A stretch of DNA of 64,000 bases, taken from positions 1 to 64,000 of IMG/VR virus record IMGVR_UViG_3300005338_000001. The stretch is one strand, 5' to 3'. Of the stretch, positions 1 to 64,000 are shown one piece after another. The DNA is from a virus. The notes under the pieces were generated by a model. It saw only the letters and a program-made list of their open reading frames with translations, ran no database searches and was not told the origin of the DNA. The translations under genes were made by a program, and so were the position numbers. Numbering within the stretch: position 1 is the stretch's first letter; each line of letters begins with the position of its first letter.

Positions 1-9
1 TGTGAAGTT

Positions 10-786
10 TCATACGATTTGCGCCAGCCCCAGTTCCTTCATTTTCAGCACCGCTCTGTCGCGGATCATCTGGTTGGCACCTTCGCAGCGTCCGCATCCT
101 GACCCGTTGTGGATGCGCCACTTTTGCAGTTCCAATTCCGGTGGAGAAATGATGCGCCAATTTTTGTAGCACAAGCCGATCTCCAGCAGCTCCCCAACGT
201 CCCATCCGTGAATCGGAAAGGATTTGTCCGTGCAGCGCGAATCGTTTGCGCGGCGCAATTTCCATCGCCCGTCCTCCTTGACCGCATAACAGTCGTCCAT
301 GACATGAAATCCAACGTCAGAGGATGCAACCGCCTTTCGCCTGTACCCCACCATTCCGGTGGCGTGCGAACCAATCTGCCCCACGCCATCGGCAATCATG
401 GAACGGAAATAGCCAAGCAGATCGGCTCGGAACTCAATGTCGAAATGAGCGATGAACGCCCATTCGTGGTGTCCGCAGTTGTCGAGCATCCACTGGCACG
501 TCCACGCCACGTCACGGATGATGGCCGGATCGGGTTCTGGGTTCTCAGGATCAGGTGTGTGCCAGCGCATCCGCACATGATCTGGCGGTTCTGGCATTTG
601 GTGAACGGTGATGGCGAATGGCAGGCTGAGTCCGCAGATGTATTCCAAGACCTGTGGGGTGCAGTCCTTGTCGATGAAATGCACATGCACGTCCGACAAG
701 TCGCAATGCCTTTGAAGCGTGTGCATCATGATGGGGAGCAACACATCCACAAGTGGGCCATTGAGCGCGATGCACAGGTCGATCAT
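10..786 (-). CDS. Putative GT-A fold glycosyltransferase
   Basis: Hydrophobic N-terminal strand (IDLCIAL), HFIDK, FIAHFDIEF (DxD-like position) and late WDVG motif; overlaps the stop of the upstream GT gene. Confidence 0.5.
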   Translation of the reverse strand: MIDLCIALNGPLVDVLLPIMMHTLQRHCDLSDVHVHFIDKDCTPQVLEYICGLSLPFAITVHQMPEPPDHVRMRWHTPDPENPEPDPAIIRDVAWTCQWMLDNCGHHEWAFIAHFDIEFRADLLGYFRSMIADGVGQIGSHATGMVGYRRKAVASSDVGFHVMDDCYAVKEDGRWKLRRANDSRCTDKSFPIHGWDVGELLEIGLCYKNWRIISPPELELQKWRIHNGSGCGRCEGANQMIRDRAVLKMKELGLAQIV

Positions 787-1547
787 GCGGGTATCGGCGT
801 GTGCTTGTCGGACTTGTCCAGCGCGTCGTAGGCGGCGATGTCGGCCTTGCGCTGCTCTGGCTCCATTTTCTTGTACGCGAGATGATAGTGATCAATGAAC
901 GGCCCCTGCATCGGATCGTCCTCGATGTAGTCCGGGTCTTTGCCGGTATTGCTGTCCCATGCCCGTTCGTGCATTCGGGGAATGGTCGTGAATCCCATGC
1001 CGACTTTGGACTTCATGCACCGCATTTGAAAGTCCCGAATCAACATCCAGTTTTCGCACGGCTGCTTCATGCCGAAACCGAACCAGTGCCGGCGCGAGAA
1101 CCGCACGGCTCTGATGCCTTTCTGCTCAGCCTCCGCGATCTTGGCATTCAGCAAGTCCCGATGATGATACGTACGGCCCGTGTCGGTGACGATAAGTTTC
1201 GGATGTTGCTGCGCCGGGTAACGGTCAGTTCCTTCGCAGCGCAGTTCCGGAAGTGTGACGCCCATGCGCTCGTCTATATCCATCACCACACACCAGTCAG
1301 ACTTCACGCTGTTGAGCAACTGACTCCGCACCGCTCCGAATCCGTTCGACAGATTCCAGAGCGGCGGGTGTGGCAGTCCCCACTTGCGGATGATGTCCAG
1401 AGACCCGTCTGTGGATGGCGTCATGTCCATCGAACAGTCGGCCAAGAAAACCTCATTAAAAAATGAGGTAGCCATTTCGAGGAATCCCGGCAGTGCGTTG
1501 GCTTCGTCTCGGAATGAAGCTGCTACAGCAATGGTTGGAGCACTCAT
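783..1547 (-). CDS. GT2-like glycosyltransferase
   Basis: Start reassigned to ATG 1547; IAVAASFRDEANALP, STDGSLDII, SDWCVVMDIDE (DxDE), MHE and IDHYH match the usual GT2 motif order. Confidence 0.78.
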   Translation of the reverse strand: MSAPTIAVAASFRDEANALPGFLEMATSFFNEVFLADCSMDMTPSTDGSLDIIRKWGLPHPPLWNLSNGFGAVRSQLLNSVKSDWCVVMDIDERMGVTLPELRCEGTDRYPAQQHPKLIVTDTGRTYHHRDLLNAKIAEAEQKGIRAVRFSRRHWFGFGMKQPCENWMLIRDFQMRCMKSKVGMGFTTIPRMHERAWDSNTGKDPDYIEDDPMQGPFIDHYHLAYKKMEPEQRKADIAAYDALDKSDKHTPIPA

Positions 1548-1552
1548 TTTTT

Positions 1553-2167
1553 CTAGGGTCGCACAAGTGTAAAAAATCCTGTCGAGTGCCGAGCCTTCGC
1601 TGCTGCCGGCTTGATGCCGTGAATGTTGTAGCTGGCGTTGATGTTGAAGTCCGGCGCATGGTCCTCCAGAAAGCTGATCCACTGCTCCATCGGCCATCGA
1701 ATCACGTGCGTGACGTCCATCTCGTCCTCGGGACGCACGTACCTTCCGTCCGTAACGGAAGTGAGCGGCACGATGAAGAGCATTCCCTTGGTGATCTTGT
1801 CGTTCAGCGCTTCGATCAGGATGCCGAGATCAAGGATCGGAATATGCTCGATGCAATCTTTAGAAAGCAGCCAGTCGAAGGACCGTTTTGGGAACTCGTT
1901 GGACATGTATTCCGCCACTTCCGCGTCGCAGTTCTGCACCGCCCATTCAGAGATGTCGTATCCGAACGCGCGGTAGCCCAGCATCCGCATGGCGCGGACG
2001 TAGTACCCGCGGCTGGCCCCGCAATCCAGAACGCTGTCACCGCGGCGGAAGTTCAGGTACTCGGCGATCTTCTTGCAAGCCGGCACTGTGAGGTCTGGCT
2101 TCCACGAGTAGTCCTTGTAGTTGCTGCCCTCCCCTCTCAGAAAGTATCCTTCCGTGAACGGATTCAT
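1553..2167 (-). CDS. Class I SAM-dependent methyltransferase
   Basis: VLDCGASRG motif I, GYDISEWA motif II, FDWLLSKDCIEHI motif. Confidence 0.85.
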   Translation of the reverse strand: MNPFTEGYFLRGEGSNYKDYSWKPDLTVPACKKIAEYLNFRRGDSVLDCGASRGYYVRAMRMLGYRAFGYDISEWAVQNCDAEVAEYMSNEFPKRSFDWLLSKDCIEHIPILDLGILIEALNDKITKGMLFIVPLTSVTDGRYVRPEDEMDVTHVIRWPMEQWISFLEDHAPDFNINASYNIHGIKPAAAKARHSTGFFTLVRP

Positions 2168-2460
2168 GCCGCTCCCATCAGGCTCAGCTTGGTCGCCACT
2201 TCCTGCTCTGTGTGCAGCTTGAACAGATTCGTCTCAGGCCACCTCAGCCCCTCAGCCGCGTCGTCGAACGGAGGACTGTAGAAGGCATCGTTGTTGCCCT
2301 TCCAGATGTAGTGCTGGCGCTTGTCCGGATCGGTGCTGTGGCAGAGCACGTAGGCGTGGGGTGCTGGCAGCGGCGGCAACGCCACCATGTCGTCCCAGTG
2401 CTTGTCCTTGTTGATGCGCAGCTTGGGCTTGTCAGCGCCGTTGCGGGTATGGTCTTTCAT
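2164..2460 (-). CDS. Hypothetical protein
   Basis: ATGA-coupled to neighbours in the minus-strand operon. Confidence 0.55.
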   Translation of the reverse strand: MKDHTRNGADKPKLRINKDKHWDDMVALPPLPAPHAYVLCHSTDPDKRQHYIWKGNNDAFYSPPFDDAAEGLRWPETNLFKLHTEQEVATKLSLMGAA

Positions 2461-2717
2461 GCGGGAACGGAGAGTGCGTACAGTGGAGGTGGTTGGTAGG
2501 CTGGCCATTCCTGCGGAAGCGTTTGGCGGTTCACTTCATTGTCGTGCCGGCAGATCGGGCAATTCCAGAACCAGAATTGCACGCTGATTGACTCGGGATG
2601 AGTGCCGCACTCCAAAGAGATGCGCTTGTCTTGAACGTCGTTGCTTTCTACCAGAATTTCTGAGTTGCATTTTCGGCAATTCATTTCGAGTCCCGGTCGT
2701 TTGGAGATGATCTTCAT
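2457..2717 (-). CDS. Small zinc-ribbon protein
   Basis: CRKC...CPIC pairs; coupled start/stop. Confidence 0.6.
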   Translation of the reverse strand: MKIISKRPGLEMNCRKCNSEILVESNDVQDKRISLECGTHPESISVQFWFWNCPICRHDNEVNRQTLPQEWPAYQPPPLYALSVPA

Positions 2718-2947
2718 GTTGCTTTGCTATTTTCGATCACCTCAAACGCATCCCTGTTGCAAAACACAACGGTTTCGCGATGCACCTTTCCCGAGTCCGT
2801 CATAAAGCTGTGTATGTCGTAGAACGCTTCGTCAAGCGGATGGCCGATAACAAAACCACCACTGAGGCCCATGATCGTCATCTCAAGGTCGTCGCCATGC
2901 ACTGCACGGATTTCGTGCAGCTTTGAAAGGAGTTCGTCGAGTCTCAT
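2714..2947 (-). CDS. Hypothetical protein
   Basis: ATG 2947 overlaps the upstream stop; operon packing. Confidence 0.5.
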   Translation of the reverse strand: MRLDELLSKLHEIRAVHGDDLEMTIMGLSGGFVIGHPLDEAFYDIHSFMTDSGKVHRETVVFCNRDAFEVIENSKAT

Positions 2948-3129
2948 GGGCCTATGTATTCTTGGCGCGTCCAATGGGACCATTCCTTGAAGAACGCAAC
3001 GCGCTGGCCATTCAGTGAAAAGACGAGCCAGTTGCCTTGCTCTTCCATCGTGTCGGCGATGACTGCAACAAAGGTGCCGGTCCCATCTTTGACCTGATAG
3101 CAATACTGCTTGAAGGCGGATTCGCTCAC
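2944..3129 (-). CDS. Hypothetical protein
   Basis: GTGA coupling with the upstream ORF, GGAG upstream. Confidence 0.5.
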   Translation of the reverse strand: MSESAFKQYCYQVKDGTGTFVAVIADTMEEQGNWLVFSLNGQRVAFFKEWSHWTRQEYIGP

Positions 3130-3497
3130 GTGATCTCCTTTTCTGTGAACACGCGCTGAAACTGCCGCATGATCCAGTCCCAGCCGATAACGCTTCCGTT
3201 TATCTCGATGCCGAGGTCGGTGGCCTCGCAATCGAAACTGTCGTTGTAGTCCCCAGCGGCCCACGTGATCTCGTAGAGGTTCTTGTTCTCAAGTTCCTTG
3301 TCGCGCTTATCATCTTCACGCATCATGCGGCGACTGTGCTCTGAACCTTCCTCCATCGACCGTTTCCGCCTCTCCTGCCATTCATCCTGCTCGCGTTGCC
3401 ATTCGGGCGCGAGTTCAGACAGCAACGCCGCGATCTTTTCGGGATCGATTTGTCGCGCTGCTTTGTTTTCCTGAATTGTCGTGTTGGTGTCCATCAC
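3126..3497 (-). CDS. Hypothetical protein (charged helical)
   Basis: 123-aa ORF in the operon. Confidence 0.55.
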   Translation of the reverse strand: MMDTNTTIQENKAARQIDPEKIAALLSELAPEWQREQDEWQERRKRSMEEGSEHSRRMMREDDKRDKELENKNLYEITWAAGDYNDSFDCEATDLGIEINGSVIGWDWIMRQFQRVFTEKEIT

Positions 3498-3699
3498 TCG
3501 AAAATGCTGGCCGCTTCCGTGAAGGTCATCGGCGCTTGTTGAGTCGCACTCTGTTCGCCTTGCGCAGATTCTTCAACGCAGCCCGGCGTTTTTTCACGGA
3601 CGTGCTGCTCCCGCCCTTCTGGCAAAACTCCTTGTGATTCATACATGGATGCTCTCGTAACCGTTTGCCAAGCGGTTGTCACGAACTCTTTTCAACTTT

Positions 3700-5076
3700 C
3701 TACGGCTTCCACTCACCAGTGTTGATGCCTCTGGCGACCCGCTCGGAGAATGTGAGGTTCTTGTCCTTATCCTCTTGGCTCTGCGGTTCACGCGGCGCAT
3801 CGCCGCCAGCCCCCACAGTGGCAGACGATCCCTTTAGTTCCTGCACGTAGGCGTTCAGCCGCTCGATCTCGGCGTCCTTCACCTGAATCTCGCCTTCGTA
3901 GTGCTTGATCGTCATCGGCAGCACTGCGGCTTGCGCAGACAGCCGCGCCTGCTCGTACTGCGACTGGTTGTTCAGCCACGTGTTGTCGGCCTGCTTCACG
4001 AAGTCCCGTACCTGCGCCAGTTCGGCGTTCCACGCTTCGTCGCCTTCCTTCTCTTTCAGGAACGGCGCGGCAGATTCGATGGCTTCGCTCCAGACCTTCG
4101 GTAGCGCCTCGGCGCGTTCGGTCGCGATGGCGGCGCGCTTCAGTGACTCGGCTTCGGACTGTTGCCGAACATAGTCGTCGTAGCGCTGCTTGCCGCCGGC
4201 CTCAATGGTCGCTTGGTGGCGTGTCAGTTTCGTGTGGCGCTTCAAAAGGTCGCCAAGGTCTTGCTGCACCAGATTATTCCACCCTTCCGTGACTTCCTCG
4301 AATTTCGCATCCTTCGCCGTGCCCCTAAGGTTCGCCAGTTCGATCAGCATCGCGGCGTCCACCTCGCGCTCCTCTGCGAATGCCTTGAATTCCTCCCGCA
4401 GCGCCGCCATCGGCTTCTCCACCTCATCCATCCACATCTTCGTCTTCTTGACGTTGGTGCCGCCGAGTTCGGTTTCGTAACGCTCGCGTTCCTTCTCGAA
4501 TTCGCTGAGCTTCTTTTGCAGCGCTGCGACCGCTTCCTCGTCCTTCACTGGCGCACGGCTTTCCAGTGCCTTGATCTTGGCTTCCAGTTCCGGGATGACG
4601 GACGCCTGCTTGCGCTTGAAGTCTCGGTTCTCGTACACAAGCGGCTTGAAGGCTGCCGCTTGCGCAGGAGACATGTTCTTAGTCGAGGTCTCGATGTGCT
4701 TGTCGAGTTCTGCGTCAGTCGATTCGGCGGTGATGACTTTGGTTTCCACTGGTGCCTCGATCTTCAGCGGCTTCTCTTTCACCACTTCACCGACTGTTGT
4801 TTCAGGCTTCGGTTCCGGTTTCTTGCCCGCCCGTTCGGCAAGCTTCTGTTCCAGATTTGTTTCGTCCGCGCTCGGGTCTGCGCTGAGCAGGCTCAGTACA
4901 TCGGACAGTCCCGGCCCTCCGACTTGAAACTTGTTCGGACCCTTGGACAGTTCATCCGGCGTCGGTGGGGGCGCAAGCAGCGCAGTTGAGGGCGGCGCTG
5001 GTGTCGCGGCAGCAGGAGGCGCTTGCTTGGTTGCCTTGGCGGGTTTCGTGGGGGCTGGCAGTGTGGTAGCTGGCAT
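3700..5076 (-). CDS. Capsid scaffolding-like coiled-coil protein
   Basis: Pro/Ala/Lys-rich N-terminus, long E/K-rich coiled coil, position two genes downstream of the probable portal. Confidence 0.55.
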   Translation of the reverse strand: MPATTLPAPTKPAKATKQAPPAAATPAPPSTALLAPPPTPDELSKGPNKFQVGGPGLSDVLSLLSADPSADETNLEQKLAERAGKKPEPKPETTVGEVVKEKPLKIEAPVETKVITAESTDAELDKHIETSTKNMSPAQAAAFKPLVYENRDFKRKQASVIPELEAKIKALESRAPVKDEEAVAALQKKLSEFEKERERYETELGGTNVKKTKMWMDEVEKPMAALREEFKAFAEEREVDAAMLIELANLRGTAKDAKFEEVTEGWNNLVQQDLGDLLKRHTKLTRHQATIEAGGKQRYDDYVRQQSEAESLKRAAIATERAEALPKVWSEAIESAAPFLKEKEGDEAWNAELAQVRDFVKQADNTWLNNQSQYEQARLSAQAAVLPMTIKHYEGEIQVKDAEIERLNAYVQELKGSSATVGAGGDAPREPQSQEDKDKNLTFSERVARGINTGEWKP

Positions 5077-5085
5077 AGGTCAGGA

Positions 5086-5418
5086 TTATTTGGTTTTGCG
5101 TGAAATTTGTTTGTGAGGAGGCTCTGGATCGTCCTGCATGAAGGCCGCGTTCCACCCGTCGTATTCCTCCTGCCGTTCCGGCTGCTTTGGTGCCGCCGTC
5201 GCCAACACCCGCAGCGTCCGCAGTGTCGCGTAGCCACCCGCGCTGTAGGCTCCCATGCGGGTTGCGGCGGCATCGCTCATACTCTCCGGCATCCGCGGCT
5301 CCAGTGTCCGTTTCACCAGCGCCTCAGCTTCCCGGTAGATCGGGTTGTCGAGCAGTTTGGCGAGGGCTTCGTGGAAGCGTGGTTCGGTGCGGAACTGTTT
5401 GGGTGTCAGATCGGGCAT
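5086..5418 (-). CDS. Hypothetical head-module protein
   Basis: 110-aa helical ORF between portal and scaffold, a position usually filled in podovirus-like head modules. Confidence 0.55.
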   Translation of the reverse strand: MPDLTPKQFRTEPRFHEALAKLLDNPIYREAEALVKRTLEPRMPESMSDAAATRMGAYSAGGYATLRTLRVLATAAPKQPERQEEYDGWNAAFMQDDPEPPHKQISRKTK

Positions 5419-5428
5419 GTCAGGTGAA

Positions 5429-7828
5429 TCAATAATCCGGCGTGTGCATCGTGGCGTTTGTCACGATGTCGCTCTGTGAAGCTGGCGGTAGCGCTGCCGC
5501 CAGTTCGGCGTTGTGCTTGTTCACCTTGAGGGCAATGTCGGCGTCTGTCTTGCGCTTGTCGTTCTGAATCCGTGCCTGCACGTTTGCGACACTGAGCATC
5601 TGATCGGTCTGCGCCTTCCGCACCACGGCCTCCAGCTTCGCCTGCTCAGTTTTGATCTTCGCCACCTGCACCGGATCGGGCGTCTCCTGTTGCGCTGCTT
5701 CCTGCGCCTGCTCGTCCAGCACCTTGTGAAGCTGTCGCACGAACGTCATCCAGATGGCGGCGTAGTCTTTCAACGCTTTGCGGTACGCGCCATAGACTGC
5801 CGCTCGGGTCGGATCGCCGGACATTGCGGCGACGTGCTGTTCGCAGTGCGGGATCGCGATGCTGAGGAACGCGATGTACGGCTGAAGTTCCGTGATGTCG
5901 CCTTGTTCGCCATTGTCCCGCCAGTCTTGCAGGATTTGGATCGAGGATGCGATGTTCGGGATCGTGGGTGCATCTCCGTCCCCAAGATGCACCATCGCGT
6001 GAACCGTGTGGTTCTGTCCGGCTATTGGCTGAATGTTTCCGCCTGAAAAGAATTCCGCGTTCTCCATCTGCGCGTTCCACTGCTCATCGGATGGGCGTGG
6101 CTTCAGGGACCGACCTCGGTAACGAAGTGCATTCCTCAACCCTACTTCCTGCACGTCCAGATCGAACAGCACCCTCGGGCGGCCCACTTCGTCGTAGGTG
6201 CTGAGGCGAGACAACAGGCGTTGTCCGATGGCTTGCTTGCTTCCAGGTGATCCACCCCCAATGGCTCGCACCTCTTCAATGCGCTGCACCGACAGAATCA
6301 TATCGACCGTGACTCCGTAGGCCGCGCATCGCTCCACGAAGTCCTGCACTTCCGGGTAGTCGCCGAACCGTTTCTTGCGCACGATCTCACTGGAGCGCCG
6401 CCACATTTCCCGAAATGACCTTCTTCGGGATCGGTAAAACATGTTGAGTGCGCCGGTGGACAGCACGGCCTCCAGACCTTGCTCGGCTTGTAGCTCGTAA
6501 GCCGTCCGCGCCTGCCGGTTCTGCTGAACACCTCGCGCCTGATAGCTTGGCGCAACGTTCTGCATCATCATTCGCATGTCGGCGGCGACCGGCAGGGTTG
6601 TGCGGGTATGATCCTGCCACTGATGCTCAACGAAATCAACCTCGTGCGAAATGACAGCGATTGGTCCGCTCATGGTAATCGGATCAACGTCCAACAAGTC
6701 GTTGTTTGTAGCTTTCAGGAATGTACGTCCAGTCAGCTTCACGTTGTCCAGCGTCGCGCAGGCCATCTTGTTCAACTCTTGGATGAACGGGAACATCTTG
6801 TAGCCGTAGCCACGAATCTGGTGATACTGCCCCACTCCTATGTTCAGACAGAATGCAGTGTAAGGATTTTGGCCTTTCTTGAACCGCCCCAGCTTCACGT
6901 AAAGGAAATCGTCCACCCCTTTGTCTTGAGGAAGCGTGTCGCGCTCGATGATGTGATGCGAAATGCTGCCGTCATACTCACGGCTCCATGAGTGGACGAT
7001 TCGGACACGGGCAGCGTCGTGCTGATTCGCCCACAGGTCGTTGTTCTTCAACCACGCCGATACCTTGTCCCATTGGAGTGTCCAGTCCACTGGCAGCGGT
7101 TTGTCGCCGTAGATCGTCGCCCGCACCAGCGCCTTGCGGCAAGCCTCTACATTCCATCCCATTTCCTTCGCGGCACTCTCGTTCCTGATGCGCGAGTAGA
7201 GTTGGCTTGGCAACAGAGTTTCTTCGATCAGGAAAGTGTCGATGTGCTTCTCGGACGCCTTTGTGCCGCGGGGGATGTAGCAGTTTCCCCATCCGGTCGC
7301 ATCCGGCATCCATCCGTCGTCGTCGGTATGGTAGAGGAAACCCACTCCATGCCGCAGGAACTCCACCGCGAGAAGCTGATTTGTCTTGTCAAACTCCTCA
7401 TGGTCCCGCGCCATCTTTGTCCACTCCGCTGCGATCACGTCCTCAGCGTACTCGCGCTCTGCGTCATCCATCACGCCGATGGGTAACTCGACCGAGATCA
7501 ATACCGGGGTATTGTCGTCCAGATCGTTGTACTGGGTCAATGCTTGCTGCATCCGCGCATCGCCTTCGCCGAGATTGATGTTGGTCCGATCCGCGTTGCC
7601 GCTCCGAGCCAATGAGTCCGCCGTGTAAGGCGGTTTTCCGTCCAGCGCGTTGTTGATCCCGTACCGCTGCATGGAGGATTTGGAATCGTCCAGCACCGCT
7701 TTCTGCATGATGTCCCTCAGCGCTTTGGCGGAACTGAGGCGACCAAGCTTTGGTTTCCCGCTCTCTGGAAACGGTTCCATCATTATGGAACCTGTGCTTG
7801 GAGTCTTTTTGCTCGGCGCTTTTGGCAT
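5429..7828 (-). CDS. Probable portal protein
   Basis: 799 aa downstream of terminase; mixed alpha/beta core, RTAYELQ segment like the TATE motif of P22/T7-type portals, Q/A-rich helical C-terminal tail. Confidence 0.65.
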   Translation of the reverse strand: MPKAPSKKTPSTGSIMMEPFPESGKPKLGRLSSAKALRDIMQKAVLDDSKSSMQRYGINNALDGKPPYTADSLARSGNADRTNINLGEGDARMQQALTQYNDLDDNTPVLISVELPIGVMDDAEREYAEDVIAAEWTKMARDHEEFDKTNQLLAVEFLRHGVGFLYHTDDDGWMPDATGWGNCYIPRGTKASEKHIDTFLIEETLLPSQLYSRIRNESAAKEMGWNVEACRKALVRATIYGDKPLPVDWTLQWDKVSAWLKNNDLWANQHDAARVRIVHSWSREYDGSISHHIIERDTLPQDKGVDDFLYVKLGRFKKGQNPYTAFCLNIGVGQYHQIRGYGYKMFPFIQELNKMACATLDNVKLTGRTFLKATNNDLLDVDPITMSGPIAVISHEVDFVEHQWQDHTRTTLPVAADMRMMMQNVAPSYQARGVQQNRQARTAYELQAEQGLEAVLSTGALNMFYRSRRRSFREMWRRSSEIVRKKRFGDYPEVQDFVERCAAYGVTVDMILSVQRIEEVRAIGGGSPGSKQAIGQRLLSRLSTYDEVGRPRVLFDLDVQEVGLRNALRYRGRSLKPRPSDEQWNAQMENAEFFSGGNIQPIAGQNHTVHAMVHLGDGDAPTIPNIASSIQILQDWRDNGEQGDITELQPYIAFLSIAIPHCEQHVAAMSGDPTRAAVYGAYRKALKDYAAIWMTFVRQLHKVLDEQAQEAAQQETPDPVQVAKIKTEQAKLEAVVRKAQTDQMLSVANVQARIQNDKRKTDADIALKVNKHNAELAAALPPASQSDIVTNATMHTPDY

Positions 7829-8691
7829 TTGTTCAGGCGTTTGGACAGGAACGGAGATTCACCCAGCGTTTTAAGCACTTCCGATCCTTCAGGGCAAGCA
7901 ATCTTTTGTCTTAGCTTTAGACATTCGATCAAGGTGCCGTCCTTGCAGCCGTGCAGCACCATCGCGCCGATCCGCACCTCGTGGTCAATCGCCTGTCCGG
8001 TCTGTGTGAATCTCAGTGTCACTTTGCTGCAACGGATTTGCAGTGGCTTTCCGGAACGACCGCTGAACGGACAAAGGTGATACCGGCCCGTGCTCCAGTT
8101 GTGCTGAATCAATTTCGTGTCACGGACGTGTGGCATGATGTCCTGCGAGATGGCGTGATCGAACGCGAATGACGGACGTAGATGCAGGCGTGTGAACTGT
8201 TCCAAAACTGGCGGATAAATGGCTGTGCCGACCAGATGCTCGCCGACTTTAATGCGTTCGTTTCCGACTACGTTGAAGGTGTCCTGAACGCATCCAAGGA
8301 ACGGTTTGCTGAGGTCTTGGTTGTATAGGTCTGCCAACACGTCCATCCATCTGGCGTGCATTGGCGTGCAGTCCGGTTCAAAGAAGTACCACGGGCATCG
8401 CAGTTCCGGCACAGCGGCAATCATCTTGGCTGTCTCACGAAAGATCACGTTGGCGGCAGTTGGCCACGTCTGCTCGTGATCCTTGATCGTGACGGTTAAG
8501 GCGCGGGGCGGTTCCTGCCAGTCCATCGCCTTGAAGTGATCGACGATTGGCGCGCGTTTCTCTGGCGGCAGTTCAGATGACCAGACCAGCAGCGCCTTGT
8601 GGCGACCATACGGGCCGAGTGTCCTCATCCATTCGGCGACTTGCAGCGCCAGATGTGCGTCAACGGACGAGACTGGAAAGACGAGGAGCAT
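7783..8691 (-). CDS. Putative glycosyltransferase-like protein
   Basis: MLLVFPV start, WYFFEPDCTP (DxD-like), GTAIYP, AFD and VLHGCKDG motifs consistent with GT-A fold enzymes. Confidence 0.5.
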   Translation of the reverse strand: MLLVFPVSSVDAHLALQVAEWMRTLGPYGRHKALLVWSSELPPEKRAPIVDHFKAMDWQEPPRALTVTIKDHEQTWPTAANVIFRETAKMIAAVPELRCPWYFFEPDCTPMHARWMDVLADLYNQDLSKPFLGCVQDTFNVVGNERIKVGEHLVGTAIYPPVLEQFTRLHLRPSFAFDHAISQDIMPHVRDTKLIQHNWSTGRYHLCPFSGRSGKPLQIRCSKVTLRFTQTGQAIDHEVRIGAMVLHGCKDGTLIECLKLRQKIACPEGSEVLKTLGESPFLSKRLNKCQKRRAKRLQAQVP

Positions 8692-8697
8692 TCCTTG

Positions 8698-9042
8698 TTA
8701 CGCGCTAGTGGATGGAATTCCCCCGTTGGCGATGCAAGCGCTCGCGACTGGTTCTTTCGTCAACGCCTGCGCCTGCTCAAGTAACGCCACAGCTTTCGCC
8801 AGCAACTCCGGAATAGGGCGAAGGTTATCTCTGAGATTTATTCCAGCATACCAGTCATGAATCTGGCGCGTGATTGCAATGAGTGGCCCCATCGCCATTT
8901 CTGCCGATGCGGAGTGAACGGCCAGTTCTCGAACCTTGCATGGATCTCCGTCCATCGCGACGATTCCGGTTGCGTTTGGGTTGATGAAATCGCCGAGAAC
9001 TCGGAGATAGAGTGGCTTGTACGGTGTCAGGTTTGGTTTCAT
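8698..9042 (-). CDS. Hypothetical protein
   Basis: 114-aa ORF in the operon. Confidence 0.5.
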   Translation of the reverse strand: MKPNLTPYKPLYLRVLGDFINPNATGIVAMDGDPCKVRELAVHSASAEMAMGPLIAITRQIHDWYAGINLRDNLRPIPELLAKAVALLEQAQALTKEPVASACIANGGIPSTSA

Positions 9043-9045
9043 AAA

Positions 9046-9273
9046 TCAGTCTTCTTTCCTGCCTTTCATCCGCACGATCTCGTTCATGTTTTTGGAGATT
9101 TCATCCAAAGTTTTCTTCATGTCCCCACCGTGCATGGATGCACTCAGGCTGATCTGTGCGGCTGCCAGCCCCATCGAAAGGGCCGGATAGCCGTTGGGGT
9201 CGTTGATGTACTTCAGCATCACGATGTCGAGGTCTTTGAGGATGTCTTTGCAGAGCTGTTGGTTGTGTTTCAT
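9046..9273 (-). CDS. Hypothetical protein
   Basis: ATG 9273 just after the terminase stop. Confidence 0.5.
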   Translation of the reverse strand: MKHNQQLCKDILKDLDIVMLKYINDPNGYPALSMGLAAAQISLSASMHGGDMKKTLDEISKNMNEIVRMKGRKED

Positions 9274-9280
9274 GTTTTGT

Positions 9281-11110
9281 TTAATAATCGAAGCCGTACT
9301 TTTCCTCCACCAGTTCTGCCGGTTGCCACTTGCCGCGTCTTGCGCCTGCCGTGACCGGCATCCGCGCATCTTCCAGGTTCGTCGGCACAGCTTCGCGGTC
9401 TGCCGCCTCGGCCTTGTTCTTAAAGGCATTCCACTGCGCTGCCGCGTGCAGGTTCGCGGCCCGCGAGACGGCGGCGCGGAACTTGAGCTTGGATCGGGCG
9501 TGGTCGAGGCCCATGAAAAAACTGTCTCCTTTGTCGGGGCTGCGACCGATTCGTTTCTTCATGGTGCGCTTCGGCTCCACCGCTCGCTTTCCTCCGGACG
9601 TTCCTCGCTTTTCCGGATCTTCCAGCCTCGCCATCATATCGGCGGCAATTCCCTTCGTGATGCCGCGCAGTTGGCCGCTGCGCAGGAAGTCTTGCCCGAC
9701 GAACCACACCTCCGAAACCCTATCCGCGTACTGTTCCGATGCTGGTAGTGAGCGTGGCCCGCATGGTGTCTCAGAAGCGGAGTCTGCCAGACAGATGCCG
9801 TTCGGTGAACTGTCGCCAAGCTTCTCGCAAAGGAAACTCCCGAACGTCACACCTCCTCCGGTAGCGTCATAGACGATGTTAGATGGCATGGCATTGTGTT
9901 TCCGGCACAGGGCAATGAACTCATCCACTATCTGCGGCATCCGCTCCCGCTTTGGATCGCTTTCCTTCATCAGTTCCTCAACCTCCACCTGTAAGGTTTG
10001 CAATCCTGATTTCGACGTTCCAAACGAAAGGATGTGCGCTGGGCACTCATCCCCGCCGCTCGCCCATGACGGATCGCAAACCCCGATCTTCAGCGGCGGT
10101 ATCATCCACTCATCGTCACGAAGCTTCGTCATGGACCCAGAATTCACGATCTCGGGTTCGGAATAGATGCAGCCCGTGACGGTTCCTTCTGGGCACCAGA
10201 ATCCCTTCACCATGCGCCAGAAGTTCAGGCTGTTGGGGCCAAGTTCTGCGATGACCTTTTCGATGTCTTCCTGTGTCGGCAGGAACGCGAATATCTTTTT
10301 CCCGAGCGTGATGTTTGGAGACAACGTGAGGTCGAACCGGATCGCGATGCCGAGCCGCGTCTTCCAGCGCGTTGCTGTTTCGTCGATGGTCTTCCATCCG
10401 CCGACCGGCTCCGACAACGCGCCATGCGGATCGAAACGCGAGTTCGGGTTGCCGATGCCAATGAACTGGAATTCCGGGTTGGAACTGAGGTTCGAGGTCG
10501 CGGCCTCAATGAGCGCGTGCGACAGCTCTGGCAACTCGTCTCCGATCAGGAAGACGCGCGTGTTCTTGATGCCGATCAGCTTCCCGATGTTTTGCTTCTC
10601 CTGCTTGCTCTCACCGGCGATCAACGCGATGCCGGATCTTTCCGATCCATAGATTCGGTTCTCTGAATCGTACGTCCGTATGGTGCCGATGGACGAGACG
10701 AGTTTGCCAGGCATACCTGTAGCGGCGCGGAACAAATCCTCAATAGCCCCCCAGATGCGTTTGCGGCTTTCCTTGAGCGACGTGGACGTGACCAGCACCA
10801 TTGTGTCGAGCGGCGCGGCCAGCCAGTTGACGATTGCCCACAGCGCAAAGAACTGCGTTTTCCCCGAGCTCCTGCCTCCCGACACCGACACGTACTGGTA
10901 GTTGCACGCCGCTTCCAGCATCTCCTCTGCCCACGGATGCCACACGAAGCCGTGCTTGCGTCCGTCGTCGGGCCACAGGATCGCCACGATCTTTTTGAAG
11001 TGCCCAGCCTTCCCGAGTCCGCCCTGTTCGGTCATGATTCCATGTCGGAAGCACATCAGTTCGACGGTCAGAATTTTGTCGGTGGGCCAGTCTCGGCCGT
11101 ACAAGTGCAT
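9281..11110 (-). CDS. terL: Terminase large subunit
   Basis: Walker A GGRSSGKT, Walker B LIGDE, coupling motif GIGNP, RNase H-like nuclease acidic motifs (VCDPS..GGD, YDATG, SPDKGDS). Confidence 0.92.
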   Translation of the reverse strand: MHLYGRDWPTDKILTVELMCFRHGIMTEQGGLGKAGHFKKIVAILWPDDGRKHGFVWHPWAEEMLEAACNYQYVSVSGGRSSGKTQFFALWAIVNWLAAPLDTMVLVTSTSLKESRKRIWGAIEDLFRAATGMPGKLVSSIGTIRTYDSENRIYGSERSGIALIAGESKQEKQNIGKLIGIKNTRVFLIGDELPELSHALIEAATSNLSSNPEFQFIGIGNPNSRFDPHGALSEPVGGWKTIDETATRWKTRLGIAIRFDLTLSPNITLGKKIFAFLPTQEDIEKVIAELGPNSLNFWRMVKGFWCPEGTVTGCIYSEPEIVNSGSMTKLRDDEWMIPPLKIGVCDPSWASGGDECPAHILSFGTSKSGLQTLQVEVEELMKESDPKRERMPQIVDEFIALCRKHNAMPSNIVYDATGGGVTFGSFLCEKLGDSSPNGICLADSASETPCGPRSLPASEQYADRVSEVWFVGQDFLRSGQLRGITKGIAADMMARLEDPEKRGTSGGKRAVEPKRTMKKRIGRSPDKGDSFFMGLDHARSKLKFRAAVSRAANLHAAAQWNAFKNKAEAADREAVPTNLEDARMPVTAGARRGKWQPAELVEEKYGFDY

Positions 11111-11311
11111 GTTTTTAAGCGAATATCCGATACAGTATTGCTGCGAACCATCCGCCGAATCCGAGATACATCAAAATCCACCAACAACGCCACTCTCTGT
11201 CTGATTTCGCCTGCCGTTTAGGGTCGAGCGAATAAAAAGGGTTTCGAGGAAACATCGCCGCGCACTTTGTCAGTTCTTGCGCCGCGCGTCAAGCACTGGT
11301 ATGGCACTGAA

Positions 11312-11881
11312 ATGCCTGACGACACAGAACCAAAGGACGCCACTGTTTACGAGGATGGCGACATTCGGGTGGCGATTTACACCTGTTCCCTCACCCATTC
11401 CTCAACAGCAAACGAAATCAACACCAGCTTCCGTATTAACTGGCGCGGCAACGGCGACAAGGGCACGATGGATGTGCAGCCTTGGGAACGTGCGGTCGAG
11501 ACCGCTGAAGCCAAATTTGCCGAACTGCTGGCGAAGCGCGAGACAGACGGCCACTACATCGATCCGGTCTCCAAACTTCCGTCTGCCACCAAGCAGCAGA
11601 TCCTTGCATGGGCCGGCGCGGTGCCGCTGGAACTCATGAATGTGCCGATCAATCTGTGGCCGACTGCCGCACGGGCGCGACTGTTGGCCATCACGACCGC
11701 GCAGGTTTTTGCTGTCACGGAAGCCACGAAGCCGAAGGATCTCAAGACGCTGCTGGACATTGTGAACATCATCGATCCTCAAGGTGCGCCACAGCCGAAG
11801 CAGAACGGGAGTAATGTGAACATCACGCTGCTGAGCGGCGCGCTTCCGCCGCTGAAGGTCGTGCGGGATGTAGCTGGCTAG
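11312..11881 (+). CDS. Hypothetical protein, possible terminase small subunit
   Basis: Divergent from terL; C-terminal KDLKTLLDI..NVNITLL resembles TerS oligomerisation/beta-barrel tails; promoter-like sequence just upstream of ATG 11312. Confidence 0.4.
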   Translation: MPDDTEPKDATVYEDGDIRVAIYTCSLTHSSTANEINTSFRINWRGNGDKGTMDVQPWERAVETAEAKFAELLAKRETDGHYIDPVSKLPSATKQQILAWAGAVPLELMNVPINLWPTAARARLLAITTAQVFAVTEATKPKDLKTLLDIVNIIDPQGAPQPKQNGSNVNITLLSGALPPLKVVRDVAG

Positions 11882-12507
11882 CCTCGCTTCCAGCAAAACA
11901 CGGGCGTCGTTTCGATGTCCTTCTGATTCTTCTGGATCGCATCCAGCGGGACATGAACAAGCAGGCGAAGATCGCAGCCACAATGTAGGCACGCCTTGAG
12001 CGCGTCATTGCTCGACGTTCGCTTGTTACCGATCAGGTTGAACAGCTTACCGGCCCATCGGCCAAAGAAGTTGGTGCATGACGGGCAACCGGCCAAGTGT
12101 ACATCAGCGTTCAATGGACAGAGAGCGCACACAGCGGCACGTTGATCTGCAACCTCCTGCGTCACTGTTTCCTCAGAACGCCACCAATCCTTCACCGTAT
12201 CAAAAAACTCGAAGATCGAGTCGCCGGTGATCAGCTTCTTGGCCTGCAACAGTGCCGGACTCGACTCGTCCACGTAGGCGCAGCACTTCGCCCGCTTCTC
12301 TGGCGGCAGCGCCCGGCAGCAGCAATCTTGAAACTGCGCTTTCGGATTGTCCAGCGCGATGCCGCGCGCGTTGCATTCCTTTAGCCACAGCGCCCATAGT
12401 TCTTCGTGCGAGTGGCTGCGCACGAGGTCGTCTGTGCCGGGCAAGTACGCGACGACGGGCGTGTGCATCGCGCTCACCCACCACATCTTCGTTTCTTCAG
12501 CGCCCAC
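11878..12507 (-). CDS. Cys-rich putative metal-binding protein
   Basis: CCC, CC, CALC, CPSC, CLHCGC and terminal CW. Confidence 0.6.
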   Translation of the reverse strand: MGAEETKMWWVSAMHTPVVAYLPGTDDLVRSHSHEELWALWLKECNARGIALDNPKAQFQDCCCRALPPEKRAKCCAYVDESSPALLQAKKLITGDSIFEFFDTVKDWWRSEETVTQEVADQRAAVCALCPLNADVHLAGCPSCTNFFGRWAGKLFNLIGNKRTSSNDALKACLHCGCDLRLLVHVPLDAIQKNQKDIETTPVFCWKRG

Positions 12508-15500
12508 GTTTCGCCTCCCGTTGCTGCTTCAGTGCCAGCCACGGCTTCAGCAGCGCCTTCTCATGGTCGTCGGCCTTTTCCATCACGCGCTTCATTTGGT
12601 CGGCGCTGAAGTAGTAGGTGGACGCGACAATCGGCGGCAGCTTTGACAGCTTTATGGCGGTGCTGGCCTGCGCCTCGGTGATCTTCTTTTCACGAATCAG
12701 TTGGCGCAGTTCCGCGTAGTCGCCTTTCGAGGCCATGAGCTTCGCGTGCGCCTTGGCGACATTTTGCTCGTGCTTCTGCTCGGTGATGCTGCCAGCCGGG
12801 ATTCGGGACTTGTTGATCTCGGACACCAGCTTCATGGCCGGTGTGTCGGTCAGCTTGCGCGGGGCCGGCATGACTCCAATCATCGGCGCGATCATTTTGG
12901 TTCCGCTCTCGCCGCGCTCTTGCAGCTTTTGCTCGCCCCGAATCCAGAACGGGACAAACGCCTTCGCGACATACTTGCCGGTCTGCGCGATCTGCTGCGC
13001 GGCGTTGTCGTCCTCGTGTCGAACTTCGACGCCGTAGTAGTCGCGGTTTTTGATGATGTCACCGATCAACGAAAGGATCGGATGCGCCTTGTCCACCAGG
13101 GTTGTGAGTGCTGCCTCTTTGTAGGCGATCACGTCCTTCATGTAGGTCGGCAGGATGAAGCGCTCAGGATTGCCGCGCTCGTCCTTTCCGCCCGTTCGGA
13201 ATGCCCACCAGTCCTTGTCGGTCGGCTGTTGTCCCGTGAAGGCGTAGGTCAGCAGTCCGTTCAGGAGCGTCACTCCGACACCGAGCGAGATGGCATAAGC
13301 CACGCGATCCGGCACGTCGGATGGTAGCTTGCCGTCCTTTGCCCACTGTCGGAAGAATCCAATCATGTCCTTGAAGGCTCCGCCGAGTTCCGCGATCGTA
13401 CCGCCAGTCCAACCGGGTGCCCGCACGACACCTTGCACGAAGTTCTTCGCTGCGTTGTGGGCGAACAGCCTGTCGTAACGGACCTGCCCAAGACGCGAAT
13501 CCACGCGGTTCCACGCCTGACGGAATTGCGGTGTCAGTTCCTCCAGAGTCTTGCCGGGATTCTGCTCAATGATGCGGTTCGCCAGATGCGCCCAGACGCC
13601 CGCTTTCTGTCGCGGCACCAGTCCCTTCATCAGAACGTGCGCCATCAGTTCGGTGGCGGCGATGGGGCTGCGCAGTGCAGCGCGGACACGATGGCCGCTG
13701 AACCAGTCGCGTTCCATCTTGGCGTGCTGCTCGGTCATCAGGCCGCGTTCCATTGTGAATCCTCCGCCCGCCAGTTCGGTTGCGCGCACCAGCTTCGCCA
13801 TCTTGGGGTCAATGACGGCATTCGGATCGCGCCATGCGTTCAGCAGTCGATTGCCAGTACTGAATGTGTCCTTCACGGCACGGAGGAAGTCGTAACCCGT
13901 CTGCGCCAGTTGGCCGGCAGTGCGGTTGCCGCGCAACACCCCGAACACGTCCTTGATCACATTTGCTCCTGCGGAGATCTGCGCCTCAGCGGTGGTGAAT
14001 CCGGCATGGAAGGCTGAGCCAACGCCAAGCTGAAACTGGTTGAGGGCGTTTGCCGCCGCCATCCAGCCGGTAAAGAGTTTCCCGAAGTGCTGATTGTTGT
14101 AGAGCGAAGACGACAGGTAGTTGTTCAGCACGTCGCCCACGGCATTCGGGACGATCCGGCGTCCCATCAGCATCATGCCCGGCACCTTCACCTTCATGGT
14201 GGTGCCTTCGGGTGGAATCCCGTCGAGTCCGACATCAGCCGGGTCGATCTGGTTTCCGTCTTCATCCAAAAGTCTTGAGTTTTTACTCGTGACCTCGATC
14301 TCGCGCGGTCCCCACACGTTGCCGTATTTGTCGTTGAGGTACTGCCATCCTTCGGGCGGTTGCTCCGACAGGCGAGCGATCTGCATCTGGCCTTTGTCTT
14401 TGAGGTCTTTGATGACCTGTTGCGCCATGATGTGCCGGTCGAGTTCCGCCCAGCCAAGCTTCATGATGTCCACTGGATTGTAGCTGGCGGGCCGCAAACC
14501 GAACTCGAATGCCGTGCGAATGTCCTGATCAAAAACCTTCTGCTTTCGGAACGATTGCCGGCCAAGCAGCGGTGTCTTGGTGAGGTATCCGAGCGCGTCC
14601 TTGTCGGATGCTGTGCCGTTTTTCAGTGCCTCGTCCACGCGCGACTTCACCCATGCGCGCTGTTCTGGCAGCGTGTCGTTGACGCCCATTCCTTCCGGAA
14701 TGATGCCTTCGGTGCGAGCTTGTTCCATCGCGAAATTGAAGGCTTTGCGGCTCTGCTCCGTCCAGATGCCCTTCATGTAGTTTTCCCGAAGGCTCAGGAT
14801 CGGAGCATCCGCCTCATCCAACAGATCGATGCGTTTCCGGTCTTCACGCTCCTTGATGTCGGCCAGTTCCTTGAGCTTGCCGGTCTGCTCCTTGCCGGTG
14901 CTCATGTCCGACATGAACTGCACGCCTGGATTACTTTCCTGCGGCATGTTCTCGCGATTCACGCCCTTGCGCTCAAACAGTCGCCAGAATGGGTTGACCT
15001 GATCGTTCAGGCTTTCCTGTCGGTGGTGCATCTCCCCGAGTCGTGCTCCGATCAGTTCTGCCGCGGCCAGATGCTCAGGACTTTTAGTTGTCGGCGCGAC
15101 CAGCGAGGCGATGCCGTCCTTCATGTCGCGCAGGATGTCGAGTCCCGGCGCGGCCAGTTCTTTCGCCTTCTCGTAACCTTCACGCAACACGTCTCCTGAA
15201 ACCGCCCCCGCCTCGCTGCTGTTCAGCGGACGCAGCCTGCCGGGCGACGGTTCGGAACTGTTGCTCGGCATCGGCCTGTCCTGTGGTGTGGCGGCGCTGG
15301 GCAGCAGATGCGACTCCAGCGCCTCCTTGGCGGCAGCCTCGTCGAACTGGTGGCCGGTGCTGCGGAAGTGCTCCAAAGCGGCAGCAATCGCACGGGCGAC
15401 GCTGCGGGTGGCCTTCAGGACGCCGATGGCGATGTCGATGCCGGTGTTCCAGATGGCGCGGAAGCTCGCCGGACTCATCAATGGAAAGATTTCGAGTTGT

Positions 15501-18055
15501 GCGGTTCCGTTCGGTTTCTTGCGGGCAGCTTCGAGGCGAGCGATAGCGCGGTCGATTGCGCCGGACTGAAGCTCATCCGTCAAAAGTTGGTGCGCTTCGT
15601 CAGTGTCGGTCGCTGAACCGTTCTTCACCACGTTGCTCCGAATCTTCTTCGCAAGTTCACTCTCCTGTCCGTTCTTGGCGACTTCGCCACGGTACGTCTC
15701 GCGCAACGCTGGCGTGATGGCGCTCTTGAGCGGCTTCTCCGAAGCGGGCGCAGGCGTCTCCACCACAGCCTCAGCTTTTGTTTCTGGCTGCTCTGATTTC
15801 AGCCTTGCGATTAGTTTTTCAACCGCAGCCTGAGAACGCTTATCTCCTCCGTACATCGCGTTGTTGTCGATGGCAACCGCGTCGGTGATTTTTCCGGTGT
15901 TGTTGTATGCACTGACCGCCGCCTTCTGCGCCGCTGTAAGCCCTTTTGTGGGCAGCGATGGCCCAGCCGCCGGAGCCTCAGCCTTCGGTGCTGGCGGCCT
16001 CTCTTCCGCCGCGAGTGGCTTCGGCTCTGGCTGCTCGTTCGCGCGCAGGTCTGAACTGTGTAAATCTTCCTTTGACTCAGATTGACCGGAAATTCTTGCG
16101 ATCTGTCCTGAAAGATATCGCCCTTCAAATACTTTTGATCCGCCCATTTCCACAATGAAACCGCGCTGATCCTCTGGCGGTCGTTGTAAACCGTGTTCCT
16201 TCGCAATTTCATCGTGTCCCTGATTCCATTTGCTGCCAACCTTTAGGCCATTCGCTGTCTTGATCGCTGTGCTGATCACGCGCATTCCGGTTCCCGGAGA
16301 CTCAGGAGGCAATCCGTCATTTGGGGCATCTACTTTCAAATCTTGCTTATCCGGTTGCCGCGCCGCGACCGGCGCTGTCGGCTGGGTGGAAACGGGTTCG
16401 CGATACGCCTCTGGAACGAACGCCATGATCTTCGCCTTCTCGGATGGCGCGATGCTTGGGTCGTTTCGGATTGCTTCCACGAAATCCTTGTTCTGCAAAT
16501 CAGCGGGCACGAACGGCCATTTATCGTCCCATCCTTTCGCGCGCCGTTCAGCCAATGCTTCGTCCATCCATGTCGGTTTAGGCGCTACTTTCGGTGTTTC
16601 CTGCCGCACTTGCACTCCGACATCTTGCGGCGACACTTCTTGCAAACTTTTTCCTTCGTCTTCAACTGGCTTCACCTCCTTGGGTGTTTCGGTTTCTGTC
16701 TTCTTCGCAGATTCCTCATCCTGCTTCTTCAGCACGGCATCCGTCTCGGACTGCACGCGCCGCATCTCCGCATCGTAGGCTGCAAACGCTGCCGCCTCAT
16801 GCGTATCGGCCAACGACCGCTCGGCAGCGGCGGTCTGTGGCATCCCTGTAGCTTCAGCCTGCGCGGCAGCGGCGCGCGACGCCTCAGCGGCATCCAAGTG
16901 CGGCTTGGCGGCTTCAGCGGCCCGTGCGCCGTGCGCGACGAGCCGCTGCGCGCCGTGCATGATGGCGTTCTGGAGCACGAAGGCGGGGATGCTGCCGCCG
17001 AGGTCTTCAGAGAACTTCTTCCAACTCATCGGCTTGCCGTGAACTGTGGCGTCATAGAGATGATCCGCCAGCGTCATGGCAAGCGCGTCGGTAGTGCCGC
17101 GGATGCCAGCCTGTGCGAGAATCTGCTTGGATGCCGGCAGGAAGCCAGCCGCGTCCACGGGCGGTTTCCAAGGAATCAATCCTGTTGCAGCGAATCCGAG
17201 TGCCGATCGGACGGCGGAATCGATCACGCTCACATCATCACGACCCTGCACGTACTTGGCGGTCGCGCCCTGCTCGGCTCCGGTGCGTGCGCCCTTAACT
17301 AGCAACGGCGCGACCCGCTCAACCAGCGAAGGAATGGCACGCTTGCCAGCCTGAGCGGCTGCCAGCAGGGCTTTCTCGCCCGCTTCCGTAGTGGCGCGAC
17401 CAAGCACGCGGCCAGCGGCGTCCTTGACGATTCTGGACTGTGTGCCGCCGCCTGCCGCTGATACGAGGAAGTTCACCATTGAGGCAGCACCGGAAGCAAC
17501 CGGATGCTGTTGGCGGTTCACCTCGCGCTGCAACTGTTCGCGAGCGTAGCCAACCGGATCGGCGTTCTGGTTGATCGCCTCGACTCCTGCACCTGCTGCC
17601 GCACCTGCTGCGATGTCGGCGGCAGCCATTCCTATTGGGCCTGATGGGATCGCGAGCGTCGCGGCACCAGCACCCGCAACGCCTGTCGCCAAGGCTGCTG
17701 GAAATCCGGCAGAAAGTTCGGTGCCGAATGATCCAAGCGCGCCTTCGGGAGACGGTGGTTTCGGCGTAAGCTCTGCGCGATTGATGCTCCGGTGAATGTC
17801 GTTGAATCGTCCGGTGATGGTATGAACCAAGCCGTCGAATTGATCGGGCGGCATCACGTCCTGATACTTCGGAAGTTCTGATTCGATGACGTTCTGCGCG
17901 TTGGTCGCCACTTCTCTCTGCCGTTCCGGTGTCAGTGTATCCCAAATCGGATTGCTCGCCACGTCCACCTCAGACAGAAACTCTGGCAGCGCCTTTCGGT
18001 AATCGAACGAAGGCGCTTGAACTGGTTCCTCGGTTGCTGATCCGTAGAGCGGCAT
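12497..18055 (-). CDS. Very large internal virion (DNA ejection / polyvalent-type) protein
   Basis: 1852 aa, Ala/Gly-rich amphipathic N-terminal region, low-complexity linker, helical C-terminal domain; last large gene of the structural operon. Confidence 0.65.
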   Translation of the reverse strand: MPLYGSATEEPVQAPSFDYRKALPEFLSEVDVASNPIWDTLTPERQREVATNAQNVIESELPKYQDVMPPDQFDGLVHTITGRFNDIHRSINRAELTPKPPSPEGALGSFGTELSAGFPAALATGVAGAGAATLAIPSGPIGMAAADIAAGAAAGAGVEAINQNADPVGYAREQLQREVNRQQHPVASGAASMVNFLVSAAGGGTQSRIVKDAAGRVLGRATTEAGEKALLAAAQAGKRAIPSLVERVAPLLVKGARTGAEQGATAKYVQGRDDVSVIDSAVRSALGFAATGLIPWKPPVDAAGFLPASKQILAQAGIRGTTDALAMTLADHLYDATVHGKPMSWKKFSEDLGGSIPAFVLQNAIMHGAQRLVAHGARAAEAAKPHLDAAEASRAAAAQAEATGMPQTAAAERSLADTHEAAAFAAYDAEMRRVQSETDAVLKKQDEESAKKTETETPKEVKPVEDEGKSLQEVSPQDVGVQVRQETPKVAPKPTWMDEALAERRAKGWDDKWPFVPADLQNKDFVEAIRNDPSIAPSEKAKIMAFVPEAYREPVSTQPTAPVAARQPDKQDLKVDAPNDGLPPESPGTGMRVISTAIKTANGLKVGSKWNQGHDEIAKEHGLQRPPEDQRGFIVEMGGSKVFEGRYLSGQIARISGQSESKEDLHSSDLRANEQPEPKPLAAEERPPAPKAEAPAAGPSLPTKGLTAAQKAAVSAYNNTGKITDAVAIDNNAMYGGDKRSQAAVEKLIARLKSEQPETKAEAVVETPAPASEKPLKSAITPALRETYRGEVAKNGQESELAKKIRSNVVKNGSATDTDEAHQLLTDELQSGAIDRAIARLEAARKKPNGTAQLEIFPLMSPASFRAIWNTGIDIAIGVLKATRSVARAIAAALEHFRSTGHQFDEAAAKEALESHLLPSAATPQDRPMPSNSSEPSPGRLRPLNSSEAGAVSGDVLREGYEKAKELAAPGLDILRDMKDGIASLVAPTTKSPEHLAAAELIGARLGEMHHRQESLNDQVNPFWRLFERKGVNRENMPQESNPGVQFMSDMSTGKEQTGKLKELADIKEREDRKRIDLLDEADAPILSLRENYMKGIWTEQSRKAFNFAMEQARTEGIIPEGMGVNDTLPEQRAWVKSRVDEALKNGTASDKDALGYLTKTPLLGRQSFRKQKVFDQDIRTAFEFGLRPASYNPVDIMKLGWAELDRHIMAQQVIKDLKDKGQMQIARLSEQPPEGWQYLNDKYGNVWGPREIEVTSKNSRLLDEDGNQIDPADVGLDGIPPEGTTMKVKVPGMMLMGRRIVPNAVGDVLNNYLSSSLYNNQHFGKLFTGWMAAANALNQFQLGVGSAFHAGFTTAEAQISAGANVIKDVFGVLRGNRTAGQLAQTGYDFLRAVKDTFSTGNRLLNAWRDPNAVIDPKMAKLVRATELAGGGFTMERGLMTEQHAKMERDWFSGHRVRAALRSPIAATELMAHVLMKGLVPRQKAGVWAHLANRIIEQNPGKTLEELTPQFRQAWNRVDSRLGQVRYDRLFAHNAAKNFVQGVVRAPGWTGGTIAELGGAFKDMIGFFRQWAKDGKLPSDVPDRVAYAISLGVGVTLLNGLLTYAFTGQQPTDKDWWAFRTGGKDERGNPERFILPTYMKDVIAYKEAALTTLVDKAHPILSLIGDIIKNRDYYGVEVRHEDDNAAQQIAQTGKYVAKAFVPFWIRGEQKLQERGESGTKMIAPMIGVMPAPRKLTDTPAMKLVSEINKSRIPAGSITEQKHEQNVAKAHAKLMASKGDYAELRQLIREKKITEAQASTAIKLSKLPPIVASTYYFSADQMKRVMEKADDHEKALLKPWLALKQQREAKRGR

Positions 18056-18064
18056 GGCGAGGAG

Positions 18065-19900
18065 TTACTGTACGTCCGCCGCCGATTCAACGATCTTCGG
18101 CGATTCGGTCGGTGGCAGAATCGGCACTGTCACGCCGTCCGTAGTGACGTGCGGAGTCGGCACGCCGTTCAAGTCCTGCAAAGTCACGTCGTTTCCTTCG
18201 GTCAGATGTTGCGCGACCTGATCGGCAACGTCGGGATGCAGCCCTGCCGATGAAGCGGCGTCATGGAAGTTCGCCAGCGCGGAGTTGTAGCGTGCCAACG
18301 CATCGCTCTTGATAGTCTGCTTCACGGTTTCCTTCGCCTTTGCAATATCAGGTCCGAAGTCAACCCCCATGAATCCAGCAAGCCTGCCAAGACTTTCTGG
18401 CGTCTCAGTTTCGCCAATGATGGAAGCGTAGGCTTTCTCGGGATCAAAGCTCGCGTGCTTTTTAAGCGCGCTGATGGATTCGGCCAGATTGATCGTCTTC
18501 GCGCCTTCCTTGGCCTTTTTTGTAACGTCACTCTCAGTGCTGGGTTGTGCCCATTTCGGCATGAGCTTCGGAGCCTTGGACTTCACCGGCAACGCGACCT
18601 TCCGAGCTTCCGTCGCCTTCGGTGCATCCGAACCCCAAATGGCTGAGGTTGTGTCAGGCTTCGCGATCTCGGTTGCGGGCGCATCCGGCAGCACGATGCC
18701 GCTCTGGTGCGCGTTGTCGTCGGTGCCGTGATTTTCTAGATGGGTTTGGATTTGCTGCCGTTGCGCCTCAATCTCGTTCTGTTTTTCCGAGACGTAATCT
18801 GCCGTGGACTTCCCGGCCTTCTTGGCAGCCGCATCAAAATCGGCGCTCAGGCTGGAGTATTTCTTGTCCAGCTTGTCGAGGTTGGAAAGCTGGGCCTTGA
18901 GTCGCGAGGTCTGCTGCGGAGCCTTGCGGATGTCCTGCGTCTGCTGGCTTCTTGCGTTCGTCAACTCCTGCTGCATAGCCTGATGCGCGAAGCCGTCAAG
19001 CTGTTGCTCAATCTCCTCTGGCGTCATCGAACGCATGGCCTTGATTCGCCCCGCCGAATCTTCGTATCCCGGAAGAATCGGAAGGCTCGGATTGGCGATC
19101 ATCGAAAGGACATCTGTGCGGGCCTTTTTACCGGCAGCGCTCACCCTGCCTTGAATGGCTGGCGTCATGGCAATGCCGCTCACGTCGAGTTCCTTTTGCG
19201 CCTTCTCTGTGGCGGTCATCTGACCCTTCGCATTCCACGCCAAGGCTGAGTTTGGATTGAGGCGAATCTGCTCCTTCTGTTCCGCAACTTTCGCGTCGTG
19301 CTTCATCATCATCATGTTGGATGAGACGAAGTTTCCATTCGCGTCCCTCACGACGTACGGAGCCTTTCGGATCGCGTCGTATCCGAGCACGCTTCCAAAA
19401 TGTTCAAAGTCCTTGATGGATTCCTGCGCATCCTTCAACGCGGTATCAATCGCAGCCTTCCCAGCATTTGTCGCGGCCCCGTACTGATACTTCGTGCGAA
19501 GAAGGTTTACCTTCATGGCGTAGTCCGGATCGTCCGCACGTAGGTGCAGAAGTTCGATCCCGATGTTCGGGACATCAATTTCCGCCTGCCGTTCCTTGGC
19601 CCTCGCGACCAGCGCCTTCATGTAATTGGCACGCTCTTTCTCGTAGTCCAAGTCCATCTTCGATCCGTCCAAGAGCGCGCGGTGAGCCGCTATCTTGGTC
19701 CGCACTTCTTCCAGTTCCAGCTTACGCTTTTCAATCGGCTGCTTGGCGGCCTGTTCGGCGGCGATTCGCGCCTCGCGTTGCTGTGCCATCTCGGCAGCCC
19801 GATCCTTGTCCGCTTGATTGATGTCCTGAAAGCGCAACCTTGCCGCAAGTTCTCGCTGCTTTTGCGGATTGGCGGCGTCGGTGCTGTATCGAACTCCCAT
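18065..19900 (-). CDS. Putative internal virion protein (coiled coil)
   Basis: 611 aa, A/K/Q/E-rich helical, directly upstream of the 1852-aa protein. Confidence 0.55.
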   Translation of the reverse strand: MGVRYSTDAANPQKQRELAARLRFQDINQADKDRAAEMAQQREARIAAEQAAKQPIEKRKLELEEVRTKIAAHRALLDGSKMDLDYEKERANYMKALVARAKERQAEIDVPNIGIELLHLRADDPDYAMKVNLLRTKYQYGAATNAGKAAIDTALKDAQESIKDFEHFGSVLGYDAIRKAPYVVRDANGNFVSSNMMMMKHDAKVAEQKEQIRLNPNSALAWNAKGQMTATEKAQKELDVSGIAMTPAIQGRVSAAGKKARTDVLSMIANPSLPILPGYEDSAGRIKAMRSMTPEEIEQQLDGFAHQAMQQELTNARSQQTQDIRKAPQQTSRLKAQLSNLDKLDKKYSSLSADFDAAAKKAGKSTADYVSEKQNEIEAQRQQIQTHLENHGTDDNAHQSGIVLPDAPATEIAKPDTTSAIWGSDAPKATEARKVALPVKSKAPKLMPKWAQPSTESDVTKKAKEGAKTINLAESISALKKHASFDPEKAYASIIGETETPESLGRLAGFMGVDFGPDIAKAKETVKQTIKSDALARYNSALANFHDAASSAGLHPDVADQVAQHLTEGNDVTLQDLNGVPTPHVTTDGVTVPILPPTESPKIVESAADVQ

Positions 19901-19903
19901 AAA

Positions 19904-21322
19904 TTAAGAAGTCGGGATTCCGGTCATGTCTGGAGCCGGATAGCCGGGTGGAAGCGAAACTCGTTCTCCCGTCGCCTTGCGCTCTACTGGCACCGCAGAC
20001 GGCAGCGGCATGTTTGATGTCGGCGGCGCAACTGGCGTCGCCGCTGGCAACGGCATTCCCGTGGCGAATCCTCCGCCTCCGTACTGTGGGGCCGACACAG
20101 TTCTCATGCCGCCTGAAACTCCCGCTCCAACTTCCGCTGCTGTATCGCTCGGCAGCACCCATCCGCCCTTTGGCGGGAATACGCTGCGCAAAATGTCCGC
20201 GCGGGCGGCAGGGTCGTTTTGCGCAGCCTGCCATTTCGCGCCGAGATCGGGACTCGCGCCTGCAAGATGCGCGCCCAACGCCTGATCAAGCGGCCTGCCC
20301 ATCTCAACCAGTGTTCCGTTCGCGGCTGGTGCGGCGTACTGGCCGCTGGCGTTTGTGTAACCTTTGCTCGCATCGTTCGGATCAACCACGTTCCATTGCG
20401 TGACCTCATGGCTTTGTGGAGCGAACAATGAGTCCCAGTCCTTCGTGGGAGTCATCCCCGGCGCTGGAGCGGCGTTCAGATCGCGGTACTTTCCGGGAAT
20501 GTTGTTTCCTTCGGCGTCTTTGTTCGCACCGTCGCGATCCTTTTTTGGAATGGCGCTCTGATCTCCGGGTACGTTTGTCGGCTGCGCAAGGGTGATTCCA
20601 ACGTCCTCTGGAAAGTATCCATGCTTGTCGGCGAATTCCTGACGCGCCTGATCGCGCTGCGAGAAGATCGGTCTTTTGTCGGCATCGCGCCCGGCCTTTT
20701 TGAGTGCGTAGCCCCTTGCGGATTCGGCGCGATCTTGTCGCTTTAGATCGGCATCTATGCGCTTGTCGCCCGCAGATTGAGCAGGCTTGTTCGCAGCGGG
20801 CTGTGGATTTGCAGCAGGTGCAGGAGGATTCGCAGCAGGCGGCGCAACTTCATTTCCAGCATCTGGCACAACCGGCCTTTTGGGCACGGGCATTTCCGAT
20901 TTCAGTTTGTTCCACACCGCATCGGAAACTCCGGGGGGTCGTTCCTTGTCGCGAGCATCGAATGCCGTAAGTGGCTTTGTGATGTCACCGCGCGGCTCAG
21001 AGATAAATGGCGATACGCTCGCGGTCGATGCAGTATTCTGTGCTTGAGCAGGTGCTTTCGGCACCGGTTGCGTTAAGGTTTTAGGGGAATCGGCAGCATC
21101 AATCGGCCCGTCGTGAATTGGCTCGTTTAGCGCCGCGATGGTTTCGCTGTCGAGATCGCCAGTCGCCCTCTGTTGATTTGCACCCCTTGCTTTCTGAAGT
21201 CTGATGATGGCGCTTCTGGTTGCTGCATCGAGCTTCCCGTGAATCGCGCCTGTGTACCATCCATAGGATTTCAGCTTCTCTTGAGCGTCCTTGATGGCTG
21301 CTGTTGATGCTTCTTTCGCCAT
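19904..21322 (-). CDS. Peptidoglycan-binding domain protein (putative internal virion protein)
   Basis: IKDAQEKLKSYGWYTGAIHGKLDAATRSAIIRLQ...TGDLDSET fits the PG_binding_1 pattern; GGAGG before ATG 21322; remainder is Pro/Ala-rich. Confidence 0.75.
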   Translation of the reverse strand: MAKEASTAAIKDAQEKLKSYGWYTGAIHGKLDAATRSAIIRLQKARGANQQRATGDLDSETIAALNEPIHDGPIDAADSPKTLTQPVPKAPAQAQNTASTASVSPFISEPRGDITKPLTAFDARDKERPPGVSDAVWNKLKSEMPVPKRPVVPDAGNEVAPPAANPPAPAANPQPAANKPAQSAGDKRIDADLKRQDRAESARGYALKKAGRDADKRPIFSQRDQARQEFADKHGYFPEDVGITLAQPTNVPGDQSAIPKKDRDGANKDAEGNNIPGKYRDLNAAPAPGMTPTKDWDSLFAPQSHEVTQWNVVDPNDASKGYTNASGQYAAPAANGTLVEMGRPLDQALGAHLAGASPDLGAKWQAAQNDPAARADILRSVFPPKGGWVLPSDTAAEVGAGVSGGMRTVSAPQYGGGGFATGMPLPAATPVAPPTSNMPLPSAVPVERKATGERVSLPPGYPAPDMTGIPTS

Positions 21323-21414
21323 GTCAGTATCCTCCAATTATCGGATCGGCCACCGCATCCGCGATGCTGGGAAGCTTGGTTTTTAGTCTGGGTCCGGCCA
21401 TGTCAGTATCCTCC
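21318..21414. repeat. 18-bp direct repeat GCCATGTCAGTATCCTCC (21318-21335 and 21397-21414)
   Basis: Exact repeat; minus strand reads GGAGG-ATAC-TGA-C-ATG-GC (SD + stop + start). Confidence 0.9.
21324..21401 (-). CDS. 25-aa mini-ORF MAGPRLKTKLPSIADAVADPIIGGY, similar to the C-terminus of the upstream protein
   Basis: Own GGAGG SD and ATG; fills the gap exactly; ends DPIIGGY* versus upstream DPTLGGY*. Confidence 0.55.
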   Translation of the reverse strand: MAGPRLKTKLPSIADAVADPIIGGY

Positions 21415-22404
21415 CAGCGTCGGATCGTTCAGTTCATCCGCGTTCAGGATGCGCGGGATTCTCGTATTCGCGGGACGAAAATTGCTGGCCTGCCGACTCA
21501 AGCGGCCCAGTGCTCGGTTCAGCGCCCTGTCGGCCCGCTCGTCATCGGTGCCGCGATACTGCAAGTGCAGCAGTGCGTCCTCCAGAGCCACAAAATTGTC
21601 CACGAAAATGAAGTCGTTATCGAGTTCCGCCTCCACGAAGCGCAACCGCAGCAGGCACGAAGCCGTGTAGGTGTCGGTGTTGTCGGGAGCGACCGGAGCC
21701 TTGTAGCGGCGGTAGTTCGGGTTTTTCTCGCTCGGCTGGTACGCGGCGACCAGATGCTCGTTGGTGGCCGGATTTGGATCGCCTGGGTCAATGGCGTAAA
21801 CCGTGATGACGCCATTGGTATTCGGCTTCACCACCTGAGTGATTTTAGTGAACGCATTCGTCGTCGTGACGCTTCCGGTCGCGGCCAGCAAGTCCACCGC
21901 CTCCCCTGTTCGGATGTTGGTTCCTGTGGTTGTGCGGATCACCCTGCCGTCACCGTCGAGTCCGTAAATCTGAAGGATCGATTCGTAGATTTCCGTCGTC
22001 GGACTGGCGTCAGTGTAGAACTTCAGCAGGCATCCTGCCGCGTTGATGTCGCGCGGTTCACGGATGCAGCAGTAGCCGTCCCCCAAGTCCACGATCTGCC
22101 CCACAACATTCGGGTCCGTGGCCCCAGTCATTGATCCCGGCCCAGCGGGGCTGTACTGGAGCCACGGATCGCGAATCAGCAGCGGGTTGGATGACCGAAG
22201 GATGCCGAGACAGGTCTGGTAGTAGCGAGGAAGCGTGAGGATGCCGCCGTAAATCGGCAAGTCGTCCTGTAACAGTGCGTCCTTGAGCTTCGTGTCGGTG
22301 ATGAGGACTTCGCAGGCGGCGTTAATTTGGTCGGCCACCAGATCCGGATCGAGATGCGACTGCTTACGAAGGATCTTTTGTTTGGCTTGTCCGAGGGTGA
22401 GCAT
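21403..22404 (-). CDS. Putative head-tail adaptor / tail tubular-like structural protein
   Basis: Helical N- and C-termini around a beta-rich core (LTLPRYY..CL), first gene of the internal-protein operon. Confidence 0.5.
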   Translation of the reverse strand: MLTLGQAKQKILRKQSHLDPDLVADQINAACEVLITDTKLKDALLQDDLPIYGGILTLPRYYQTCLGILRSSNPLLIRDPWLQYSPAGPGSMTGATDPNVVGQIVDLGDGYCCIREPRDINAAGCLLKFYTDASPTTEIYESILQIYGLDGDGRVIRTTTGTNIRTGEAVDLLAATGSVTTTNAFTKITQVVKPNTNGVITVYAIDPGDPNPATNEHLVAAYQPSEKNPNYRRYKAPVAPDNTDTYTASCLLRLRFVEAELDNDFIFVDNFVALEDALLHLQYRGTDDERADRALNRALGRLSRQASNFRPANTRIPRILNADELNDPTLGGY

Positions 22405-22461
22405 TCGTCGATGAATAATTCATGGCGACGCGCGGGCCGTGTAGCTGCGTACTTGGTGACG

Positions 22462-22490
22462 AGATTACGGAACCGGCGCAGGAGTGTCAA
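22462..22490 (-). promoter_or_regulatory. Sigma70-type promoter TTGACA-N17-TAATCT for the virion protein operon
   Basis: Consensus -35 and near-consensus -10 at 17-bp spacing upstream of 22404. Confidence 0.6.
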
Positions 22491-23881
22491 GCGGTCAGTT
22501 TCAGCTTCACGTCCCACGGCCTCGGCTTCCCGAAAAAGCAAACAACCTTCACCTTCTTTTTGTTGAGCGGTTTGTCGTAGTCGAGTCCCTTCAGCCAGTT
22601 GAACCGATAGCTCGTCACCTCTCCGGGATGCAAGTCTTGCCATGTCGCGACGGGCGGCATGTAGGTGTTCCAAAAATCATCGTCGCCAGCGAATTCCTCA
22701 ATGTGCTGTTCTGGATTCTGTGTCCACCGCTCCCAAGCGAGTTGCCGTTCCGTTGGATGCAGAAGCATCATGCCGCACTGTCTCGGCTTGTGATCTGCGA
22801 CTCCTTTTCGGAACTGTTTCAGCACGACCGTCTCGGGATGCGCGAAGTAACCATCCGGAAGTTCCCGAATCGTTGTGTCGAGATCGATGTAAAGGAATGG
22901 GCTGTCTGGAAACACTGTCGGGCGGAACATTTCCATTTTGCTCCACCATCCCGGCCAGCCGTGCAGCAACGGAACCACGTTCAGTTTCGGAAACAGCTTC
23001 GCATCGAAGTCAGTCATCAGTGTGACGTTCGCTTTTCCGATCTGCTTCACCATGCGGTGAACGTGCTCTGGCTTTAAGTCGCCTCCGCTGCGGAGAACCA
23101 GAACGACGTTGCGTTCACCGATCTTACTTTGTTTCTGCGCGAGCGTTTTCTTTGCCGAACCGCGCATGTTGTGCAGCTTCTGTCGCCAATGTGGGATGTC
23201 GCGCTCGCACGCGGCGATCACATCCTCAATGGAACGATGCGGCATGATGCCGGCGAGTCTTGATTCCGGGTTGCTGACAGTGAAGCGCACGCCCTGTGTG
23301 GCAGCCTGTGGCACGAAGTCGGCGAAGAACTTCACTGTCTCATCATGAAGGAATTTGTTCTCTGCGCGCTCCTGCTCAGTGAGGTAGTTTCCGTCAGCGT
23401 AGTCGCCTTTCGCGTGACTCAGATCCACCCCCACCAACGCAATGTCGCGGATGCCGAGCCAGAGGGTGAACTGCAAGGCTGACAGCAGGGAGTTCTTACT
23501 CTCGTAGAAGGTGCTGCGCTCACTCCAGTCCCACACGTTGCCGATCTTTCTCAAGTCGAGGAAGCAGGTGTTAATCAGGTTTACCAGCTTCACGCCTGCC
23601 ACCTCACAGTCACCGATTCCGGCGCGCATGATTTTCGGGAACGGCTCGAAAAACAACGCCTGATTGAAGTTTTCCGGCGTGTCAACGCCATGCCAGTAAT
23701 CCGGCTTCAGGCGCGGGTAGGTATTGTTCACACCGATCACGATCCGTCCAATTCCTCGCAACCTTTCCACTGGTTCGTGCGCGAAGCTCGGGCCGTTACA
23801 CGCGATGATGCCCTGCACGCCAAGATGCGCGTTGTGTAGGTTGAACGGGCGCAGCCGAGATCCGTTGTATCGCCAGAGCAT
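22487..23881 (-). CDS. Two-domain glycosyltransferase: Maf/GT42(DUF115)-like N-terminus plus GT8-like C-terminus
   Basis: N: IIACNGPS, VIGVNN, ALQFTLWLG..IALVGVDL; C: GWWSKMEMF, YIDLD, GDD, VCFFGKPRPW; TAATG coupling to the upstream gene. Confidence 0.75.
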   Translation of the reverse strand: MLWRYNGSRLRPFNLHNAHLGVQGIIACNGPSFAHEPVERLRGIGRIVIGVNNTYPRLKPDYWHGVDTPENFNQALFFEPFPKIMRAGIGDCEVAGVKLVNLINTCFLDLRKIGNVWDWSERSTFYESKNSLLSALQFTLWLGIRDIALVGVDLSHAKGDYADGNYLTEQERAENKFLHDETVKFFADFVPQAATQGVRFTVSNPESRLAGIMPHRSIEDVIAACERDIPHWRQKLHNMRGSAKKTLAQKQSKIGERNVVLVLRSGGDLKPEHVHRMVKQIGKANVTLMTDFDAKLFPKLNVVPLLHGWPGWWSKMEMFRPTVFPDSPFLYIDLDTTIRELPDGYFAHPETVVLKQFRKGVADHKPRQCGMMLLHPTERQLAWERWTQNPEQHIEEFAGDDDFWNTYMPPVATWQDLHPGEVTSYRFNWLKGLDYDKPLNKKKVKVVCFFGKPRPWDVKLKLTA

Positions 23882-24450
23882 TACGGGCCGTAAACGGTAG
23901 CGGACTGAGATACCCCATCCCAATCAATGTAGAAGATCGTGAATCCTACTCCCGGCGATGAACCGCGCGAACCTTTTGATCCTTTGGAGCCTGTTTTTCC
24001 GGTGTAACCGCTGTAGCCTGAATACCCAGAATAGGCCGATCCTCTTGAACCTCGCGAGCCGCGTGATCCGCGCGATCCGCTGAATCCAGAATACCCTGAG
24101 TAACCAGAACCGGTCGCGCCTTGCTGCCCATCATTACCGTTGCCGGGCACAGGGCCGAGCGGCCATACCTCGTACAGCGGCTTCGGCGCAAGCGGCACGA
24201 TGGGTCCGCCGAGCGGTTTGCTCGGAGGCGGCTGCATCTTCCATGACGGATTGATTCCTCGAACCGCCTCAGCCAGCCCGTCCATCGTGATGGCGGGCGG
24301 GTTCTTGCTCGGCTTCGGATTCGGAGCGCGCTGCATGTCCCTGAGCTTGTCCAGCGCAGATCGCTGATCCAGCTTGTCGAGCGCCTTCTGCGCGTCACGT
24401 GCGTTCTTGCGGATCGCCGCCTTCTCAGGTGTCCATTGAGCGTCTGGCAT
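23881..24450 (-). CDS. Collagen-like Gly-X-Y repeat protein rich in Ser (GYS/GFS/GSR/GSK)
   Basis: GATGSGYSGYSGFSGSRGSRGSRGSRGSAYSGYSGYSGYTGKTGSKGSKGSRGSSPG. Confidence 0.75.
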   Translation of the reverse strand: MPDAQWTPEKAAIRKNARDAQKALDKLDQRSALDKLRDMQRAPNPKPSKNPPAITMDGLAEAVRGINPSWKMQPPPSKPLGGPIVPLAPKPLYEVWPLGPVPGNGNDGQQGATGSGYSGYSGFSGSRGSRGSRGSRGSAYSGYSGYSGYTGKTGSKGSKGSRGSSPGVGFTIFYIDWDGVSQSATVYGP

Positions 24451-24453
24451 CGG

Positions 24454-26238
24454 TTAAGGCGGAACGGGTTTCGGATACGCGACGTAGATGATCGTGAATT
24501 TCCACAGCCGATGATTGTAGCGTTCGTGCTTCACCGCCGCCACAATGTAGGTGTCGCCATCGGTCGGCACGACAGGCGGCACGGTAGCTGAAATGGATGG
24601 CGTGTAGTAAATCCACTCAGCCGCACTGGCCGGAATCGCCACGTTAATGGAAGCTGCGGGATGGATGGTGGCGGGAATCGTGAAGGTACGCTCATTCGCG
24701 ATGGCGCGGCCACCACCAGCCTTCGCCAGAATGGCAATCGCGGTAATGGCCTGCGGCGAGAACAGCGTTACCTTCGGAAGCGCTGCAAGGAACGCCGTGT
24801 CTGTCGGATTGGAGGTGTAGCGCTCGAAGAAGGAAGCCGGACATGGCCCTCGGTATCCCTGCTCGATCTGCGCTTCCAGCGCCACGTCTGCCGCAATGGA
24901 GTCCCCGTCTGCCACGTAAGCGTGATACCATGTCAGGTCGCGAAGGCTGTCCGGCCAGCTATACTCGTATGTTCCCAGCGTGTGGATGTCCTTGCTGCCG
25001 TCTTGGTGCAGCATCCAGTCCAAGTCAGCAACATCAGCGGATGAAACGATCCGCACACTCCGCAGCCCGTCCATGCCCATCGGCTTGTACTCGATGGAAA
25101 CGCCATCACCAGCCGCGATCATCTCAGCGGTCAGTAACGCAGCGGTGGCCGGCACGGCTGACTGCGCGACGATCTGTTTCGTGATGCGTACTGCCGTGAA
25201 GGTCTGCTGATCGAGGTCGCTCTCGGGAATCAGCGGCCCATAGACCGGCTCGTAGATGCGGGTCAGCGCAACGATCTGGCCCTTCTCATTCTCGTAACTC
25301 TGATCCAGCAACTTGACGAAGTAGCCGACCGTCATGGTCAGTCCCGAATGCGATCCGGTGGCCGCTTGGCTGAGCGTCAGCGTCGTGGTGCTGTCGATGC
25401 TGACAATCGTGGTGCCTGCCGGGATGTCGGTGCCGGTCACGAGTCCGCCCGCGTACCGGCCTCCGGTGCTCGCGACCGTGAGGCTGGTGGTGCCGTGGGT
25501 GGAGACGCCTGTCAGCGTTGAGGTGAGGCCAAAGGTGCCGGCAGTGAAGCCGATAATCGGGCAGATGTCGGACAGCGGAGTTCCGAATGCCTGTGACGTA
25601 TTGGGGATGCGCCATGTAATTCTTGGCCATGCAGTCAACCCAAATGGCGTTTCGATCCGGTAGCCGAATCCATGCGCTTCCGCAGCGTCGTCCTCGTCGG
25701 ACAAATCCGGGATGTGCTCGAACACGCGCTTCACTCGAACGTAAATCGAATCGATCCTCGGGTCGCCAGTCTGCTCGGTCAACTGGTCCGATTCAATCAG
25801 CGTGGAATCAGGAAATACAGGGTTGCCTTCAACATCCAGTTGCGGATCGGCAGTCCCAAGTGCCAGCGGCCCGTCTCGCAGCCAGTCGTCTCGCCGCATG
25901 ATGTAGGTGCGTTCAATGCGAGGGAATCGCGCGGGTCCGTAAGGCGCGGAAACCTCAAAATTATACGAGTCCTGATCCGTAAGGTCTTTGGTGTAAACCA
26001 ACAGCATCCAGCCCACGCCCACCGAGTCGTCAGGCTTGATCAGCGACAGGATGTGCTCGGGAAACTTGACGGTATCGGGATGAGCCTCGCCGTACTCGGG
26101 CGGCTTCGGCCTGCTCGTGATCGTGTCGGAGTTCAGGTACCGATAAACGAAGAAGTCCGCGAGATTCTTCGTGCCGTATCCCGCCACGTAGCTGACGCCT
26201 GGAATCGGCCATTGCTGTTGCGTCGGAGGTGTCGGCAT
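24454..26238 (-). CDS. Putative virion structural (tail/baseplate-like) protein
   Basis: Start reassigned to ATG 26238; beta-rich, internal repeats (PYG..FPRI / PFG..WPRI) and a Thr/Gly-rich inserted domain (VTGTDIPAGTTIVSIDS...LTLSQAAT). Confidence 0.55.
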   Translation of the reverse strand: MPTPPTQQQWPIPGVSYVAGYGTKNLADFFVYRYLNSDTITSRPKPPEYGEAHPDTVKFPEHILSLIKPDDSVGVGWMLLVYTKDLTDQDSYNFEVSAPYGPARFPRIERTYIMRRDDWLRDGPLALGTADPQLDVEGNPVFPDSTLIESDQLTEQTGDPRIDSIYVRVKRVFEHIPDLSDEDDAAEAHGFGYRIETPFGLTAWPRITWRIPNTSQAFGTPLSDICPIIGFTAGTFGLTSTLTGVSTHGTTSLTVASTGGRYAGGLVTGTDIPAGTTIVSIDSTTTLTLSQAATGSHSGLTMTVGYFVKLLDQSYENEKGQIVALTRIYEPVYGPLIPESDLDQQTFTAVRITKQIVAQSAVPATAALLTAEMIAAGDGVSIEYKPMGMDGLRSVRIVSSADVADLDWMLHQDGSKDIHTLGTYEYSWPDSLRDLTWYHAYVADGDSIAADVALEAQIEQGYRGPCPASFFERYTSNPTDTAFLAALPKVTLFSPQAITAIAILAKAGGGRAIANERTFTIPATIHPAASINVAIPASAAEWIYYTPSISATVPPVVPTDGDTYIVAAVKHERYNHRLWKFTIIYVAYPKPVPP

Positions 26239-26270
26239 CGCCGTGCCTGTAGCCGAGATGCAAGGCTGCG

Positions 26271-26477
26271 TCAATCCACGAATTCGCGACGCAGCGCGAC
26301 AGTCGGCTTCACGCGGCCCGGAAACCGAACAGCAATCGACTCCGATGCATCGTTTCGTCTGATGCCCGGCCACTGTTCCTGCACTTCGGAATCGTCAGGG
26401 CGCAGGACTTCGACTTCCGTTCCTGCCGGATACATCACTCCGCCAAGCTTGCCGCCATATTTTGTCCTGAGTGTCAT
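26271..26477 (-). CDS. Hypothetical protein
   Basis: 68-aa ORF co-directional with the structural block. Confidence 0.45.
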   Translation of the reverse strand: MTLRTKYGGKLGGVMYPAGTEVEVLRPDDSEVQEQWPGIRRNDASESIAVRFPGRVKPTVALRREFVD

Positions 26478-26732
26478 GATGAGGAAATTGGACTGGCGCA
26501 GGAATTGGAGTCCCGTGCACCAGCATGGCCGCAAAGCCACAGCGTCCCGTTACCAGATGCGTGCCGCCGCGTCAACGCCTCAGTTTCAGGTTGACGCGGT
26601 TGCGGTGGCTGTGCAGAGTTGCGACAGGTGGACCTGCAAGTGGCCATCGGGATAAAATCCGAGACACGGGCAGGCGTTAAGGCTTACGGTGAAACGCCGT
26701 TATTGAGCCGAGCCGCAAGCCGCCTCCCTAAT

Positions 26733-26804
26733 CGCGGGTTAATTCATCGGCAGAAATCTGGCCTCATAATCCGGAAGTAGTGGGTTCAATTCCCACACCC
26801 GCAA
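26733..26804 (+). tRNA. tRNA-Met(CAT), initiator (fMet)-like
   Basis: Acceptor CGCGGGT/ACCCGCA with C1:A72 mismatch, loop CT-CAT-AA, T arm GTGGG-TTCAATT-CCCAC, discriminator A; no encoded CCA. Confidence 0.85.
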
Positions 26805-26854
26805 CCCCTCTGCGAACTTCCTTGCATCCGCCGCCGTTGCGACGAAGATACGGA

Positions 26855-27064
26855 ATGATTACTTCGCTGCTGTTCATTTTGCTCTACGCACTCGTCGCGC
26901 TGCTCTGCCTCCTGCTCGTCTTCTACATCGTCGAGCTTTTCATCGCCATCCCGCCGCAGATCAAGAAAATCATCTACGCCATTGTCGGCGTCCTGCTGCT
27001 CATCCAGATCGTCCAGCTTTTCGTGGGCGGGTCGCTCTGGTTTCCGCTGCCGATGCGCAGGTAG
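26855..27064 (+). CDS. Small two-helix membrane protein (possible holin or exclusion protein)
   Basis: 69 aa, two hydrophobic segments separated by PPQIKK, basic C-terminus. Confidence 0.65.
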   Translation: MITSLLFILLYALVALLCLLLVFYIVELFIAIPPQIKKIIYAIVGVLLLIQIVQLFVGGSLWFPLPMRR

Positions 27065-27114
27065 CGCTGCTGGTGTTCCTGTTTGCGGCGCTCGGCATCA
27101 GGCTGCCGTGACGG

Positions 27115-27609
27115 TCAGTAGTGGATTTTAGGCGTCATCTGAGGTCCGATTGAAAAACTCGGATAGGCGCGGAGGAATTCTTGCGGGTTCTGTGCGCGCT
27201 GCATTGCTCGCCACTGTTTCCTCGGCATTCCTTTTGGTCGTCCTGCTGAATTTCCGTTTTTCATCTTCGCCCTAGCCTGATCGCGAAGCTCCTGCCATCG
27301 ATCCTTTTTCCGGATCTTGTTTTGTCGCGGCTTGGACATGAAGTTGTTGGCGTAACGGTCGCGCAGCTCAGCAGCATCCAGTGTGTCTGTTTTGTGCCGA
27401 TGAACCATTCGGTGACAAGCGTGGCACAGCAGCACCAAGTCCTTCAGGATCGTGTCGTACGGTGTTGCGCGATACTTCCAATGGTGACACTCCAGTTGCC
27501 TGTCTGTGCGGCAGATCACACAGGCGCGTTTGTACCGCGACAGGCATTGGATGCGAAGCTGTTGCCAGTGGTCGGTGGTGAGGTATTGCTGGTACTGCTG
27601 GGCGTTCAT
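27115..27609 (-). CDS. HNH endonuclease with basic C-terminal tail
   Basis: YL..DHWQQLR, CVIC, LECHHWKY, DLVLLCHACH..VH. Confidence 0.85.
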   Translation of the reverse strand: MNAQQYQQYLTTDHWQQLRIQCLSRYKRACVICRTDRQLECHHWKYRATPYDTILKDLVLLCHACHRMVHRHKTDTLDAAELRDRYANNFMSKPRQNKIRKKDRWQELRDQARAKMKNGNSAGRPKGMPRKQWRAMQRAQNPQEFLRAYPSFSIGPQMTPKIHY

Positions 27610-28250
27610 GGGATCACTTAAAACGAAGAAAGGAAAGAACAGGAAAAGCAAAAGCCCCCCCGAAAAGCTGAGCCGCTACCATGCGGAAAAGGAAAGAAAA
27701 AAAGAAGGAAAACCAGAACACCGCCACAGCGATGCTCGACGTTTTCGCTCTTGCTGGTACGCCAGTCCTGCCGATCCCGTTCCTGCCAGCGAACATCATC
27801 GCATTCAGGGCGGGGTAGAACTTAGTTACCCTCTACGCTTGGGCTGGCTGTAGCGACGCCCTTTCGCCGGGATTTACATGACCGGCAACGTGGTTCGTGC
27901 CGTTCCCTGAATTGTGATCTGAACGCGGCCTCAACGCCAAGCCATTGCCCTAGCCCGGCCACTGAGCGCTCAGTGTAGGCATCGGATCGCCGTGGGAATT
28001 ATACCCACCGCCAGATCACAATTCAAAGAACGGATTTGCATTGGCGTCATCCAAGTCGTGCCCCAAAAAGAGGGAGTGCCGTACAAAGAGAAAGCCGCAG
28101 CGCGATTAGGGCGGGCTGCGGCTTTTCTACAGGATACTCGTCCTGCTAAGCATCTGGCTCGGGCCTTGCGGCAGTTGCCAAAGTTAAGAAAGTCTTGTGT
28201 TCGCGCCCTAATCGCGATGCTGCAAAGAACTGCCGTCACTCTGCCTCACG
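27610..28250 (-). ncRNA. Putative structured non-coding RNA / leader upstream of the HNH gene
   Basis: 22-bp inverted repeat 27900-27921/28012-28033 whose two mismatches are U-G wobbles on the minus strand; internal hairpins; no convincing ORF. Confidence 0.55.
28085..28127 (-). terminator. Terminator/attenuator hairpin AAAGCCGCAGC-loop-GCTGCGGCTTT followed by a T-rich tract
   Basis: 11-bp stem; its loop is complementary to 28204-28216. Confidence 0.7.
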
Positions 28251-28293
28251 CACCGCACCGGCGCAAGCATTTTCTCAGAAAAGTTTCGGCGCG

Positions 28294-28494
28294 CTATTCT
28301 TCGTCCCCGTAATCACCGCCCCAGCGGTCTGTGTCATCGCTGTCGTCGTCCAGCACCGCCTTGATGAGCCGATGCTGCTCCACCTGCAAGACTCCGATGG
28401 CCGACGCCAATGAAAGCTGGAACTCATGGCAGTAGCGCGTCACGAGTTTTGAAAGGTCCGCCTCGAAGGCGATGATTTGTTCGCGCTCAGTCAT
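28294..28494 (-). CDS. Hypothetical protein with acidic tail
   Basis: ATGA-coupled to the upstream ORF. Confidence 0.55.
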   Translation of the reverse strand: MTEREQIIAFEADLSKLVTRYCHEFQLSLASAIGVLQVEQHRLIKAVLDDDSDDTDRWGGDYGDEE

Positions 28495-29367
28495 GCGGTT
28501 GCCGTTTCTAGTCTCTTTGCGCCGATGAGCTGCCGCTGAATCCAGATCACCTTGATGACGGTCTTGCCGTTACCGCTGCGCTGGTGGCGAAAGTGTCCGC
28601 GACGCCAATGAATGCGGCGGTGCCCGTGCTCGTTGTCGCCTGCGTCGCCGATAACCGCTTCTGGCTTCCGATACGCGCGGCCAATGAAGTTCGGACTCCA
28701 CAGTTCGCACTGCTTTTTCTTTTTGTGCTCCTTTGCTTCGCGGACCTGAACGCCGGTTTCAATGAACTCAGGGCACGCCAGCATCCCAAGGATCAGTTGC
28801 AGCGCCGACTTCGGAATGCTCTTGCTCGCGAACAATTCCTCCTCGGGATTCATCGCCTCTCCATCGTTCTGTCCGTAATCCAATCCGAACCCGTGAACGG
28901 TTGCGTTTGAAGCTTCGGAAATTGCGGTGCTGTCGAGCGGACTTTCCCAAGTGAAAATCTTCCCGCTGGATGCGAGGGCTACGATGATCATCGTTTCGCG
29001 TCTCTCGTGAACGGGCCAGTTTGTGATGATGGATTTTTGCAGGAACGGATTACTCCACAGCGGTTGTTCAAACGCATACGTGCGACCCGGTTCAGTCTTG
29101 ATGACCGCCATCAGGTTGATGTGCCCGCATGGGCAGAGAAGCATTCCATGAGGCAGCGCAAACAGCATCGCCGGAAACGGCCACGGCATTTCTTCCATCG
29201 AGAAGTCAGCCGGAAGGTCTGTGTTGATGAGCGATTGAAACAGGTCTGCCGCCACAAAGAATGTAGGCACCTCAAAATCATTGAGCGCCCGGATCGCCTT
29301 CAGGACGGTGCCTCCCGTGTCGCGACTGAACGCAGTGCGATCAACAGCGTGTTCATCGGTGAACTCC
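28491..29367 (-). pseudogene. Phage hypothetical protein (C-terminal HWRRGHFRHQ motif), 5' end cut by the IS1-family element
   Basis: The reading frame runs into the IS left IR at 29368; the predicted start at 29405 lies inside the IS. Confidence 0.6.
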
Positions 29368-29433
29368 GGTCGTGTATCATTTTGAAAGATTTGCGGACTC
29401 GCCACGGTGCGGCGTCTGTGTCAGACGTGAGGG

Positions 29434-29550
29434 ATGAACACGAAGCTCAAGGGTAAGAAATTCGATCTCGCACAGCTCGGAAAAGCGATTGTGGATGCGG
29501 CGACCAAGCCCGCGAAGAAGCGTGCCGCGCGGAAAGTTGCAAAGCGCTGA
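29434..29550 (+). CDS. 38-aa basic peptide MNTKLKGKKFDLAQLGKAIVDAATKPAKKRAARKVAKR
   Basis: ORF just inside the IS left end, with GAGGG upstream; below the ORF-track cut-off. Confidence 0.5.
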   Translation: MNTKLKGKKFDLAQLGKAIVDAATKPAKKRAARKVAKR

Positions 29551-29651
29551 TTCGATTCGATCTCAGCGATCCCACTTGTTCGGCTTCATGACCGATAGGA
29601 ACGGCAGCCACAGCAGCACCAGAGGCGCTACAAGGATGGTGACGAGGGTTT

Positions 29652-29954
29652 TCACTTGTTCGGAGACTGCTGCGCCGTCAGCCGCTTGGCGAGCAGGAAC
29701 AGTCCGATGGCGACTGCGGCGCCGATCGCAACGACGATGCCTTGGACGAGTTCGGTGAAGTAGCCGGTTGAGTGGTACGGATGGAAGATGGATTGCGGGA
29801 CAAACTTCTGGCCGTGTCCGTCCGCGACCGCTGTGCCGTCTGGCGTGACGGTAAAGACCAGAAAGGCCAAGCACGCGTACCACGCTGTCCACAGGCCGGC
29901 CACGGCGGACACGATGTAGCAGCAGACTGCGAGAATCAGGCGGAGCGGTTTCAT
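29652..29954 (-). CDS. Two-TM membrane protein (IS cargo)
   Basis: Two hydrophobic segments; directly downstream of the protease. Confidence 0.6.
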   Translation of the reverse strand: MKPLRLILAVCCYIVSAVAGLWTAWYACLAFLVFTVTPDGTAVADGHGQKFVPQSIFHPYHSTGYFTELVQGIVVAIGAAVAIGLFLLAKRLTAQQSPNK

Positions 29955-29961
29955 GCGGCAA

Positions 29962-30783
29962 CTACCTCGCGAGCGTCAGCGGCATCAGGGTTGATCCGGA
30001 TTTGCGCCAAAGCCAGAGTGGCACATCTGCCGGCACCGCAAAGTTGAGCATCTGGCCTCGGATGAAATGAGACCTGACAACTGCCACAACCTTGCCACTG
30101 GCATCAATCACCGGGCCGCCGCTTGAACCGGGAGAGATGGCAGCGGTGATTTGCAGCATCTCATGCTCATCCTCATCCGTCCGTGTTCCGGAAACGATCC
30201 CTTCCGTGATTGAGAATTCAAAGCCCAGGGGATTGCCGATCACTGCAATGCGGGTGCCCGGAGCAACGCGGGTTGCATCGCTCAACTCTAAAAACGAGTG
30301 GTTTCTTCCGCCAGTGGAAAGCACCGCGATGTCGTAGTCCTTGTGCAGAGCGATTGCACCAGCCACGTTGTACACATCGCCGTTGATCGTCTTCACTGTG
30401 GCTGTGTGCGCGCCCTCCACCACGTGAAAGTTGGTCACCAGCAATCCGTCCTCGGAAATGAAGAAACCGGATCCGGTAGCGGTCTTTCTTCCAAATACGT
30501 CAAAGACAGAAATCCGCACAACCGCTCTGCTCGCGTCTTCAAAAATGCGCGCAGTGTCGAACGGTCGCGACGGCTTCTCAGCGCGGACAGGCGCAGGCGT
30601 CTCGGCAGCCGAAGCGGTTTCCTTGACTGGCGTTGCGTTGTTCCCCGAGTCCTGCCGCAGCGCTCCGATGACCAGCACTAGGGCAATCAGTCCGCCAGCA
30701 ACCCAGCAAGCAATCTGCACCCGCTGATTCAAGCGTTCTGCGGGAGGAGTCTTTCGCAAAATTACCTTCGGTACTCTTCTCAT
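29962..30783 (-). CDS. Membrane-anchored trypsin-like (S1C/HtrA-type, no PDZ) serine protease
   Basis: TM helix, GSGFFI..LVTNFHVV (His), YDIAVL (Asp), ISPGSSGGP (Ser). Confidence 0.9.
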   Translation of the reverse strand: MRRVPKVILRKTPPAERLNQRVQIACWVAGGLIALVLVIGALRQDSGNNATPVKETASAAETPAPVRAEKPSRPFDTARIFEDASRAVVRISVFDVFGRKTATGSGFFISEDGLLVTNFHVVEGAHTATVKTINGDVYNVAGAIALHKDYDIAVLSTGGRNHSFLELSDATRVAPGTRIAVIGNPLGFEFSITEGIVSGTRTDEDEHEMLQITAAISPGSSGGPVIDASGKVVAVVRSHFIRGQMLNFAVPADVPLWLWRKSGSTLMPLTLAR

Positions 30784-31121
30784 GGCATCTGTGGTGCTCT
30801 GAAAACGAGCGGCGCGGTCACCGCATCCCGCCGAGGCACCTGAGAGAGCCAGCACGGTAATGACAGCGACCGCGCCTATCCGGCGCGATGGCTGCAAAGG
30901 ACCGTGCGTGAAAATTCTCAGGTTTTCGGCGGGCCGTTCGCAGAACGCGAAATTGAATGTTGTTGTCCGCTGAAATCAGCCAACGCAAGCGGTTGCGTCA
31001 ACACAAGAATCACTGGAAGCGCTTGGAGAGATTCGTTCGGCTTTTAGCGTCACGTTTTTGGGTTGCGAAAAGAGTTGCAAAAAAGAGTTGCGTAGGTCCG
31101 CAACACCTGTATCATGCCCTC

Positions 31122-31553
31122 ATGAACGAAGACGATTTTGACTCTCAGATTCAACGCGACATCACTGCGATGGAAACGGAATTACGCGACCTTCAGCGCG
31201 CACTCGATGCAGCACGAACGTATCGTGCGCTCCGTCGCAAAAAGGGCGGCGTGAAATCGCCGACCATGACCCCCGATCCGATGCTGCCGCTGACTGCAAA
31301 TCACACAGCGAAGAACGGCAGCAACAAGAAACAGACCGCCGCGAAGGCGATCCGCGAAGCCATTGCATCGTGTGCGACCGACTACACGGTTTACGATCTG
31401 GGGCGCATCCTCGCGGCGCGCGGCACGCCAGTTGGCCGGCCTGCACTCTCACAGTTCCTGTCCCGGCTTTTGAAGGACAAGGAAATCACCCTCAAGACTC
31501 CGGGCAAAGGTCCGAAACCAAACGTCTTCACCAAGGAGGTAACAACCACGTAG
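31122..31553 (+). CDS. Coiled-coil plus winged-HTH-like DNA-binding protein (IS cargo)
   Basis: N-terminal coiled coil, C-terminal YTVYDL...ALSQFLSRLLKDKEI...GKG; start reassigned to ATG 31122 behind TTGCGT-N16-TATCAT. Confidence 0.6.
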   Translation: MNEDDFDSQIQRDITAMETELRDLQRALDAARTYRALRRKKGGVKSPTMTPDPMLPLTANHTAKNGSNKKQTAAKAIREAIASCATDYTVYDLGRILAARGTPVGRPALSQFLSRLLKDKEITLKTPGKGPKPNVFTKEVTTT

Positions 31554-31594
31554 AAAAAGCGAACCCGGCGAGCGCTGAAACGCCTGCCGGGTTC
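31554..31594. terminator. GC-rich hairpin with an A-tract on its 5' side, between the DNA-binding gene and the tRNA
   Basis: GAACCCGGC...GCCGGGTTC stem. Confidence 0.55.
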
Positions 31595-31599
31595 TAATT

Positions 31600-31672
31600 G
31601 TCGTAGTAGCTCAATGGATAGAGCACCTGTCTGCTAAACGGGAGGTTGCTGGTTCGAGACCAGCCTACGACG
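31600..31672 (+). tRNA. tRNA with anticodon GCT (Ser) on a class I, Arg-like body
   Basis: GTCGTAG/CTACGAC acceptor, GCTC-AATGGATA-GAGC D arm, CCTGT-CTGCTAA-ACGGG anticodon arm, 5-nt variable loop AGGTT, GCTGG-TTCGAGA-CCAGC T arm, G73. Confidence 0.88.
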
Positions 31673-31761
31673 CAACTAACAAACCAGCGGTTGCCCGCCA
31701 GCCTGCACATTGACACGCGCAAGGTAACGACGGGACCGCTTAAAAGCAAGCACAAAATCCC

Positions 31762-32613
31762 ATGAACAAACTCGACCGTTCCAAGCGCGCGCAAATCCTG
31801 CGCTGTCTCACTGAAGGCACTTCCATTCGTGCCGCTGCACGCCTCACCGACTGCGCGATCAACAGCGTGGTGAAACTCCTGATTCAAGCGGGCCGCGCCT
31901 GCACGGAGTATCAGGATCGCACACTCCGAAAACTCAACTGCCAGAGGCTGCAACTCGATGAGGTTTGGAGCTTCGTTTATTGCAAGGAAAAGAACGCCAC
32001 TGCGGAAGAAAAAGCCGCTGGCGCTGGCGACGCGTGGACGTGGACGGCACTCGACGCGGACTCAAAGGCAATCGTCGGCTGGTTTGTCGGCCCGCGCAAC
32101 GCGCGCTCGGCATTCCATTTCATCGGCGACCTTGTTGATCGGATGGCTTCGCGCAAAGTGCAGATCACAACCGATGGATTGAGTCTCTACGTCAACCCCG
32201 TGCATTCGATGTTCTGTGGCGAGGCCGATTACGCGCAGTTGCAGAAAATCTACGGCACAGAGCCGATGCCGTCTGGCCGATACAGTCCCGCGCAATGCAT
32301 GGGGAGTCGTCGCGCTGTGCTCAACGGCAACCCCGATCCCGCACATGTTTCAACGTCCTACGTGGAACGCCAGCATTTGACGCTGCGCATGAACAACCGC
32401 CGCTTTACGCGCCTCACGAACGCCTTTTCAAAGAAGCTGCAAAACCTTGAGCACTCCGTTGCGCTCTACACGATGAGCTACAACTTCTGCAAGATTCACA
32501 GTTCGCACCGCGTCACTCCCGCAATGCAGCTTGGAATTGCGGATCACGTGTGGGAGACAGAAGAGATCGTTGACCTGATTGACGCTCTCGAAATGGCTGG
32601 AAATTCAAAATGA
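31762..32613 (+). CDS. IS1-family DDE transposase
   Basis: N-terminal HTH (EGTSIRAAARL), LQLDEVWSFV, ITTDG, SYVERQHLTLR; stop codon lies in the right IR. Confidence 0.88.
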   Translation: MNKLDRSKRAQILRCLTEGTSIRAAARLTDCAINSVVKLLIQAGRACTEYQDRTLRKLNCQRLQLDEVWSFVYCKEKNATAEEKAAGAGDAWTWTALDADSKAIVGWFVGPRNARSAFHFIGDLVDRMASRKVQITTDGLSLYVNPVHSMFCGEADYAQLQKIYGTEPMPSGRYSPAQCMGSRRAVLNGNPDPAHVSTSYVERQHLTLRMNNRRFTRLTNAFSKKLQNLEHSVALYTMSYNFCKIHSSHRVTPAMQLGIADHVWETEEIVDLIDALEMAGNSK

Positions 32614-32621
32614 TACACGAC

Positions 32622-33125
32622 CTAGAAATCAATGATGTTGTGAGAGGACAGGATGCTGACAGGAGGAAGATCGCAATCAACCAGAGCCATCCCCACATCT
32701 TCGGCATGTGCTTGCAGCAATGGCAGGCGCGTCGTAACCAGCATCTGGCAGTTCATGTAGGCCGCCTCCACCAGCACACGGACATCTTGGCGAGATCCAC
32801 CAGGCAGGACATTTCTTGCGAGGATTTTGCTCACGTGCATTTTGGTGACTGCTTTTTGAGTGTCCGTAAATGCCGGGCAATCGCAATCACTGTCCTCAAT
32901 TTCTTGCCGCACCAATCTGGCTCGTTCGCGTTGTTCCCTGTCTGCTGATTCCGTTTCTGTGGCTGCAATCTCCACAAGAACGGATGGACAGATGATGAGA
33001 TCGAGCCGGAGTTTTTTCCGGAGAACTTGGATTGCTTTCGTGTGATGCGAAATTCCAAACCGCTCCGCAAACAACACTTTCGTGTCAAGAGCAGCCCTAC
33101 GCGGCTGTTCTTGGGCAAGAGCCAT
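32622..33125 (-). CDS. PIN-domain-like protein, 3' end abutting the IS1 right IR
   Basis: ALDTKVL, ICPSVLVEI, DVRVLVEAA, MLVT motifs; the stop codon uses the terminal base of the IS. Confidence 0.6.
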   Translation of the reverse strand: MALAQEQPRRAALDTKVLFAERFGISHHTKAIQVLRKKLRLDLIICPSVLVEIAATETESADREQRERARLVRQEIEDSDCDCPAFTDTQKAVTKMHVSKILARNVLPGGSRQDVRVLVEAAYMNCQMLVTTRLPLLQAHAEDVGMALVDCDLPPVSILSSHNIIDF

Positions 33126-33255
33126 TTTCGGAACGAGCGTAGTTTTCCAACTGCGTCAACTGCTCATCGGTGTAGTCGCTGAGCCGCTCACGAACTTCGT
33201 CCAATTCGGCTCCGATGGCGCTCTCAAAAGCTTCTTCTGTTGGTGTCGTGTTCAT
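33097..33255 (-). CDS. 52-aa acidic protein overlapping the PIN gene start (possible antitoxin)
   Basis: MNTTPTEEAFESAIGAELDEVRERLSDY...; toxin-antitoxin-like arrangement. Confidence 0.45.
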   Translation of the reverse strand: MNTTPTEEAFESAIGAELDEVRERLSDYTDEQLTQLENYARSENGSCPRTAA

Positions 33256-33499
33256 GGTGTCGTGTTCTTAGCGAACAGTTCGCAAATCCTGCGAACTGGC
33301 GCAAGTAGAATGTAACATTTTTGTTTAAAAAAACTTTAAATTACCTCTGAAACAGTCCGAAAACGTCCCACAAAAGGTCCAAAAATGTTCCAGAAAAACT
33401 CCACTCTGTGAGAGCGGTTTTTTCCAGCGAAGAGAGATAGAATTTTGAGGCACGGCAACCCTCCATTCAAGCAGAGCCCGTTCCAAACGCCAGCACGTT

Positions 33500-34483
33500 T
33501 TACAGTCCACCCGTCGTGTCGTGCATCGTGAGCCGCTTTCCCTGTGCCTGTTTCAGTCCGGCAACCGTGCGTTCGCCGTCCGTTTCCTTCCGGCTGTTCC
33601 AGCGGAAATCGAACTCCGCGACGTAGCGCCCAAGGTGCTTGCGCGAGATGTGATGGAAGTTTCCGATCACGCCACGGCGCAAAAGCGAGAACGAGCTTTC
33701 CGCGTAGTTCGTGGAAACAACTTCGCCGTCCGGCTCGGTGCGCTGGTATTCGCGTTTCCCGCCAGCCTTTCCGTGCGTCACGAATTTGTGGCGGAAGTCC
33801 GCGCCGAGTTTCTTGTATCCGGGATGCTCGTCCGTGTGAATGGTGGAACCCGCCGCCACGTGCTCACACACGGCTTCGCGCAGGTTCTTGCCCGTCACGA
33901 TCTCGGAAAGCACAACGGAGCGGCGCTTGCCCGTCTGGCGCTCTACTAACGCCACGACGGCAGACTTTGATCCACGGCGGAATCCCTTGCCCTTCGTTTT
34001 CGGACCGTAGTAACACTCGTCAACCTCTACCATACCGTTCAGTTTTCCATCGGGAGTGACATCGGCCAGAGAGTGGCGGATGCGATGGCAGAGAAACCAC
34101 GCGGACTTGTAGGAGCCGAGTCCAAGGTGACGCTGCATCTGCTTTGCGCTCATTCCCTTTTTCGCACCGCTCATGAGATACCAAGCGATCAACCACTTAT
34201 CGAGGGTGATGTGCGAGTCTTCAAAAATCGTTCCCACCGTGACGCGGAAAGACTTTTTGCACTCTGCGCACTGGCGCAAGCCGACACGGATTTTCTTTTC
34301 TTTGTTCGCCGTGAGCTTCCAAATTTTCTCCGCGTCCGCGTTTCCGCAGTGCGGGCAAACGGGACCGTTTTTCCAGAGGATCGTTTCCATGTATTCGATG
34401 GCTTTCTCCTCTGTGGAGAAGCGCGCCATGATTTCGGGAAGCGTCAAATCTTCCGGCGTGAGAAACGTGTTGCTCTTGTTCAT
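33500..34483 (-). CDS. IS1595-family (ISXO2-like) transposase
   Basis: Zn ribbon CPHC/CAEC, TIFEDSH, VEVDECY, IHTDE, TNYAESSFSLLRR, YVAEFDFRWN. Confidence 0.92.
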   Translation of the reverse strand: MNKSNTFLTPEDLTLPEIMARFSTEEKAIEYMETILWKNGPVCPHCGNADAEKIWKLTANKEKKIRVGLRQCAECKKSFRVTVGTIFEDSHITLDKWLIAWYLMSGAKKGMSAKQMQRHLGLGSYKSAWFLCHRIRHSLADVTPDGKLNGMVEVDECYYGPKTKGKGFRRGSKSAVVALVERQTGKRRSVVLSEIVTGKNLREAVCEHVAAGSTIHTDEHPGYKKLGADFRHKFVTHGKAGGKREYQRTEPDGEVVSTNYAESSFSLLRRGVIGNFHHISRKHLGRYVAEFDFRWNSRKETDGERTVAGLKQAQGKRLTMHDTTGGL

Positions 34484-34530
34484 GCGCGAAGAATCTCACC
34501 GCGTAGAACAATTGTCAAGGGGATAATCCC

Positions 34531-35315
34531 GAAATGTTGTCGTAACGGTTGACGTAACCGCGAGCGACTTTTTGCAAATAGTCCTTTCGCTGATTCGCGA
34601 CCCGCTCATGGATTCTCGCCGCACGACTCGCTGCTTTCTTGCGACGGTTACTGCCTTTTGTTCGGCGGGCAATCATACGCTGCGCGATGCGCAGTGCCCT
34701 CAGTGTGTGTTTGAGGTGCCGTGGATTCTCAACCTTGTTGCCTTCACTGTCCGCGACCAGATGCTTGAGTCCGAAGTCCAATCCTACGCTCAGTCCTGTT
34801 TTTGGAAGTTCTTCGGTCTCAGTTGCGCACACGGCCTGCAAATACCAACCACTCGGCTTGTGAAGGATTCGGCAGAATTTGAGCACGCCATTGATGTCCC
34901 GATGCCGATTGAACCGGATGCGTCCCCCGAGCATCTTTCCGGCCTTGAAATAGCTTTCGGAAATCCCATTGCTTACGGCATCTCGGAACTGGATGGAATG
35001 CCATCGGTTCGCACCCTTGAAGCGCGGGAAGCCTTTCTTGTTCGCGCCCTCCTTGCAGCGCCGAAAGAAGTTCGCAAAAGAAACATGCAAACGCTTGAGT
35101 GTGGTATCCACAACCACGGCGGGAATCTCAGGATGCTCTTTGCTGCCGTGCTTTTTGTCCTGCGCGAAAAGGTTCATGTGCTTTCCGGTCGCCTTGTAGT
35201 GGGAAACCAGTTCCACCAGCGCGGAATTGTAGAGTTCCCGCGACAATCGCAGCGTCTTCCACAGCGCAGTTTCCTGCGACGGATTCGGCCTGAGACGAAA
35301 TTCGTAGGTGAGCAT
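34531..35315 (-). pseudogene. tnpB: TnpB (IS200/IS605 RNA-guided nuclease), truncated by the IS1595 insertion
   Basis: YEFRLRPN, LYNSAL, GFPRFK, RuvC-I VGLDFG, bridge helix GSNRRKKA; breaks at YDNI; RuvC-II/III and Zn finger absent. Confidence 0.88.
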
Positions 35316-35396
35316 CTTCGGCATGATGGCGCGCGCAAAAAGAAAGTGCAAGAAATATCTTGACCGTTTTTGGACCACCGTGGTAGATGTAGTCCC

Positions 35397-35558
35397 ATGC
35401 CGAAGAAAACTGCACGCAATTACGACGAGGATTACCGCGCCAGAATCCCCGCAACATTACTTCCGCCGCTGACGAAGCTCGCGCAAAAAGGCAGCCGCAA
35501 AGTTCCGCAGGAAGTGATTCTCGCGGTGTCCAACCACATCAAGCGTTCTGGAAAATGA
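35397..35558 (+). CDS. Ribbon-helix-helix (Arc-like) regulator
   Basis: YRARIP..LL..L..LA...RKV..EVI..V pattern; divergent from tnpB. Confidence 0.55.
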   Translation: MPKKTARNYDEDYRARIPATLLPPLTKLAQKGSRKVPQEVILAVSNHIKRSGK

Positions 35559-35809
35559 GCACCCCCACGACTCACGAACTGAAAACTTGGCCCGAGTTTT
35601 TCGAGCGCATTCTGGACGGCTCGAAACCGTTTGAGATTCGGCGCGGTGATCGCAACTTCAAAGTCGGCGACACGCTGCTGCTCAAGGAATGGAAGCCGAT
35701 GGCGCGCGAGTACACGGGCCGAGAGGTTCGCAAGGTCATCACCTACACACTGACCGGCATGGGCCTTGAAGCTGGCTTCATCGCGCTCGGACTCGCAACT
35801 GCACCATGA
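35555..35809 (+). CDS. ASCH/PUA-like (DUF3850-type) protein
   Basis: HELKTWPEFF..ILDGSKPFEIR..DRNFKVGDTL.L.EW. Confidence 0.85.
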   Translation: MSTPTTHELKTWPEFFERILDGSKPFEIRRGDRNFKVGDTLLLKEWKPMAREYTGREVRKVITYTLTGMGLEAGFIALGLATAP

Positions 35810-36246
35810 CCCCGCATCCTGACCCCTTGTCGCAGGAGACGAAGCGCATCCGGCTGGCGGAGGCGGCGGGCTGGCGATTTGTCAGAGCTACGTATCGCGG
35901 CAGATCCGTCTGCCCCAAAGAAGGACTGTCGCTACTGTGGTTTATCGACAAGGTTGAATCGAGTCGCGACTGGCTTGTCGAAGAAACAAGCGAGCGGCGT
36001 GATTTGGAGCCTCACGAAATCGACTGCCTTCCAGACTTCTTTGTCGATCTCAACGCGACGCACGCGCTGGAGAAGCTGCTGACGCCAGCGCAAGCGCAGA
36101 GCTACTTCCAGACCATTCGAAAAATCATTAGTGAACCGCCAGAAGGATCAGAAGTAACCATTTCCTGTTTCTACATCCACGCCAACGCCGCAACCCGCGG
36201 CGAAGCGCTAGGTTCGGCGCTCGGCCTCTGGCAGACGGGGCAGTAG
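35806..36246 (+). CDS. Hypothetical phage protein
   Basis: ATGA-coupled; LPDF..DLNA.HALEK motif. Confidence 0.6.
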   Translation: MTPHPDPLSQETKRIRLAEAAGWRFVRATYRGRSVCPKEGLSLLWFIDKVESSRDWLVEETSERRDLEPHEIDCLPDFFVDLNATHALEKLLTPAQAQSYFQTIRKIISEPPEGSEVTISCFYIHANAATRGEALGSALGLWQTGQ

Positions 36247-36260
36247 CGACACTCACCACT

Positions 36261-36428
36261 ATGACTAAAACACAAAAACTCATCACTGGATGGTTGATGC
36301 TACTCGCTGCCGCTATTCTCATCGCAACTGGATTCGGACTCGTTTTTGGAGTGTCTGGAGTCTGCATTTCGCTTGGAGTCACATTGGTGTTTTACGCCAT
36401 CGGATTCTTCGCAGGAGCCGACGTATGA
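36261..36428 (+). CDS. Small hydrophobic membrane protein (55 aa)
   Basis: MTKTQKLITGWLMLLAAAILIATGFGLVFG...; stop overlaps the RusA start. Confidence 0.5.
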   Translation: MTKTQKLITGWLMLLAAAILIATGFGLVFGVSGVCISLGVTLVFYAIGFFAGADV

Positions 36429-37015
36429 ACAAGGACACCGAGCACCAGATCCAGCGCAACGAAGCCGAGCGCAAGCTGCGGGACGCCGATGCGCTGATCC
36501 TCGCAGCGCGGTTTCCGAACATGAGCCGCAGTTGCCGCGCGGCGAACATCTCTCACGAAATTCCATCAGGCGCATCAGTAGCGGGCAACCGCGAAGGCAA
36601 AGCGAGCGCCGCCACAGCCAGCAGTGCCGCTCCGGGTAATCGGGCCGGGGGCGGCGGCAAGCTGGTGTTGCGACTCGTCGGGCAGGTTCGCGGGGGCAAG
36701 AACGCGATGGGTGTTACGAAGACAGGTAAGCACTACGCACGTACTGCGTTCAAGAAATGGCGCGCTGACATGGCCTCGCAAATTCGTGCGCAGTTACCAC
36801 CTTACGCGCCGATTGTCGAGCCGTGCAAACTTCGGATCGACTACGTTGCCGGTGACGGTAAACGGCGCGATCAGACCGGAATTTTCGATGCGCTGTTCCA
36901 TCTGCTTGAACACACCCGCGTCATACTCGACGACAGTCTTTTGTGGGTCACAGAATCCACTAAATCGTACGATAAGAAAAGCCCCGGCGTCACCATCACG
37001 TTTTTGAATCCATGA
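36425..37015 (+). CDS. rusA: RusA-like Holliday junction resolvase
   Basis: GKN, RRD...DAL, VILDDSL and K.Y.K..PGVTITF motifs; active-site region diverged. Confidence 0.7.
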   Translation: MNKDTEHQIQRNEAERKLRDADALILAARFPNMSRSCRAANISHEIPSGASVAGNREGKASAATASSAAPGNRAGGGGKLVLRLVGQVRGGKNAMGVTKTGKHYARTAFKKWRADMASQIRAQLPPYAPIVEPCKLRIDYVAGDGKRRDQTGIFDALFHLLEHTRVILDDSLLWVTESTKSYDKKSPGVTITFLNP

Positions 37016-37515
37016 ACACCGACCCCGACCCCGACCCCGCCTCCGCCACCAGCGCCAGCACTGAAGCCGCGCCTCGCAACCGCTGCAACTGCCCGCAGTG
37101 CCAGACCGACGACTGCCCGGCTGGAATCGAGTTGGCCGCGGCGGTTGCTGAACTGTGTACCGTGGCACACGAACACGACAAACTGCGCGACAAATTCTTC
37201 TCGCATCCTGCCGTGCTCGATCTGAACCAGCGCCTCGTCTCAGCAGAACTGGATGCGTGGCGCGTCCTGATGCTGTACGGCGCTACGCCCGAGATCGTCC
37301 ACGCCTTCATCCGCGGCCAGCAGGATCGCATCTGTTGCTGTGAGGGCATCGAATCCGCACTGGAGCGCGTCCTTGCGGCCCTGCGGCTGTGCCGTGACGC
37401 GCTGAACCAGACAGTGTGGGGCGGCGAGGTATCCGATGATGCTGTGTCGGCGGCGAACATCTGCGCCGTCACCGCAGCGGACGCCGTGCTGGACGGCGCG
37501 AAGGAGGAGGCGTGA
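37012..37515 (+). CDS. Hypothetical protein
   Basis: ATGA-coupled; N-terminal CNCPQC. Confidence 0.55.
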   Translation: MNTDPDPDPASATSASTEAAPRNRCNCPQCQTDDCPAGIELAAAVAELCTVAHEHDKLRDKFFSHPAVLDLNQRLVSAELDAWRVLMLYGATPEIVHAFIRGQQDRICCCEGIESALERVLAALRLCRDALNQTVWGGEVSDDAVSAANICAVTAADAVLDGAKEEA

Positions 37516-37630
37516 AGCGCAGGAAATCGAAACTGGAAATCGGGTGGCAGATACTGGCTGCGTGCTTCATTACTGAAGCTGCGCTCGTCGTAATCAGTAC
37601 CGTTCGTACTATTTGGATGAAACTTAACTT

Positions 37631-38524
37631 ATGACCACCACCCCCTTCGACCCCACGCTGCCGTACTGCACCAGCATCGCCTCCCCAAGCAACGGCCCGC
37701 GCCTCAGCACCAGCTACACGGTGCCGCGCTTCACGCTGCCGCCGTGGCGGCTGCCGGAACCGCCACCGGGACGGCAGTGGCACAAGGCGGGATTCACCCA
37801 AGAGATGCTGCCTGCTGGTTACAGACCGTTACTGGAAGATGAGCACACTGTTGAAGGCGATGAGTGGCTGAACTACCAAGGTATTTGGGAGTCGCGTTTT
37901 TGGCGTGGCGTTATCACACACGGACACGCCTTTACCAGAACGCGCCGCCCGCTACCTGTTTCCGGCTGGCGCGAGCACCACGGCGGCGAGTGTCCGGTGC
38001 CGCCGGAGACGGTGGTGGAGGTGATTGCGAACGAAATTATTCATCTGCCGAAAAAGGCTTTCTACTGGCAAAGCGGATTGGATTCATGGGTCAAGAATAG
38101 CGGCAGCTTTCACACGATCACCGCCTACCGCATCGTCACCCCCGCATCCGATAGGCTCGCTGAAGTGAAGGCAGCGCACGCGGCAGGCAAGACGGTGCAG
38201 TTCCGTGCCAAAGAATGGCAGCCGAACGACTGGAAGGATCTTCGCGGAAACGCGGATATCAATGAGCATCTATCTGTCCTCGGATACGAGTGGCGCGTGA
38301 AGCCGGAACCCCGCTACGTGGCATGGGACTTCAACTCGCGGCCCCGTGAAGTGACATGGGTTTATCGCAAAGGCTTCCTCACCGACTCCATGATCACCGC
38401 ATGGGGCGACGATGTGGTGATCATTGCCACCAAGCACGGACCGGTTCCGCAGAGCTACGGGGCGCTGCTGAACGACTGGCTGCAAAGAGACGGAAGCCCG
38501 TGCGGTCGCCAAGTCACTGACTGA
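37631..38524 (+). CDS. Hypothetical mosaic Trp-rich phage protein
   Basis: Several short modules (GWREHHGGECPV..VEV, ITAYRIV, EWRVKPEP). Confidence 0.6.
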   Translation: MTTTPFDPTLPYCTSIASPSNGPRLSTSYTVPRFTLPPWRLPEPPPGRQWHKAGFTQEMLPAGYRPLLEDEHTVEGDEWLNYQGIWESRFWRGVITHGHAFTRTRRPLPVSGWREHHGGECPVPPETVVEVIANEIIHLPKKAFYWQSGLDSWVKNSGSFHTITAYRIVTPASDRLAEVKAAHAAGKTVQFRAKEWQPNDWKDLRGNADINEHLSVLGYEWRVKPEPRYVAWDFNSRPREVTWVYRKGFLTDSMITAWGDDVVIIATKHGPVPQSYGALLNDWLQRDGSPCGRQVTD

Positions 38525-38525
38525 C

Positions 38526-39194
38526 ATGAGCAACACCTTGCGACCCGACAATCTGAAGTCCATGATGCCGTACATTCGGCGCTATGTGGATGGAGAGTCT
38601 AGCACTTTGCTGAGTGCGGAATTGGGGACATATCCGGCGGCGTTTCTGTCGATAGTCAGAAGATCCGGTCAGGCAGTCCGGAGCCGCGGGAGACCGATTG
38701 GATCGCGAAGCGTTTCAGACGTTCGGAGCGCGCTGTGCAAGGTGACGCTTGACGATGAGAAGGAAATTCTTCGGCAGTTTGACGAGGGATTGCCGCTTCA
38801 TGTGATAGGCGGCCTGCACAACATCACACGGGAGCGCGTGCGGCAGATCGTCAAGCGAGAAGGCCGGCAGCCGCGTGGTTGGCGGTTCAATACGCGACGC
38901 ATCGAACTACCGATGGATAGGCTGCGAATGGACTGCAATGCGGGACTAAGCGCATCCGAAATGGCTTCCAAATACGGATGTGGATATGAGACACTCAAGC
39001 GTAGGCTTGCCGAGATTGGAATTAAAGCCATTCACGCACGGCGGTTGAGGCTCGACTTGGAAACCGTCAAGAATCAGTATCGCACGATGGGGTGTTACCG
39101 TGTCGGTAAGCTGAATGGCTGCTCGGGACCGACAGTGCTGCGATTCCTGCATCGTCACGGCATCAAGACACGCAAATCGGGCCACCGTCCATGA
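38526..39194 (+). CDS. Multi-HTH DNA-binding protein (sigma region 4-like)
   Basis: IG..HNITRERVRQI plus three further HTH-like repeats. Confidence 0.7.
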   Translation: MSNTLRPDNLKSMMPYIRRYVDGESSTLLSAELGTYPAAFLSIVRRSGQAVRSRGRPIGSRSVSDVRSALCKVTLDDEKEILRQFDEGLPLHVIGGLHNITRERVRQIVKREGRQPRGWRFNTRRIELPMDRLRMDCNAGLSASEMASKYGCGYETLKRRLAEIGIKAIHARRLRLDLETVKNQYRTMGCYRVGKLNGCSGPTVLRFLHRHGIKTRKSGHRP

Positions 39195-39469
39195 CCGTCA
39201 TCGGCCAGCACAACCTCGCGCCCACCAGTCCGGCAGAGCGGCTGCACGACATCATCGACCGCTACTGGCAGACGCACGGAAAGCCGCCGGCGGAAGTGCT
39301 GGCCAACTACGGCTTCCGTCACGAGTTCGCGCAGCACGTGATGCTGACAGAGCCGTGGCTGTTTGGAACCGCCTACGCGCCAGTGCCGTTCAGCAATGAG
39401 TTCCTGTTCCGCGACGTGCCGGTGCGCTGCGTCCTCCAGGGCGGCGTCAGCGTGCTGGTGATACGATGA
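39191..39469 (+). CDS. Hypothetical protein
   Basis: ATGA-coupled. Confidence 0.5.
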   Translation: MTVIGQHNLAPTSPAERLHDIIDRYWQTHGKPPAEVLANYGFRHEFAQHVMLTEPWLFGTAYAPVPFSNEFLFRDVPVRCVLQGGVSVLVIR

Positions 39470-39666
39470 GGACTCGCTACAAACAGCGCTACGACGGCGA
39501 CCGCTTCCGTATCCCGTGGAAGAACTGGATCATGCGGTGTTGTGACTGTGGACTCGTGCATCGGATGACTTTCGAGCTTCGCGGCAAGCAACTGTGGCTG
39601 CGGCCAGTCACCGATCACCCGAGAACAAAAGCGGCGAGAAAGCGCAAGGAATTCAAACGACCATGA
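39466..39666 (+). CDS. Small Cys/His protein
   Basis: CCDCGLVH motif; coupled. Confidence 0.6.
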   Translation: MRTRYKQRYDGDRFRIPWKNWIMRCCDCGLVHRMTFELRGKQLWLRPVTDHPRTKAARKRKEFKRP

Positions 39667-39995
39667 ACGACCAAGAAGCTAACATGCAGGAAACCCGAGT
39701 CGCCAAGTACCGCGCCTTGGATCATACCCGAAACGAAATCTACGCCGCCATCAAGGCCGTCACGGAAGACGATCCGAGCGGTCCATGCGGACAAGGACCG
39801 TTCACCGGAAACATGCGCGAGTCACGGCAGGTTGCGAGCATGATGCTGCACTTCAGCCCCACCCGCGGAGGAGCGCCAGCGGTTGACATGAGTGTCGCGC
39901 ACCTGAACATCGAGGCGAGTGAGCTTGGCCGCTTCATTGAAGCCCGACTTCGCGCCAAGCTGGAACTCGTGAACGCCGAGATCGAGAAGCTGTAG
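39663..39995 (+). CDS. Hypothetical protein
   Basis: ATGA-coupled start at 39663. Confidence 0.5.
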   Translation: MNDQEANMQETRVAKYRALDHTRNEIYAAIKAVTEDDPSGPCGQGPFTGNMRESRQVASMMLHFSPTRGGAPAVDMSVAHLNIEASELGRFIEARLRAKLELVNAEIEKL

Positions 39996-40019
39996 CCTCC
40001 CCGCCGCGGCATCCGCCGC

Positions 40020-40153
40020 TTGACACGGCGGCGGGGCGCGCTACGGTGCGGGTGCCGGGCATCTGTCGGCGGCTGATTCAGACCAGTCCATCACAAACTT
40101 CCGCCTCTCCTGCGCCGTTCACTCGAACGGGTCTGACGCAGGAGAGGCATTTT
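40020..40153 (+). promoter_or_regulatory. Promoter and attenuator-like leader of the m4C methyltransferase gene
   Basis: TTGACA-N16-TACGGT-GCGGGTGCCG; 12-bp stem GCCTCTCCTGCG/CGCAGGAGAGGC followed by ATTTT. Confidence 0.65.
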
Positions 40154-40160
40154 GTTGAAC

Positions 40161-41186
40161 ATGAGCCTCACGATCCTTACCGGCAATAACCGCACCACAC
40201 TGAAGACGCTGCCAGACGAGAGCGTGAACTGTTGCATCACCTCACCGCCGTACTGGGGGCTTCGGGACTACGGCCACTCAGACCAGATCGGCCAAGAGCC
40301 GACGCCAGAGCAATACGTTGCGAGTCTTGTGGCGGTGTTCACGGAAGTGCGCCGAGTGCTGCGCGCAGATGGGACGCTGTGGCTGAACCTTGGGGACAGT
40401 TACGCCGGCGGCGGGCGAGGTGGCGGATCTCCGGACTGTAAGCAACGAACGAATGTCGGCAGCCTTGTCGCGCCATCACCAAAGATTCCAGGACTGAAGC
40501 CCAAAGACCTGATCGGCATCCCGTGGATGGTGGCGTTCGCGCTCCGCAGTGCGGGCTGGTGGCTGCGTTCGGAGATCATCTGGCACAAGCCCAACCCGAT
40601 GCCCGAGAGCGTCACCGATAGGCCAACCTGCGCGCACGAGAAACTGTTCCTGCTGGCCAAGAGCGCCGACTACTACTGCGATATGGCGGCGATTCGGGAA
40701 CCTGCATCACCTTCGCTCATCAAACAGGTCGAGGAAGGATACAACGGCGAGGCGCTGAAGGACTACCTGAGCGCCAGCGTGCAGGACGCCAGCGCCACCA
40801 AGGCCCGGATCATAGGGAACGCCAGAAAACGAATCGACAAGCAGCGCGGACACGGCAGGCGTCACGAAGGATTCAACGAGCGGTACGACAACCTCACGCC
40901 CGCCGAGCAGAACTTGCTCGGATCAAACAAGCGCAACGTCTGGACGGTCGCGCCGGCCAATTTCCGCGAAGCCCACTTCGCCACCTACCCGCCAGCCCTC
41001 ATCGCGCCCTGTGTGCTCGCCGGATGCCCTGTAGGCGGGGTTGTGCTTGATCCGTTCGGCGGAAGCGGAACAACCGGCATGGTGGCGCTGGAATACGGTC
41101 GCAGGGCTGTTCTGTGTGAGCTGAATCCCGATTACGTCGCCCTCATCCACCAGAGAACCAACGTGACTGTAGGGCTGGGGATATAG
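40161..41186 (+). CDS. DNA methyltransferase, N4-cytosine type (beta class)
   Basis: ITSPPY catalytic motif before the VLDPFGGSGTT SAM motif. Confidence 0.92.
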   Translation: MSLTILTGNNRTTLKTLPDESVNCCITSPPYWGLRDYGHSDQIGQEPTPEQYVASLVAVFTEVRRVLRADGTLWLNLGDSYAGGGRGGGSPDCKQRTNVGSLVAPSPKIPGLKPKDLIGIPWMVAFALRSAGWWLRSEIIWHKPNPMPESVTDRPTCAHEKLFLLAKSADYYCDMAAIREPASPSLIKQVEEGYNGEALKDYLSASVQDASATKARIIGNARKRIDKQRGHGRRHEGFNERYDNLTPAEQNLLGSNKRNVWTVAPANFREAHFATYPPALIAPCVLAGCPVGGVVLDPFGGSGTTGMVALEYGRRAVLCELNPDYVALIHQRTNVTVGLGI

Positions 41187-41192
41187 CGCACC

Positions 41193-41333
41193 TTGACAAG
41201 AACGCGCGGTGATGTAGCGTGCGGGTGCCGTGTGAAAGCGGCACTCAGATGCGCAACCATTTCCAGCCCGCCTTGGGCCACTCACGTCTCCGCGCAGGAA
41301 CTTTCACCGTGAATCCGAGGCGGGCCTTTTCTT
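41193..41333 (+). promoter_or_regulatory. Promoter and attenuator-like leader of the PP-loop enzyme gene
   Basis: TTGACA-N16-TAGCGT-GCGGGTGCCG; stem GCCCGCCTTGG/CCGAGGCGGGC followed by CTTTTCTT. Confidence 0.65.
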
Positions 41334-42263
41334 ATGCCTGACCCAATTCACATCATCTCGCTCGGCGCGGGCGTGCAAAGCTCCACAATGGCCCTCATGG
41401 CTGCGCATGGCGAGATAACACCGATGCCAGTCTCGGCGGTGTTCGCGGACACGCAGGCTGAGCCGCAGAGCGTTTACCGATGGCTGGAGTGGCTGGAGCC
41501 GCGACTTCCGTTTCCAGTGCTGCGAGTGACGAAAGGCGACATGACGCACGCGAGTCTGGAGTCACGAACAAAGCGCGACGGCTCGGGGACGTGGACGAAA
41601 AGCCTCATCCCTGCATTTGTGAAGAACCGAAACGGGACGCGCGGCATCATGGGGCGGGCTTGCACGTGGGATTACAAGGTCTGCCAGTTGGAGAAAGCGG
41701 CCCGCAAGCTTGGCCTTGAGGCCATCAAGGAACGTGCAAAGGAGATGCGCGCCCGACTGAAGGACTGGAAGGCTCTGGAACTTCTCGCCGATCTCGGGCA
41801 ATGCGATCATCGACCAAAGCCGAAAGAGAAGGAACTGCCCACCGTGGTTGTTCAATGGATCGGCATCAGCATCGACGAGGCGCACCGCATGAAGCCCGCG
41901 CGACTGCCGTGGTCGGAACATCGCTGGCCGCTGATCGACGCCGGCATGAAACGGTACGATTGCCTGCGGTGGATGGAAGCGAAGGGCTACCCGACTCCAC
42001 CGCGTAGCGCGTGCGTTTATTGCCCGTTCCACAGCGATGCGGAGTGGCGTCGCCTCCGAGACTCCGAGCCGAAGGAATTCGAGCGCGCTGTCCAATTCGA
42101 GCGCGACCTTCAGCGCACAAAAGCCAAGAGCGACAACATGGACGGCATCCCGTTCCTGCACTCGTCCCTGAAGATGCTGGACGAAGTGGACTTCTCCACC
42201 GACATCGAACGTGGGCAGGGCGAGCTATTCGGAAACGACTGCACGGGGCTTTGTGGTGTATGA
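41334..42263 (+). CDS. PAPS-reductase-like PP-loop (adenine nucleotide alpha-hydrolase) protein
   Basis: ISLGAGVQSS PP-loop, FADTQAE, RACT..YK, IGISIDE, RSACVYCPFH, C-terminal CTGLCGV. Confidence 0.8.
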   Translation: MPDPIHIISLGAGVQSSTMALMAAHGEITPMPVSAVFADTQAEPQSVYRWLEWLEPRLPFPVLRVTKGDMTHASLESRTKRDGSGTWTKSLIPAFVKNRNGTRGIMGRACTWDYKVCQLEKAARKLGLEAIKERAKEMRARLKDWKALELLADLGQCDHRPKPKEKELPTVVVQWIGISIDEAHRMKPARLPWSEHRWPLIDAGMKRYDCLRWMEAKGYPTPPRSACVYCPFHSDAEWRRLRDSEPKEFERAVQFERDLQRTKAKSDNMDGIPFLHSSLKMLDEVDFSTDIERGQGELFGNDCTGLCGV

Positions 42264-42592
42264 AGCTGGGCCACTGGTTCCGCCTGCCGCACGAGATTTT
42301 CCTTGAGGACATGCCCGACTCGCCGCGACGGGTCATCATCTACCTGTTCAGCCTTTCGCTGTATGGCGGGGAGTGCTCGCCCGGATACGCAGCCATCGAG
42401 CGCCACACATTCCTGAAGGAGAATGCCATCCGGAGCGCAATTGCATGGCTGCAAAAGAAGCACTGGATCAGCCACACGATTCGCGGCCAGTCCGGCAAGA
42501 ACATGCGCATCTACATCCGAATCCCGCCAAGGCTTCAGTCCACCAAGGCATCGAACGTCATCGACGGCGAGGCTCAGTTCAAGGTGGTTTAG
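42260..42592 (+). CDS. Winged HTH protein (replication-protein N-terminal type)
   Basis: FRLPHEIF, IIYL, CSPGYAAI, AIRSAIAWLQKKHWI. Confidence 0.7.
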   Translation: MKLGHWFRLPHEIFLEDMPDSPRRVIIYLFSLSLYGGECSPGYAAIERHTFLKENAIRSAIAWLQKKHWISHTIRGQSGKNMRIYIRIPPRLQSTKASNVIDGEAQFKVV

Positions 42593-43681
42593 AGCAATTC
42601 CAGACCCTCATCACGGTACGGGTCTAGACCCACAGCCCTTCTCTGTAGAGCCGAACTTCTCAAATTGGCCCCAACAGGGTAAACCACGGCTCGCCTTAGA
42701 GGAAAGCCCCTCGCGCGTCTCCTCAGCCGTCCCTCGCGCGCGGGACTGTGCTGTACGGACACGGAGCTGCTCAGCACGGCTGCCAGTGCGGTGACGGCTA
42801 CGGGGCTATGCGGGAACAGCGTCTGGGCAGTACGGCGTACGATTCGCGCACGTTAAGGACAAGTCGGGATCAGGAGATAATTTTTTACGGGCTTGCCTAC
42901 CTTAGAAGAACGCTGAGCGGATTGGCCCCGGCAGGGGGTGTCTCCTCCCCTTCACTTCTCACAGCCCAAGCCCGCGCACGCCAGCCCCGCTACGTCGCGT
43001 CGTAACGGTACGGCTGAGGTGCTGGCAGCCCAGGAGCGGTACGGATGCGGGTACGGGGCTGCTGCGAGGTGATGCGGTACTGTAGCGGCTAGAACGAGGG
43101 AGCGGTGTAGCTGTATGGCCGATATGGCGACAGGTTACGACCGTTGAGGCTGAGGCACTTGTGAGTCAATTCCATATGACTACGATTGTGCGGCAGTTAA
43201 GCGGATCGGCTGAATGTGGGACAGGATGGCATCACGTAAAAGATCGGGCCGTGGACCGCGTGGTTGCCTGAATATGCGCCAGATCTGCGCAGTCTGGTGT
43301 GATGTCAGATGATGGCTAGATTCTATCCATATGGACAGTTTCTATCCACTCACTCCGCAACAGGCTTGTGCTGTTACCGTTACTGCCGCTTCCTGTCACG
43401 ACCTCTGCCGCCTTTCCATTTGTCGCCCCTTACCGTAGCGAGTTTCCGCGCTCCTGCAAGCTCCTGTGAGCCTCGCCAGCGCGCTTGAGCTGCTCTGCGC
43501 GCCTCAGTTCCGCGGTGTCCTGGGCTGGCGGTGTGGCTGGGCTTCCCTGTTGGCGTTGCGGCGGATGCGCGGATCGGTGGCTGTGCTGCCCTTACATTGC
43601 CGTTGACCTTCACGGCACGACACAGCCTCGGTTCCTCCACGTGAGGTTGCCGAGGCTGCGCGGTGAAAGGCTGCTTGTGGG
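42593..43681. other. About 1.1-kb non-coding region between convergent gene blocks with repeated GTACGG (possible packaging site, genome end or origin)
   Basis: No credible ORF; GTACGG at 42616, 42753, 42830, 43008, 43039, 43051 on one strand; ATTTTTT and CCCCGGCAGGGGG block at 42880-42940. Confidence 0.5.
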
Positions 43682-44227
43682 TTAGGCGGCGACTTGTTGC
43701 GGTGGCTGGGTGGCGATTCTGCGCAGCCACTTGAGAGTGGAGGCGCGGCCCGAGGCCCCGCAATGCTGCGCGTACCAGTTCACCTCGTCAAGCAGCGTCA
43801 GGAGTGCGCCAGTCTTGCGATCCTTGAATCCGCGCGAGTGCGGTTGCGTGCTCCATGCTCCTTTGTTCGCCATGATCAATTCCGCGATCTCTGCCGTCAC
43901 CTTCGCGTCCTTGGCGGCGGCGAGCTTGCGCTTGTGGGCGCGCAGTTCGGGGCTGTTCTTGTAGGCTCGCAGCAAGCCTTCGTCACCGACCTTCGCGATG
44001 CAGTCGCAGCCGACCTTGAAGCGCCTGCCGTCGCTGCTCTGGCAATGGCACTCGTAGCGGATGCCGGTGAAGCAGTAGTCACAGCATCCGCCGGCCTGCG
44101 ATGAACCGTCCGCGTGGGTGATTACGTTCTCGCTCATGCCGGTGAAGGTGAAGGGAGCCTTGCCGAGTCCGGCCAGCTCGAAACGATGCTTGCCGACGTG
44201 CTCGGGGTTATCAGTCTTCGCGCTCAT
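43682..44227 (-). CDS. Hypothetical Zn-binding phage protein
   Basis: GLGKAPF, CDYC..GIRY, FKVGCDC; GGAGG before ATG 44227. Confidence 0.65.
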   Translation of the reverse strand: MSAKTDNPEHVGKHRFELAGLGKAPFTFTGMSENVITHADGSSQAGGCCDYCFTGIRYECHCQSSDGRRFKVGCDCIAKVGDEGLLRAYKNSPELRAHKRKLAAAKDAKVTAEIAELIMANKGAWSTQPHSRGFKDRKTGALLTLLDEVNWYAQHCGASGRASTLKWLRRIATQPPQQVAA

Positions 44228-44228
44228 G

Positions 44229-45221
44229 TCAGTTGCCCTCCTTGCTCGACAGGGCCGCGCCTGCGATCTTGCGGATGTGGCCCTCGATGTTTGCGGGCCG
44301 GTTACGCGGCGGCGTGTTGCACAGATCCGCGATGCCCTGTAGCGCCGCCTCGCAGCGCCTGAGCCGAGCCAGTTCTGCCGCCGGATCGGCGAGGCCGGCC
44401 AGTGCGTTGACACAGGCGACGATGCGGCGGGCGTTTGCTTCGCCGTCAATCTCGGCAACGCCGGAGTCGTCAGCGCCGGAAATAACGCTGACATAGCCGA
44501 TCTGGTTTTCGTTCTTGTACGCAGTCCGCTTCCACGGTTCTGCCGTGTGTCGCGGTTCTGTTGCTGGCGCGGGCGTGGCGGACTCGGCTTCCCGGTTCAC
44601 CCACTCGATCTGCTGCTCACCGGGCACCAAGGGCTGCTTGGCGGGTTGCGGTGCGGGCGCAGGGGCGGCGGGCGTGCGACCAATGGCAATGTTGTAGTCG
44701 GCCCAAACGCTTGCCGGATCGGAAATGCTTGGGCGCTTCGGCTCAGGGGATGCGTGCGCGGCGGGCACCTTCCTGCGGACGGCCAGCATCGCGGACCCGT
44801 CATCATACTTGCCGACCGTGGCGATCTCAAGGTCTGGGTGCGTGATCTCCAGCGTGGTGTCCGCGCAGCGCAGCCAGTCGCGCACACCTCCGAAGCTCTG
44901 GGTTTGCAGGTGCGCCACGGCAGGCTCGCCGATCTTCACCATGTAGGTGCGGGTTGTGCCCGTCAGGATACCGACGAACTGCGCGCATAGCCAGTAATCG
45001 TCCCCATGCTGCATCACGTCCACCGTCTGCGGCTCGCACGTCACGTAATCGGTATCCGCGGCGTTGCTGCCGTATTGGATGAACTCCTTTTTCACGTTCA
45101 GCGTCAGCGTCCCGACCTTGCGGGAGTTGCGCCCGTTGTAGCCATTCGGTTTCCAGTCGTGGGCGTTTGCAAGACTCGGCGCGCTTGCGGGCGTTTGGGA
45201 TGTGGGATGTAGTGATTTCAC
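44229..45221 (-). CDS. Hypothetical early protein
   Basis: 330 aa; HTAEPW...ANARRIVACVNA module; promoter directly upstream of GTG. Confidence 0.6.
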   Translation of the reverse strand: MKSLHPTSQTPASAPSLANAHDWKPNGYNGRNSRKVGTLTLNVKKEFIQYGSNAADTDYVTCEPQTVDVMQHGDDYWLCAQFVGILTGTTRTYMVKIGEPAVAHLQTQSFGGVRDWLRCADTTLEITHPDLEIATVGKYDDGSAMLAVRRKVPAAHASPEPKRPSISDPASVWADYNIAIGRTPAAPAPAPQPAKQPLVPGEQQIEWVNREAESATPAPATEPRHTAEPWKRTAYKNENQIGYVSVISGADDSGVAEIDGEANARRIVACVNALAGLADPAAELARLRRCEAALQGIADLCNTPPRNRPANIEGHIRKIAGAALSSKEGN

Positions 45222-45227
45222 GCTGCT

Positions 45228-45646
45228 GATTTAACCTTACCGGAAAGGATGTGCAACAACTTTAATTTCATCTCTTTTCTGTCCTTGGCGCTAAGTGGCA
45301 CGATGCTTGCTTTTCACAAACCATGCCAGTAAGGACGTTTATTTACTGTAAGGTGATTCTGGCTTGTGTGTGGCGCGAGCGTGGCGGTAAGGTGTCGCCA
45401 TGAGTGAACAAGAAAAGAAGAATCAGCACGCCGTTGCGCTTGGTCGTCGCGGTGGCAACGCCAGGGCTGCGAAGTTGACGCCCGAACGCATGAAAGAGAT
45501 TGCGGAAATTGCGTCCTTGGCGGCAAAGAAAGCGCGTGAATCGAAAAAAGATGCTGTTGTAGTCGCCCCGTAACTCAACCACTTACAAACAATCGTATCA
45601 TCGGAATCACTTTTCTTTTGACACCTTACCGCAAAGGCTCTTTACT
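45228..45646. promoter_or_regulatory. Divergent promoters with repeated operator ACCTTACCG(G/C)AAAGG
   Basis: Copies at 45234-45248 and 45623-45637 lie in promoter spacers; inverted partial copies near 45324-45336, 45341-45354 and 45384-45396. Confidence 0.7.
45400..45573 (+). CDS. 57-aa basic protein with KNQHAVALGRRGG..RAAKLTPE motif (candidate regulator)
   Basis: Intact ORF inside the operator region; below the ORF-track cut-off. Confidence 0.7.
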   Translation: MSEQEKKNQHAVALGRRGGNARAAKLTPERMKEIAEIASLAAKKARESKKDAVVVAP

Positions 45647-45653
45647 CCCCATC

Positions 45654-45887
45654 GTGAAACAGAACAACACCCCATCCGCCGCAACGCTGTCTGTCAGCGA
45701 CGCCCGCAACGTGAATTGCGCTTACAAATGGATCGCCACGAAGGGTCCGCGCTTTCAAGCCACGGTCGGCGTGGGATTCTTCACGAAGGCCGACGCGCAG
45801 GCGTTCGCCAGTCGCGAGAACCGCCGCCACGACAGCGGCTACTACGTTGCTCGCGTCTCCGAAGTCATCAATCCTCGCTTCAACTAA
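45654..45887 (+). CDS. Hypothetical early protein
   Basis: GTG just after TTGACA-N17-TTTACT. Confidence 0.5.
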   Translation: MKQNNTPSAATLSVSDARNVNCAYKWIATKGPRFQATVGVGFFTKADAQAFASRENRRHDSGYYVARVSEVINPRFN

Positions 45888-45892
45888 CCGCC

Positions 45893-46189
45893 ATGCCTCG
45901 CCTGCCACAAACGCCAGCCGCCACGCTGGCAGCCGTTCTCGAAAAACTCAAAGTCGCCAGCGGAGCGAGGGTGGCCGACATCAAACTCGTCTTGAAGGGC
46001 CTTCAACGCAAAGAACGGTCCGGCGCGCTGCCGCCGAACAAGGGATGGGTCTTCGCGGCACAAGAAGCGAAGACGGCGCTCGGCATGGCGAGGCTCGCTG
46101 GCTTCCCGTGCCGATCTGAATTTGCGGAAAAACAAATGGAAGCGGCCACAAAACGCGCCGCAACTTGGCTCAAAAAAGCTGCCGCCTGA
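45893..46189 (+). CDS. Hypothetical basic protein
   Basis: ATG after the upstream stop; A/K-rich. Confidence 0.5.
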   Translation: MPRLPQTPAATLAAVLEKLKVASGARVADIKLVLKGLQRKERSGALPPNKGWVFAAQEAKTALGMARLAGFPCRSEFAEKQMEAATKRAATWLKKAAA

Positions 46190-46291
46190 TTCGTCCTTCG
46201 CATCCCGCTTCCCGGCCAGTCTGGGGGGCGGTCGCGAGGGCCGCGAGGCACTCGGAACAACAACAAACCAAACCTTCAACACATCATCACT

Positions 46292-46942
46292 ATGGGCGAA
46301 TACACACAATACAACGAACGCCGGATCAAGATCGGCACCTGCGAGGATATGCTCTATCTTCGCGCAGACCAAGCCGTCCTTGTGATGGCAGAACGCGGAT
46401 CGGTCGATCCGTTCAACCAAACTGACGGCATCCGCTTCCGCTTCCCGTTTCCCGACGAGGACAGCGTGGAGCCGGGCGCGTTTCAAGACCCGTTCCGCCG
46501 GCTCTATGTCTTCGGCGCGAAGCTGCCGGACGGCATCGATCACCACTCGATCCAGTTCAGCAACCAGAAGGGCCTGCTGGTCTCGCTGCCGTGCCCTGAG
46601 TCACCGGAAGGCAAGGCTGCGACCTACAAGGTCCATAAGAACGGTTACGGCGGCGAAGTGGCGATCAGCCAGCAACGGCTGATTGACGGTAAGCTGGTGC
46701 TAATCTGCGAGTGCGGATCGTGCGGCGCAAAGTACCGCTGTCCGACGCTTGTTGAATCAGAGCCGGTGATCGAGGCGTTGCTGACTCAGTGCGAGGTGTG
46801 GGATCAACGGGTCAAGAACGGCCTCGACAAGCATCCCGACGCGCGGCTCGAATCGTTCCGCGAGATCGCCAAACGAATCTTGGACGGCTACACCCAGCCA
46901 AATCACTGGACGGCATCACCGCGCGAACTCGCCACAGCCTAA
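46292..46942 (+). CDS. Hypothetical protein
   Basis: MGEY..IKIGTCEDMLYLR, RFRFPFPDED, CGSCG. Confidence 0.65.
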   Translation: MGEYTQYNERRIKIGTCEDMLYLRADQAVLVMAERGSVDPFNQTDGIRFRFPFPDEDSVEPGAFQDPFRRLYVFGAKLPDGIDHHSIQFSNQKGLLVSLPCPESPEGKAATYKVHKNGYGGEVAISQQRLIDGKLVLICECGSCGAKYRCPTLVESEPVIEALLTQCEVWDQRVKNGLDKHPDARLESFREIAKRILDGYTQPNHWTASPRELATA

Positions 46943-46945
46943 ACC

Positions 46946-47728
46946 ATGAAACACATCCAAGTCACCGAACCCGTGTCCGCAACCCTGCGCGCCTCCACTG
47001 TCACCGCAAACACCCTAACGCTTCCAGGCCAGCTTGACCGGCCCGCATACGTCGCCGTGATGAAGGTCATCGAGGCAGCGGGCGGGAAGTGGGACAAGCG
47101 CGCCAAGTGCCACACCTTCACCACTGACCCGCGCGAAACCTTCAAGGAAGCGCTCGGCAACGGCAAGATCGCCGACCGTAGCGAAAAGGCTGTCCGCACT
47201 GAGAAACAGGCGTTTTACACGCCCGCCGCCGTGGCCGACATCATGATCGAACACGCCTGCATTCAGCCGGGGCACAAAGTCCTTGAGCCGAGCGCCGGCA
47301 ATGGGGCGCTTATCCGCGCAATTCCGAAACATCTCACACATGTCGAGGTTGTCGCCATCGAATCGGACGAAAAGGGCTGCTGGGGCGCGCTCACTGATTC
47401 TGATCTGGCTCTCAGGGTGCGGGCGATCTTCGCCGACTTCCTCACATCCGATCCGTCGCAAGAAAAGTTTGACCGCGTGCTGATGAATCCTCCTTTCACG
47501 AAAGGACAGGACGTGGATCACGTCACCCACGCGCGCAAGTTTCTCAAGCCTGACGGATGGCTGCTCGCCATCATGTCGCCGTCATTCGAGCATCATAGCG
47601 GCAAAAAGTTCGAGGTGTTCCGGCAACTGATGGCCGAGCGCGGCGAAGTGCTGGAACGGTTCAGCAATGGCGAGTTCAAGGAAAGCGGCACCGCGATCAA
47701 CACCGTTCTCGTAAAGCTTCGCGCCTAG
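46946..47728 (+). CDS. N6-adenine-type methyltransferase (gamma class)
   Basis: FYTP, VLEPSAGNG, VLMNPPF, FKESGT. Confidence 0.88.
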   Translation: MKHIQVTEPVSATLRASTVTANTLTLPGQLDRPAYVAVMKVIEAAGGKWDKRAKCHTFTTDPRETFKEALGNGKIADRSEKAVRTEKQAFYTPAAVADIMIEHACIQPGHKVLEPSAGNGALIRAIPKHLTHVEVVAIESDEKGCWGALTDSDLALRVRAIFADFLTSDPSQEKFDRVLMNPPFTKGQDVDHVTHARKFLKPDGWLLAIMSPSFEHHSGKKFEVFRQLMAERGEVLERFSNGEFKESGTAINTVLVKLRA

Positions 47729-47817
47729 CCGCCCGCCTCCCGTGTCCGCGCTTCGGCCACAGTGCTGGAGCGCGGCGGCGGGATGCTGGAAGCAGCGTTG
47801 CCGAACACACAAACCAC

Positions 47818-48012
47818 ATGAAAAAACAGATCACCGAACCGCAATATCCAGCAATCCTCCATTTCATCGAACCAAAGGGCGACCGCGAATACATCGTGGT
47901 TGCAACTGAGGGGCCGATCTCGGATCATCTCATCTCGGGCTACGAAATCTACAGTACTATGGAAATTGACGAGGAAGGCTCACTGCCGACCGACACGCCG
48001 CTCCATAAATGA
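47818..48012 (+). CDS. Hypothetical acidic protein
   Basis: 64-aa ORF after an intergenic hairpin. Confidence 0.45.
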   Translation: MKKQITEPQYPAILHFIEPKGDREYIVVATEGPISDHLISGYEIYSTMEIDEEGSLPTDTPLHK

Positions 48013-48102
48013 CCTCCCCGCGCCTCACCTTCCGCCTGTCGCTAGCCCTGCTGCTCGCAGCGATCTGCTCAGCCCTCTGCATCGCAATCCAGTAACCACA
48101 CC

Positions 48103-48366
48103 ATGAACACCATCTGGAAATTCCCATTGGCCGTGACCGACGAGCAGTCCGTCATCATGCCGGAAGGCGCGGAGATCCTTTGCGCCGAAGTGCAGCACGA
48201 ACAGCTTTGCCTTTGGGCGCTCGTCAACCCCGATGCGCCCAAGCAGCGCCGTATCATCGAAGTCTTCGGCACCGGCCACGACATGCCGGACGGCTGCCGC
48301 AAGTACATCGGCACCGTGCAGATGATGCACGGCTCACTGGTCTGGCATGTCTTCGAGAACGTCTAA
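48103..48366 (+). CDS. Small phage protein
   Basis: IWKFPL, MPEGAEIL, LWALV, GTGH, YIGT.Q, VWHVFE. Confidence 0.75.
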   Translation: MNTIWKFPLAVTDEQSVIMPEGAEILCAEVQHEQLCLWALVNPDAPKQRRIIEVFGTGHDMPDGCRKYIGTVQMMHGSLVWHVFENV

Positions 48367-48379
48367 CCCCAAGCCGAAC

Positions 48380-48587
48380 CATGAACACCATCCTTGACTT
48401 GTCACCTGTCGAAAAAGACAGCCTCATCATCTGCCTGAACTGCGAGCTTCGCCAGCACACCGGCGAAAGCGCGAGGCACCTGAATCGTATCTTTCGCGCG
48501 CTCGTAGGCCGCGATCACGACGTTTTCGAGCGCCACTGGCCAAAGCACTGCTCGCCACCTGAAAAGTGGTACAAGGAGGCCGAATGA
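48380..48587 (+). CDS. Hypothetical protein
   Basis: MNTILDL... ORF in the early operon; start approximate. Confidence 0.45.
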
Positions 48588-49099
48588 ACGCCTCGCACTA
48601 CCGCTGCCGCGCCTGCGGCACTGTCTGGCCCGCTTCCGAGGCCGTTACTGAACATGTAGCCCTTGACGTGAGGACGTGCGCTGATGCGACTTGCGGCGGC
48701 ACCTGCGATCCGGTGGCCGAGCCCGCTGCCGTCTCGGATGCGCCTTTCCTGTCAGCAGCCGAGGCCAGGGTTGCGCTCTGCGTCACGAGTCATGAGCCTT
48801 GGTTTCACCGTCACCCGATGGGCGGGCTGGAAATCTACCAAGATGCCGAGACAAACGAACCGCTGGCGACGTTCGGCAGCGAGGCCGATTGCGACAAGGC
48901 CATTGCGGCCCACAACATGACATATGCGCTCGGAATCGCGCCCGCTGCGGTGCCGTTGCTGCTGGAGGCGCTGAAGGCTTACGAGGAGGCGCTTTCGGAC
49001 GGTCCCGAGAATTGCAGCTTTGCGCGTTACGAGGCTGTATCGGCACAGGCCCGTGTCGCCATCTCTGTCGCCATCTCTGTTGCTCAACTCAAGCCATGA
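48584..49099 (+). CDS. Hypothetical protein with N-terminal Zn finger
   Basis: CRAC..C...CGGTC; GGAGG and ATGA coupling. Confidence 0.55.
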   Translation: MNASHYRCRACGTVWPASEAVTEHVALDVRTCADATCGGTCDPVAEPAAVSDAPFLSAAEARVALCVTSHEPWFHRHPMGGLEIYQDAETNEPLATFGSEADCDKAIAAHNMTYALGIAPAAVPLLLEALKAYEEALSDGPENCSFARYEAVSAQARVAISVAISVAQLKP

Positions 49100-49389
49100 A
49101 CCTCGACATCGACCCCATGCCCGACACCGCTGCCGTCCCCGTCGCCGAAGTGTCGGGCCTCGCCGAGCAGCTTTTGCGGCAGGCCCGGCTGCTGAACGAG
49201 AACGGAGACACCATTGACGCGCTGCACTTCGATCTGATGCGCGCGAAGCTGGCCATCGCTGAGCTTCTGGCGCTGATGAACGAGCGCATATTGGTGCTGT
49301 CGGATGCCGGACGTTGCGGATCTGAGGCGTTGCGGGTCGTGCGCTGCGTCACGGCGGCGAAGGATGCACTTGAGGATTCGAGACGATGA
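49096..49389 (+). CDS. Hypothetical protein
   Basis: ATGA-coupled on both sides. Confidence 0.5.
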   Translation: MNLDIDPMPDTAAVPVAEVSGLAEQLLRQARLLNENGDTIDALHFDLMRAKLAIAELLALMNERILVLSDAGRCGSEALRVVRCVTAAKDALEDSRR

Positions 49390-50222
49390 ACACTATCCCA
49401 CAAGCCAAGGAATCAGAAGTCATTCGGCTTCTGCAAAAAGGCTACTCGCTTCGCACGGTTGCGCGACTGACTGAAGTGGACAAGAACACTGTGCATCGCG
49501 TGAAGATTGGAAAATTGCCGTTCGTTCCGAAACAGAAGCCGACTCGCCCCGATCCTGATGGCTTTTGCCAGTGTGGTTGCGGCTGCCGCACCACTCGGCT
49601 TCAGTACGACGATCCGGTTCGCGGCTTGAAGGCCGGCCAGTTCGCGCGATTCAAGCACGCGCACTACCACAACTTGAAGCGGGCGCTCGATCCGTCTTGG
49701 GGCGAACACTCGCGCCGGACTCAGCTTCAATGGGAGCGAAAGGAAGCGCTGGTTGTGGCGGTCCTAAGCTCTGGCGGGATCAAGAGCCTTGATGAAATCC
49801 GACAGGAAGTAGCGCCCGAGTTTCGCCTTGAGGGCGCTTCCAAGATGATCAACAACGCCCGCAGGCTTGGTCTGTGGGGTCCGATTCCGTCGATCCTTGT
49901 TCGCAGGCCCCGCAAGGCATTCGTACCGTATGTGAGGATGGAGATTCCCTACGAGCGAGAAACCGAGATTCCGTTGCTGGTAAATCGTCGCTCCATTCAG
50001 GCGCTTGACGCCCCGCATCCTGAGTTTGAGACTTCTTACTACGACTACCTCGCCAGCACTGCCGAGAGTCCGCTTGAGTTGCTGATGCTAAAAGAGGAAA
50101 TGGAGTCGGAGGAATACCAAGACAGACAGAGACGAATCCGCGAATGGCAGCTTTGGAACGAGCGCCAGAAGCCGTTCAATATCGGCGAACTTGTCCACAA
50201 AGCCTTCGAATCCGCATCGTGA
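49386..50222 (+). CDS. HTH DNA-binding protein / possible transcription factor
   Basis: N-terminal GYSLRTVARLTEVDKNTV HTH, CQCGCG motif, IQALDAP segment. Confidence 0.6.
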   Translation: MNTIPQAKESEVIRLLQKGYSLRTVARLTEVDKNTVHRVKIGKLPFVPKQKPTRPDPDGFCQCGCGCRTTRLQYDDPVRGLKAGQFARFKHAHYHNLKRALDPSWGEHSRRTQLQWERKEALVVAVLSSGGIKSLDEIRQEVAPEFRLEGASKMINNARRLGLWGPIPSILVRRPRKAFVPYVRMEIPYERETEIPLLVNRRSIQALDAPHPEFETSYYDYLASTAESPLELLMLKEEMESEEYQDRQRRIREWQLWNERQKPFNIGELVHKAFESAS

Positions 50223-50236
50223 ACATCACCACTCTA

Positions 50237-50601
50237 TGACCGCCGACCTAACCGCCAAGCTGGCCGCGATCCGCGCAGCACTGAACCGCACCATTGATCT
50301 GGACGCCAAAAGGACGCCGGGAGAGTGGCGAGCCGACGCCGACGAGGTGCTGTATGGCGACGGCTGCCTGATCGCTGATTGCATGGTCGGCCTCTACGAC
50401 GATATTGACGACCGTGCGAACGCCGCCTTCATCGCCACCGCCGCCAACACCTGCGCCACGACCGCCAAGGCGCTGTTGCGGGCGCTAGACGGGCTGGAGG
50501 CAGCGCAGGAGGACTACCAGACCGAGGAACAGTTCAAGGCTACTTTTGGGGCGCTGGTGGCGATCTGCGCGATGTGGCCGGACATGGAGGCCAAGGCGTG
50601 A
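50237..50601 (+). CDS. Hypothetical protein
   Basis: RTPGEW...ANAAFIA module. Confidence 0.55.
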
Positions 50602-51182
50602 ACATTCCTTGCGTTGATATTCCAGAGGGTGTTTCTGGTAACTGGCGCGTTGAGCGCTTCACGGTCTCAGAGAAGGACGTTGCGCTGCACAACATCCGCT
50701 GCATGTTCAAGGCTGGATTTGGAAACCGAACCATGCGGGCCGGAACCTATACGCGGATTGTGCGCGGAACCCTGTGCGTCATGTCCGACACTGATGCCGA
50801 GAAGCGCGATCACTGGCAACCCGTCCATCACGCGAAAGGCAATGTGCTGATCAACGGACTCGGGATCGGCATGGTGCTAAACGCCTGCCTGATCAAACCA
50901 GAGGTCGCACACTGCACTGTGATCGAGCGAAGTCCCGACGTGATCGCGCTGGTGGCCCCGCACTGGCGGCAACGGTTCGGAGACCGGCTCACCATCATCG
51001 AAGCCGACGCTTTCGAGTACGCGCCGCCGAAGGGCATCCGGTTCGGCGCGGTTTGGCATGACGTATGGAACGACATCAATCCTGACAATCTCGACGGCAT
51101 GAAGCGCCTGCATCGTCGCTACGGTCGCCGCACCGACTGGCAAGGATCGTGGTGCCGCAGCCTGTGCGAGCTGTATCGGTAG
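50598..51182 (+). CDS. Class I SAM-dependent (spermidine-synthase-like) methyltransferase fold protein
   Basis: VLINGLGIGM, TVIERSPDVI, IEADAF, WHDVW. Confidence 0.75.
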   Translation: MNIPCVDIPEGVSGNWRVERFTVSEKDVALHNIRCMFKAGFGNRTMRAGTYTRIVRGTLCVMSDTDAEKRDHWQPVHHAKGNVLINGLGIGMVLNACLIKPEVAHCTVIERSPDVIALVAPHWRQRFGDRLTIIEADAFEYAPPKGIRFGAVWHDVWNDINPDNLDGMKRLHRRYGRRTDWQGSWCRSLCELYR

Positions 51183-51203
51183 CAGCCGCAACAGCCGTCC
51201 CCG

Positions 51204-51908
51204 CTACAGCTTCAGTTCGGCGGTTTCCATCGGCGGCTCGGTCGGCCTAAAGAGTAGCTGTTGCGCGCACTCACGGCGCAGGCGCGTGCAGGCCGATTCG
51301 TAATGCAGCGGATCAACTTCACAACCAACAAAGTTTCTCCCGCTGCGGAGACAGGCAACTGCGGTTGTGCCAGAACCGAAGAACGGATCACAGATAACGA
51401 AGTGCAGCGGCAGCTTGCTTAGGATTTGCTCGATGATGCCGACTGGCTTCTGGTGTGGATGCGTTCTGCCGCGCGACTCCCAACTGACTTGCACCTCGCT
51501 GCGTAAAACGCCTTCGTCGCGACGCCCGATCCAAGCGTTACCGCGAATGTAGATCATCTCCCATGACGGCTTCCACGGAAACGACAAGTCACCCATACCG
51601 AACGCTGGCCCCTTGTCCCAAACCAGAACCGCCTTTGTGTCCCGAATCGGCGGCGTCTTCCAAGTGCCAAAGGCCGCGACGTTCTCGAATCCTTCTAGGG
51701 CCGCATCGCGCACACTCGTATCTGAGTCGCCCGCAATCTGCGTCCGTTGCCATGATGCGCCGTGGTTCGACGAGTGCGAGATCCCGTACGGCGGATCTGT
51801 AACAGCAACGTCCGCCCTGATGCCCGGCAGCAGCTCCAGCGCGTCGCCGCACAGCAGCGAGGCGGTGCAGCCGTTCAGGGAGAAGGTCTCGGTGCGGAGA
51901 GGCGTCAT
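51204..51908 (-). CDS. DNA methyltransferase, N6-adenine/N4-cytosine type (beta class)
   Basis: VTDPPY, HPHQKP, ICDPFFGSGTT. Confidence 0.9.
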   Translation of the reverse strand: MTPLRTETFSLNGCTASLLCGDALELLPGIRADVAVTDPPYGISHSSNHGASWQRTQIAGDSDTSVRDAALEGFENVAAFGTWKTPPIRDTKAVLVWDKGPAFGMGDLSFPWKPSWEMIYIRGNAWIGRRDEGVLRSEVQVSWESRGRTHPHQKPVGIIEQILSKLPLHFVICDPFFGSGTTAVACLRSGRNFVGCEVDPLHYESACTRLRRECAQQLLFRPTEPPMETAELKL

Positions 51909-52191
51909 GGCAGAACTTCTCGCACGGTGGTTACGACTACGATCCTGAATCCGCTCCAGCCGGGACAGTTTCCGGATGACTTCCAATCGCGATACTCCTC
52001 CATCGCCTTGTCAGCCGATGCCTTGTCCGTGAAGGCATCGATCACATCCCATCGCGAAGGTTGTTGTGATCGCTGAGCCTGGAACTCGTAGAGTATGTCT
52101 TTCATGGCCACTCCCACCCGTTCCGTTCCGCCAGCCGCACACACGGTTGTCGGGGCGCTGGCGGCCTTGCGCGTGGCTTTAGGGGAGTGTG

Positions 52192-52350
52192 TCATGACCT
52201 ATGCTTGTCGTAGAGTGCCATCCATCCACCAATCACGGGAATGATGTAGCGCCACTTCTTGAAGCGCTGTTGGCCGCTCTTGAGCCATGCCATCATGTCG
52301 GCAACGCCCACCACAATGCCAATGATCGCCAAGACTTGAAGCGCGCTCAT
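52192..52350 (-). CDS. Small membrane protein
   Basis: MSALQVLAIIGIVVGV...YIIPVIGGW. Confidence 0.45.
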   Translation of the reverse strand: MSALQVLAIIGIVVGVADMMAWLKSGQQRFKKWRYIIPVIGGWMALYDKHRS

Positions 52351-52568
52351 TCTTCCTCCGTTTCTTCGACCGCGCCGCAATGCTCGTGGCATATTGAGCA
52401 AATGTCGTTGTCTGGCCATCCTGGGCACAGGAAACGGGCGTGACAGCACGAACTGACCGGCATCTCGAAGCTGGTTTCCAGTTTCGGCAACGGTGCGGCC
52501 CGTCTCGCACCTTCCAGCCAGTCGTGGCGGATCGGCTGCTCTGGATTTTCGCGGCTGTATTGACTCAT
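52347..52568 (-). CDS. Small Cys-rich protein
   Basis: SSCC...ICSICHEHC. Confidence 0.55.
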   Translation of the reverse strand: MSQYSRENPEQPIRHDWLEGARRAAPLPKLETSFEMPVSSCCHARFLCPGWPDNDICSICHEHCGAVEETEEE

Positions 52569-52578
52569 GGTTGGTCTC

Positions 52579-53157
52579 CTATTGTTTCACAAATTCTCCA
52601 TGCAGCCGATTTGCGGCTTCTCGGTATGCGGATGATGCCGCTTCAGGGGATTCAAAAAATCCTAGGCAATTACATTTCCCGCTTATCCATATTCTCGCGC
52701 GGAATTTCTTCTTTTGATTCTCCCATGAAACGCCCTTGAATCCGCTCGTGTTGTTGGAATTTTCACCTCGGTTGTAAGCATTCTGTTGATTTGTCGCTGT
52801 CCGCAGGTTGGACCGGCGGTTATCTAGTTTGTTGCCGTTGATATGATCGGTAAAAAATCCCTCTGGCGTATGGTTGACTTCGCGGTGCATCAGGATTGTC
52901 CTCCGTTTTCCATTAGAAGTGGCACTGTTACGACACGCATATCCCTTAACATCAAGGTACCACTTCCATTGCGTGAGAAAATCGTAGTCATCCTTATCCA
53001 CCAGCACGAATTTTCCTTTGGTGATCTGGATTCTGCGGCCTTCCTCCGAGTTTTCCATTTGCCTTGCTGGCGCGTTGCTTGGCGGCAGACTTGCTCTTTC
53101 CTCCGACTCTCCCGCCAAGTTTCCCAAGAGCAACGGCGTGTTTGTTTTTTTGTTCAT
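52579..53157 (-). CDS. HNH-AP2 homing endonuclease
   Basis: LVDKDDY, MHR, DHINGNKLDNRRSNLR, TSGFKGVSW, LGFF..PEAA..AY..AA..LHGEF. Confidence 0.92.
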   Translation of the reverse strand: MNKKTNTPLLLGNLAGESEERASLPPSNAPARQMENSEEGRRIQITKGKFVLVDKDDYDFLTQWKWYLDVKGYACRNSATSNGKRRTILMHREVNHTPEGFFTDHINGNKLDNRRSNLRTATNQQNAYNRGENSNNTSGFKGVSWENQKKKFRARIWISGKCNCLGFFESPEAASSAYREAANRLHGEFVKQ

Positions 53158-53216
53158 TCATGCAGTAAACCAAAAGCGGTTTGGGTTGTCAACGGTTTTC
53201 TCTCGGTAGTATGGAC

Positions 53217-53543
53217 TCATTGCGGAAACTCCAGTTCGTATTCAAAAACAGGATACGGCGTTTCCTCTTCGGTCGTGCGCCAAATCTTGCCGCGCGTTGT
53301 CCCGCTGTTGCCGTCGAACCAGTCTTTTCCGATCCACTCTCGCTCGGCGAACTTCGGCTTGGCTCTGGTTTCGTCAAAGGGTTGCTTGGCGAAGATGTGC
53401 TCATACTCGAACTGAAGCACCTCCTGCCAGTCTGGAACTCGCGCGATGACAATGGACATCATCGTTCCGTCTTCGCTTGTCCAAAACGCCGCCCCTCTGT
53501 TGAATGCTGCGTTGAATAATTTCTGCTCGCGTGTCGTTTTCAT
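53217..53543 (-). CDS. Hypothetical protein
   Basis: ATG after the upstream stop. Confidence 0.5.
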   Translation of the reverse strand: MKTTREQKLFNAAFNRGAAFWTSEDGTMMSIVIARVPDWQEVLQFEYEHIFAKQPFDETRAKPKFAEREWIGKDWFDGNSGTTRGKIWRTTEEETPYPVFEYELEFPQ

Positions 53544-53547
53544 GAGA

Positions 53548-53835
53548 TTATTGTCGTGAATGGATGAAGTCTCTTGGCTGCTGCACGATGACCCGAACCA
53601 GCGCCAGCTTCGCGAGCGTGGCCTTGTCGTCCTGCGCCTCTCGGAGCTTCGCCAGTGTGGTGTTGGGTGAGTGCATACAGTAGTTCCGCAGATGTCCGGC
53701 GATGTCGTGGACCGCATCGGGATCTTGTGCGATGCCGGACTCCGCGATGGTGTCGAGCAGATCGGCTGCCGCGCATAGGTTGCGCAGGTAGCGGGCGTCC
53801 AGCAGGGCGGCGTTGCGACTCTCAGTTTTCGTCAT
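53548..53835 (-). CDS. Hypothetical protein
   Basis: Operon packing. Confidence 0.5.
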   Translation of the reverse strand: MTKTESRNAALLDARYLRNLCAAADLLDTIAESGIAQDPDAVHDIAGHLRNYCMHSPNTTLAKLREAQDDKATLAKLALVRVIVQQPRDFIHSRQ

Positions 53836-54061
53836 CGGTTTCGGATTCTAGGCTGGCTTCTTTGGAATACTTGTCGTCGTGATCAGCGTAGAACTCCTCA
53901 GCGGTGTAGTGCGCCTTGCAGCGGCTACAGTTGAACGCGACGGCGGGAAGTCCCATGACGAACGGTGCGCCCCAGTTCTCATACTTCGGCGCATCCTCGA
54001 TCTCAACGATCAATCCGCAGTCGGGACAGGACAGGTGCCTGCGCATCCATTTTGGTTTCAT
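53822..54061 (-). CDS. Zinc-ribbon protein
   Basis: CPDC...CSRC. Confidence 0.5.
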   Translation of the reverse strand: MKPKWMRRHLSCPDCGLIVEIEDAPKYENWGAPFVMGLPAVAFNCSRCKAHYTAEEFYADHDDKYSKEASLESETDDEN

Positions 54062-54396
54062 CGGAATCGGTAGCTGGGCCAGATTTCTTTCCAGAACTGG
54101 CTGAACGGCGTGTGTCCGCAAGCATCGCAAAAGACTTCCCACGACTCGAAGGCGCGGCTCTTGCGACGCTGCGGGATGGCTGGCTTCGGCTGTGCGGCGC
54201 GCCACTCGCGCAGTGCTGCTCGGCCCGAAGCCGTCATGCTGAAGTATTCGTCGGGCACGAACGATTTTCGACCGGCGCTCTGCATCAGTCCCAGGGCAAT
54301 GAGTTGCTGCATCACGGGGCTGTCGCCGCAGTAGAAGCCTCCTGCTGCTCGGTTGCTGGTGTGGTCGAGGATATCGGCTTGTTGGTTGGTAATCAT
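54058..54396 (-). CDS. Hypothetical protein
   Basis: Operon packing; wHTH-like LIALGLM...MTASGR. Confidence 0.55.
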   Translation of the reverse strand: MITNQQADILDHTSNRAAGGFYCGDSPVMQQLIALGLMQSAGRKSFVPDEYFSMTASGRAALREWRAAQPKPAIPQRRKSRAFESWEVFCDACGHTPFSQFWKEIWPSYRFR

Positions 54397-54399
54397 GGG

Positions 54400-54702
54400 T
54401 CAGTCTTCTTCGTCAATGATTTCGTCGCACATTCCGCCCGCAAGGACGCCATCGCAGATCGAGTGCGTGCAGCGGCAGTGCTTCGCGCACTCGGCAAGGA
54501 ACGCATGATACTCTGGCGTGTCGTGGTCGTCCTGTGGCTGCTGCTTCGCCTCCCGCTTCTCGCGTCTCCGCGCCTTGTCCCGAGCGGCCTTGCGCTGGAA
54601 CGTACAGGGGTTGCAGAACTCGCGGAACTTCGCAAAGATGACCGTGCCGCATCCGCCCTTGCACGGGTGCTGCTCCACGATGGTCTGGCCGGCGGTGTTC
54701 AT
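54400..54702 (-). CDS. Cys-rich hypothetical protein
   Basis: CKGGCG, CNPC, CRC..ICDGVLAGGMCD. Confidence 0.55.
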   Translation of the reverse strand: MNTAGQTIVEQHPCKGGCGTVIFAKFREFCNPCTFQRKAARDKARRREKREAKQQPQDDHDTPEYHAFLAECAKHCRCTHSICDGVLAGGMCDEIIDEED

Positions 54703-54883
54703 GGCTGTTTGTCCGATTTTCGCTTTGGCATCTCGTCATTCCCAAGACATGACTCCAGATGCGTCCAAGTCATCACGGTTCTGCCGCAATTCGGACAAGT
54801 GAACACGCGCGGAGTGTATTTGTGGCGACTGTTGCCGATGATCTGCACCGGCGTGTCAGAGGTGGTGTCGAGTGGGTATGATT

Positions 54884-55270
54884 TCATGACTTGAGTAGTT
54901 CCGGCATCCCTCCGCGGATCGCAGCCTCGCGGCACGCCTGATTCAGCCGCTCTGGGTGGCGCTCGTCGTAGAGCCATCCGAGCCGTCGCGCTTCGTTCGG
55001 GTTTCCGTGAATCCGATCATGCGCCTCGCGCGACACCACGATGAAGCACATGATGCGTTGACCAATCCTGCCGGCGAAGTGATGCCCGTCAGTGGCCGGC
55101 ACGGTCAGGAACGCCTCGCACATCGGATGCTCTTGCAGCCTCTTGGCCAGCGCGCGGCGGTATTTGGCCTGCCACGTGGCTTTCGCGGGGCTGACACGAC
55201 GTAACGGCGACTGGCGCAGGCGTCCAGTGCGGGCGAGCGGCGTATTGCGGCGGATGGGTGAGCGGTTCAT
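54884..55270 (-). CDS. HNH-like (Nin-region type) small nuclease
   Basis: Basic N-terminus, PMCE, ATDGHH..GR, HDRIH.NP..AR..GWL. Confidence 0.6.
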   Translation of the reverse strand: MNRSPIRRNTPLARTGRLRQSPLRRVSPAKATWQAKYRRALAKRLQEHPMCEAFLTVPATDGHHFAGRIGQRIMCFIVVSREAHDRIHGNPNEARRLGWLYDERHPERLNQACREAAIRGGMPELLKS

Positions 55271-55470
55271 GGCGTGAGAGAAGCTAGCAGCGCCTCCAAT
55301 GAAGTGAATTTGTGCATGTCGTCGTGTCCAGGCCATCGCTGTGCTCTACCGCAAAAACTTCCATCCGCGCAAAGATGGAAACACGGTACGCCTTGGTGCA
55401 TCACGATCTGCATCCAGTCCATGTCCTTTGCGGCCAGCAGCAGCGATTTGAAGCGTCGTTTGGTGATCAT
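55267..55470 (-). CDS. Hypothetical protein
   Basis: PCFH...FCGRA.RWPGH. Confidence 0.5.
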   Translation of the reverse strand: MITKRRFKSLLLAAKDMDWMQIVMHQGVPCFHLCADGSFCGRAQRWPGHDDMHKFTSLEALLASLTP

Positions 55471-55543
55471 AGGTTACGGCTTCGGCTTCTGTGCCGCGTC
55501 AGTCGCGAACGGCAGCGCAGGTTGTGTGGGTGTGGTCATGGTA

Positions 55544-55780
55544 TTAGCAGGTCATGCAGTAGGCCATGCGGCCAAGTTCAGTCAGTTCGTAGCCCTCAAT
55601 GTGGACTGGAAACATACCTCCAAAAGACAGTACCATTGTCCGCTTCCTGACATACCCTTCCGTCGTGAGCGCGTCTGCGATTTTGCTCTTGGTTTGGAAC
55701 AGGTGGCAGCCGCCAGACAGCGCGCCGTTAATCTCGGCAGCGTATATCTTTTCCAGCATCTTCAGTTCTTGCTTTTTCAT
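55544..55780 (-). CDS. Hypothetical wHTH-like protein
   Basis: L..EGYV...YELTELGR. Confidence 0.55.
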   Translation of the reverse strand: MKKQELKMLEKIYAAEINGALSGGCHLFQTKSKIADALTTEGYVRKRTMVLSFGGMFPVHIEGYELTELGRMAYCMTC

Positions 55781-55992
55781 AGTATCAGCAGGTTCTCCTC
55801 AGTGCCGTCCAGTGCCCGCAGCAGCACCTTGCCGCCGGCGCGACGGTGACGCACAAGGATCGCCATGAGGGCACAGGATCGGCGCGTCGCTTCCGTGATG
55901 CTGATGTCGTCCAGCAGCCGGCACAGTTCGCCGAGCTGCTTGCGGTGCTGCTTGCTGATGTCCAGCGAGAGGCGGTGGAGGCGGGGTTTCAT
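55777..55992 (-). CDS. Ribbon-helix-helix-like regulator
   Basis: RLSLDIS....LGEL......ITEATRR. Confidence 0.55.
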   Translation of the reverse strand: MKPRLHRLSLDISKQHRKQLGELCRLLDDISITEATRRSCALMAILVRHRRAGGKVLLRALDGTEENLLIL

Positions 55993-56336
55993 GATTCCTG
56001 AATCTCCCAAATTTCTTCCGCAATTGTTTCGACCTTTTTCATGAACTCTGCCACATAGCGATCACGCCATTGCGGCGACAGGTATGCGAACAGCATCTCT
56101 TTGTGAGCGGTCGCGATGTCGTGTATCCACGGCACTTGCGTCGGCTCCACATAGGTCGCGCCAAGTCGGATTTGCTTCAGTGCATTATCCAGCCTTTTGC
56201 TTTGTCCAATCTCGGGGCGGGCGTTGTTGTGCGGATTCGCCTCGTCCATCCAAGGCTTAAATGCCGCGTCGAGCTTGTTGCGCAGATCGGTGTCTGCCTT
56301 GGCGTGTAGTTTGGCTGTCAGGGTTTCGGTGTTCAT
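55989..56336 (-). CDS. Hypothetical protein
   Basis: Operon packing. Confidence 0.55.
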   Translation of the reverse strand: MNTETLTAKLHAKADTDLRNKLDAAFKPWMDEANPHNNARPEIGQSKRLDNALKQIRLGATYVEPTQVPWIHDIATAHKEMLFAYLSPQWRDRYVAEFMKKVETIAEEIWEIQES

Positions 56337-56339
56337 TGG

Positions 56340-57212
56340 TTAGATCGTGTAGCTGGATGCCATTGCGCGAAGTCTGCGGGTCAGCGATGCGCCGGTCGTG
56401 TCCTCGGTGCCGCGTCGCGTGGCCTCGGCGCGCAGCCGCTCCTCAAGCTGCTTGCCGGTGGCATTGCTGGTGAAGCACGTAGGTCGCTCGAAAGCTTTCC
56501 GATCCTCAAGTAAACCGTAGAAATCTGTGAGCGTGGATTCGGTGAACCGCGACTTGTCCACGTCGTCGAGGAACAGGATCGGCACCGCTGCCCATTCGGC
56601 CAGCCATGCCTCGGCAGCCCGCGCGCCGTCCTCGTACGCGGCTGACATCGCTCGGCTGAGCTTCGCGCCGTGGATGGCGCGGACCTGTCGCCCGGCGAGG
56701 ACGTGTGGCTTCAGCATCGCGAACATGAGGCGAGTCTTGCAGTGTCCGGCGGGACCGACAAGCCCGAGTCCCTTGCGCCATACTTCCCAAGCGAGGATTT
56801 CTGCCACAGCCTGCGCGATCTCGATAGTCTCTAAACCGCCCGCGCCGATGCGCGACGGCTTGCTGCCGACTCGGTTCAGTTCCGCCACCATGCGGGCGGT
56901 GTCGCTGTCCCGGTATTCGGGCGGGCAGATAGCGTCAAACGCAGCATGGCGGGCATCCTGCGCGCACGGCACTGGCGTCTGTGCGGACTTCTCGGCTTCG
57001 TGCTTCGCGATGCAGTCCGGGCACCGCAGTACGCCGAACAGCGGGCGCTCGCCGCAATACATGACGCTGCCCTCGAACAACGTCTCACAGTCGCGGCACG
57101 TTCGCGTTTCGGTGCGGGTAGTGAGGTCGCCCTGCATGATCGGCACGCGCGGGCGGTGAGCCTCCTGAGCCTTTAAGCCAGCGAGTCGGTCGGCTTCGCG
57201 TTCGTCGTGCAT
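56340..57212 (-). CDS. DnaC/IstB-like AAA+ helicase loader
   Basis: Zn motif CRDC/CPDC, PPEYRD, Walker A GPAGHCKT, Walker B ILFLDD, FTSN, RRL; follows the initiator. Confidence 0.85.
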   Translation of the reverse strand: MHDEREADRLAGLKAQEAHRPRVPIMQGDLTTRTETRTCRDCETLFEGSVMYCGERPLFGVLRCPDCIAKHEAEKSAQTPVPCAQDARHAAFDAICPPEYRDSDTARMVAELNRVGSKPSRIGAGGLETIEIAQAVAEILAWEVWRKGLGLVGPAGHCKTRLMFAMLKPHVLAGRQVRAIHGAKLSRAMSAAYEDGARAAEAWLAEWAAVPILFLDDVDKSRFTESTLTDFYGLLEDRKAFERPTCFTSNATGKQLEERLRAEATRRGTEDTTGASLTRRLRAMASSYTI

Positions 57213-57215
57213 GGA

Positions 57216-57959
57216 TCAAAACCCCCCCGGTTCAAACTCGCGTTTAGGAACTGTCGCGATGGTTTGTGCATTTCCAACTGCTCGGTTGAGCCAGTTTGTA
57301 AAAAAGATTCGTGTGCATTGGCGATTCTTGTTCTTACACCAAAGCTGCGCTCGTTCGAGTTCGTGTCGGACGTTCAGGCTTTTGTATGCCTGCATCGCTT
57401 CAATGCCGACGATCCATTCCTCATCCGTCTGGTTTGGCTTCTTCGCTCTCGCTTCCCCTTTCGGCTTTGCCGATGGGGTATGCTGCGGAGCAGCTAAACC
57501 GGAATCGGGTACTTCTTTGTTTGCTTCAGAGTTTGCTTTTGCTTCTGCTTTCAGGGTGTCGGGCGTTACTGTCCCGTTACTGTCCGTCACATCGGCGTTA
57601 CGGTCACGCCACCGTTTTTGCCTCCGTGCGTTCGCGTTTAGCGTGTCCGCCGTAGAGGCTAACTCCCTGTATTTTCGGAAATTGAGCAGTTCCCAACCTC
57701 CGTCAATCTTTACGATCCTCCGCCCCTCGTTGTCAGGCGTGCGTGAGTACTGATCCGGCGACAGAAATGCCGTGACGGCCTTCTCGCAGTCTTCGAGCGG
57801 CACGCCCGCCAATCGGGCGAGTCCCGGCAGGCTGGCGTGAACCTCGCCGTTCTTATCCGCCAGTGCCAGCATGGTGATCCACACGATGCGCGTGCGGTCG
57901 GACTCAGCCCAAATCGTAGAGGTCACGATGGTCGAAAAGAGCTTCGTGTAGTTGGGCAT
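57216..57959 (-). CDS. Phage replication initiator protein
   Basis: YTKLF..I..STIW, WITMLALAD..G wHTH region, RQKRWR, low-complexity linker, FFTNWLNR C-terminal motif; upstream of the loader. Confidence 0.75.
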   Translation of the reverse strand: MPNYTKLFSTIVTSTIWAESDRTRIVWITMLALADKNGEVHASLPGLARLAGVPLEDCEKAVTAFLSPDQYSRTPDNEGRRIVKIDGGWELLNFRKYRELASTADTLNANARRQKRWRDRNADVTDSNGTVTPDTLKAEAKANSEANKEVPDSGLAAPQHTPSAKPKGEARAKKPNQTDEEWIVGIEAMQAYKSLNVRHELERAQLWCKNKNRQCTRIFFTNWLNRAVGNAQTIATVPKREFEPGGF

Positions 57960-57963
57960 ACCG

Positions 57964-58233
57964 TTACGCATAACGCCTCACCGTTACGGAGTCAACAGCA
58001 ATCTTTTCCTCATCTTCCTGCTCACGTGCATCCGACAGCAGCCTGAACCGGCACGCGCGGTAAAAGTCATCTGGGTTTCCGCCGACGAGTGAGATGGCCA
58101 GTACAGAGCCGAACAACTCCACCGCCATCACAACGTACACTTGGCCCTTGCGCGGCGCCAGATGTTCGTATCCGGGATCGGGAATCAGCCATCCCGAGTC
58201 GTCGATGCACAGCACTTTGGCGTTAGGAGTCAT
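57964..58233 (-). CDS. Small beta-barrel protein (paralogue of 61124-61408)
   Basis: KVLCIDD...KGQVYVV...RF. Confidence 0.55.
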   Translation of the reverse strand: MTPNAKVLCIDDSGWLIPDPGYEHLAPRKGQVYVVMAVELFGSVLAISLVGGNPDDFYRACRFRLLSDAREQEDEEKIAVDSVTVRRYA

Positions 58234-58380
58234 GGCGTCTTTTTCAACGGCTCGCGCACCTGCCCGCACCGCCGGCAACGGAACAGCGTCCAGTCGTGAT
58301 GCAGCCACACCGAGCGGATGCTTTGGAAGCACATGCGTGACGACAGGCGGATGCGGGCGAAGGTCGAGGGCGTCATGGTG

Positions 58381-58989
58381 TTAATTGTCGAACCAGAACA
58401 CGAGACGCGACTCACAGCCTTGTGCCTCGAAGCAGCGCATTGCCACAAGGATCGGCCAGTACTCCGTGATGTGTCGAAGTGAGGTTAGCTGCTCGTCATG
58501 CTCGGCACACAGCAGCGCGTCTGCCATCGCGGCGGGTGCAGTCAGTTGCTTGACGTTCACGGCGAATCCGCACCGATTGAGGTAGCCAGCAATCGCCAAC
58601 TCGAATTCATCAGCGGTCAGCCACGAGTGCGTGTGGTGATCGGAGTTCGTCACCCACGACTTACGCTCGTTCCGAATCACGTATTCGCAGTAGCCTTTGG
58701 CGACGCATTCCGCCGCGTGCTTTGGAGAGTAGTAGGACGATCCATCTTCGTGCTTATAGTCTTCGACCTGATTTTCCATGATGTAGATCGTGTTGTCGGA
58801 GAACGCCGCGAGGGCTGCATCCTTTGGCCACCCGCGCGGTTCTATGTGCGGCACATCGTCCAGTCGAACGCCAGCCATGAAGCCGAACATCCAGTAGTTG
58901 CGACCCGGGTTGATTCTTCCACCGAAGTCACTCCAGCCAGAGTTGCCCTTCTGTTTGTATTCAATGTAGCAGTGTATGTCGCATCCCAT
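58381..58989 (-). CDS. Phage hypothetical protein
   Basis: MGCDIH, RNY.MFG.MAGVR, PRGWP.D, HTHSWLT, RLVFWFDN. Confidence 0.75.
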   Translation of the reverse strand: MGCDIHCYIEYKQKGNSGWSDFGGRINPGRNYWMFGFMAGVRLDDVPHIEPRGWPKDAALAAFSDNTIYIMENQVEDYKHEDGSSYYSPKHAAECVAKGYCEYVIRNERKSWVTNSDHHTHSWLTADEFELAIAGYLNRCGFAVNVKQLTAPAAMADALLCAEHDEQLTSLRHITEYWPILVAMRCFEAQGCESRLVFWFDN

Positions 58990-58992
58990 AGG

Positions 58993-59235
58993 TTACGTCG
59001 TCGGCTTGGGTTTCAGTTCCTCGGCGCTGAGGCGGTCGCGCAGTTGCCGAATGTGCTGCTCGCAGAACTCCAGCGTTGCGCGGTCGCCGCCTCGGACTCC
59101 GTGCAGGTGCTCAGCCGCCAGCGTCATGCCGTGGCGCACGGCTTCGAGTTGCACGGCCCGCAGCGTCACGGTGTCGGCAACGACCCAGTTGTTGTGACCG
59201 AACATCTCGTCCATCCATTCTTCGGCCTGCTTCAT
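58993..59235 (-). CDS. Hypothetical protein
   Basis: ATGA-coupled. Confidence 0.45.
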   Translation of the reverse strand: MKQAEEWMDEMFGHNNWVVADTVTLRAVQLEAVRHGMTLAAEHLHGVRGGDRATLEFCEQHIRQLRDRLSAEELKPKPTT

Positions 59236-60578
59236 AGTTTTCCAGCCTCAAAGGCGATCCATGCGGCGAACTTTGCGATCTGTTCTCGCAGCTTTTGCGA
59301 CAGCGCTTCTCTGGATGCGTCGAGGACCGGCAGTTCCATGTCGCGGATGGTTGCGGCCAGCACGATCAACTTCTGTTTGTCCGGCGCGGCAGCCGCAGCC
59401 CGTTCCGCGGCCAGCTTGGCGGCAGTGGCGTCGGCCTCGCGCTTCCGCTGTGCCGCCAGTTCGGATTCGGCGCGGTCACGGGCTTCAGCATCGGCCAGCA
59501 TACGGGCTTTCAGCGCTGCCTCTTTCTCGGCAGCTTCGTCGCGTATCCGCTTCGCCTCCGCGTCGGCTCTGTCCTGTGCCGCCCTGGCCGCGGCTGCCGC
59601 TTCGGCGCGCTCCTTGGCCAGCTTGCGCTCGTTCTCGGCCCGTTCGGCTGCAAGGGCTTGTTCCTGTGCGAGCATCGCTCCGAGTCTCACCAGCGCATCT
59701 GTCTGGATGGACTGGGCCTCAGCCAACCGCTCTTGAAAACAATCGGGATTCATCCGAATGGACTCGACTGTTTTGATCACTGATGCCACCCCATCGTGTT
59801 CACAGCACGAAACAAGATCAGCTATGTGTTTTCCCATGTCGGACAGGGCCTTTTCGATCTTGAGGAGTCGCGCCGTTTCCTTGGCCTCTGCCTCCGCCTT
59901 GGCGAGACGTTCGGCTTCCTGCTTCGCCTTCTCGGCAGCCTCAGCGGCTTCCTTGGCCTCGCGGGCCAGCCGGTCCTCGTGCGCCACCTTCATGTCGGCG
60001 ATGAAGACGTTGCGCTCCGCTTCCGGCAGCAGGTGCAAGTTGAAGCTGGCGGGGTCGATGCCGGGCCGCAAGTACGGACGCGCAGCATCCTCACACTCTT
60101 GCTTCAGAGCCGCGAGCCGGGCGGCTTGTGCGCGTTCGGCGAACTTCTCCCGTTCCTCAAGATGTGCCTCAATGGGCTTGACCATGAACTCCAGCAGGTT
60201 GTAAACCCCTTGGATGGCCTTTCCGCGCATGATTGAATCGGCCTTGAGGCGGTCCTTCAGCTTTTCACCAGTCGTCCGCTGCTTGACGAGCGCGAGGCGC
60301 AGCTTGCGGTTCGCCTCCATTTCCTTGAGTTGCGTGGCGTCTTGCACATTCGGAGCGGACTTGGCCTTTTCGAGCAGGTCGTGAACCGTTCGGAAGATTG
60401 GCGCGAAGGATTCGATCAGCCCTTGGGCGGTCGCGAGTTCCACACCGCTGTCTTTGACGGTGGTTTCGAGTTGCACGATTTCGGCAGGCTGTGGTTCGCA
60501 CGCGCCTGCACCTGTGATCTGTTTCGCGGCTGCGAGGGATGCGTCTGTGACTGGTTCGGTGTCAGTTTGAGTTGGCAT
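59232..60578 (-). CDS. Long coiled-coil protein of the recombination module
   Basis: 448 aa, A/E/R/K-rich, ending AAPDKQKL. Confidence 0.65.
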   Translation of the reverse strand: MPTQTDTEPVTDASLAAAKQITGAGACEPQPAEIVQLETTVKDSGVELATAQGLIESFAPIFRTVHDLLEKAKSAPNVQDATQLKEMEANRKLRLALVKQRTTGEKLKDRLKADSIMRGKAIQGVYNLLEFMVKPIEAHLEEREKFAERAQAARLAALKQECEDAARPYLRPGIDPASFNLHLLPEAERNVFIADMKVAHEDRLAREAKEAAEAAEKAKQEAERLAKAEAEAKETARLLKIEKALSDMGKHIADLVSCCEHDGVASVIKTVESIRMNPDCFQERLAEAQSIQTDALVRLGAMLAQEQALAAERAENERKLAKERAEAAAAARAAQDRADAEAKRIRDEAAEKEAALKARMLADAEARDRAESELAAQRKREADATAAKLAAERAAAAAPDKQKLIVLAATIRDMELPVLDASREALSQKLREQIAKFAAWIAFEAGKL

Positions 60579-60849
60579 GGGTCAGGGTTGTTGGTTTCAA
60601 AGATTCTTTTCGTTTCTCGCGCAGCCACATGGCGCGAAGGTGCGGCGTCATCAGTCCGGTGCCCTCGCACCAGTCGCATTCAATGAACGGACCTTCGCCG
60701 AAGTCCAGCACTGCCTCGACCTCGCCACCTGCGCCACCGCAGTCCTGACACACGAGCTTGTGCGGCAGCGACGCAACGAAGCGTTTGTAGCGCAGATGAT
60801 GCTGCCAGTGCCGCCAGTCCAGTTGCGCGTAGTCCGTCACGGCGCTCAT
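60562..60849 (-). CDS. DnaJ-type Zn-finger-like small protein
   Basis: CQDCGGAG...CDWCEGTG. Confidence 0.6.
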   Translation of the reverse strand: MSAVTDYAQLDWRHWQHHLRYKRFVASLPHKLVCQDCGGAGGEVEAVLDFGEGPFIECDWCEGTGLMTPHLRAMWLREKRKESLKPTTLTHANSN

Positions 60850-61127
60850 ACATGATCCTCCAGCGCTTCCTTGAACGTGATGCCGGGCTTGTCGGCCTCC
60901 GCGACCGGAACGGCGTTGCAGATGGCCTTAAGGCGTGCGACTTCGGCGCGAAGGTCGTCGTTCTGGTTGCAGGCGTCCGCCAGTTGTGCCGCAAGGCCCA
61001 CCGCCGCCTGCTCCATCGCGTCCCGCTCCTGCTCGGCTTTCCTCAGCGCGGCCAGGGCTTCGTCGCGTTCGCAGACCGGGCACTTTCCAACTGTGAAGTA
61101 ATGGGCTTTAGGACAGGGCGTGTTCAT
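60846..61127 (-). CDS. Hypothetical coiled-coil protein
   Basis: CPKAH..CPVC followed by a coiled coil. Confidence 0.5.
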   Translation of the reverse strand: MNTPCPKAHYFTVGKCPVCERDEALAALRKAEQERDAMEQAAVGLAAQLADACNQNDDLRAEVARLKAICNAVPVAEADKPGITFKEALEDHV

Positions 61128-61408
61128 ATTGAAGATACCATTTCCGCTACGGCTACAACACTGCGCTTCTCTGGTTTGACGAAGCGACTCGCTACTAGGC
61201 CATGCTCGCATTGCCACCACTCACTAAAGAGACCTGTGATTCCAACTACCCACACGCCCCATCCGAATCCAGAAATGAACAACATGTCGCGGACACAGTA
61301 GGTGCGCCCTTTCACTGGAAGTTCACTGAGATACTTACTCGCCTGTGGAGGAAGTTTATCGTCCACACACACCACCTTGTCGCCAACAGTGTAGTTCGGT
61401 TGAATCAT
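61124..61408 (-). CDS. Small beta-barrel protein (paralogue of 57964-58233)
   Basis: VGDKVVCVDD...KGRTYCVR...RF. Confidence 0.6.
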   Translation of the reverse strand: MIQPNYTVGDKVVCVDDKLPPQASKYLSELPVKGRTYCVRDMLFISGFGWGVWVVGITGLFSEWWQCEHGLVASRFVKPEKRSVVAVAEMVSSI

Positions 61409-61755
61409 GCTTCAGTCTCCAGTTTCGGCGGCTCGGTCCTGAACGCCAGCGACAGCAGCCTCGGATCGCCCAGCACGTTCAATTGCTCGACCTTCACCCA
61501 CTCCGGAGACCACCCAAAGCGCGGCACAGTCCAGCACCACACGTCTCGGCCCTCAGCGAGCGCTGTCACGAACGGCAGTATACCAAGCGCCTGCTCCGGT
61601 TCCATGTAGGCTGCCGCCAGCTCAATCGCCGCGAAGTCCCGCACGTCCACATCGCCGAACCGTTCGCGGCGCTCGCGCTCGGCGTCCAGCTTCGCGGCAG
61701 CGGCGTCGCGCTGTAGCTGGAAGGCGTCTCCGGTGCTGTGGCAGTGCTGGGGCAT
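61405..61755 (-). CDS. Hypothetical protein
   Basis: Operon packing. Confidence 0.5.
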   Translation of the reverse strand: MPQHCHSTGDAFQLQRDAAAAKLDAERERRERFGDVDVRDFAAIELAAAYMEPEQALGILPFVTALAEGRDVWCWTVPRFGWSPEWVKVEQLNVLGDPRLLSLAFRTEPPKLETEA

Positions 61756-61758
61756 TGG

Positions 61759-62172
61759 CTACTTTTGGTCAGCAGGCTTCTCGCACGGGATGCCGAAAGG
61801 ATTGGCTTCATCAAAGTGCATCCACCGAGTCTTGCGCGTGATGTTGGCGGTCATTTCTGAATCGAATGGAATCATGCGATCTTCAAAGAATTGGAATCCC
61901 TTCTGCTTCCAAGTTGCAACAAATTGCTCGAAATCTATGCGACTGCCAATGACTTCAACTCGGAAGCGTCCACCGCCAAGCAGTCCATCCCAATAAACAC
62001 CCTGAGTGATAAACTCCCGCACGAACTCGCCATGCTTTGTCTTGAAGGCAACAGTCAAATCATGAAGCTCCATTTCCCACGGTTTCTGTGGTTCCTCTGG
62101 GTGATGCTCACGCGCAGTAAATTGAGGCGCTGGTTCTGGTTGTCCGAATAGCATTCTAAAAAAGGCGTTCAT
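61759..62172 (-). CDS. Hypothetical protein
   Basis: ATG 62172; operon packing. Confidence 0.5.
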   Translation of the reverse strand: MNAFFRMLFGQPEPAPQFTAREHHPEEPQKPWEMELHDLTVAFKTKHGEFVREFITQGVYWDGLLGGGRFRVEVIGSRIDFEQFVATWKQKGFQFFEDRMIPFDSEMTANITRKTRWMHFDEANPFGIPCEKPADQK

Positions 62173-62370
62173 AGTGTCAGTCCTCCACAATCGGCACTTC
62201 GCGCCAGCCCTGCTCGGTGCGGAACTCCAGCACATACGTGCCGTCGTCGCGTTCCCGCCACCGCAACGGAAGCTGAGTGTCGGTCGCCACAAGGGCCGTG
62301 ATGCGGACGCCGTTGTTGCGGTCCTCGCCTACGGTCTTGCGCTGTGGGGTCTTGGGCGGAAGCAGGGAGG

Positions 62371-62730
62371 TCACGTCAGATTGGCTTTGATGCTTTCGAT
62401 GATCTGCTCCATCCGCGTCTCGTAGAAGTGCTCGGCCAGCCCTTGCTCGCCTTGCTGCTTCCACAGCAGGAACAGCACGGCCCTGAGCCTCTGTGCCTGC
62501 GTCTTGCGGTCGCGCTCAGTCGTGACCTTCAGCGGCTCGGCCTCGCTGCCGTCGTGCGGCTTCACCGTCACGCAACAGGATCGCCCGTGCAACTGCATGA
62601 GTGCGCCGGCCTCGCTGGGGCGAAGCTCGGGAGTGATGACCTTGAAGGCGACGCTGTGATCAGCCCGCGAGGTGATGCTGCCCATCTCGCAGTGCAGGAT
62701 TTCCAGCGTGGTCAGGAGCGGAGGATTCAC
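62371..62730 (-). CDS. Hypothetical protein of the recombination module
   Basis: KTQAQRLRAVLF..W.Q..FYE..ME. Confidence 0.6.
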   Translation of the reverse strand: MNPPLLTTLEILHCEMGSITSRADHSVAFKVITPELRPSEAGALMQLHGRSCCVTVKPHDGSEAEPLKVTTERDRKTQAQRLRAVLFLLWKQQGEQGLAEHFYETRMEQIIESIKANLT

Positions 62731-62735
62731 AGGTA

Positions 62736-63473
62736 CTAGAAAGGTACGGAAAGATCGTCCAGTTCGGTGGTTTGCTTGTTCTCGTAGTCAATCGGAGGCT
62801 CCTCCAATGGCGGTTCATCAGAGTGCGCCGCCGTCTGCATCGTGACCTGTTCAGCCTTGGTCTTACCGAGGTACTTGGTCAGGTATTCCTGCAAGCCTTT
62901 GTCCAACTCGGTCGCGGCAGCGTCAGTCTCGGGCGTGGTGTCCTGAATGACGAACTTCGGGAAACGGAACGTGACCTTCCCCTTCTTGCCTTCGCCGAAG
63001 CCCGCGATGCGGATCGCCTTCTTCAGCACCTCTGAGGAATGTGCCTTTCGGAACTCGATCCAGGCGTTCAATGCAGCCCCGCGGAACGAAATGTTTCCGA
63101 GCGTCAGCGGCCCGCCTGCGTCCTTGTAGGCGCAGTAGAGGCTCGCGGTGAAGTTTCCACCGGCAGCGTTCACCCTGTCGCGGATGTTGGCGTAGAATCC
63201 CTGCGCGATCACGCCGCCCTTGAAGGACTTCACCACCATCACGTCAGCCTTTGTGTCCTTCACCTCGTTGGCGTAGATACCGCTGTCGCTGGCGTCGGAC
63301 CAGCCTTTGACTGTCGCGAGTTCGTCGAGCAGCAACCAGACAAACGGGAGCGCTACGGGGATGTTCTTTTTCTGCGCCCGGTCATAATAGGACAGGGTGC
63401 CGTGTTCGCCATTCCACTCAAAAAACTTGGCGGCTGGGTTCGAGGTGCGTTCGGTTGGGTTGGATCGTGACAT
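62736..63473 (-). CDS. Putative ssDNA-binding/annealing protein
   Basis: Beta-rich core with an acidic C-terminal tail ending DDLSVPF, like SSB C-termini. Confidence 0.6.
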   Translation of the reverse strand: MSRSNPTERTSNPAAKFFEWNGEHGTLSYYDRAQKKNIPVALPFVWLLLDELATVKGWSDASDSGIYANEVKDTKADVMVVKSFKGGVIAQGFYANIRDRVNAAGGNFTASLYCAYKDAGGPLTLGNISFRGAALNAWIEFRKAHSSEVLKKAIRIAGFGEGKKGKVTFRFPKFVIQDTTPETDAAATELDKGLQEYLTKYLGKTKAEQVTMQTAAHSDEPPLEEPPIDYENKQTTELDDLSVPF

Positions 63474-63500
63474 TGTATTTTTGGTTTGGTTGTTGAGAGA

Positions 63501-63824
63501 TTACTTTTCTTCGCCGCGCGTCGCCATCGCGACGCACTCGCCGAACGTGCTGCCGTAGGCCAGCAGCTTGAAGAACGGTGCGGAACCTTGGTAGTGTTGA
63601 ACGTAACCGTCGTTGTCGCGGACTCGGGTTTGCCACGGCTGCGTCACGACCGTGCCGAGCTGGCAGCGAAAGCCGTTGCCGCGGTTCTCCTGCTCGTTCA
63701 GTGGCGCGACGTAGCGGGCCGTGAGGCCGGTCAGCTTCTCGGCATCGACGGCACCGAGGCGCTGTTCGTGCGATGCGCCGTTCATGCTGACGAGCGGGGT
63801 GATGGTGTCGTGGTTTGTGTTCAT
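63501..63824 (-). CDS. Hypothetical protein
   Basis: 107-aa ORF upstream of the SSB-like gene. Confidence 0.5.
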   Translation of the reverse strand: MNTNHDTITPLVSMNGASHEQRLGAVDAEKLTGLTARYVAPLNEQENRGNGFRCQLGTVVTQPWQTRVRDNDGYVQHYQGSAPFFKLLAYGSTFGECVAMATRGEEK

Positions 63825-64000
63825 GTTTGGAATAGTCTAGACAGATTTGTGCTTCATAAGCAACAGCAACGCCGCGCCAGCCAACGACACTCCAATGAGC
63901 GCGATTGGAAAAATATACCACTTATCGTCTGTGGTGGCCTTGGGTGCGGTTGCGTTTCTTTCAGCGATTATTGCGGCAGCATTGTGATTGTTGTTGATCG

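What the first reader, a model, noticed from the sequence alone, without database searches (positions are those of the whole stretch)
31600..31672. Transposon-borne tRNA with a Ser anticodon on an Arg-identity body: candidate Ser-to-Arg mistranslator
Seen: an intact cloverleaf (7-bp acceptor, 4-bp D stem, A15-U48, perfect T arm) with anticodon GCU and a variable loop of only 5 nt. Established: bacterial SerRS recognises the long variable arm and ignores the anticodon, while ArgRS reads A20, C35 and U/G36 and accepts G73. This tRNA has A20 (D loop AAUGGAUA), C35, U36 and G73. Inference: it would be charged with Arg but decode AGC/AGU Ser codons, making it a missense tRNA carried on a mobile element. 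It could instead be a decoy for anticodon nucleases or a processing signal. The intact stems argue against simple decay.
Basis: partly seen in the sequence, partly recalled or inferred. Interest (0 to 1): 0.9.

Follow-up and report, generated by a model that had tools for sequence, protein, structure and literature searches.

The report
Transposon-borne arginine-type tRNA reading serine codons
A jumping gene inside a phage genome carries a well-formed tRNA built like an arginine tRNA but with the anticodon for the serine codons AGC/AGU. The same odd tRNA recurs in related jumping genes from several bacterial phyla, so it is a kept passenger that may put arginine where serine belongs, though charging and decoding are untested.

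Summary
Window 31600-31672(+) is an intact class-I tRNA (Rfam 66 bits; ARAGORN) with anticodon GCU and a 5-nt variable loop. It has the full bacterial arginine identity set: A20, C35, U36 and G73.

It lies inside a 3,255-bp IS1-family cargo transposon with perfect 19-bp inverted repeats. That transposon sits in a 78.5-kb phage contig.

It is not an assembly error or a one-off. An Arg-type GCU tRNA sits 90-200 nt upstream of a homologous IS1 transposase in five other elements, from three bacterial phyla and viral contigs. Two of these were found without asking for GCU. In four of the five, as in the window, the stems differ by compensatory changes. No slot tRNA in the sample has a standard Arg anticodon.

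In an anticodon-blind sample of 122 related IS1 loci, 9 distinct elements carry a tRNA in this slot. Most are odd decoders, such as Leu-type ochre suppressors.

AGC/AGU still mean serine in the phage and transposase genes, so the code is unchanged. There is no antisense partner RNA here.

Charging by ArgRS and Ser-to-Arg miscoding follow from published identity rules but are untested.

This scan found the same kind of tRNA before on other DNA (e1-1341954, e1-5935001 and others). I found no publication describing it.

The parts
29368..29386 (+). Left terminal inverted repeat of the IS1-family element (GGTCGTGTATCATTTTGAA; the end fits GGnnnTG)
   Evidence: It pairs perfectly over 19 bp with 32604-32622. 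Homologous IRs (GGTNGTGNNTCANTTTG) bracket related elements. The flanking bases differ (GAACTCC versus TAGAAAT), so there is no target duplication.
29563..29961 (-). Passenger ORF of 132 aa, Arg-rich with a hydrophobic C-terminus
   Evidence: ORF list and translation. No family search was done on it.
29962..30897 (-). Passenger gene: trypsin-like serine protease, 311 aa
   Evidence: Pfam Trypsin_2 at E 4.4e-31. PHROG 11383 and 9683, protease.
30957..31553 (+). Passenger gene of 198 aa, directly upstream of the tRNA on the same strand. It is a probable DNA-binding regulator by position and by analogy with the HTH genes in sister elements.
   Evidence: ORF. No Pfam or PHROG hit. L067 has a 201-aa ORF in the same place that is not alignable by BLASTP. 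L101 and L122 have small HTH-like ORFs there.
31561..31594 (+). GC-rich hairpin ending 5 nt before the tRNA. It has no good T tract, so it is not a canonical terminator.
   Evidence: Inverted repeat I13. Fold. Not called by the terminator scan. A comparable hairpin precedes the slot tRNA in L067, L094, L101, L122, L149, L163, L166, L196 and L213.
31600..31672 (+). Class-I tRNA with an Arg(UCU)-type body and anticodon GCU
31762..32613 (+). IS1-family DDE transposase, 283 aa, single ORF
   Evidence: More than 8000 homologues, the best non-self at 71% identity, many named IS1 family transposase and carrying PF03400. For the window protein itself Pfam PF03400 scores 22.9 bits, just under the cut-off of 24.1. 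D66, D138 and E202 are invariant in alignment A1.
32604..32622 (-). Right terminal inverted repeat

Best explanation
Shown: the sequence is a genuine, structurally intact tRNA of the arginine (UCU) type whose wobble base is G instead of U. It is carried as a passenger in the cargo slot, between the left end and the transposase gene, of an IS1-family transposon that has landed in a phage genome. The combination 'Arg-type body + GCU + IS1 slot' recurs in divergent elements, so it is maintained and not accidental.

Inferred mechanism:
1. The tRNA is transcribed, probably at a low level by read-through from the upstream passenger gene across the hairpin.
2. It is cut out by RNase P and given CCA by the host enzyme.
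3. Host ArgRS charges it with arginine, because ArgRS reads A20, C35, U36 and A/G73 and not position 34.
4. It then competes with the host's long-armed tRNA-Ser(GCU) at AGC and AGU codons. The result is proteome-wide, sub-stoichiometric Ser-to-Arg substitution.

The benefit to the transposon is unknown. The most economical guess is a regulated proteome-perturbing or stress-inducing payload. That would be the same logic as the Leu-type ochre-suppressor tRNAs that sister elements carry in the same slot.
For: Structure and identity
- Cloverleaf and tRNA score.
- The Arg identity set (A/G73, A20, C35, U/G36 for bacteria, PMC9976931 Table 1) is fully present.
- Body type: 13 of 13 viral tRNAs matching its D and T arms with a free anticodon are Arg(UCU). 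The nearest annotated GenBank phage tRNAs are mostly tRNA-Arg.

Transposon
- 19-bp perfect IRs enclose the tRNA.

Recurrence
- IS1 transposases 44-50% identical to the window's lie 164-198 nt downstream of an Arg-type GCU tRNA, on the same strand, in L067 (Bradyrhizobium MAG), L094 (Flavipsychrobacter MAG) and L101 (Acidimicrobiia MAG). L067 has homologous IRs around the tRNA and transposase.
- Anticodon-blind finds: L196 (viral contig) and L234 (Pseudomonadota genome). L234 has C33 and C55, so it may be degenerate.
- Acceptor stems differ in sequence but are fully paired in the window, L067, L094, L101 and L196.
- On 20 full-form GCU tRNAs, 98.1% of cells pair, 17 of 21 pairs show double changes, and 0 of 500 shuffles reach this.

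Extra gene, not a mutated host gene
- Host genomes G002 and G003 also hold a separate normal Arg(UCU) gene. The IS-borne copy is 66-70% identical to it.

Spread across the transposase tree
- GCU-linked transposases are scattered over the tree, with at least 2 gains or losses forced, so divergent elements keep or re-acquire this tRNA.

Sister cargo
- Leu-type tRNAs with anticodon UUA sit in the same slot in L149 (a 1.32-kb element holding only tRNA and transposase) and in L166-169. Established knowledge, from memory: bacterial LeuRS ignores the anticodon. These tRNAs would therefore also be charged yet misread.
Against: - Nothing about transcription, maturation, charging or decoding was measured.
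- No sigma-70-like promoter was found in the element, and the hairpin ends only 5 nt before the tRNA.
- The element does not protect itself. 7 of 20 Ser codons in its transposase are AGY, including the invariant Ser175 and the conserved Ser70. AGY makes up 40% of Ser codons in the phage genes.
- Only 22 of 65 parsed GCU/A20 tRNA-like sequences in other genomes keep a full acceptor stem. At least part of the wider family therefore cannot depend on aminoacylation.
- Class-I GCU tRNAs without A20 also exist in viral contigs: 5 sequences without A20 against 6 distinct A20-type sequences.
- The closest transposase relative (L114, 68% identity) has no tRNA.
- The covariation may partly be inherited from ordinary tRNA-Arg ancestors.
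Confidence: 0.45

Rival explanations
1. The tRNA acts as a non-decoding tRNA-shaped RNA element. In one version it is an RNase P/Z processing or insulating signal that separates the upstream cargo transcript (left with a protective 3' hairpin) from the transposase message. In another version it is a decoy or ligand for a protein or RNA that recognises the Arg-type D loop and the GCU loop. Aminoacylation is irrelevant in either case.
For: - A hairpin followed by a tRNA is a constant feature of the slot in all tRNA-bearing elements examined.
- The transposase usually has its own promoter-like TTGAC...palindrome downstream of the tRNA.
- The slot also holds tmRNA-acceptor-like mini elements in L211, L213 and L123, and tRNAs of many kinds.
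- 43 of 65 GCU/A20 look-alikes elsewhere lack a full acceptor stem yet keep perfect D, anticodon and T arms.
Against: - A mere processing signal gives no reason to keep GCU and A20 together in elements whose transposases are only 44-54% identical.
- It gives no reason for every IS1-linked copy with a standard anticodon loop to keep a fully paired 7-bp acceptor stem and an A/G discriminator.
- A harmless standard tRNA would serve as well, yet anomalous decoders dominate the slot.
Confidence: 0.3
2. The tRNA is a neutral or decaying hitch-hiker: a phage or host tRNA-Arg(UCU) gene captured by the transposon that later suffered a U34-to-G mutation (or an assembly error) and is silent or on its way to loss.
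For: - It is a single-base difference from a normal Arg(UCU) anticodon loop.
- No promoter was detected.
- The sister element L114 has no tRNA.
- L234 shows C33 and C55, as expected for decay.
- The record is a single metagenome-derived contig and the reads could not be checked.
Against: - GCU recurs in six IS1-linked copies from independent samples and three phyla (window, L067, L094, L101, L196, L234).
- No IS1-slot tRNA in the sample has a standard Arg anticodon.
- Stems have diverged by compensatory changes while staying paired.
- The window copy has no defect in any conserved tRNA position.
Confidence: 0.12
3. The tRNA is the poison half of an RNA poison-and-antidote pair: a harmful tRNA held in check by a neighbouring small RNA complementary to its anticodon arm. 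Earlier agents of this scan proposed this for other GCU tRNAs.
For: - Earlier notes e1-1341954, e1-4508579 and e1-1577399 (unchecked leads) describe such a partner RNA.
- In L101 a stretch 1.9 kb upstream (808-828) is 18/21 complementary to the anticodon arm.
Against: - No complement exists in this contig. The best match to the 21-nt arm is 15/21, the same as for shuffled arms.
- No match to a 17-nt probe with up to 3 mismatches in the window.
- No exact complement of 9 nt or more within 700 nt of the tRNA in the window, L067, L094, L101 or L122.
Confidence: 0.04
4. AGC/AGU are reassigned to arginine in this phage or element, or the element's own genes need the tRNA to restore Arg at AGY codons.
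For: - One AGT codon of the transposase (Ser141, next to the catalytic Asp138) falls in a column that is Lys or Arg in most homologues.
- L196 has one such codon as well.
Against: - In the terminase, AGY codons align to Ser 0.40 and Arg 0.05. UCN codons give Ser 0.42 and Arg 0.06.
- AGY encodes invariant Ser175 and conserved Ser70 of the transposase.
- AGY at R/K columns is 2 of 32 in GCU-linked transposases against 9 of 586 in the others. The numbers are too small to count, and the excess is explicable by single-base AGR-to-AGY changes.
Confidence: 0.03

Closest known systems
Bacterial tRNA-Arg(UCU), for example E. coli argU and the phage tRNA-Arg(UCU) genes of L001-L013
   Same: Class-I body. 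D loop with G18 G19 A20 U20a A21. C35, U36, A37 and an A/G73 discriminator. A nearly identical T arm. The anticodon loop differs at one base only.
   Different: G34 instead of U34, so the codons read would be AGC/AGU (Ser) and not AGA/AGG. It is carried inside an IS element rather than in a tRNA array or a chromosomal tRNA locus.
Dual-identity mistranslating tRNAs tRNA-ProX (ProA, ProN, ProT) of Streptomyces and Kitasatospora (PMC10404621; review PMC11415595)
   Same: A natural bacterial tRNA that joins the body of one amino acid to the anticodon of another and is kept in several lineages. The published cases were shown to mistranslate and to be toxic in E. coli.
   Different: No dedicated synthetase isoform lies next to it. 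Arg identity is kept through C35/U36 themselves, so the ordinary ArgRS should suffice. The carrier is a transposon or phage. Nothing has been tested experimentally.
IS1-family insertion sequences with passenger genes (single-ORF or ISMhu11-like group as I recall it from ISfinder; memory only, no paper was retrievable)
   Same: DDE transposase homologous to IS1. Terminal IRs starting GGnnnTG. Lengths of 1.3-4.5 kb, with cargo between the left end and the transposase.
   Different: The cargo includes a tRNA gene, which I could not find described. There is no target-site duplication at this copy.
Phage-encoded tRNAs: suppressor tRNAs linked to stop-codon recoding (PMC9523058) and anticodon-loop variants proposed to evade host tRNA nucleases (PMC10264068)
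   Same: A tRNA gene in a phage genome with a non-standard decoding property.
   Different: It is a sense-codon miscoder, not a suppressor. The phage shows no recoding. The tRNA belongs to an inserted IS rather than to the phage backbone. Its loop is a normal 7-nt loop.
This scan's earlier 'Arg-type tRNA(GCU) with anti-anticodon partner RNA' cassette (e1-1341954, e1-4508579, e1-1577399) and 'transposon-borne Arg-type tRNA, Ser anticodon' (e1-5935001)
   Same: The same kind of tRNA (Arg body, GCU, short variable loop) on mobile DNA. e1-5935001 also describes a regulator, structured RNA and tRNA cassette in a transposon inside a phage.
   Different: No partner RNA exists at this locus.

Membership tests
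Bacterial tRNA-Arg | A20 in the D loop (the main ArgRS determinant) | tested here: met
   The D loop is AAUGGAUA, which reads G18 G19 A20 U20a A21. The rule is from PMC9976931.
Bacterial tRNA-Arg | C35 and U/G36 | tested here: met
   The anticodon loop is CUGCUAA.
Bacterial tRNA-Arg | A/G73 discriminator | tested here: met
   G73.
Bacterial tRNA-Arg | An anticodon that reads Arg codons (ACG, CCG, UCU or CCU) | tested here: not met
   The anticodon is GCU, which pairs with AGC/AGU.
Bacterial tRNA-Arg | Aminoacylation by ArgRS | not testable with these tools
   Needs an in vitro charging assay.
Bacterial tRNA-Ser | Long variable arm (class II), the SerRS determinant | tested here: not met
   The variable loop is 5 nt and the tRNA is 73 nt long.
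Bacterial tRNA-Ser | A Ser anticodon | tested here: met
   GCU.
IS1 family insertion sequence | DDE transposase homologous to IS1 InsB | tested here: met
   More than 8000 homologues, many carrying PF03400 or named IS1 family. The window protein itself scores 22.9 bits against a cut-off of 24.1.
IS1 family insertion sequence | Terminal inverted repeats beginning GGnnnTG | tested here: met
   GGTCGTG... at both ends, 19/19. The motif is shared by 70 fetched loci. The consensus itself is recalled from memory.
IS1 family insertion sequence | Target-site duplication (8-9 bp in classical IS1) | tested here: not met
   The flanks are GAACTCC and TAGAAAT.
Dual-identity mistranslating tRNAs (tRNA-ProX type) | Body of one isotype joined to the anticodon of another | tested here: met
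Dual-identity mistranslating tRNAs (tRNA-ProX type) | A dedicated synthetase isoform encoded alongside | tested here: not met
   No synthetase lies in the element. Three of its four ORFs were scanned (Pfam/PHROGs): protease, unassigned 198-aa protein and transposase; the 132-aa ORF is too short to be one.
Dual-identity mistranslating tRNAs (tRNA-ProX type) | Demonstrated mistranslation | not testable with these tools
   Needs a reporter assay or mass spectrometry.
Arg-type tRNA(GCU) plus anti-anticodon partner RNA (earlier scan finding) | A neighbouring sequence complementary to the anticodon arm | tested here: not met

The most novel reading that the evidence does not exclude
A clade of IS1-family transposons serves as a vehicle for decoding-altering tRNAs. 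Its cargo slot repeatedly carries tRNAs that host synthetases should still charge but that read the wrong codons. Examples are Arg-type GCU (Ser to Arg) and Leu-type UUA (UAA read as Leu), with further mismatched bodies and anticodons. Mobile elements would thus spread deliberate, probably regulated, mistranslation among bacteria and phages of many phyla.
Probability: 0.33. Interest if true: 0.9.

Novelty: new variant of a known kind. Interest (0 to 1): 0.72.

Why it matters
Natural tRNAs that deliberately miscode are known from very few bacterial cases, namely tRNA-ProX. Here a different identity/anticodon mismatch (Arg body, Ser anticodon) needs no special synthetase and rides on a transposon that moves between phages and bacteria of several phyla.

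If it is charged and used, it would be a mobile source of proteome-wide Ser-to-Arg substitution. Together with the ochre-suppressor tRNAs in sister elements, it would show that insertion sequences can carry translation-altering cargo.

It also matters for annotation. Standard tools label these genes tRNA-Ser.

The claim is directly testable with ordinary assays: charging in vitro, a reporter in a laboratory E. coli strain, and mass spectrometry.

Tried and rejected
- Close relatives of the phage: megablast of 26000-38000 against GenBank phages and PLSDB plasmids found nothing. Terminase relatives in IMG/VR are at most 41% identical. Read-level or strain-level confirmation of G34 was therefore impossible.
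- Exact tRNA pattern with a free anticodon in viral contigs: no other copy.
- The 198-aa upstream protein has no relatives in viral contigs. It has no BLASTP similarity to the equivalent ORF of L067.
- The transposase as a single query found nothing in viral contigs. An alignment query was needed.
- Antisense partner RNA: not present. A slower RNAduplex scan did not return.
- AGY-to-Arg reassignment: rejected.
- AGY avoidance by the element or the phage: none.
- Enrichment of AGY at Lys/Arg columns in GCU-linked transposases: 2 of 32 against 9 of 586, not convincing.
- The idea that slot suppressors rescue in-frame stops in transposases: the 'stops inside' reported are natural stop codons or plain pseudogenes without tRNAs.
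- Sigma-70 promoter scan of the element: none found.
- E. coli genomes: no similar tRNA.
- Integration-site (att) relic: rejected. The tRNA is whole, sits inside IS inverted repeats, and no integrase is nearby.
- Literature: seven searches found no description of an Arg-body GCU tRNA or of tRNA cargo in IS1 elements.

Full report
**The object.** ARAGORN finds two tRNAs in the window and in the whole 78,526-bp contig. One is a weak tRNA-Met(CAU) at 26732-26807. The other is the tRNA in question at 31600-31673(+), anticodon GCU. Rfam's tRNA model scores it at 66 bits against a gathering score of 29, E 3.9e-12.

The cloverleaf is complete:
- acceptor GTCGTAG/CTACGAC
- U8 and A9
- D stem GCUC/GAGC
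- D loop AAUGGAUA
- anticodon stem CCUGU/ACGGG, with one U-G pair
- anticodon loop C-U-GCU-A-A
- 5-nt variable loop AGGUU
- T stem GCUGG/CCAGC
- T loop UUCGAGA
- discriminator G73

CCA is not encoded. The free-energy fold reproduces the cloverleaf and a 13-bp hairpin that ends 5 nt upstream, z = -3.5.

**Which body it is.** The published bacterial arginine identity set is A/G73, A20, C35 and U/G36 (PMC9976931, Table 1 and the arginine section). All four are present. Position 34 is not in that set.

A scan of IMG/VR used this tRNA's D-arm and T-arm letters with the anticodon left free. It returned 13 loci, and all 13 are tRNA-Arg(UCU). They are up to 79% identical to the window tRNA, and their anticodon loop differs only at position 34. 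In GenBank phages the nearest annotated matches are mostly tRNA-Arg, with a few Asn or Gly.

A bacterial tRNA-Ser needs a long variable arm, which is absent here. The tRNA is therefore an Arg(UCU)-type tRNA with G34.

**Where it sits.** The record is a virus contig. It carries a large terminase, tail-fibre-like, HNH, RusA and methyltransferase genes.

The tRNA lies inside a 3,255-bp unit bounded by perfect 19-bp inverted repeats at 29368-29386 and 32604-32622. The right end of the unit holds a 283-aa single-ORF DDE transposase. That protein has more than 8000 homologues, many named IS1 family or carrying PF03400.

The other cargo is a 132-aa ORF, a trypsin-like protease and a 198-aa ORF that ends 8 nt before the hairpin. 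The flanks show no target duplication. An IS1595 element and a truncated IS605-type tnpB lie next door. 'Transposon-borne' is therefore right, and the transposon is inside a phage.

**Not an accident: recurrence.** A general pattern was scanned: the Arg-type D arm GGATAGAGC, the loop CTGCTAA, a 5-nt variable loop and GTTCGA. It matches 16 viral contigs and one genome in each of 51 bacterial species.

tblastn with the window's proteins against all these loci gave three hits. An IS1 transposase 44-50% identical to the window's lies 164-198 nt downstream of the GCU tRNA, on the same strand, in:
- L067, a Bradyrhizobium MAG
- L094, a Flavipsychrobacter MAG
- L101, an Acidimicrobiia MAG

In L067, 27-nt inverted repeats resembling the window's (GGGTCGTG..TCAGTTTGAA) enclose a basic small ORF, a 201-aa ORF, a hairpin, the tRNA and the transposase. 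In L109, a Mesorhizobium isolate, the same repeats enclose a GCU look-alike and a decayed transposase.

Those loci were found by asking for GCT, so I also sampled the transposon clade blind to the anticodon:
- 80 viral loci, from an alignment of five transposases
- 21 metagenome loci
- 13 Pseudomonadota genome loci
- 8 Actinomycetota genome loci

Nine distinct elements among these 122 loci have a tRNA 98-207 nt upstream of the transposase on the same strand. Two of the nine are again Arg-type GCU tRNAs:
- L196 has D loop AAAGGAUA and loop UUGCUAC, and sits inside inverted repeats at 945 and 4060.
- L234 has GGAUAGAGC, loop CCGCUAA and an encoded CCA, but also C33 and C55.

None of the nine has a standard Arg anticodon. 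The 13 ordinary Arg(UCU) tRNAs have no IS1 transposase nearby.

**Signs of maintenance.**
- The window, L067, L094, L101 and L196 tRNAs have five different acceptor-stem sequences. All are fully paired and all carry an A or G discriminator.
- On 20 full-form GCU tRNAs, 98.1% of cells pair. 17 of 21 pairs show changes on both sides. No shuffle or slid register comes close. Part of this covariation may be inherited from normal tRNA-Arg ancestors.
- Genomes G002 and G003 hold a separate ordinary Arg(UCU) gene. The IS-borne tRNA is only 66-70% identical to it, so it is an extra gene and not a mutated or recently captured host gene.
- On a quick maximum-likelihood tree of 96 transposases, the five GCU-linked ones are scattered. 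Four changes are needed and at least two are forced. The window's sister L114 (68% identity) has no tRNA. The tRNA is therefore either ancestral and often lost, or exchanged among elements. In both cases divergent elements keep it.

**What else rides in the slot.**
- L149 is a 1.32-kb element that holds nothing but a tRNA and the transposase. Its tRNA has a Leu-type class-II body (GUGGCGAAAUGGUAG.., A73) and anticodon UUA, which would read the stop codon UAA.
- L166-169 carry another tRNA of this kind.
- L122 has a class-I tRNA with the Ser anticodon GGA on a body with U73, G2-C71 and C3-G70.
- L163 has a Pro anticodon CGG on a body with U73, A37 and A20.
- L192 has AGU on a Glu-like D arm with C33.
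- L211 and L213 hold Gly(UCC), Tyr and class-II AUA tRNAs plus a tmRNA-acceptor-like mini element.

Anomalous decoders are the rule in this slot, which is not what phage tRNA sets normally look like. Two of the recurrent kinds share a logic: the cognate synthetase does not read the changed base. ArgRS does not read position 34. From memory, established knowledge: bacterial LeuRS does not read the anticodon. These tRNAs should be charged normally and decode wrongly. That is my main reason for ranking the decoding hypothesis first.

**Tests of other readings.**

Code change. In the terminase, the residues aligned to the window's AGY codons are Ser 0.40 and Arg 0.05. UCN codons give Ser 0.42 and Arg 0.06. 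In the transposase, AGY encodes the invariant Ser175 and the conserved Ser70. AGY therefore means Ser.

Self-protection. AGY makes up 40% of Ser codons in 30 phage genes and 7 of 20 in the transposase. There is none.

Self-licensing. Ser141 (AGT) lies three residues after the catalytic Asp138, in a column that is Lys or Arg in most homologues, and L196 has one similar case. Overall, however, 2 of 32 against 9 of 586 is not convincing.

Partner RNA. The best complement to the anticodon arm anywhere in the contig is 15/21, the same as for shuffled arms.

Expression. No sigma-70 consensus was found. The hairpin lacks a T tract, so read-through from the 198-aa gene is the likeliest source of transcripts. 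This is inference.

**Caveats for the decoding model.** In the wider set of 65 parsed GCU/A20 sequences only 22 keep a 7-bp acceptor stem. Two gut-virus families (12 contigs) and an alphaproteobacterial group keep perfect D, anticodon and T arms but pair only 2-5 acceptor positions. Class-I GCU tRNAs with other D loops also exist in viral contigs: 5 sequences against 6 distinct A20-type ones. Some members of this wider family must therefore work, if they work at all, without being charged. A structural or decoy role cannot be excluded for the window copy either.

**Comparison with what is known.** The closest published system is the tRNA-ProX family of Streptomyces and Kitasatospora. Those are proline bodies with Ala, Asn or Thr anticodons. 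They are encoded next to a special ProRS and have been shown to mistranslate (PMC10404621; PMC11415595).

The present tRNA shares the body/anticodon mismatch. It differs in three ways: it has no dedicated synthetase, it keeps the two anticodon bases its synthetase reads, and it travels on an insertion sequence.

Seven literature searches found no description of an Arg-body GCU tRNA or of tRNA cargo in IS1 elements.

Earlier agents of this scan reported the same kind of tRNA on other DNA. Their partner-RNA reading does not hold at this locus. Their transposon-in-phage cassette (e1-5935001) and IS1 cargo-slot description (e1-1424055) agree with what I found independently.

**Verdict.** The 'transposon-borne Arg-type tRNA with a Ser anticodon' is real, recurrent and maintained. 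Ser-to-Arg miscoding is the best-supported mechanism (about 0.45) but rests on identity rules alone. It is a new variant of the known kind 'natural dual-identity tRNA', and it would be of high interest if the charging and decoding tests come out positive.

Noticed in passing
L149:2018-3340 (IMGVR_UViG_3300019880_000009); also L166-L169:2281-2366: A minimal 1.32-kb IS1-family element, with IRs at 2018-2034 and 3324-3340, holds only a transposase and an 84-nt Leu-type class-II tRNA with anticodon UUA (a would-be ochre suppressor). A second such tRNA of 86 nt sits in the same slot in four identical viral loci.
   Followed up: partly
L122:774-847; L163:2329-2403; L192:2320-2394: Other IS1-slot tRNAs have bodies that do not fit their anticodons. 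L122 has GGA (Ser) on a class-I body with U73, G2-C71 and C3-G70. L163 has CGG (Pro) on a body with U73, A37 and A20. L192 has AGU (Thr) on a Glu-like D arm with C33.
   Followed up: partly
L211:2224-2291, L213:2322-2389, L123:3606-3675: Short tmRNA-acceptor-like elements (GGGGCUG ... GGUUCGAU.CCC..CAGCUCCAC, with a G3-U70 pair) lie between the slot tRNA and the IS1 transposase. Rfam calls them weak tRNA (L211, L213) or tmRNA (L123).
   Followed up: no
L047, L049, L051, L052, L055 and L050, L053, L054, L058-L060, L062 (viral contigs): Two families of tRNA look-alikes occur in 12 viral contigs. They have perfect Arg-type D arm, GCU anticodon arm and T arm, but only 2 of 7 acceptor positions pair, and the 3' side is a conserved CTTGATTAT. 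ARAGORN does not call them.
   Followed up: no
L095, L105, L106, L107, L109, L110 (Ancylobacter, Sphingomonas, Phenylobacterium, Mesorhizobium and Phyllobacterium, plus a Gammaproteobacteria MAG, L105): This is a mainly alphaproteobacterial group of GCU/A20 tRNA look-alikes in which positions 1-72 and 2-71 are always mismatched while 5 inner acceptor pairs covary. In L109 the look-alike lies inside IS1-type inverted repeats (4410 and 6920) together with a decayed transposase.
   Followed up: partly
L079:5838-5911 and 6396-6480; L097:7848-7920 and 7934-8004; L093:3582-3654 and 3660-3726: Arg-type GCU tRNAs or look-alikes sit next to other stop-codon-reading tRNA calls: UUA in L079, CUA in L097 and UCA in L093. 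This suggests clusters of recoding tRNAs.
   Followed up: no
L101:808-828: A 21-nt stretch 1.9 kb upstream of the IS1-linked GCU tRNA is 18/21 complementary to its anticodon arm. It may be chance, or a remote version of the partner RNA reported by earlier agents.
   Followed up: no
window 26732-26807: The phage's only other tRNA, Met(CAU), is weak: Rfam 43 bits, a 3-bp D stem and a mismatch in the acceptor stem. It lies near an HNH endonuclease gene (27115-27651, minus strand).
   Followed up: no
window 33500-35378: An IS1595 transposase gene (33500-34483, minus strand) abuts a 287-aa IS605-type OrfB/TnpB fragment (34515-35378, minus strand), right next to the IS1 element. This is a hot spot of nested insertions in the phage.
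   Followed up: no
L070 and L075; L074 and L087: Identical GCU look-alikes occur in two Candidatus Multivorans chromosomes. Another pair occurs in two Planctomycetota MAGs, next to an array of Leu, true long-armed Ser(GCU) and three Arg tRNAs.
   Followed up: no
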